Virus record (IMG/VR): IMGVR_UViG_3300044723_004952
Span: 1 to 30,023 of that record
Strand: one strand, 5' to 3'
Source: a virus
Lineage: Duplodnaviria > Caudoviricetes
Length of the DNA: 30,023 nucleotides
Of the stretch, positions 1-30,023 are shown one piece after another (the first letter of the stretch is position 1; the number at the start of each line of letters is the position of its first letter). The notes beneath the pieces were generated by a model. It was not told the origin of the DNA. It saw only the letters and a program-made list of their open reading frames with translations, and ran no database searches. The position numbers were made by a program, and so were the translations under genes.

Positions 1-1
1 A

Positions 2-469
2 TATGACCTAAGCCTTCGATTTAATGTCGATACTCTTAACCCAGAATTTATGGAAAAGAAGATTGATGCGGTAATGAAGCTTACTCAGTTCGATGTGACT
101 GGTGCTCTTGACCGCAATAAGCTTTTGGAAATCATAGCCGAGTCAATTGACCCAATGTTAGCAAAGCAAGTGGTCATGGATAAGGCAACAGCAGCCCAGA
201 AGGAGATTGAGGATGAGCAAAATGCGTGGATTAAAATTATCAATGAAATCGAGCCAATACCCAAGGAGGGAGTTAATTTTCAGCTTCGCCAACAAACAGC
301 TCAACAAATTATCCAAACTTCTCAAGAGCTACAGAAAAAGCTCCAAGAAAAACCACTTGTTAAGCAATTGTCGGATAATCGGATGCAATATTTGCAGTTC
401 GGAATACAGCAAATGGAAAACGCGCAGATTGGAAGAGTGGGAGTTAAATCGGTCACTGGAGGATACTGA
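2..469 (+). CDS. C-terminal part of probable portal protein (5' truncated by the window)
   Basis: The frame is open from base 2 (YDLSLRFNVDTLNPEF) into the track ORF at 50, so the gene starts upstream. Helical, Gln-rich C-terminus, and it lies upstream of scaffold and capsid as podovirus portals do. Inferred from synteny and composition. Confidence 0.6.
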   Translation, partial: YDLSLRFNVDTLNPEFMEKKIDAVMKLTQFDVTGALDRNKLLEIIAESIDPMLAKQVVMDKATAAQKEIEDEQNAWIKIINEIEPIPKEGVNFQLRQQTAQQIIQTSQELQKKLQEKPLVKQLSDNRMQYLQFGIQQMENAQIGRVGVKSVTGGY

Positions 470-765
470 TGTTTAAATTATTCCGTAAGAAATCGAAGCT
501 AGTAAAGTACCCTAACCCAATGACGGCAGATGAAGTCGCTCAGGCTTTTGGAGATGTTGGGGATGGCAGTAAATTGTGGCAAGCGTTAGACACTATAATA
601 GACTCAGCCCTTTTGGATTCAGTCAATGATGTGGCAGACCCAGCAAGTGATCCACAGAAAATGTCACATGCAGCTGGGAGGATTGATGCCTTGGCTACAT
701 TAAAAACACAAATAGAGGAATTTAAAAAATGGAAGAATGGGAAGATATCCTTCAATCAGAGTTAG
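469..765 (+). CDS. Small phage protein downstream of the portal (98 aa, helical)
   Basis: TGATG overlap with the upstream stop. The helix HAAGRIDALATLKTQIEE resembles small proteins commonly found after podovirus portals. Confidence 0.7.
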   Translation: MFKLFRKKSKLVKYPNPMTADEVAQAFGDVGDGSKLWQALDTIIDSALLDSVNDVADPASDPQKMSHAAGRIDALATLKTQIEEFKKWKNGKISFNQS

Positions 766-881
766 GCGAAAAATGTAATGATTACTTAACGAAAGGTTTA
801 ACCATCCGTCAGGTAATAGGAGTACTGGAAACACTAAAGGCAGAGCTACTGCCCTCTATAGTTATCTTTGACGAAGAATGA
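729..881 (+). CDS. Small hypothetical protein, 50 aa (not in ORF track)
   Basis: Hand translation: MEEWEDILQSELGEKCNDYLTKGLTIRQVIGVLETLKAELLPSIVIFDEE. It fills the 766-877 gap, and its TGA (879-881) overlaps the next ATG (878-880) as ATGA. Confidence 0.7.
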   Translation: MEEWEDILQSELGEKCNDYLTKGLTIRQVIGVLETLKAELLPSIVIFDEE

Positions 882-1591
882 AGTCTTTCGTATTTGCCAG
901 CGATTTGCATGGTGATAAGCAGGACTACGATGCAGTAGCTCATCTGCATAAATTCGTAGATGATTTCAAGCCTGATGTCCGTATATTTGGTGGAGACCTA
1001 TTTGATTTTTCTCCACTAATGAGATCCGCAGACGCTGCTGAGCGAAATGCAAGTATGGAGGCAGATGTGGAGGCTGGTATGGAGTTCTTAAAAGAGTTTA
1101 AGCCTCACCATTTTTTGCTAGGCAATCATGATGACCGATTATGGCAGACAGCCGAAAAGCACAGCTTAGGCATAATTAGGGATACAGCGAAATTAGGTAT
1201 AAGGGACATTGAGCAGACCTGTCGCTCTATTAAGTGCAAGATGTATCCATATGATGTCGATAAGGGCATTTTAAAGCTTGGTAAAATAAAATTCTGCCAT
1301 GGTTATTTTCATGGCATTACAGCCACAAAGAGACATGCGGAAACTTTTTCTGAAGAGGGTGGGCTGGTAGTGCATGGACACATTCATTCTTTACAGTACC
1401 ATTCTATTCCGAAGCAAGGTGGTGGTGCTGGAATTAGTGCTGGCTGCTTGGCTACTACTGCGATGGATTGGAATCGGGCTAAGGTTAACAGGTTGGCTCA
1501 CGAGGCTGGCTGGGTTTACGGATATTTTTCTAACAAAGGTTGGGCTGCTTATACAGCTAAGCGAATGGGTAGCGAGTGGTGCTGGAGATGA
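878..1591 (+). CDS. Calcineurin-like metallophosphoesterase
   Basis: All five family motifs occur in order: SDLH, GGDLFD, GNHD, CHG, GHIH. Confidence 0.93.
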   Translation: MKSFVFASDLHGDKQDYDAVAHLHKFVDDFKPDVRIFGGDLFDFSPLMRSADAAERNASMEADVEAGMEFLKEFKPHHFLLGNHDDRLWQTAEKHSLGIIRDTAKLGIRDIEQTCRSIKCKMYPYDVDKGILKLGKIKFCHGYFHGITATKRHAETFSEEGGLVVHGHIHSLQYHSIPKQGGGAGISAGCLATTAMDWNRAKVNRLAHEAGWVYGYFSNKGWAAYTAKRMGSEWCWR

Positions 1592-1830
1592 GCTGGGCAT
1601 CAAAGCTGGAAGATTTGCATGACGATAGTGCAAATAAACCAAGCGGTAAGGACTGGTTTACCATTACTGATTTCAAGGAGGAAACTGGGTATGGTTTTAA
1701 CAAATGTTATAAGCTAGTGAACCAAGCTATCTCAGAAGGAAAAATGGAATGTTACTCAGGGTCAGAGTACTCAAAAAACCAAAAACAGTTAGTTCGCAGG
1801 AACTGGTATCGTTTTATTGAGCCCAACTAG
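1588..1830 (+). CDS. Small protein (80 aa), possible winged helix-turn-helix DNA-binding fold
   Basis: ATG at 1588 overlaps the phosphoesterase stop (ATGA) and is preferred over the track GTG at 1576. WFTITDFKEETGYGFNKCYKLVNQAISEGKME followed by a beta hairpin ending WYRF resembles a wHTH. The fold is inferred. Confidence 0.6.
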   Translation: MSWASKLEDLHDDSANKPSGKDWFTITDFKEETGYGFNKCYKLVNQAISEGKMECYSGSEYSKNQKQLVRRNWYRFIEPN

Positions 1831-1840
1831 GGTAAGCGTA

Positions 1841-1879
1841 TTGACAGATTGTTAAGCGACAAAAAGTTTTATCTTAACA
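1841..1879 (+). promoter_or_regulatory. Possible promoter/operator upstream of the scaffold-capsid genes
   Basis: Perfect TTGACA at 1841-1846 in a 105-bp intergenic gap, plus inverted repeat TGTTAAG (1850-1856) / CTTAACA (1873-1879). No canonical -10 at 16-18 bp spacing; TATCTT lies 23 bp away. Confidence 0.3.
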
Positions 1880-1935
1880 TTCGTCCGTGACGATCTTCAC
1901 GAGATTACAATTCCAACGCCAGTGAATTAAAAACT

Positions 1936-2892
1936 ATGGTAGACACAATAAACGAGGTCGCACCTCAAGAAACAGCAGAGACAGAATCAGATAGCTTAAT
2001 CGATCTAGGAGAGATTATTGAATCTTCAGGGTTGAGCGAGCAGTTCATTGACAATGTAGAATCAGAAACCGAAGAGGTTGCTGAAGAAGAGCAGGAAGCA
2101 ATTGAGGAGTCAGAAGAGATGTCCGAAGCCACTGAGTATACAGAGGTAGAGGAAAAACCTGAAGACTCTGAGGGTGTTAAAAAGCGGATTGGTAAATTGG
2201 TTGAAGCTAAGAATGCAGCTTTGGCTGAAGTAGAAATACTTAAAGCTGAACTAGAGAACACTGCTAAGGTAGAGCAAGCACCAAAGCCAGTACAGGCTCA
2301 GGGTGTTGACCGCTTTAGTGATGTCGAGAATATGCAACAGCTCCAGCAGCGTGAGGCAAGTGCCGAGCACTTAAGGGAGTGGCTTTTAGAAAATCCAGAC
2401 GGAGGTGAGTATGAGGACATGGTTGGTGAGACCCATGATGTTGAATACGATCAAGCCAGAAAACTGATGGTGGAAACAGATAGGGATCTTAGGAAAAATA
2501 TCCCTAAAACCGCATCAAGGTTAGTGGAAAAACAAAAGCAAAGCCAAATTGCAATTCAGACTTTCAAGTGGATGTCCAATCAGGGTAGTGCGGAGTCTCA
2601 GGAAGTTGAAAAGCTACTGACCAATAATTCACATCTGGCTGACTATGTTAAGACTGACCCTTTTGGGCTAATAACATTAGGATACGCAGTAGAAGGCTTT
2701 AAGGCTTACAGAGAAAATGCTGTAAAAGCAAAAGCTGGCAAACAACCAACCGCTCCGAGTCTTCCAACTGCCCCAAGTCGATCACAGAGGTCTGTGGTAA
2801 AGGCAAAGGGTAAAGGGAAAGACGCACTTCTTAAAAAAGCAGCCTCTGGTGACATTGATGATGCAGCGTCTTACATAGAATCATTACTTTAA
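1936..2892 (+). CDS. Capsid scaffolding protein
   Basis: Very acidic N-terminus, GVKKRIGKLV followed by a coiled coil, Pro/Lys-rich linker and short C-terminal helix (GDIDDAASYIESLL). It sits immediately upstream of the capsid gene. Confidence 0.85.
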   Translation: MVDTINEVAPQETAETESDSLIDLGEIIESSGLSEQFIDNVESETEEVAEEEQEAIEESEEMSEATEYTEVEEKPEDSEGVKKRIGKLVEAKNAALAEVEILKAELENTAKVEQAPKPVQAQGVDRFSDVENMQQLQQREASAEHLREWLLENPDGGEYEDMVGETHDVEYDQARKLMVETDRDLRKNIPKTASRLVEKQKQSQIAIQTFKWMSNQGSAESQEVEKLLTNNSHLADYVKTDPFGLITLGYAVEGFKAYRENAVKAKAGKQPTAPSLPTAPSRSQRSVVKAKGKGKDALLKKAASGDIDDAASYIESLL

Positions 2893-2894
2893 TA

Positions 2895-2901
2895 GGAGGA
2901 A
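2895..2901 (+). promoter_or_regulatory. Shine-Dalgarno site of the major capsid gene
   Basis: AGGAGGA 6 nt upstream of the ATG at 2908. Confidence 0.8.
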
Positions 2902-2907
2902 AAAATC

Positions 2908-3957
2908 ATGGCTGGAATAGTTGAAAGATCACAAAATTTAAAGAGGGAAGACTTGTCTTCGCTTCTCAGTATTATAGATAAAAAAAGTACACCATTTTTA
3001 TCAGAAGTTAAAAAAGGCAGTGCACCACGCAACTCACTTTTAGAGTGGGGCGTAGATAAGCATAAAATTAATAATGTACAGGCTGCTACCTACACAGGTG
3101 GAGTATCTAACAAGATCCCAGTGGATGGTGAGGATACCACCAGTGCAGACTTCGAGAATTACGATGACCGCGCAAAGTGCCAAGTTTATGTGCAGTATGC
3201 TCGCAGATTCCCAAAGGTTTCTCGCTTGGCTGACATGACTTCTGACATCGCTGGAGTCGGTTTTAAGAAGGAAATGAGCAACTCGATTGCAAAAGCATTG
3301 GTCACTCATAAAAGAGATATAGAGAGTACTCTATGCTCTTCTCAGGAGACCAATCAGGAGAACTCTTCTGATCCATATCAGACTCGCGGACTAGGTAAGT
3401 GGGTTAGCTCAACAGCACAGGCAACTCTTCCAGTTCCTACATCGTTCTTGACTCCATCAACATCGATCAAGACATCTTCTGCTGCTACTGCTAAAGAAGA
3501 AGACATTCGTGACATCCTCCAGAGCATCTATGAGCAGACTGGTGAATCGGACAAAACCTTTTTTGGTCTTTGCGGAACTGCTGCTAAGAAAACCATTTCT
3601 GAGTTTACGCTGTTTAGCCCAAGAACCAATAATCTGGTAGTCTCTAATCGTGACACTGATGAGGGACGCTTGAGTGCTGCGATTGACATTATCGAGACTG
3701 ATTTTGGTACTGTCGGGCTTCAATTATCGAGCTTTCTTGAGCAAGACGCTCGCTCGGCTGGTGCTTATGATGCCACTGTAGGTCAAGGTACTTTATTCAT
3801 TTTGAATAAGCCACAGCTAGAGGTTTCCTTCGCGGAAAACACAAATGTCCGCGAGCTTCCTGATCTGGGTGGTGGTGCTCGTTCATTGATCGAGTCTGTG
3901 TTTGCTCTCAAGTCTTACTCTGGTGGACTTGACCACGGCAAATACACGATAACCTGA
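2908..3957 (+). CDS. Major capsid protein (HK97 fold; resembles the DUF5309/SU10-type MCP family)
   Basis: 349 aa with N-terminal REDLSSLLSIIDKKSTPFLS, EWGVD, HKRDIEST, TRGLGKW, IETDFG and RELPDLG motifs typical of this family. Strong SD, and it follows the scaffold. Confidence 0.9.
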   Translation: MAGIVERSQNLKREDLSSLLSIIDKKSTPFLSEVKKGSAPRNSLLEWGVDKHKINNVQAATYTGGVSNKIPVDGEDTTSADFENYDDRAKCQVYVQYARRFPKVSRLADMTSDIAGVGFKKEMSNSIAKALVTHKRDIESTLCSSQETNQENSSDPYQTRGLGKWVSSTAQATLPVPTSFLTPSTSIKTSSAATAKEEDIRDILQSIYEQTGESDKTFFGLCGTAAKKTISEFTLFSPRTNNLVVSNRDTDEGRLSAAIDIIETDFGTVGLQLSSFLEQDARSAGAYDATVGQGTLFILNKPQLEVSFAENTNVRELPDLGGGARSLIESVFALKSYSGGLDHGKYTIT

Positions 3958-3978
3958 TTCGTTTTCTTACGCTCAGCG

Positions 3979-4311
3979 ATGCTCGATTCTAATAAAGAAA
4001 TTGTAGTTGATGGGGTTAACTACACTGGTGAGGTTTGGGATATCTTTGCCAACCAATTTAGATCCGAGCTCGCTAGAGCGGAAGAAGAACAAATCAAGTT
4101 GATGCAAGCTGAGCGTCGATTGACTGGCGGTGAGCGAAAAAATTTAGACTTTGGGTATCTTAGATATAAGCTCTGCCCAGAAGTCTATAATTTTTGGAAG
4201 GACAAGATCCATGAGAATATTTGGCAGGACAAGGGTTTTAAAAAATGGTTAGACAATCGTTTCGGTGATCTAGTTAAAATTAAATCAGTCTCTGACAAAA
4301 TTATTGTCTGA
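3979..4311 (+). CDS. Hypothetical phage protein (110 aa)
   Basis: ORF between capsid and adaptor genes, with a TGATG overlap into the next gene. Confidence 0.75.
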   Translation: MLDSNKEIVVDGVNYTGEVWDIFANQFRSELARAEEEQIKLMQAERRLTGGERKNLDFGYLRYKLCPEVYNFWKDKIHENIWQDKGFKKWLDNRFGDLVKIKSVSDKIIV

Positions 4312-7300
4312 TGAGAAGCATTGCTTATTCGGCAATCGAAAGGGGTGTTGCAGCAACTGCTGGAGTAGACCCAACCAGTATTCTTAGCCATGAAAAAGTA
4401 CTACTGGCAGAATATATAACTGATGCGGTAAAGTACTGCTGGGATTATTATCCATGGGCAGAATTTACTAAGACGGAAGTAAGATATTTCCGTGACGAAT
4501 TTGATCCGTCTAGCACCTATCCAGTAGGTAGTGAGGTTTATTATGACGGAAAGTATTATAGAAATTACCAAGAGGCTACAGGAGGCACTCCATTAGACTT
4601 AGTGTTTTGGTATGAAATTGGTGACATTGATGATGCACCAGAATGGACGGAGAATGGCTGCTACTATATAGGGGCTAAGGTTCGGTATAAGAACAAACTT
4701 TACCTTTGCGTCAGCGAACCAACTGACCCGATAGCGGCTTACGGCAACCAGCCATGTTGCTTTGAGGTAAATGGAATAACGCCAGAAAGTTCAAACTTTA
4801 TTGAGATAAGCATTAAGTTTGATCGCTACATTTCCTATGAGCAAGTCGGTAGAGATATTATCGGAACTTGTTTATCTATTACCCTAGAAGATCCTCGGTA
4901 TAATGATACGACTCCATTGAACTGGAGAGAGGGCAGGGAAGGAATTTATATAGACCCATATGACAAAACCTTTAATGAGGTCTGGGTTCGGTACAGGATA
5001 GAGTCCCCAGTTTTTAATGCGGACAGTGCTGACGAAGAAGTTCCAAATTTCTTAGCACAGGCAATAAAGGCTTATGCGTATAAACACTGGCTGGTGGGGG
5101 ATGGTCAGCACGAGAAGGCGCAGTTACAAGACATGTATGGGCTTGACTTGCTAGTTCGTGAGCTGGACAAGCTAGACAGCCAGCAAGACAGGGCTGCACC
5201 CTTTACGATCACAAAAGAGCCTTACAGGAGGCTTAATGCAAAGCAGAGCCATAAAGCACCAATCACTGCTGAGCAAATTGCAGCAGTCAAGAAAGGGCTC
5301 GCAGAAATTGCCATGTCAGTGGACACAGATTTTAAGGGTAAAAATGCTGTGGTTAAGGCAATTATCGATGGTGACCCAATACTGGATCTTATTGTAACAG
5401 CACTTAATATCGTGCGGAAAGGTTACCCACAAATCTTCTTGAGGCTGAAGCCTGATGTCCGTGCAAAGAACGCAGCCCAGTACAGAGAGGTACAGGTGTT
5501 TACTAAGGTTTACACAGGCAAGGCTTACCGCTCAATAAACATTGGTCAGGTAAAAGCCCTGAAGCTCAATGTAGTGTGGAGTCCTCCGATAAATGGCAGG
5601 GTTAATATTTACTCGTCTCAGGTTGCAAGAAACTGCGTCAAGCAGTCTACCATTAAGGTAATGCCCACAAGGGTTTCTTGTGATTCGGTAATTGGCTACA
5701 ATCCAGTTAAGTTTGGGAACGCTTATCTGGCTGCTGTAATTACTGCACAAAATGTCCAAGCTAAGAATATCGTCGGACAGGGTGTAAGTGTTGCACCTGT
5801 CCGTATAGATGGTGTCTTTAATGGCAGGAATGTAGTGCAGCGAGGTTACAGCACGGCTGCAATAGCAATCACAGACATAACACAGGGCGATAATATAGTT
5901 GTTAAGGGTGTGGCTACAGCCGCAGTGTCAGTTGTTACTCAAGTACTTGGTAAGAATGCAATAGTAAAAGGAGAGTCAACTGTGGTGCTTACTACCAGTC
6001 TTATTGCAACTAGTCACAGAGAGAGACTCAGGGAAGCATCAACTGTCATAACTTATAAAATTACTAATGGTCGGGATAGTGTTGTACAGCTATGGAACAG
6101 TCGAACAACGCCACAAACTGACAGTAGGCTTAATTTATCAAGTATACCATCGGCTGGTTCAGGCAGTGTCAGCCATATATTATTCGAAACAATGGGAAGA
6201 AGGACGCAGCCAGAAACAGGGCAAAGTTATTTACCCACAATGGCTACAAGACTGGCATCTGTAACACTGCAAGAATTTTTCAGTACAAACCAGCAGTTTA
6301 AATTAGTACATACTAGTGAGTTTGAGAATGAATCATTTTTTAGTGGAAAGTCAGTAAAGTGGTATGACTTGCCTAACACTTCCCTTTCTCAAAATGATGG
6401 TTTCCATACAACCAGAAACATTTATGAGGATATGCTGCTAGTGGGGCAAACTCCGATAAATATTCATGTGCCAGAACACACCAATGGGGAGTCAGAGGAA
6501 AATATTCAAGGCTATTTAATTGCATATTTCCAAAAACCAAGAATTAATCAGAGCAGTCATTCGGGTACACGCCAAATGTATTTTGGCTCACTTAGTGAGC
6601 TGTTACCGCAAAACACTACATCAAATAATGGGTATGGTGAGTTTGATCAGATTGCAGCTTCTTCACCTAAAGCAAATCACCCTCGCGGTTTATTTTCTGA
6701 TAATTTTCAGTATTGGTCTGGGAATGAAAATGATGCATTCGCATGGCAGAAAAATAATGGGTATATGATTAAGTTTAGGATCTTATTAGAAAATGCAAGA
6801 CCTACTACACCCTACGGCTTCGGTTACGGCGCTAATGACCTCATTCTTGATAATTATGATTATCTGCAATCAATATATTTAAATTCATCAGTTAGTAGTG
6901 GAACTTTAGGCAGTAATACATATCAAAAAACTCCTGTAACTGTCACAGGTGCATACTGTTTAGATCCAAATTACTCGCTAGATTTTGACAATCCTACACA
7001 ACCAAAAGATACTGGTTTGATTCAAAATGTGATATTTGCAGCACAAAAAGAAAGTGCAGATTTATCTGGTCAGTACTGGAAATACAATCAACCGCCAGCC
7101 CCTTACAGGGAGCACGCTATTGTGCACGACAATACAAGCCAAGATCCTTGGGATACTCGCACGGCACTATACACTGCTGACCCCTCATGGAATCAAGCAA
7201 GTATGCCATTTACATGCAATGTAATCCCAGATGGATTGCCAACAACTTTTCCAGAAACATTTGGGGAGTCGGCACACTTAGACTGGGCAAATAATGACTG

Positions 7301-7355
7301 GGTAACCATAGGGCAATGCACCAATAAGAATGTGGTTATTGCAGAAAAAGAATAA
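4311..7355 (+). CDS. Head-tail adaptor-like protein fused to a repeat-containing fibre extension (1014 aa)
   Basis: The first ~290 aa look like a podovirus adaptor (helix, WDYYPWAEF, VWVRY, EVPNFLAQAI helices) with two small aromatic modules inserted (YPVGSEVYYDGKYY; YYIGAKVRYKNKLYLC). These are followed by ~21-aa beta-rich repeats and a ~430-aa C-terminal region. Position after the capsid gene fits an adaptor. Confidence 0.65.
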   Translation: MRSIAYSAIERGVAATAGVDPTSILSHEKVLLAEYITDAVKYCWDYYPWAEFTKTEVRYFRDEFDPSSTYPVGSEVYYDGKYYRNYQEATGGTPLDLVFWYEIGDIDDAPEWTENGCYYIGAKVRYKNKLYLCVSEPTDPIAAYGNQPCCFEVNGITPESSNFIEISIKFDRYISYEQVGRDIIGTCLSITLEDPRYNDTTPLNWREGREGIYIDPYDKTFNEVWVRYRIESPVFNADSADEEVPNFLAQAIKAYAYKHWLVGDGQHEKAQLQDMYGLDLLVRELDKLDSQQDRAAPFTITKEPYRRLNAKQSHKAPITAEQIAAVKKGLAEIAMSVDTDFKGKNAVVKAIIDGDPILDLIVTALNIVRKGYPQIFLRLKPDVRAKNAAQYREVQVFTKVYTGKAYRSINIGQVKALKLNVVWSPPINGRVNIYSSQVARNCVKQSTIKVMPTRVSCDSVIGYNPVKFGNAYLAAVITAQNVQAKNIVGQGVSVAPVRIDGVFNGRNVVQRGYSTAAIAITDITQGDNIVVKGVATAAVSVVTQVLGKNAIVKGESTVVLTTSLIATSHRERLREASTVITYKITNGRDSVVQLWNSRTTPQTDSRLNLSSIPSAGSGSVSHILFETMGRRTQPETGQSYLPTMATRLASVTLQEFFSTNQQFKLVHTSEFENESFFSGKSVKWYDLPNTSLSQNDGFHTTRNIYEDMLLVGQTPINIHVPEHTNGESEENIQGYLIAYFQKPRINQSSHSGTRQMYFGSLSELLPQNTTSNNGYGEFDQIAASSPKANHPRGLFSDNFQYWSGNENDAFAWQKNNGYMIKFRILLENARPTTPYGFGYGANDLILDNYDYLQSIYLNSSVSSGTLGSNTYQKTPVTVTGAYCLDPNYSLDFDNPTQPKDTGLIQNVIFAAQKESADLSGQYWKYNQPPAPYREHAIVHDNTSQDPWDTRTALYTADPSWNQASMPFTCNVIPDGLPTTFPETFGESAHLDWANNDWVTIGQCTNKNVVIAEKE
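5337..6011 (+). repeat. Degenerate 21-23 aa protein-level repeats within the 1014-aa protein
   Basis: [GA]xN-anchored units begin at 5337, 5400, 5463, 5625, 5694, 5760, 5823, 5886 and 5949. Examples: GRNVVQRGYSTAAIAITDITQ, GDNIVVKGVATAAVSVVTQVL, GKNAIVKGESTVVLTTSLIAT. Confidence 0.8.
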
Positions 7356-7390
7356 TTTTAACCAACTAAAAAAAAGAGAGGATATATAAA

Positions 7391-7822
7391 ATGAGTCAAG
7401 CAACAGATTATTTAGAGGAGAAAATTTTAGATGCCATGGCAACGCTGGGCAGCTTTGATTTTGCTTCTGGAACAGTAACGAGTGGATCAGGTGGATACAT
7501 TGGTCTTTTTACTTCAGCGCCTTCTGACAGTGCTGCTGGGACTGAGGTTTCAGCATCTGGTACTGCCTACACACGGATTCAGATTGGATCAGCTGGACAA
7601 GGTAGCTTCAATGCAGCATCTGGTGGAGAGATTGACAATGATGCAGAGTTCCGCTGGGCTGATGCTTTAGCTGACTGGGGAACGATTACCCATGTTGGGC
7701 TATTTGATGCATCCACTGGTGGAAACTTGTTGGTCTACGGACAGCTTCAAAGCTCTGTTGTCATCGAGCTAGGTGACATCTTTAAAGTTCCAGCAAACGG
7801 ATTTACGATTCAGATGAACTAA
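7391..7822 (+). CDS. Virion accessory / fibre-associated protein (143 aa, widespread phage family)
   Basis: Recognisable signature DYLEEKILD..YIGLFTSAP..GTEVS..YTR..WGTITHVGLFDASTGGNLL. GAGAGGA SD at 7376-7382. Confidence 0.8.
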   Translation: MSQATDYLEEKILDAMATLGSFDFASGTVTSGSGGYIGLFTSAPSDSAAGTEVSASGTAYTRIQIGSAGQGSFNAASGGEIDNDAEFRWADALADWGTITHVGLFDASTGGNLLVYGQLQSSVVIELGDIFKVPANGFTIQMN

Positions 7823-8247
7823 TGCCCTTGTGGGCTATAGTTTTAATAATCTTCTTTTTAGGTAGTTGTAGTATGAAGTCCCTCTTGCCTCCCACTCTTG
7901 CGGTGGTAGGTGGAGGGGCTGGTGCAGCAGTTACCGCAGGATCGCCAGCTGGTGCAGCTCTTGGGGCTGGAGTTGGGAGTGCTGCTGGGTCTTTAATTGT
8001 TATGGATTCAAATGCTAGAGAAGATAAGAAAATGATGGTGGAAGCTTTGACCTCTGGGGATGTTGACGCACTAGTAGAGACAAAACTTAAAGCTGCTAAA
8101 GATGGCGGTTTTTTTGACTCTCTTCTAGTGGAAGTTTATGGGGTCATTAAGTTATGCGTCATTGGCTTAGCCCTATGGTTTATCGTACCAATGGTTTACT
8201 CTCACTGGAGGGCAAAAAAATCAGAAGACAAATGGAACAGAATTTAG
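7822..8247 (+). CDS. Predicted lipoprotein with glycine-zipper segment and C-terminal transmembrane helix (candidate lysis/spanin-like protein)
   Basis: Hydrophobic N-terminus ending in lipobox-like FLGS-C16, a GGGAGAAVTAGSPAGAALGAGVG glycine zipper, and a C-terminal hydrophobic helix VIKLCVIGLALWFIVPMVY followed by a basic tail. Confidence 0.6.
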   Translation: MPLWAIVLIIFFLGSCSMKSLLPPTLAVVGGGAGAAVTAGSPAGAALGAGVGSAAGSLIVMDSNAREDKKMMVEALTSGDVDALVETKLKAAKDGGFFDSLLVEVYGVIKLCVIGLALWFIVPMVYSHWRAKKSEDKWNRI

Positions 8248-8465
8248 TATTTTACGCACTGCAAGTAGTCTCAGGGGTTCTGTTTGCAGTAGGTGGGTTT
8301 ATGATAAAATCAGTACTCGGAGAGATGAAATGCCAATCACTAAGAATCAATAAGCTTGAAGTGGACATGGCTAAAAATACAACCGAGAACGAAACGCTAT
8401 TTAAGAGGCTTGATGGTATCGAGACAAAACTCGACAAGCTACTGGAAGGGTGGAGGAATAGGTAG
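8232..8465 (+). CDS. Single-TM coiled-coil membrane protein (77 aa), holin-like candidate
   Basis: Likely start is ATG 8232 (MEQNLVFYALQVVSGVLFAVGGFMIK), not 8154. One TM helix, then a coiled coil ending RLDGIETKLDKLL. Confidence 0.6.
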   Translation: MEQNLVFYALQVVSGVLFAVGGFMIKSVLGEMKCQSLRINKLEVDMAKNTTENETLFKRLDGIETKLDKLLEGWRNR

Positions 8466-9988
8466 TGCCTAAGTTCCGCAGTCATGGACAATTAGACGAT
8501 CCCTATCTTGAGGATGGGGATGGTATGTTTGTCGGTATGGATGCGTATACTGAGCCTACTTTATTGCCCGAAGGTATGGTGCAGTTTAGTGTCAACATGC
8601 GGTTTGATCAGGGTACTGCACGAGTTCGGAAGGGATTAAGGAAGGTTCGCGAGATTGCAGGAATCCAAAACCTATTAGCATTTCGAGACCCTGACGGCAC
8701 TAATGATATTTTAGCGGTGACAAACAACGCACTTCTGGGAGTTACTAATTCTACAAAGGTCTTGCCTTTGGCGAACCCAGTAAGCAACGGCTTTGCGATT
8801 CAAGCCTTTAACGAGGTTATAGTTTTTGATGAAGGGCAACGCCCACAATTTTCAGATGGGGATAATTCTTTTACAGCATTCCCTGCTACTCCTACAGTAA
8901 ACCAGCCTGAGTTTACGCAATGTCCAAACGCAGGGTTTGGGACTTACATGTCTAATAGGCTGATAGTGCCAGACTATGCAGATTCAAGCACAACAGTTCT
9001 AATTAGTGACTTGCTGGACAAAAATAATTTTCAGATAGGAACAGGAGAATTTTACGCCAACAAAGGCACAAACGATAAGACAATTGCCTTTTGTCCCTAC
9101 CAAGAATCTCAAATTTTAGTGCTAAACGAAAACAGCATTCATATAATTGGGAATGTCCATTCACTGGACTCAACCAGCTTCGAGATTACTCGGCAATATG
9201 GAATCGCAGGGACTAGGGCTTTTGCACAAAATGGAAGCTATATTTACTTTGTATCAAACGAGGGAGACATTCAGGTTTTAGTGCCTAGTAGTGATCCAGC
9301 AAAAGGACTAGGTATAAGTGTCAGTAAGGTTAACTTAGACCAAGAGCCTTTATCAAAACAAATTACCCCCTTGGTAGAAAGACTCAATCTAGACGCTATC
9401 GATAAGAGCATTGTTCATTACCATAAGAACCGAGTTTATTTTGCTGTTCCGTACATTATTGACCCAGCTAATCCACCGACAGAGCCCACTGTTTTGTTGG
9501 TGTACAATAGCTTGCAGTCAAAGTGGGAAAGCGTCGATATTCTGCCAGTAGGAATAAAAGCTATTTCTAGCCTTCTGGGAAAACTATATATCGCTAGTTC
9601 TGATGCTGTCTATGAATATGAGTCTTCAATAGATGATGATGGCACTTTAATTAATGGTAAGCTGATTACGCGACAGTATGTTTTAGGCAGCCGAGATATT
9701 AAAAAATTTGTCCGTGGATCTATTGGGTATGCTGCTGAAAATGGCAGCAGCACGGCAATAAATGTTTATACTAAAAACCCAGACAATACTATAATTTCAA
9801 AGATAATAGTAGAGGACGATGATGACTTTGATAGGCTCACCCGATTTAATGCTCGCAAGCGTGGGTATAGTGCTAATGTGGAGGTCAATGCCACTAGTGG
9901 TCAGAGTTTACAGACCGAGATCAAGAGGGTAACCCTAGAGGGTTTTGTAGGCAACGGAAGGGCAGGAGGCGTTTACGATGGCAATTAA
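8465..9988 (+). CDS. Tail nozzle / head-stabilisation protein (analogous to P22 gp10 or T7 gp12; beta-propeller-like)
   Basis: 507 aa, beta-rich, with N-terminal FVGMD..LPEG..SVNMRFDQGTARVRKG, YIYFVSNEG, LSKQITP and LLVYNSLQSKWES features. GTG start overlaps the upstream TAG. Position in the tail module fits. Confidence 0.75.
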   Translation: MPKFRSHGQLDDPYLEDGDGMFVGMDAYTEPTLLPEGMVQFSVNMRFDQGTARVRKGLRKVREIAGIQNLLAFRDPDGTNDILAVTNNALLGVTNSTKVLPLANPVSNGFAIQAFNEVIVFDEGQRPQFSDGDNSFTAFPATPTVNQPEFTQCPNAGFGTYMSNRLIVPDYADSSTTVLISDLLDKNNFQIGTGEFYANKGTNDKTIAFCPYQESQILVLNENSIHIIGNVHSLDSTSFEITRQYGIAGTRAFAQNGSYIYFVSNEGDIQVLVPSSDPAKGLGISVSKVNLDQEPLSKQITPLVERLNLDAIDKSIVHYHKNRVYFAVPYIIDPANPPTEPTVLLVYNSLQSKWESVDILPVGIKAISSLLGKLYIASSDAVYEYESSIDDDGTLINGKLITRQYVLGSRDIKKFVRGSIGYAAENGSSTAINVYTKNPDNTIISKIIVEDDDDFDRLTRFNARKRGYSANVEVNATSGQSLQTEIKRVTLEGFVGNGRAGGVYDGN

Positions 9989-10502
9989 GGCTTTAGTGAT
10001 TCCTGCTGATCCTCCCGAAGTCGGGAGCGATATGCTTACGGCATTGAGGAACATCGGTGCACCAGAAGTTTTTGTGCCTACTGATAAGATTACGATAGGT
10101 GCAGGAGAAACCTTACAGGTAGATGGGACGCTTGTAGTAAATGGTACAATATCGGGAAGCGGTGCTCCTACAGGTGGTGGGTCTGGTACTGGTGGAGCAA
10201 CAGCACTTAATGGGTTGAATGATGTGTCCATAGCATCCCTAGATGTTGGGGATATTTTAAAATGGGACGGCACTGCTTTTACAAACCAAAGTGATGCTGT
10301 CGGGGCTACTAGCTTAGCTATAGGGGACTTGACTGATGTTGCTCAAGCAGACTACGCAGACAATTCAGTTTTGCAGTACGACAGTGCGAGTTCGAAGTGG
10401 ATCGCGCGAGGTGCTGTTCAGTTTATAGAGGGTAATATTGATGGTGGCGTAGCTTCGTCCACTTACAGTATTGATCTTAATATAGATGGGGGTGCTGCAT
10501 GA
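9978..10502 (+). CDS. Short tail-fibre-like protein (174 aa)
   Basis: Two fibre repeats (LNGLNDVSIASLDVGDILKWDGTAFTN; IGDLTDVAQADYADNSVLQYDSASSKW) and a double C-terminal IDGG motif. Confidence 0.75.
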   Translation: MAIKALVIPADPPEVGSDMLTALRNIGAPEVFVPTDKITIGAGETLQVDGTLVVNGTISGSGAPTGGGSGTGGATALNGLNDVSIASLDVGDILKWDGTAFTNQSDAVGATSLAIGDLTDVAQADYADNSVLQYDSASSKWIARGAVQFIEGNIDGGVASSTYSIDLNIDGGAA

Positions 10503-10738
10503 GTGTTCGCAGGATTCAGATACGCAGAGATTCCGCAGAGGCATTTTCCACAAGAAACCCAACGCTACACCAAGGTGAGCTTGGGCTAGATATTACCAAT
10601 AAAAGAATTAAATGTGGTGACGGATTCACCAGCTGGAACGATTTAGATTATATAGACAAAACCGCAATGGATGAGATCAGGGAAGAATATGGGGATGAGG
10701 TCTCGTTTATCACACAATATGAACTCCACAAGGAATAA
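10499..10738 (+). CDS. Stand-alone Mtd_N-like (major tropism determinant N-terminal / hyaluronidase N-terminal) fibre domain, 79 aa
   Basis: RIQIRRD..NPTLHQGELGLDITNKRIKCGDGFTSWNDLDY matches the family signature. ATGA overlap with the previous gene. Confidence 0.85.
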   Translation: MSVRRIQIRRDSAEAFSTRNPTLHQGELGLDITNKRIKCGDGFTSWNDLDYIDKTAMDEIREEYGDEVSFITQYELHKE

Positions 10739-10743
10739 ATAAA

Positions 10744-11193
10744 ATGGCAGAACCAACAGACATACTAGGAAAAATCGGCAAGAAAGTTGCCACAGAAATT
10801 AAAGCGGTCAAAGACAATATTACTGGAATCAGTAATATATCAGGAAACCTTTCAATAGGTGGAAACCTAACAGTGCTGGGTGAGACAACAACACTCCAGA
10901 CTGCAACGCTAGAAGTCGAAGATAATATCATCGAACTTAATAAAACTGCAACAGGTGAAAAGGGTGCAGACACTGCTGGTATTGCTGTCAAGCTAGGCAC
11001 TGACCCTGATGCGACTTTAATCTGGGACGATACCGCAGCACAAAAGAACTGGAGCTTTAAAAAAGGTACAGCCTTGGCAGATGTTTCTGCTAATATTGCT
11101 GCACCTGATGGCGATGGTGTAAAGATCAATACTGTAAGTGTCGGTGACTACGCATCTTTTGAGACTGAGTTAAACGCAATTTTAAATCCCTAA
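10744..11193 (+). CDS. Fibre segment protein (149 aa)
   Basis: Common phage-fibre motif GNLTVLGETTTLQTATLEVEDNIIELN followed by ATLIWDD. Paralogous to the next gene. Confidence 0.8.
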   Translation: MAEPTDILGKIGKKVATEIKAVKDNITGISNISGNLSIGGNLTVLGETTTLQTATLEVEDNIIELNKTATGEKGADTAGIAVKLGTDPDATLIWDDTAAQKNWSFKKGTALADVSANIAAPDGDGVKINTVSVGDYASFETELNAILNP

Positions 11194-11196
11194 GTC

Positions 11197-12141
11197 ATGC
11201 CAGCACCAACAGACATTTTAGGGAAGATCGGTCAAGCGATAGCTGCCGAGGTCAATAGTGTTCAAGAATTAGTTGACAATTTAAATGAAGTCACAGGTGA
11301 CTTGACAATCAATGGCAATTTGACTGTTGGTGGACAAACAACCACTTTGCAGACCACTACGCTTGAGGTTGAAGACAATATTATTGAGCTGAATAAAACT
11401 GATAGTGGGGCAATGGGTGCAGCTACATCTGGCATTCAGGTGCACTTAGGGCAGCAACCCAGCTCATTTAATAATCTTAGCTACAGTGACACCAGTGAAG
11501 CTAGTTATGACGCACACTGGGGGGCTACTGCTCAAGGTGCAACAGTTCAAGATAATCCCACAGCCTATACAACAGGTGCTAGTGGCACTCCTACAATTAC
11601 AGTGACCTTGGAAAATGGCTTAGAGGCAGAAGCCATTTTAAGGCGTAGGTATTTCCTTAGAAAGGATAGTAGCTACGACTATGATTATGCAATCTTGTTC
11701 AGCCTAGGAGGTAGCAATACTAGAACCATTAACGGCATAACAGGGTCTGGAATTTTTTTAGAAGACTATAGTGATGGCGTTGCAGCAACACTATCATCGC
11801 CAGATCCAAGGGCTGATAAAAATCAGTTAATAGGTTTATGGAATGTCAGTGGCGTATTATTGCAGACAGAAGGCTGGAGCTTTGACTGGACAACGGAACT
11901 GTATAATGGGATCACGAATTTAGTAATCAACTCATTAGAATTTACTCAGAAATACACTCCTTTAAATCCAGCTACCATTATCTGGAACAATGATAATAAT
12001 AAGTGGGAGATTAAGCAGGGATCAGATATTGCCAGCGTTAAGGCGAACTTCAAAATCGCATCTGGCTCTGCTCTTACTATGAACGGAGTTGCTTTAGGTG
12101 ATTACAATAATTTTCTAACAGGGTACAATTACACTCCATAG
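11197..12141 (+). CDS. Fibre segment protein (314 aa), paralogue of the previous gene with a ~165-aa insertion
   Basis: Shares PTDILGKIG, GNLTV.G.TTTLQT.TLEVEDNIIELNKT, AT.IW and the terminal GDY..F with 10744-11193. Confidence 0.8.
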   Translation: MPAPTDILGKIGQAIAAEVNSVQELVDNLNEVTGDLTINGNLTVGGQTTTLQTTTLEVEDNIIELNKTDSGAMGAATSGIQVHLGQQPSSFNNLSYSDTSEASYDAHWGATAQGATVQDNPTAYTTGASGTPTITVTLENGLEAEAILRRRYFLRKDSSYDYDYAILFSLGGSNTRTINGITGSGIFLEDYSDGVAATLSSPDPRADKNQLIGLWNVSGVLLQTEGWSFDWTTELYNGITNLVINSLEFTQKYTPLNPATIIWNNDNNKWEIKQGSDIASVKANFKIASGSALTMNGVALGDYNNFLTGYNYTP

Positions 12142-12146
12142 TAATA

Positions 12147-12467
12147 ATGCCTAGCACTATATTAGGGCAGATTGGGACAGCTGTAGGAGGGTGGTTACAC
12201 CCTCTTGCAATGTCTTCGGCTACCACTGAGAGTAAGGATTATTTCAATGAACTTTCGTACTCAGATGGTAACCTCTCAGCCATTAATGTTTATGTAGATA
12301 ACGCAAAGACCCAGCACCTGTTCAACAAGGTCTTTACATATGATGCTACAAAAAGATTAATAAGTGTAGTGACTACAAAATATGCAGAACTAGATAATGT
12401 AATTTACACCCAGACAATAGCTTACGACTCAGACGGAAATGTCATGTCGATTACAAAGGATTTCTAA
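12147..12467 (+). CDS. Small fibre-associated protein (106 aa) with YD-like beta repeats
   Basis: N-terminal TILGQIG motif like the two preceding genes, then repeats SYSDGNL, TYDATKRL and AYDSDGNV. Confidence 0.7.
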   Translation: MPSTILGQIGTAVGGWLHPLAMSSATTESKDYFNELSYSDGNLSAINVYVDNAKTQHLFNKVFTYDATKRLISVVTTKYAELDNVIYTQTIAYDSDGNVMSITKDF

Positions 12468-14722
12468 TGAGTTTTTTAGAGGCAAGTGGCATAATTACAC
12501 AGACAGGCATAGACACTAACCTAAGTGGTTTACAAGGCGTGACAGGGGTTACTGTCGTTGATAATGGGTCTCACAAAACTTATCACCTTGATGGTAAACA
12601 ATTAAGAGTTGATGGCACTTTGACTATTGATCCACAGGTGGAATGCTTACTTTTTGAGCGACAACACCTAGACATATATGGCACATTGAATTTTGGTGTA
12701 ACCACTAATATTGGTGGTGCTACTAGATACTCTCGCGCGATTGGTTTAATATCTCATGATACTGGATATGGGCATAATAATGTGACAGGGTTCTTGATAC
12801 GAAGCGGAGGCACTTTAAATTGGAACGGAGGTGCAATGAAATTACGAGGTGGTTGTGATTTCAAAAATGGATCAACTGTAAATATAACGAACGGAATCAT
12901 AATTGCCATAAATTCGGCGAGTCAAAGACTTCGGATGAACTCTGCCAATTGCTCAGTGGACGGACTCTCCATTGACGGCAATCTCCGCTTTGATGTGTTC
13001 AAGACATTTGTAAAATTTGATAGGTACAATCCTAGTTTTAATGCTACTGGTATAATTCAAAAAGTGGGAAGCTTGGATGGTGGAACTGATGACCCTCTTG
13101 TACTTACAGATTTTGATGCCCAAGGGATAGAATCACCCAATGGTGACTTCCTTGGTAGTAGTTACAGAGCGACTAAAATTGAGTTCGTTAACATGGGGTA
13201 CACAGGCGATTTCAATATAAGCCACGATAGCACAGGTGGGGCATCTGCCGTCTCCACACTCTATAAAGATATTAATCTGAAAATCGTGGATACCAATATC
13301 TCAAATATTGAGGGAGCTAAATATTGGACTACCGACAAAGATAATGGCAGTAGGTTTTCTGGAACTGCAATTTGGCGCGGCTCGCAGAATGCCAATGAAA
13401 CATTTTCTTCGGACAGAGTCTACACAGGATCAACTGACTCAAGTGGTGAAGCAACGGAACGACTACTGACCCGTGCATGTTACGGAGGGGCATCCCCTAG
13501 TGGTGTTTACAATGGCTTAACAACAATAGATTATCGTGGCGAAACTACTGACAATACAGATGTTTTTAATTTTTATGTAGCTTCCTACGGACACACCTTA
13601 AATAGTGTCTCCCCCTCGTGCCTTGGCACAGGAGTTCTTGAGCAACAAGTGGTTTTATTTGCTGATGTATTTTTGACGCAGTCTGATAAAGCCACCGTAG
13701 ACGCTTATACCGAAATAGACACGCCACAGAAGTTCTACGACAGGGCAAAGGCTTACTTGGTGGATAACTATGCTGGAGAAACTGATGTCTTTGTTTCTCG
13801 TGATGGTAACACCATAGATGCGGGCTCTTATGATGTAGTGGTAGACGCAAGCGCAGGCTCGGTATTTGCGATTAGCGGTAACACTTTAACAATCAAAGCC
13901 ACCGCATTTGTGGGTAATATTAGCACAAATGGAACTACTACTTTATCTAGTGGTGCGAAGGTCATTGGTACATTTGGGGCAACCACGGTTCTTCCCTGGG
14001 AAGTAAAAAATGTGGAAGCGACCACAAGACTACAGCTTTATAATTTAACTAAGAATGCACTTGTAATTACGCAGAAATTATCTGGCACAGCAGGTACTTA
14101 TGTAGATGCAACTGGTACATACGACCAAACTGAAATTTCAGAAGGAGATGTTATCCGACTGCGATGCACTTGTGTAGTAGGGGCAGAAGCAATGCTACCC
14201 GTTGAGATAACGGGCGTTGCGACAAGTACGGGTATTACATTCTCAGTAGACCAAGTATCCGACGAAGTATACAATTCTAATGGTATAAATGGAAGCACGG
14301 TATCCACATTAACGGCAGACTACAACAGCCCAATGGGTGTAGATGTATCGGATGCGGATGGCACGGCAAGTGTTAAAGAAATCTATGCATTCTTTGTGTA
14401 TTCCACTACAACGGAAGATGGAGTGCATTTATGGTTTGGTGGAATGCGTGCTATTGATAATGCAAACTACGAAGTGATTGTAGATAATGCTGATATAAAG
14501 ATTCAGAATATTGGTAGTAACTCAGTAGTTGTAACAGATGGTAGAATGTACCGGGACGACGGCGCATCTATTTTATACGCGGAGGATGGTGACAAGCCAA
14601 TATCCATGGACTCAGGTGCATTAGTAACAAGTATTCAGCCTCAAGTGGAGGCGGGTTTAAATGCCAACGCAAAGATTGCAAGCATGGACAAGAACTCTAA
14701 ATTAATCCCTGCTCTTCTATGA
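12467..14722 (+). CDS. Large beta-rich virion protein (751 aa), probable spike / receptor-binding or surface protein
   Basis: Gly/Thr/Asn-rich beta-strand periodicity suggestive of a beta-helix, located in the fibre cluster, TAATG overlap. Function is inferred. Confidence 0.6.
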   Translation: MSFLEASGIITQTGIDTNLSGLQGVTGVTVVDNGSHKTYHLDGKQLRVDGTLTIDPQVECLLFERQHLDIYGTLNFGVTTNIGGATRYSRAIGLISHDTGYGHNNVTGFLIRSGGTLNWNGGAMKLRGGCDFKNGSTVNITNGIIIAINSASQRLRMNSANCSVDGLSIDGNLRFDVFKTFVKFDRYNPSFNATGIIQKVGSLDGGTDDPLVLTDFDAQGIESPNGDFLGSSYRATKIEFVNMGYTGDFNISHDSTGGASAVSTLYKDINLKIVDTNISNIEGAKYWTTDKDNGSRFSGTAIWRGSQNANETFSSDRVYTGSTDSSGEATERLLTRACYGGASPSGVYNGLTTIDYRGETTDNTDVFNFYVASYGHTLNSVSPSCLGTGVLEQQVVLFADVFLTQSDKATVDAYTEIDTPQKFYDRAKAYLVDNYAGETDVFVSRDGNTIDAGSYDVVVDASAGSVFAISGNTLTIKATAFVGNISTNGTTTLSSGAKVIGTFGATTVLPWEVKNVEATTRLQLYNLTKNALVITQKLSGTAGTYVDATGTYDQTEISEGDVIRLRCTCVVGAEAMLPVEITGVATSTGITFSVDQVSDEVYNSNGINGSTVSTLTADYNSPMGVDVSDADGTASVKEIYAFFVYSTTTEDGVHLWFGGMRAIDNANYEVIVDNADIKIQNIGSNSVVVTDGRMYRDDGASILYAEDGDKPISMDSGALVTSIQPQVEAGLNANAKIASMDKNSKLIPALL

Positions 14723-14745
14723 GTTTAACTTTCTAACATGGATGC

Positions 14746-14774
14746 TTGACGAATACATTCTTGCATTCTAATTT
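14746..14774 (+). promoter_or_regulatory. Candidate sigma70-type promoter upstream of the 760-aa fibre gene
   Basis: TTGACG (14746-14751), 17-bp spacer, TAATTT (14769-14774), in an AT-rich 81-bp intergenic gap. Confidence 0.4.
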
Positions 14775-14803
14775 ATATGTAACACGATAATTATTGTAAC
14801 ATC

Positions 14804-17086
14804 ATGGCTAGTAACATAACTAACGACGCAAGTGGGTCCCCGGACCTTTCTAATAATCAATCAAACATTAAACTAAGGCAGAATACAGGAGGAACCCCTC
14901 TTGCTCATGCTGATGTTGACGGAAACTTTGAAGTCTTAAGGTTAGGTCATAATGCAGTGGTTACTGCACTAGCTAGTAAATTAGCAAGTTCACACGCAGG
15001 CACTGGTGGTGGTGCTCACTTAGATGCAACCACATCGGTGGCTGGATTTATGTCTAGCACCGACAAGAGTAAATTGAATGGTATAACTGCGGGTGCTAAC
15101 GCATACACTTTACCTGCAGCACTTTCCGGCACTATTGGTGGAGTAAAAGTAGCATCCAATTCTAATATTTCCTTAGCAAGTGATGGCGCAATATCAGTAG
15201 CGCAGGCATCTAGTGCTACAAAAGGGGTAGTTAGGGTTGATAATAGCACTATTACAATTAGTTCTGCGGGCGTAATATCCGCAGCAGCGCAGTCTAGCTA
15301 TACTTTGCCTGTTTCGACTGCCAGTACTTTAGGTGGCGTAAAAGTTGCAGCATCAAGTAATATATCAGTCGACGGTAATGGATTTATAGATGTTCCTGTA
15401 TATGATGCTGCTTACGAAGGTGGTGGAGTTTTTGGTAGAAGTCTTGCTAGGATGGGCGTATCGTATGATTCTTCTGTAGGATCAGACTTGATTCGCAGGG
15501 ATAGTGTAGCGGCATTGACTACAACTGCTACAGAGTTTACTCCATTTGGCCAAACAACCATAGCATCAGACGATGCATTATATGTAGTTAATGGACAAAG
15601 AACAATGAAGATTTATATCCATGCAACTGAAGGCATTGATATAAGAAAAGACGCATCCGGTAGTACAATCGCTGGTGGATATGGGGACAATGACACACAA
15701 GGAGGACTAGGTAGTTATCAATTCCGTGGTGTTGTTGCTGATCCGCTTGATTCTAGGTATGATACTATTCCTCAGTATTTCATTAATTACGGACAAGCTA
15801 AAGCATACTTACAGTTTCATCATCTTGGTATTCAGAGTGTAGAGTTTTGGTTTCTTACTGATGTTACTGAAGACTTGTACCCTTACGGTAGTGGAACAGC
15901 TCCTCATGACGCACATTACTTTAAGGAAAAGTTGTATTCACCTTTTCAGAATGGTGAGCGACAGGTCAAGCAATGGAATGTAACCTTTAAGGGGGGAAGA
16001 ACATTTATACATTACTCAACAGCTAATGTGCATATTGAAGATTTAAGTATAAATATAAATTCTAACGGCCAAGGATTTTCTCATGTATCTGTAGTTACGG
16101 GTGGTGGTTATTTATACCTAGCTGGATATGTAGGCGTATGGGCTGATAGATATTGTGATTTTGGTATATGGGGAGCCTCTAGGCAGTCAACCATTTACAA
16201 CTTCTCAATGGGTGATTATCGAATTAATAATGACCCTAGTAATGGTGGGCGATCTGAGCTATTCCCTTCTTATATTTATCACCTAGATAATTCTCAATGT
16301 AAGGAACTCACATCGTATGGTAATGCAATTTATAACCACGGTGCCTATGCAATGAGATGTGATGGATGGTGGGGCACTGCAAAACTAGCTAATGGATCAG
16401 ATTATCAGGTAACAAATTTCAACATTCCCCACTCAGGTAGTGATGAAGATGCTAGTGTGATGGGTTGGCCAGACGGGTCTTCTACTGGGACTGCAGTACA
16501 AAAGACAATGGCACAAGGTGGATCAGCAGAAGATATTTTCCCTGCCATAGGGCCATACACTCAGATTGTTGGCGCTAGGCAAACATACGATCCATTAGTC
16601 ACAGCTTTTGCAGCTCCTGCATTTATGTCATCTGGAGTGGGTAATACTGTTTCATTTGCTAATTATACAGAATTTACAGGAACAAATTGGGAGGTAGAGC
16701 CTGTTCAGTTGAATAATTATTGCTTCACTCCTGTGATGGGTCAAATACTGTGGGGTAGCACATTAAACCCTAATGTAATGCCCATAGATGGATTCCAAGC
16801 GCTGTTACAAGTGTCGCAAGCATCCTCAGTAAATTTCCCTATTACCATAGCAAACCCGATACATAGTGTAAATTCAGGACTAGCTGCTGGTACAACCAAA
16901 GGAAGGTACTTCCACTTCTTCAAGCATGGATATGCTGGCGGGGATGCTTTTAATGCTTCGACCGCAGACGAGACTTCCTCACACGCCACTGATTCAAATG
17001 GAAATTCTTTTAATAGGTATTTTCCTACCACACCTAATTTCCACGCACAAGATGCAGCTTGGATACCAACCGCTAACTTCGCTTAA
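14804..17086 (+). CDS. Tail fibre / receptor-binding protein (760 aa)
   Basis: N-terminal anchor-like LRQNTGGTPLAHADVDGNF, the fibre motif ATTSVAGFMSSTDKSKLNGI, two YTLP..GGVKV repeats and a large C-terminal beta domain. It is followed by a fibre chaperone. Confidence 0.85.
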   Translation: MASNITNDASGSPDLSNNQSNIKLRQNTGGTPLAHADVDGNFEVLRLGHNAVVTALASKLASSHAGTGGGAHLDATTSVAGFMSSTDKSKLNGITAGANAYTLPAALSGTIGGVKVASNSNISLASDGAISVAQASSATKGVVRVDNSTITISSAGVISAAAQSSYTLPVSTASTLGGVKVAASSNISVDGNGFIDVPVYDAAYEGGGVFGRSLARMGVSYDSSVGSDLIRRDSVAALTTTATEFTPFGQTTIASDDALYVVNGQRTMKIYIHATEGIDIRKDASGSTIAGGYGDNDTQGGLGSYQFRGVVADPLDSRYDTIPQYFINYGQAKAYLQFHHLGIQSVEFWFLTDVTEDLYPYGSGTAPHDAHYFKEKLYSPFQNGERQVKQWNVTFKGGRTFIHYSTANVHIEDLSININSNGQGFSHVSVVTGGGYLYLAGYVGVWADRYCDFGIWGASRQSTIYNFSMGDYRINNDPSNGGRSELFPSYIYHLDNSQCKELTSYGNAIYNHGAYAMRCDGWWGTAKLANGSDYQVTNFNIPHSGSDEDASVMGWPDGSSTGTAVQKTMAQGGSAEDIFPAIGPYTQIVGARQTYDPLVTAFAAPAFMSSGVGNTVSFANYTEFTGTNWEVEPVQLNNYCFTPVMGQILWGSTLNPNVMPIDGFQALLQVSQASSVNFPITIANPIHSVNSGLAAGTTKGRYFHFFKHGYAGGDAFNASTADETSSHATDSNGNSFNRYFPTTPNFHAQDAAWIPTANFA

Positions 17087-17088
17087 TC

Positions 17089-17412
17089 ATGGAATATTCT
17101 AAAGATATAGTTTATGGGGACTACGATCCTCATGCCAACCTAAGATCAGATGTGAATGGCAACCCTACTCCATTCTCCGAGTATGTAGATTTAAATGGAG
17201 TTGGTTCAGTACCAGACAATAGTAAGACTACAATTCGGGTTTACAGGGATGCATTACTCGCATCATCTGACTGGACGCAAGCTGCTGACTCTCCCTTAAG
17301 TGACGACAAGAAAGCAGAGTGGGCCACTTACAGACAGGAACTCAGGGACATCACAAGTATCGAAGATCTCGCTGGTGTTCATGATACACGCTGGCCTGTA
17401 ACGCCCGTTTGA
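17089..17412 (+). CDS. Tail fibre assembly chaperone
   Basis: Family signature RDALLASSDWTQAADSPL..EWATYRQELRDIT..WPVTP. Confidence 0.9.
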   Translation: MEYSKDIVYGDYDPHANLRSDVNGNPTPFSEYVDLNGVGSVPDNSKTTIRVYRDALLASSDWTQAADSPLSDDKKAEWATYRQELRDITSIEDLAGVHDTRWPVTPV

Positions 17413-17413
17413 T

Positions 17414-17434
17414 ATGACGGGACGATCCCGTCAT
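17414..17434 (+). promoter_or_regulatory. Perfect 9-bp hairpin overlapping the GNAT start codon
   Basis: ATGACGGGA (17414-17422), loop CGA, TCCCGTCAT (17426-17434). The right arm contains the AT of the ATG at 17433. No U-tract follows. Confidence 0.55.
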
Positions 17435-17918
17435 GGCACACCTTAAAACAGTAATACGGCCAGCAAAGGTTTCCGAGCTTCCATATATCGGTCAGCTTAT
17501 TCTTGATGAATTTGTGAGTGAAACGCACTCGCATATCCCTGAGTTGGAGTCATCTGATCATAAGTCTATTGATGGATTCTGTGCAGACTTTAAGCAACGG
17601 TTAGAGCAAGATATACCTACTGCGATTTTTATCGCTGAGCGTGGTGATGAAATAATTGGGGCTGCTGCAGGAAGCGTAAGTAAGCATCCGTGGGCTAAGG
17701 ATCAGATGTGGGGATCTGAAGACTTCTGGTATGTAAAGAAGGAAGAACGAGGAACACCCATTGGGATCAAGCTATTCAATAAGTTAATGGACTGGTTCAA
17801 GGAGAACGGTGCCGATCGCATCCACATGGTACATTACCATTGGAATCAAAAGGTATCTAAATTTTATGAGCGCAAGGGTTTTGTGCCGTTTGAAGTAAGC
17901 TACGTAAAGGTTGTATAA
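17433..17918 (+). CDS. GNAT-family N-acetyltransferase
   Basis: IRPA at the N-terminus, IFIAERGDEIIG, motif A WYVKKEERGTPIGIKL and motif B KFYERKGF. Confidence 0.9.
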   Translation: MAHLKTVIRPAKVSELPYIGQLILDEFVSETHSHIPELESSDHKSIDGFCADFKQRLEQDIPTAIFIAERGDEIIGAAAGSVSKHPWAKDQMWGSEDFWYVKKEERGTPIGIKLFNKLMDWFKENGADRIHMVHYHWNQKVSKFYERKGFVPFEVSYVKVV

Positions 17919-19501
17919 TGGCACATAAAGTAGGCAGAAGTATTAAAAAGGAGATCTTGGATGATGCGTTGGGCATCGACGAGAATAAGACTTTTGGAAT
18001 CAAGAATAAAACTCTTGTTGGTGGAGCATTGGCGAAAGTAACACCAGGTGCAAAAAACAATATATTTGGACAGGCAGGAGACTTTATCGAGGATAAAATA
18101 ACTGCACCAGTTAAAGAAGGTGTGGGGGCACTTGTAGGTGGAGTTTTAGGTGGAGGTCAGGACAATACGCAAGCCACTCTCGACGCATACAATGCACAGG
18201 TATCTGCACTAGAGGCAAAGGAGAACGAGGCAAACCGTATGGCTCTCGCTAACACTTTGTTATCTCGCGGAAAAGGTAAGTTCTTTGACGTAACAAGACC
18301 CGAGGAGGTAGAGAAGTTTCTGATTGAGCAAGAGGGTAAATATCTTGATCCATTCCCTGACTACTTAAGGCAGTCAGGAGATCGATTACTAGGTGACCTA
18401 GAGAATACTGCAGGGAATATAAATAATTATATAGGTACTGCAGATGAAAGGATGAAAGACTTTCAACCCACGCTTGATCGCTTGGGGAGCATAAATCAAA
18501 ACGCCATTGATAAGCTTGCTTCTATATATGACGGAAGAATGGAAAGTGAGCTTGGTGGATATAAAGATCAGGCTCAGGATATTACTCGTCAATTACAGGC
18601 ATTAAATACTGAGGCAGGTGATGTAACATCAGGCTTGCAGCAAGGAGTCCTTGATCGTGCGCAAGGTTATGCAGATTCGCTAGGACGATCCGTTGACATG
18701 GAGACGGGTTTAGCAAATAGAAGATATGACGAGCTAGATGCGATTCCTGATTACATGCGGAATACCGCAGATCAACTTTTAAGCGCAGAGCGTTTAAAAG
18801 CATTAGCCGCAGGTGCAAATGCAGAAAATATGGCAAACTCTCAACAGAGGGGTATTCGCGGAGCTATGGTTGGTCAGGGTAGTGGCACGGCAGAAAATAT
18901 GGGTAATGCCATGATTCGCGCACAACTTGGTCAAGATAGATCGGACCTTTTAGCAGATGCGTTAATTAGTAATATTGAGCGCAGGGGGGAGGCAGACCTC
19001 GCAGGTGCTGGATTAAGGGGAGAAAGGTTTGAGACTTTAGGTGATATAAACCCAGCAATGGCGGATGTTTATCGGGATGAAGCAATGCTTGGGCGTGCAA
19101 ACACAGAACTTGGATTTGGTGACCCTAGACTACAGGCAAGAGCAGAAAACCTAGGCTTGGATCAATCTATGGTTGATTCAGATCAAGCATTCTTCTCATC
19201 TATGCTTTCTCAACAATTAGCCAATACCGGAATGATACCTGGTCTAGGCATGCAGGAAGCAATGCTACCCGCACTTATGGGAGAGGCTGCACTTTCAGGT
19301 CAAGGTCCATTAGCTCGATCCGTATCACCATACACCTCAACAGGCACACTTCCACAGGGCCAAACAGTTTTTCAAAATACTCCATACACGCCTCCCGCTC
19401 AGGGGCAAAGGCGTGACTGGTTAGATATATTATCAGATATACCTAGCTACATTAATAAGGGGCAGGAGGCGTACGGAAAAATACAAGGGATTTTTAACTA
19501 A
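17918..19501 (+). CDS. Putative internal virion / DNA ejection protein (527 aa)
   Basis: Helical, Ala/Gln/Gly-rich, with a glycine-rich hydrophobic patch (GVGALVGGVLGGG). It follows the tail module and GNAT, where podovirus ejection genes usually lie. Confidence 0.6.
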   Translation: MAHKVGRSIKKEILDDALGIDENKTFGIKNKTLVGGALAKVTPGAKNNIFGQAGDFIEDKITAPVKEGVGALVGGVLGGGQDNTQATLDAYNAQVSALEAKENEANRMALANTLLSRGKGKFFDVTRPEEVEKFLIEQEGKYLDPFPDYLRQSGDRLLGDLENTAGNINNYIGTADERMKDFQPTLDRLGSINQNAIDKLASIYDGRMESELGGYKDQAQDITRQLQALNTEAGDVTSGLQQGVLDRAQGYADSLGRSVDMETGLANRRYDELDAIPDYMRNTADQLLSAERLKALAAGANAENMANSQQRGIRGAMVGQGSGTAENMGNAMIRAQLGQDRSDLLADALISNIERRGEADLAGAGLRGERFETLGDINPAMADVYRDEAMLGRANTELGFGDPRLQARAENLGLDQSMVDSDQAFFSSMLSQQLANTGMIPGLGMQEAMLPALMGEAALSGQGPLARSVSPYTSTGTLPQGQTVFQNTPYTPPAQGQRRDWLDILSDIPSYINKGQEAYGKIQGIFN

Positions 19502-21735
19502 TGGCAATTCCAAGAGCATCTATACCTCAAGCTAGTATGCAACAGGCACAGCCTTTACTTGCGCAGTTTAATGCTGCTCGTGCCGCAGCGCAGGGTCAAC
19601 AGATGCCTGTTATCCAGGGTAGGGGAATTGATCCTGCTCAGCTTATGCAAATGGCGCAGGGCAATGCGTTGCAGATAAGGAATCAATTAAATGGTCAAGC
19701 CAATCAGTTTATTGCCACCGATCCCGCTGTAGATATTCGGGCTCGTGAAAGATATTTGGAAAGTCTTGAGAAGGATACTCAAGCCGCTAATCGTGCAGAT
19801 AGCCGAGCTATATTTAATGCTAATAAAGCAGATGCGCGCACGATTTATAGCACAGAGAATGCAAAGGAAGCCGCTGCATTATCGGCTCAGCAAAATGACG
19901 CTCGTCTGCAACGGGATATAGATAACAGAAATCTAAATACTGATCGTCGGATAGAAGCTGATGATAAAAGGTTTGAACGAAAGGTAGAGCAAGATGAAGC
20001 CAACCGCAGAGCCGCCACAAATGCCGAAATTGAGCTCAAGGAATATGAGGATGAGTTAATACGAAATCGCCTGGCGGACGAGCGACAAATTGCTGAAGCA
20101 AAGCAAGAAGCATTGGAAGGGAAGTTCGGTCCAATGATTCAAAAGCCGATATTAGCCTACCAGAACTGGCAGGAATATGGCAAAGCGACCAGGTATGAGG
20201 AGTACAAAACGCAATTTATACAATCAAAACTTCAAGACCCTAAATATGTTCAAGAATACCAATCTGATGCTCGATTCGGCGGGAAAGATTTTTTTGGTAG
20301 CGGAGACCAGCAGTCACAAAACTATTTTATTGGTCTAGCTGCATTTATTAGAAGTAAGCTCGAGGGAGGAGACCCAGTACTAGCAAGCGGTTTTGCTCCG
20401 TATCAGCTCAAATTGAACCAAGAAGAGGAAAGGCTGGCAAGCGTTTCCGCAAAATCTTTCACATTCGCTCTTGCAAATAAAATACCTGTTGACATGAATC
20501 CTGGTGCACAAGCAGGAGGACCAGTCACTGTTCCTGGTGGTGTGCAAGTACAAGGTAATGGTGCTGGTGGTGTACCTGTTGGCGGGGGAGCAAATCCACT
20601 GACTCCTAATGTACCCGTAGCACCCGGATCCCTTCCTGCTTTTAAGCAGCAGGAGGCTCCTCCTCCTCCAGAAGAAGAATCTTCAGCTGACCCCTTAACC
20701 ACAGCAATACTTACATCAACCGGAGCGATTGCTACAAATGAGGCTTTGAGGCAAACTCCTGTAGATGTAGACAAAGAATTTGCTAAAGCCAAACCAAACC
20801 AAGCCGATCTCGATCAAGGCACTCGCAGAGTGTATGAGCAGATGGGGGATACTAAGCAACAGAAGCAAGCTATCCAAGAAGTGGATGATAAGTTGTCGAG
20901 AGATACCGATAAAATCAATAAAACCAAGGAGTTGGCTAAAAAGAATATAGCTACTGCTGAGTCTCAAATAAAGGAGCTGGAAAAACAATCTGAATCCTTA
21001 AAGAAAAAGATACAGGACAAGAGCAAGAAGTATAATAAATTTGCCACAAAACTTAACACATACGGAGAATACTCACCAACCGAGCAAAGAGAATTTAAGC
21101 AAAAGATGCGAGCAATCCAAGATGACATAGGTAAGCTCACCCAAGAGATGAATCAAAAAGCTGGTGAAATCGATGTCAAAAAACAAGGGATTACCCGCAA
21201 GAAAGATTTACTAGGACAATTAGATAAATCCTTAAGCTCTAGGAAGGCAAAAAGACCGGGACAGGTGGGGGCGATCAGGAAAGACCAAAGCTTAAGATCT
21301 ACTAATATATCCAACCAAAGAAGCACTGTTAATGCCGATCCTGACTTAAAGGAAACTGCGCAAAGGCAAGGAAAATTAAATGCCTTAATAAGGCAGAAGG
21401 GTATGAATCCAGATGACTTTCGCATGAGCAATGGACTCCTTGATGAAGCTGCGATGCGGGATCACATAGGTGCAAAGAAAGAATTTGCAATAAGTAAGCT
21501 AGCAAGAAGATTCCCTGATTTAGCGAAAAGAATAGCGGGGCTTGCAAAGGGAAGGATTGGGTCAAACTTACTAATCGCAACCATTACAGGAGGTACGGCT
21601 TACGCACTCTTATCAAGAGAAGATAAGAAGGAAGCAGAGACCCAATTAAAGGAAGTCAAGGATCTTGAGGAAATCGAAGCAGAGTTAAACGCAACTCAGT
21701 CAACACAACCTAACGCCCTGCAACCCGCACAATAA
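19501..21735 (+). CDS. Putative internal virion / ejection protein (744 aa, coiled-coil)
   Basis: Gln/Ala-rich N-terminus, long charged coiled coils, Gly/Pro linker and a C-terminal hydrophobic segment (LLIATITGGTAYALL). TAATG overlap. Confidence 0.6.
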   Translation: MAIPRASIPQASMQQAQPLLAQFNAARAAAQGQQMPVIQGRGIDPAQLMQMAQGNALQIRNQLNGQANQFIATDPAVDIRARERYLESLEKDTQAANRADSRAIFNANKADARTIYSTENAKEAAALSAQQNDARLQRDIDNRNLNTDRRIEADDKRFERKVEQDEANRRAATNAEIELKEYEDELIRNRLADERQIAEAKQEALEGKFGPMIQKPILAYQNWQEYGKATRYEEYKTQFIQSKLQDPKYVQEYQSDARFGGKDFFGSGDQQSQNYFIGLAAFIRSKLEGGDPVLASGFAPYQLKLNQEEERLASVSAKSFTFALANKIPVDMNPGAQAGGPVTVPGGVQVQGNGAGGVPVGGGANPLTPNVPVAPGSLPAFKQQEAPPPPEEESSADPLTTAILTSTGAIATNEALRQTPVDVDKEFAKAKPNQADLDQGTRRVYEQMGDTKQQKQAIQEVDDKLSRDTDKINKTKELAKKNIATAESQIKELEKQSESLKKKIQDKSKKYNKFATKLNTYGEYSPTEQREFKQKMRAIQDDIGKLTQEMNQKAGEIDVKKQGITRKKDLLGQLDKSLSSRKAKRPGQVGAIRKDQSLRSTNISNQRSTVNADPDLKETAQRQGKLNALIRQKGMNPDDFRMSNGLLDEAAMRDHIGAKKEFAISKLARRFPDLAKRIAGLAKGRIGSNLLIATITGGTAYALLSREDKKEAETQLKEVKDLEEIEAELNATQSTQPNALQPAQ

Positions 21736-21736
21736 A

Positions 21737-22279
21737 ATGTACAGCCCTCGATTAGAGCACGGAAGCCTGACCAATTCGCCTCCTGAGGAAAACCTAACAT
21801 ATGGCGAGCAGTATAATGCACTCGTTAATGCGCCAGATAGGGAGCAGTTCTTAACCGGTGTAGGCACTAGCGCAGCGCTTACGCCTGCTGTAAATAGCTT
21901 AATACCAAATGTGCCCGTAAAGCCTGGCATGTTAAATGAGATGGCTCGCATAGGAATGAAAGGAGTTAAAGGAGTGGGGGTTCCTATGCTTACTTATGAG
22001 GCGGGAAACGCAGGTTACAAATTGATAGATGGAGTTTTTGATCACCTTGAGGAGGCTGTCCCTGAAGCGCAGAAAAGACAAAGGGAGAATTACGAGACAA
22101 GGGAGGAGATGATGCCGGGAGTTGTTGGGGTGAACGATAATCCTTTGGTAATAGAAGAGAAGACTACCATGGAATTTACTCCAATGCCCATGGAGGAGTT
22201 TATGCCAAAAGCAGAGGGGAATACTACAGAAGAAATGTCATTTGATGATATTCTTAAAGAATTAGAACAACCCATCTAA
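21737..22279 (+). CDS. Hypothetical protein (180 aa), probably virion-internal
   Basis: ORF between ejection-like genes, starting 2 nt after the upstream stop and ending in a TAATG overlap with the giant gene. Acidic, Met-rich C-terminus. Confidence 0.7.
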   Translation: MYSPRLEHGSLTNSPPEENLTYGEQYNALVNAPDREQFLTGVGTSAALTPAVNSLIPNVPVKPGMLNEMARIGMKGVKGVGVPMLTYEAGNAGYKLIDGVFDHLEEAVPEAQKRQRENYETREEMMPGVVGVNDNPLVIEEKTTMEFTPMPMEEFMPKAEGNTTEEMSFDDILKELEQPI

Positions 22280-25200
22280 TGCCAAGTTTAATACCCAATG
22301 ATATTGATGATCCAATTGCTGAACAATATCGAGCGCAACTCGATGCGGTAGGGCAGGATACAAGGTTTCTCAGTAACAGAGAAATCGTCAAGAGGCTTGG
22401 GGATAGTTTAATCCAAGGTGGTAGAACTAATGATGACATTGTCTCCACCTATGGAGAGGGATTCTTAAGTAATTATTTAGACGAAAAGAATAAACCCGTA
22501 GAGGGGCAAGGTGTATTTGGAGATGCTATGGCAAGCCTTCGCAGGCAAGCCATTGGATTAGGAGAGGTTGCGCTTGGCGGAGTAGGTTTGGCGGCTGATG
22601 CAATGCCTGGTGAATTATTCGATCCCGTTCGTGATGCTGCAATGCGCAAAGCCGCGGAATTATCTCAGGCATCAGCCGAAGGGCCACAACCAACCATAGA
22701 TAGCTACGCTGATGTCCGCATGGATAAACCCATGGAGGTACTGAGGTATGGTGCAAACTTACTAGGTGGAGCATTACCTTCCGTTGCACAAGCGGCGGCA
22801 ACTGGTGGAGTTGGTGGCTTGGTTGGCGTTGCAGGTAAAGGCTTACTTAAAAAGAAAATCCGGAAAGAGCTTGGGGATATTGCGGAAGAAGAGTTAGAGA
22901 GGCTCGCCAAGAAGAAAGCATTTAAATATGGTGCAGCTGCAGGCTTGGGAGCAAGTTCTGGCATTATGGGAACGGGTGAGGTTTACGCAGAACTTTACCC
23001 ATACACGCAACTTGCAGAGACGGATGAGAACTACATAGATCCTGAAACTGCACGAAATGTATCCTTTGCGGGAGGTGCTTTAGTTGCGGGACTTGACTTT
23101 GTATCCGCAGGCAAGATGCTCAATAAGCTTATTGGTATAGGAGATAAAGCATCATCTGACTACCTGAAGAGATTGTTACGCAATCTTCCTGAAGGCGTAT
23201 TCCTCGAGGGGGCAACTGAAGGTGCGCAAGAGTTTATCATCATGGCATCCGAGAAGTATGCGCGTGGTGAGAATATGACTGAGTTCACCGGTCAGGAAAT
23301 TGAAAGGATGATCAATGCAGGAATTATGGGTGCGGCAGGTGGTTCTCAGTTTGCGGCTATTTCTGCGATACCAGGATCCAAATCTGATCCGAGGGAAATA
23401 GATGATTCAGATACCCCCAAACTTGATATGTCGCAACGCCCTGACACCGACTCGATCCTTGGTGACAGACCAGGTGAGACCCTCGGATTTGAGGTGGGGC
23501 AGGAAGTAAGTGAACCATTTGGTGTAAGTGGCACAATTGAGTCCATCACCAACGGCATGGCAACTGTGCGATCCTCAAAGGTAGATGCGGATGGGGTGGA
23601 GAGTGTAAGAATTAAGCAAGTCCCCGTGTCACATCTAGCTCCTGTATTTGAGAAGCAAGTCATACAGGATGATGATAAGCCTGATACGCCTGAACAGAAA
23701 GTAAAGAAGCAGGCAAAAAAAGAAGCAGATGATAAACCAAAAAAGATTGTAGCTGAGCCCGCCAAAAGCAGTACATTCAAAGTTCCGCAGGATGATTATG
23801 TTGAGGAGGTTGGAGCCAAAGATTTCAAGGGTGTAAGTGCTTTGGAAAGTAACGATGCGCGGGATGTGTATAATGCATTGCTACCAATAATGAATGACCC
23901 CAAGTCTGGAATTAAACAAGGCAACACCTTCGATATGGTGGGCGTAATTAAAGGTTTAGTTGCTGATGGTAGGATTACGCAAAAGATATTAGATAAAGCA
24001 ACTGCCAATGGTAACGCCGCACTTAAGGTACTAAGAACTTCCGGGATATTGGGTGATCAACGGGAAGCAGGGAATTACAACTGGAGAAAATCGACTGCGT
24101 ACGATAACCAACTTGCCGAGGATAAAGCTCTTTATAAGGAAAGAAAAAAAGCAGAGACTAGAAATAAGAATATTGAGAAGCGCGGGCTCAAAGTGGATGA
24201 AGAGAACCCGCAAGTTCTCAAGGTAAGTGGTAGCTCTGACTACTATGTTGTACGGGATATTGTACAAGACCCAAAGGATCCAATCGAAGACGGCTATGTC
24301 ATAGTAGACCAGTATTCAGATTTTGAGCTAAAGGAAAGCGTTAGGACAAATTTATATGTAGACCCAAGTGTATTAAATAAGCCAATTGTCAAAAGGGATG
24401 TTCTCGGAGAAGGAGGGAAGCCTGTAGGCATAGAGACGATTGAGATGGAAATCGAAATGCCATCCAACGCAGATTACGCAAAAGGCATTAAGTTTTTTCA
24501 TTACGGCAAAAACGGAAGACTTTTATCAAAAGCAATAGAGGTAAAGGGGGAAACGCTAGAAGACATTGGTCAAGTAATTAAGACAAATGGACCGCTACTG
24601 AAGAGATTAAAGGAAAACCCTGGTTATGTAAGTATTACACACTTAGACGATCAGGGTCAGGAGGTGGAGACTAATGTGCAGTATGATTTAGATGCGCTGG
24701 ATGGAGAACTCACAATCGGAGGCCAGGATGTCGGCGTAAATAAAATACCTATAGAAAAGCATTTCGTAGAGAAGAATGGTGTCGATCAAATCAATACCCT
24801 TCCCCGTGACTTAAAAATAGATTTTGTGCATTTTGATGACACAATAGATAATCAGGTAAAGGAAAAGGGCTTAGAGCCAGATGCAGAGAATTTAGTTAAA
24901 TTTAAAGGAAATACCTCAGGTATAGCATTCGGTGTTTTTAAGAAAACCGATAGATCTGGAGGTTTGCCCACAGATAGTATCAGGGTAGCGTCCTTAAAGA
25001 AAAACCGAAGTCGCATAAGTGGTTACTCTGCTATCGATGGGAAATGGAAGAAAATTAGCGACTGGGGCGACAGAAGCTACGAACTTATAGGCTTCATAAC
25101 GGCAGACGAAAAGTACGGGCGCGACATAGATATATACTACGAGAATGCCAGTAAGTTAAAGGACGATTTAGTGCGGGGTGGATATGTAAAAAATGCACTT

Positions 25201-28200
25201 AGCCAAGATAATATTCCTGCACATGTAGAGAGAACACTGGCTGAGGAGTACGATATCTCATCTAAGAAGGATCCAAAAACAAACAATTACGAAAAAACAT
25301 TCCGGAAGCTAAGGCAGAGAGAAAGGGAACTTGCCTTTGAAAACCCAGAAGAAGATTACTCAGTAATTTCTGGTCAGTACAACCTGGAGAAAGATAGTCC
25401 ATTAAAGGAAGGGGAGGACAAAGAGCATAAGGATCTCATGAGAAAACTCCTTCAGCTTCAGGTGGATCTTGAGACTTTAAGTCAACTCAAGAAGAAGGGT
25501 GCAACTTTTGAGAAAAGTGACATAGCACCTTTTCGTGACCAAGATGCATTTTGGTTATTAACTGTTCTTGAGAGAAACTACCCTTTCTGGAATGAACTTA
25601 TGGATCTTGAGAATGGTCCTATCGCTCTTTATACACGAAGTAATGATCTAAGGAGGAAAAAAAATAGCGGGTCTGCATTAAGTCAAGAAGACTCGGAGTT
25701 CTTAAATAGAACTGAAGCAATCTTTACTCGAGAGGACACAAACGGTAATCCTCAAAGGATGAGTCTCAAGGAAATCCTTGAGGAGTTTCACTTTAAGGAT
25801 GCAGAAGATAGTACGAGAAGAGTCCTTTTGCGTAATGCGGCACGATCCATAATACCCGAGAACTCTAAAATCGAGGTAATAAGTAAGCCTATAGCGGATA
25901 AGCTACTGGATGTATTCAATGAACATAAGAAACACAATACAGCCACACTTCTTGATGATGATACACCTGAAGTAATAGATGATGCAAGACAGTCCCCGGA
26001 AGGGACAATGGCTCTACTTAAACTATACTTAGTCCGTGCAGGAATGAGTGCGGATGACGCAGGTAAACTACTTAAGGAATCTAGGCACGCAGGTGTGGCA
26101 GATCAGGGAAGGGGCGCACAGCTAAGAAGCCAGGGTAAACTAAATGAAGCTAAAGATAAGGAAATCTTTATAAATGAAGATAACTTTAATCCTGCGGATA
26201 TACTGAAATCAATAACTTTAGAGAGAAGACGGATTAAGGGCGAACCAGAACCCGATCTTTCATATGACGCAAGAACTGGCACTAGGAATAAGCAGGTAGA
26301 TAGAGCATTTGATATGCTGAAGGAAAAGATTCCTTACTACAAAGATCTGATGCGAGAAGTGTATAAGCCTCAAGCACAAGGTGAGTCAGTCTTTCTTACT
26401 CCTGAAGATCAAGTGTCGATAGATGACTTGAGGCAAATCTCGAGCATGTACGGTGCGGATGGTAGGAATGAGTTTCAGGCAAAAATACCACAGAAGCCTG
26501 ATCTTGTTACAGGTGTAGTCGAGCCAGCTCGCAAGTTACCACTCACTCCAGAAGATATTGAGGCAGATGGAGTATTGGCTGCGCAGTCTGAGACTGCAAT
26601 CATTGCACCTGAACAAAACCCAATGGAGGCAGGTGGGTACCCCGAGCTTGTCACACTTGCTCAGGGAGCGATTGATAAATTTGTAGGAGAAGGAGATTCT
26701 CAAGGTACATTTAGTGCAAAGCTTGCCCTGGACAAAATCATCAAGGATGTAAACCCAGACTTTGTAAATTCTGACTCACTTACATTTTGGGCTTCCATGT
26801 TGAAGGGTAGTAACTCCCTTAATGATGTGCGGATCCGATTTATGCCATGGAATGAGTTCCGTAAATATGCACGAGTCACACAGTATGGCGTAACTGCTGG
26901 TGTGTACATCCCGAGTAATAATGAGATTATAATTACAGATACATTCTACAATGATCCAGATAAGAAGATTTCTGCGGATGAGGCACTCGCCAACCTGCTT
27001 ATACACGAACTAACCCATGTTCCTGTCCGGTTAGGGATACTGGTTGGTGCGGCAACAATTACAGGCAATCAACACATCTTGGAGGAGATGTCTAACTTGG
27101 GTTTAGGGGTCGATAATCAAGGGCTGGCAAAAATATATCAAAATGTAAAAGATGTAATCATTCCCTATCTTCATGAGATCAATAAAGAGTATGGAGTGAA
27201 CCCACGGGAGTATGCATTGACTTCTGTTGAGGAATTTTTTGCAGAACTTCCAAGTAATTATGAGTTGCGACACCTACTAAAGAAAGCCCGGATTACACCA
27301 GAGCTTTCAAAGCAACTGGGCATGTCATCCAAGAATCCCTTCAAGACCATATGGCAGTACATAAGAAGATTGATTGCCAGAATTATTGGTGTTGAGCCAA
27401 ACCTTTTAGACACAGCTGACAACTACCTAAAGAGCATAATAAAAAAAGCACAACCCATGGGTAAGTACATGGGGCAGTTGCCGTTTGATAATAAATATCG
27501 CAACCAGCAAATGCTATTCGATTTTGACCCGAAGGTCGAGGAAGCACCATCGGATCTTCCTACATTCTGGGGCTTGTATAAGATCAAAAAGGGTAACCCA
27601 AAGATGTATCAGCAGGTAGCCGAAGCAATCTTCAGTCCAGGTAATGAGTATTTGGATGGAGATATTGCGTACCAATATTCAAAGAAGCTAGGTTTAAATA
27701 GAAAGAAGCTGTACGCCGAGATACAACGCGCCCACGCTAGGCACAGGAGAAGAACTGGATACAGGTATAGTCAAATAGAAATTCCCACCCCTATGGATGG
27801 AGACGGATTCCTAAAAGACCATAAGTTTCATGTCACACTTACAGAAAACATTTCTAACATAGAAAAGGAAGGGATAACCTCAGGGCACCCATCTAATTGG
27901 AAGATGGCCGGCACAGGTCAAGACTATGGCGCCGGAAAAGTATTTGCCATGGATAACTACTTCGATGCAATCAAGTGGGCTACTGAAATGGAGTGGGCAA
28001 GGTACAGCACTATGGGAAATGGCTCTGTGTCAATTATAACATTTAAGGATACGCTTGATGGAGATATACAATTTCCGTGGGCTGAGGATAATGAAGATAT
28101 TATTAATACTTCCGGAAATGAAGGAAAATGGTACAAAAGACAGGAAAAGGTAAGGTCTGGTCAAATCTTGGGCTTCACCAAAGTAGACCTTGAGCATGTT

Positions 28201-30023
28201 AAGAATGCATCTAATAGGAAAAGAAAACTGGCTGAGGGAGACAATAGGTACAATCAGGTAGAAGTGCCACCCTCCAAGTTTCCAAACAAAGAGCCAGACG
28301 CAGGTGCGCGTGTGTACCACGAAGCAAATGTCGCAGCCAATAACGAGGTGCTCTTGGAGCTTCGTCATGTATATACAGATTTAGGTGATAACTTACCTAA
28401 TAAGTATAAGGGTGAAGACGGGTTTAAGAAGTTCGTTAAGGAAATTGGGTTAACTGACATACAGAAACTCATGAATAAGTACACCGAGATCCTTGGTGTT
28501 GACATGGATTATCTTAATAATCTCACAATCTATGACCAAGGCATGAATCGCAGGGGGCGCGACCGCGCATTGATTGATGCAGTTTCTTATCTCAGCAGGA
28601 TTCGCGAGAAAGCCAGAAAGAATAAGGCAAGCATCGGCGAATCAATTGATAAAGTAAAAGCAGATCTTGCGGCATTTGAGCGTCTTCATGAAAGGATGCA
28701 GGCTGGCAAGTTAATTGCACCAGCGGAGTTAGCCCAGAGCCTAGTAGATAAAGTCAAGGGTATAACTGTGCCTCAGATGCAGAAGATTTTATCCACTATG
28801 GAGGGTGGGGCAGATGTCACGGTTGAAGATCTTAAGAAATTTAGGGAGGATCCAAGCTTAAACTCAAAGATTGCAGGAGCTATGAACGCCGTAATCGAGA
28901 TGTCTGATTCCGTGGAGACAATGAAGGTATCAGACATTATTGAACGCATCGAAGGATCACTAGACCCCAGGTTAAAATTTCTCAAGGAAGACAAGTTCGC
29001 ACTTCACGCATTCGCAAGTAAGACAAGAGACAGCATTGATCTATACGCAATGCTACGGATCGCAAAAGATTCAGATAGTGATCGCAAGAAGTCATTTATG
29101 CGTACAGTGGCTAGGATCGCAGGGGCGAAGAAGCCAAAGCAGGTCAAAGATGCGTACAACGAATCGTTCAAAAAGAACAGACTTGGTACACAATTAAAGA
29201 ACCTGAGGGACGCAAAACTCCAGGCACTAAAAGTAGAAAAGAACTACGGAGAGAACCTTGCTGACAAAGGTTTGCATGAGGCAATTGACGGGATTCTGCT
29301 CGACAAGGAAACTAGACTAAGAACAGCATTGGGTGAGCTTGAGCCGATTGATATTCGTCATGGGGTAAACATGAAGGTCATGCGCAGAAAGCGTGACGAG
29401 CAGGGGAACATAATTACCTCGGGGCCAGTCCACGAGCAATGGGAACTAGATGACTACCGCATAAAGTACAAAGGTGGCAAACTTGATGACAAGGATGGTT
29501 TTGTAAAAGCCAATGTTGAGACACTTGAGTTTCTCAGGGACGAGAAAGCCAGGGAAGCATTTTCCCATGAGCCGTGGTATGACATTATGCGCGAGCAAGC
29601 CAATCGTGCGATGAATGAGCCCGTGGGCGATCAATACTTTACTATTAGAAAACAAGCATGGATGGCGGGAATAGAGTCACTCAATGCAAGGCTGAACAGA
29701 TTGGGATACGAAGGTAAGAAGTTAGCAGGGATGTTATCCCGTACCTCTGCGTTATTCAGAGACATAAACTCCGATGTGCAATACTACGCAAAGCGTTGGA
29801 ATGTTGCGTACCTAAACCTGATGGACAAGCTGGGTATAGATGGGCAGAAGATGTTCACTACATTTTACCAGGACTTGTGGTGGTGGATGGATCAACATCC
29901 TGAGTACGATGGTAATGAGACAGATGCAGTTAATGCAGTCTGGTCACACCTGAAAGAGTACGCAAATATATCAGACAAGTCTAAGCTCAATGCGGAAACA
30001 AAGAAAGCAATGGTGGGTCTACT
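22279..30023 (+). CDS. Giant polyvalent internal virion / ejection protein (at least 2581 aa, 3' truncated) with zincin metallopeptidase and ADP-ribosyltransferase-like domains; not in ORF track
   Basis: Hand translation from ATG 22279 (MPSLIPNDIDDPIAEQY...) finds no stop to the window end. It has Gly/Ala hydrophobic helices and EGATEGAQE (23206-23232), HELTH (27004-27018) with downstream EEFFAE (27229-27246), and FHVTLTENISNIEKEGI (from 27826). Confidence 0.9.
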   Translation, partial: MPSLIPNDIDDPIAEQYRAQLDAVGQDTRFLSNREIVKRLGDSLIQGGRTNDDIVSTYGEGFLSNYLDEKNKPVEGQGVFGDAMASLRRQAIGLGEVALGGVGLAADAMPGELFDPVRDAAMRKAAELSQASAEGPQPTIDSYADVRMDKPMEVLRYGANLLGGALPSVAQAAATGGVGGLVGVAGKGLLKKKIRKELGDIAEEELERLAKKKAFKYGAAAGLGASSGIMGTGEVYAELYPYTQLAETDENYIDPETARNVSFAGGALVAGLDFVSAGKMLNKLIGIGDKASSDYLKRLLRNLPEGVFLEGATEGAQEFIIMASEKYARGENMTEFTGQEIERMINAGIMGAAGGSQFAAISAIPGSKSDPREIDDSDTPKLDMSQRPDTDSILGDRPGETLGFEVGQEVSEPFGVSGTIESITNGMATVRSSKVDADGVESVRIKQVPVSHLAPVFEKQVIQDDDKPDTPEQKVKKQAKKEADDKPKKIVAEPAKSSTFKVPQDDYVEEVGAKDFKGVSALESNDARDVYNALLPIMNDPKSGIKQGNTFDMVGVIKGLVADGRITQKILDKATANGNAALKVLRTSGILGDQREAGNYNWRKSTAYDNQLAEDKALYKERKKAETRNKNIEKRGLKVDEENPQVLKVSGSSDYYVVRDIVQDPKDPIEDGYVIVDQYSDFELKESVRTNLYVDPSVLNKPIVKRDVLGEGGKPVGIETIEMEIEMPSNADYAKGIKFFHYGKNGRLLSKAIEVKGETLEDIGQVIKTNGPLLKRLKENPGYVSITHLDDQGQEVETNVQYDLDALDGELTIGGQDVGVNKIPIEKHFVEKNGVDQINTLPRDLKIDFVHFDDTIDNQVKEKGLEPDAENLVKFKGNTSGIAFGVFKKTDRSGGLPTDSIRVASLKKNRSRISGYSAIDGKWKKISDWGDRSYELIGFITADEKYGRDIDIYYENASKLKDDLVRGGYVKNALSQDNIPAHVERTLAEEYDISSKKDPKTNNYEKTFRKLRQRERELAFENPEEDYSVISGQYNLEKDSPLKEGEDKEHKDLMRKLLQLQVDLETLSQLKKKGATFEKSDIAPFRDQDAFWLLTVLERNYPFWNELMDLENGPIALYTRSNDLRRKKNSGSALSQEDSEFLNRTEAIFTREDTNGNPQRMSLKEILEEFHFKDAEDSTRRVLLRNAARSIIPENSKIEVISKPIADKLLDVFNEHKKHNTATLLDDDTPEVIDDARQSPEGTMALLKLYLVRAGMSADDAGKLLKESRHAGVADQGRGAQLRSQGKLNEAKDKEIFINEDNFNPADILKSITLERRRIKGEPEPDLSYDARTGTRNKQVDRAFDMLKEKIPYYKDLMREVYKPQAQGESVFLTPEDQVSIDDLRQISSMYGADGRNEFQAKIPQKPDLVTGVVEPARKLPLTPEDIEADGVLAAQSETAIIAPEQNPMEAGGYPELVTLAQGAIDKFVGEGDSQGTFSAKLALDKIIKDVNPDFVNSDSLTFWASMLKGSNSLNDVRIRFMPWNEFRKYARVTQYGVTAGVYIPSNNEIIITDTFYNDPDKKISADEALANLLIHELTHVPVRLGILVGAATITGNQHILEEMSNLGLGVDNQGLAKIYQNVKDVIIPYLHEINKEYGVNPREYALTSVEEFFAELPSNYELRHLLKKARITPELSKQLGMSSKNPFKTIWQYIRRLIARIIGVEPNLLDTADNYLKSIIKKAQPMGKYMGQLPFDNKYRNQQMLFDFDPKVEEAPSDLPTFWGLYKIKKGNPKMYQQVAEAIFSPGNEYLDGDIAYQYSKKLGLNRKKLYAEIQRAHARHRRRTGYRYSQIEIPTPMDGDGFLKDHKFHVTLTENISNIEKEGITSGHPSNWKMAGTGQDYGAGKVFAMDNYFDAIKWATEMEWARYSTMGNGSVSIITFKDTLDGDIQFPWAEDNEDIINTSGNEGKWYKRQEKVRSGQILGFTKVDLEHVKNASNRKRKLAEGDNRYNQVEVPPSKFPNKEPDAGARVYHEANVAANNEVLLELRHVYTDLGDNLPNKYKGEDGFKKFVKEIGLTDIQKLMNKYTEILGVDMDYLNNLTIYDQGMNRRGRDRALIDAVSYLSRIREKARKNKASIGESIDKVKADLAAFERLHERMQAGKLIAPAELAQSLVDKVKGITVPQMQKILSTMEGGADVTVEDLKKFREDPSLNSKIAGAMNAVIEMSDSVETMKVSDIIERIEGSLDPRLKFLKEDKFALHAFASKTRDSIDLYAMLRIAKDSDSDRKKSFMRTVARIAGAKKPKQVKDAYNESFKKNRLGTQLKNLRDAKLQALKVEKNYGENLADKGLHEAIDGILLDKETRLRTALGELEPIDIRHGVNMKVMRRKRDEQGNIITSGPVHEQWELDDYRIKYKGGKLDDKDGFVKANVETLEFLRDEKAREAFSHEPWYDIMREQANRAMNEPVGDQYFTIRKQAWMAGIESLNARLNRLGYEGKKLAGMLSRTSALFRDINSDVQYYAKRWNVAYLNLMDKLGIDGQKMFTTFYQDLWWWMDQHPEYDGNETDAVNAVWSHLKEYANISDKSKLNAETKKAMVGL

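Follow-up and report, generated by a model that had tools for sequence, protein, structure and literature searches.

A candidate multi-gene phage fibre whose proteins may be joined end to end by paired terminal helices

The long tail fibre of phage T4 is described, in the accessible part of its source, as a series gp34-gp35-gp36-gp37 with distinct joints and a monomeric knee (PMC3004832). The neck fibre of cyanophage A-1(L) is a chain, gp82-gp81-gp80, composed of trimers in a ratio of about 1:14:1 (PMC10966104). In phages K1-5, G7C, KP32 and phiK64-1 a conserved peptide docks receptor-binding proteins on a T4gp10-like domain in a branched arrangement (PMC6872550), podophages GP4 and A1002 carry chain-like rope fibres with dimers threaded on a rope protein (PMC13730344), and in crAss001 gp22 interacts with additional fibre proteins that are resolved less well (PMC10172136); these statements likewise follow the accessible parts of the cited papers. 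The host range of a phage depends on how its receptor-binding parts attach and exchange.

The DNA studied here comprises positions 1 to 30,023 of the IMG/VR record IMGVR_UViG_3300044723_004952 (Caudoviricetes), referred to below as the window. The original prediction was that five consecutive genes with complementary motifs at their ends encode a daisy-chain fibre, and all five open reading frames were recovered with the lengths and motifs quoted for them (Table 1). Neighbouring genes abut or overlap, capsid, Gp80 and nozzle-like genes lie upstream, and the PHROG matches are to tail-fibre and structural families, a context typical of a virion module. A 507-aa nozzle-like gene (phrog_578, E 9.8e-6) is directly 5' of the 174-aa gene, and the N-terminus of the 174-aa protein is the likely attachment point of the fibre on the virion. 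The window also encodes a Gp80 homologue at 7391-7822.

Table 1. Genes and end motifs of the proposed fibre; positions refer to the window.
Feature	Positions	Strand	Remarks
Anchor, 174 aa	9978..10502	+	phrog_13853, E 3.7e-10; C-terminus is a double IDGG
Double IDGG (residues 154-157, 169-172)	10437..10493	+	putative plug for Mtd_N trimer
Converter, 79 aa	10499..10738	+	Mtd_N residues 6-43 plus C-motif helix
C-motif type 1 (79-aa protein, residues 62-79)	10682..10735	+	entire predicted interface, 79-aa side
Middle/shaft protein, 149 aa	10744..11193	+	N-helix 7-26, C-helix 137-147
N-motif type 1 (149-aa protein, residues 1-20)	10744..10803	+	entire predicted interface, 149-aa side
C-motif type 2 (149-aa protein)	11137..11184	+	family-typical; 8/37 family members score below
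Middle protein, 314 aa, paralogue of 149-aa	11197..12141	+	~170-aa insert; both end motifs diverged
106-aa protein	12147..12467	+	N-motif helix 5-22, then six-strand beta-meander
751-aa protein	12467..14722	+	C-terminus KLIPALL

We propose that these genes specify one fibre of separate proteins, each presumably a trimer, linked in series by short couplings that can be reused. The double-DGG tail of the 174-aa protein would plug into an Mtd_N trimer of the 79-aa protein, whose C-terminal helix is modelled to pack in grooves between the N-terminal helices of the 149-aa protein. The same helix packing would link the 149-aa to the 314-aa protein and the 314-aa to the 106-aa protein, the beta-meander of which would bear the distal 751-aa protein. 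The fibre as a whole would be attached to the tail. We assign this serial chain, as written, a probability of about 0.6.

Six-frame scans of the window with profiles trained partly on its own genes placed the N-motif only in the 149-, 314- and 106-aa genes (scores 36.8-44.7) and the C-motif only in the 79-, 149- and 314-aa genes (29.3-42.1), the sole further frame listed scoring 8.8. The C-motif ends three consecutive proteins, as first described, but two of these, the 149- and 314-aa proteins, are paralogous (55% across residues 1-100 and 36% across the C-terminal 55), so that in the window each motif is carried by two, not three, independent bodies. Y64, G65 and F70 of the 79-aa C-motif are invariant across 46 relatives, as are I7, G9 and G12 of the 149-aa N-motif across 58 aligned sequences. 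All four glycine codons and both phenylalanine codons are in use at invariant sites, indicating that conservation acts at the protein level. The distance from the C-motif phenylalanine to the next N-motif ranges from 35 to 70 nt.

The two motifs also keep company outside the window. Our sample consisted of 283 related marine phage loci plus the window, with N scans run without requiring a C-motif and C scans without requiring an N-motif; it gave 148 distinct N matches and 113 C matches. After setting aside 9 N matches without a start codon and 2 without upstream sequence, 132 of the 137 evaluable N-motif genes had a C-motif at most 150 nt upstream, and 5 had none. Conversely, 108 of the 113 C matches had an adjacent N-motif (none in 4, sequence missing for 1). 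These counts are not independent events, since the loci are related and were gathered using these motifs or proteins. Four canonical meander genes lack a scoring C-motif upstream. A SILY-type subfamily contains six meander genes without a preceding C-motif gene and, in four loci, places middle genes downstream of the long gene; the claim that gene order is itself an assembly code is therefore overstated.

Both motifs are found on several kinds of protein: the C-motif terminates Mtd_N adaptors as well as shafts, and the N-motif opens not only shafts but also short meander proteins and the long distal ones. N-motifs fall into two sub-types, with the best score given by the own class in 39/39 and 36/36 members. 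Two helix-pair sub-types likely keep the order of the proteins fixed, and the split may trace to two ancestral junctions. In six loci a single N-motif gene of 289-486 aa stands in place of the usual short gene, an instance of the whole-gene swapping foreseen in the original prediction. The companion idea that fibres lengthen by gene addition fared less well: most of the length variation lies within the middle gene, which spans 149 to 978 aa across loci through internal repeats and inserts, the 149-aa protein being the shortest of its family.

A complex prediction was made for one junction of the four, three copies each of the 79- and 149-aa proteins, with the 3:3 stoichiometry imposed. The model reached an ipSAE of 0.83, compared with 0.02 for the best control; in calibration, 116 of 157 solved complexes attained this ipSAE mark, as did 2 of 215 mismatched pairs; these figures transfer only roughly. 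Contact agreement between runs was 96% or more, pLDDT of the partners was 73 or above, and the predicted interface was confined to the two motif segments. The modelled helices are parallel, with F70 and Y74 of the 79-aa protein against G12 and A16 of the 149-aa protein, a packing that would account for the glycine or alanine at these sites. At positions 71 and 14, K/R is absent in 4 of 7 non-E cases versus 7 of 49 E cases, a covariation that is suggestive and drawn from few events. An E67-K10 salt bridge was considered as a sub-type code and dropped, the best-listed model partner of K10 being position 73.

A natural fusion points in the same direction. P0102 (189 aa, a cluster of three sequences) carries a C-motif and an N-motif 23 residues apart, followed by the meander, and its residues 1-37 show 57% identity to the anchor family. 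In another locus an anchor-type start is joined to the meander with neither helix motif present. Co-occurrence, the 79:149 model and this fusion together support the proposed docking pair, and we consider it very probable that the modelled helices form a genuine coupling between proteins.

The coupling at the proximal end appears to be of another kind. Residues 6-43 of the 79-aa protein match Mtd_N (Pfam PF18454) at 38.7 bits (curated cut-off 26.3; E 9.3e-10), and the domain matches hyaluronidase structures at E 2.9e-6. Among adaptors with upstream sequence, 59 of 65 are preceded by a gene ending in DxG (49 of them double), and in 5 of the 6 without such a gene the Mtd_N start is altered. A DGG gene precedes Mtd_N in 9 of 13 cultured phages; in 3 of the 13 no DGG gene stands ahead of it. 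Judged by these gene neighbourhoods, the 79-aa protein probably does act as a converter from a DGG/Mtd_N link to a helix link, as had been suggested. An alignment of the adaptors found no matches in bacterial and archaeal genomes.

The distal end departs from the earlier scheme, in which the 106-aa protein formed the tip. This is probably wrong, since a long gene comes next in 55 of 55 cases with sequence in its family. Gene order instead points to a probable adaptor role for the 106-aa protein, which would carry the 751-aa protein, and the latter is the likely distal partner with a putative receptor-binding role. The 751-aa protein matched no family in Pfam, PHROGs or NCBIfam, and an Atlas search gave leads under 0.9 only. 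Structure searches with the 106-aa meander returned generic sheets (best DUF3836, Z 8.8, rmsd 3.3, 76 aligned) and uncharacterised phage proteins. The diverged motif of the 106-aa protein says little, because the body of the protein is just as unusual for its family (identity 0.38, against a family minimum of 0.50).

How the two middle proteins are used is the main point on which readings differ. They could be alternative shafts, giving two fibres, 79>149>106 and 79>314>106. Their paralogy fits this, as does the single middle gene of most relatives; the 314-aa N-motif retains the type-1 lysine and prefix and is nearer type 1 (27.3 versus 17.8), the type that normally follows the Mtd_N adaptor; and a shaft-type C-motif adjacent to a K-type N-motif is confined to the window clade. 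Both shafts would then need the same partners, yet the 149-aa motifs are typical whereas those of the 314-aa protein are outliers: none of the 39 type-1 members scores as low as its N-motif, and only 1 of 37 family members scores below its C-motif, despite an equally conserved core (mean identity 0.51 for the 149-aa and 0.52 for the 314-aa protein). This difference favours the serial order and leaves alternative shafts unlikely. Another subfamily (L337, L349) likewise has tandem middle genes whose N-motifs differ, which speaks against alternative shafts but leaves the order undecided. Neither sequence searches nor Foldseek found a solved relative of the 149-aa family, and an Atlas search with the ~170-aa insert of the 314-aa protein gave leads under 0.9 only.

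Alternatively, a two-motif middle protein might polymerise head to tail until capped by an N-only protein, as in the 1:14:1 chain of A-1(L). The serial chain itself requires a type-2 C-helix to sit on a type-1-like N-helix, and model position 73, which adjoins K10, is a glutamate at the equivalent site of the 149-aa protein. However, the N sub-types are fully separable, as expected where self-binding is avoided, and the size range of the middle gene suggests that length is set inside the gene; we regard such open-ended growth as quite improbable. Finally, the motifs might be inherited trimerisation or capping helices, or by-products of translational coupling, with adjacency reflecting plain synteny, as the paralogous middle genes and abutting or overlapping reading frames would allow, but the modelled interface lying wholly on both motifs, the fusion that retains them side by side and their presence on unrelated bodies make this highly improbable, and translational coupling as the motifs' origin was rejected on the varied codons at invariant sites and the variable spacing.

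The serial chain can be set against related gene arrangements in cultured phages. Mtd_N fibres, such as phage hyaluronidases and crAss001 gp25/gp26, share the N-terminal domain of the 79-aa protein, and in crAss001 two Mtd_N genes follow a gene whose product ends in DGG...CGG, much like the link in the window. The domain and its fibre form one chain in 76 longer Mtd_N proteins, in contrast to the free 79-aa converter, and none of these carried a helix motif at 15 bits. Thirteen cultured phages that infect other hosts contain unannotated cassettes of the phrog_4757/phiN3 gp88 type (downstream gene taken in 12). In these, a similar helix terminates the product of the first gene, both helices are present in that of the second, and the third opens with an N-helix; PhillyPhilly shows the complete order DGG > Mtd_N+helix > middle > tailspike. 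The N-helix of these cassettes matches the window type (HH probability 92.5%, E 4.8e-7), the window N families ranking 1 and 2 of 21 terminal families. The C-helix match is weak (29.6%, E 5.7e-4), with the shaft C family ranking 1 of 23 and the adaptor C family 4, under an unrelated DGG family, and the profiles built here score the cassette motifs below threshold. The shafts are unlike: the window middle proteins had no match to phrog_4757 at E 0.01, and PhillyPhilly gp40 matches it at E 1.5e-31. No solved relative of the phiN3 middle protein was found.

We see an even chance that tailed phages share a portable coupling kit, consisting of DGG tail/Mtd_N and C-helix/N-helix pairs with orthogonal sub-types and converters in both directions. 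If so, gene ends would reveal the order in which a fibre assembles, many hypothetical genes in cultured phages would gain roles, among them unannotated genes of phiN3, PhillyPhilly and Caulobacter C2, and the attachment of Mtd_N proteins such as those of crAss001 and the hyaluronidases would be explained. Cryo-EM maps frequently fail to resolve the outer portions of fibres, crAss001 being one example, and two short couplings readable in the sequence would allow fibre architecture to be predicted from gene ends. Such couplings could also serve protein design as a compact connector between trimers.

The following comparisons hold as far as the accessible parts of the cited sources describe these systems. 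GP4 and A1002 rope fibres are also multi-protein, and the Gp80 homologue in the window is a further point of resemblance, but they are a separate system from the five genes studied here. In T4gp10-like systems, as in the window, a short N-terminal peptide fixes a swappable protein to its partner; the acceptor there is a folded domain, whereas the window is predicted to use a terminal helix. The T4gp10-like family had no match among the window proteins in Pfam, PHROGs or NCBIfam, and the 79-aa protein has no room for such a domain beside Mtd_N; the ~170-aa insert of the 314-aa protein has no family assignment. A-1(L) resembles the window in its single operon of anchor, middle and cap genes and its head-to-tail trimers, which assemble in vitro (PMC10966104). 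It docks N-terminal beta-hairpins on globular beads, with about 14 middle copies, whereas the window joint is a predicted helix-helix contact and the window N-termini are predicted helical. T4 long tail fibre proteins, which have no sequence match to window proteins, are likewise separate products, mostly trimers, joined end to end and encoded by adjacent genes in proximal-to-distal order; T4 uses distinct joints, whereas one short motif pair would be reused at several joints here. Neither motif pair is described in the literature searched, which covered few subscription journals. Multi-gene end-to-end fibres are already known from T4 and A-1(L), and the two motif pairs are the candidate new element of the present locus.

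The five genes belong to a podovirus-like structural module on the 30-kb contig that the window spans entirely, a module that runs from an SU10-type capsid through a Gp80 fibre protein, a 507-aa nozzle-like protein and the five genes themselves to further fibre and core genes. All five open reading frames match the original prediction, as does every motif quoted there: a GDxxxFxT-type C-terminal helix (C-motif) and an ILG[KQ]IG-type N-terminal helix (N-motif), proposed to join successive polypeptides into one fibre. The series comprises an anchor (174 aa), an Mtd_N converter or adaptor (79 aa), two middle proteins (149 and 314 aa) and a meander protein (106 aa). The middle proteins are paralogues, the longer bearing an extra insert of about 170 aa.

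Loci were gathered by protein searches and by DNA scans with one motif each (N alone, C alone), and motif profiles trained on the window and L001-L033 were applied to L001-L283. Across these loci and the window, the N-motif had 148 distinct matches: 132 with a C-motif at most 150 nt upstream, 5 without, 9 lacking a start codon, which look like chance, and 2 lacking upstream sequence. An N match adjoined 108 of the 113 C-motif matches; one lacked sequence, and of the four unpaired matches two are in proteins extended at the C-terminus, while at the other two a short insertion separates the genes. The counts agree with the expectation that C-motif genes precede N-motif genes; since the loci are related, they speak for conservation and not for 132 separate events. 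Weightier than the pair counts is the reuse of both motifs on unrelated bodies, the C-motif on Mtd_N adaptors and shafts, and the N-motif on shafts, short meander proteins and distal proteins of 289-486 aa. The usual locus order is DGG anchor, Mtd_N adaptor, single middle gene, meander and long gene. Since the converter-middle-meander-long block of L024-L029 lies in a differing gene neighbourhood, with another anchor N-terminus, it likely moves between phage groups. The middle proteins of L048 and L159 (834 and 978 aa) continue for 110-151 residues past the C-motif, with an N-motif gene still next; going by these two, the coupling would permit a side domain.

The motifs fall into sub-types. 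Adaptor C-motifs acidic at position 67 are followed by a K/R-type N-motif in 54/54 pairs, and aromatic-type C-motifs by Q in 52/59, K in 5 and S or D in 2; the five aromatic-then-K cases are three variant adaptors and two instances of the 149>314 junction in the window's clade. With leave-one-out scoring, the N classes separate fully. This split fits orthogonal recognition but may be the trace of just two ancestral junctions.

In single-chain models, the 149-aa protein has an N-helix (residues 7-26) and a C-helix (137-147), and the 106-aa protein an N-helix followed by a six-strand meander. A complex of three 79-aa and three 149-aa chains, modelled from alignments built in this analysis, gave an ipSAE of 0.83 against 0.02 for the best control. 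The mark applied is reached by 116/157 solved complexes and 2/215 mismatched pairs, counts that are only rough for this model. At least 96% of contacts agree between runs, with a partner pLDDT of 73 or more. The predicted interface consists exclusively of residues 62-79 and 1-20: F70 contacts L8, I11, G12 and K14, Y74 contacts G12 and A16, and Y64 and G65 contact I7 and L8. As these contacts rise in step, the helices would run parallel; each C-helix contacts two N-helices, consistent with a groove, and the contact residues are largely those invariant in the two family alignments. For the 149-aa side, no solved relative turned up in sequence and structure searches, a result that makes a pass by model memorisation less likely. 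The model supports 79:149 binding through both motifs without proving it.

The C-motif of the 79-aa protein and the two motifs of the 149-aa protein are typical for their classes. Both 314-aa motifs are outliers, on a core conserved equally with the 149-aa core, a pattern that tuning of a new junction after duplication would produce. Counting against serial order are the 314-aa N-motif, which is still nearer type 1 (the 79>149 kind), and the 106-aa protein, which has diverged along its whole length. Parallel use of the middle proteins and A-1(L)-like polymerisation are less probable alternatives. Translational coupling as a rival origin of the motifs is rejected by codon variation.

The serial reading needs two amendments. 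The 106-aa protein had been taken as the tip, but a long gene follows its family in 55/55 cases with sequence (63 in total); 37 of these long genes are complete and end like the window's 751-aa protein. Six loci carry one long N-motif gene in place of the short gene, and L005 and L023 also lack the long partner gene. Together these observations make a sixth chain member likely. Nor is gene order a strict code: in a SILY-type N-motif subfamily (L318, L337, L345, L349) the long gene precedes the middle genes, of which L337 and L349 each have a tandem pair. The meander itself is a widespread domain that has no name, with 842 cluster representatives at E 0.001; among the best 150 matches (P0094-P0243) it is mostly C-terminal, and 18 carry the N-motif.

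Upstream of 71 adaptors, the preceding gene ends in two DxG in 49 cases, one in 10 and none in 6, with 6 lacking sequence; in five of the six cases without DxG the start of Mtd_N is replaced, and in the sixth a DGG lies farther from the end. Across all loci, anchors counted, 66/1914 ORF ends carry DGG within the final ten residues. Of 13 cultured phages with an Mtd_N match, selected for a spread of hosts, nine have a preceding gene with a DGG/CGG end, one a gene with a DGN variant and three a gene with neither. The DGG:Mtd_N contact remains putative. Reverse converters of 78-81 aa (L015, L035, L049, L056, L077) start with an N-motif-like helix, end in DGG and follow genes with C-helix-like ends, which would add one link upstream of the Mtd_N adaptor. 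In the Arthrobacter phage Qui, a DGG/Mtd_N-only chain spans three genes: DGG closes gp36 and gp37, and Mtd_N opens gp37 and gp38.

Fusions also occur. P0102, of 189 aa and with three sequences in its cluster, has an anchor-like start (57% over 37 residues, E 2e-11) followed by C-motif, N-motif and meander; in L341 an anchor-type start is joined to a meander through a repeat stretch, with neither motif present. Both put anchor and meander along one axis.

Elsewhere in the window, the 1014-aa protein has short motifs repeated in a run mid-protein and, with the adjoining Gp80 homologue, resembles by eye the rope-and-dimer fibre that PMC13730344 summarises for podophages GP4 and A1002. The 760-aa protein and the tail assembly chaperone (PF16778) after it are another, separate fibre system. 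The 2588-codon frame has no above-cut-off Pfam match; going by where it lies, it may encode an ejected core protein.

Locations of features in the window and in collected loci
Feature	Location	Strand	Note
1014-aa protein	window 4311-7355		
Gp80 homologue	window 7391-7822		PF23140
Five-gene series	window 9978-12467	+	
760-aa protein and the chaperone after it	window 14804-17412		head-fibre repeats, PF11133
2588-codon open frame	window 22258-30021	+	runs past window end
834-aa middle protein	L048:3486-5987		
978-aa middle protein	L159:653-3586		
Reverse converter	L015:5765-6001		
crAss001 gp24-gp26	L350:5593-11553		
Qui gp36-gp38	L352:4506-8370		

Cultured phages may share the scheme. PhillyPhilly gp38-gp41 run in the same order as the window's converter scheme (DGG, Mtd_N with terminal helix, two-helix middle protein, N-helix tailspike), and a middle-protein search found this three-gene pattern in 12 further phages of Actinobacteria and Proteobacteria. 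Position-specific profiles miss the motifs of these phages; profile comparison with the window families gave probabilities of 92.5% for the N-helix and 29.6% for the C-helix, with N-against-C controls at E 0.12-0.78. Among terminal families, the N families rank 1 and 2 of 21 and the C families 1 and 4 of 23. N-helix homology is likely, C-helix homology possible. In crAss001, whose structure PMC10172136 describes, gp24 ends in DGG...CGG ahead of two Mtd_N proteins, gp25 and gp26, and this end is a candidate attachment route for the outer tail fibres.

Pfam, PHROGs and NCBIfam hold no model of the motifs, excerpts of bioRxiv 10.64898/2026.02.20.706991 speak of neither helix nor motif nor docking, and neither motif pair was found in the main texts searched outside subscription journals. 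Going by the excerpted sources, end-to-end multi-gene fibres are described in T4 (PMC3004832) and A-1(L) (PMC10966104), and peptide docking on T4gp10-like domains in PMC6872550. The kind of system is already known; its couplings, the way these are reused and the converter proteins appear not to have been described before.
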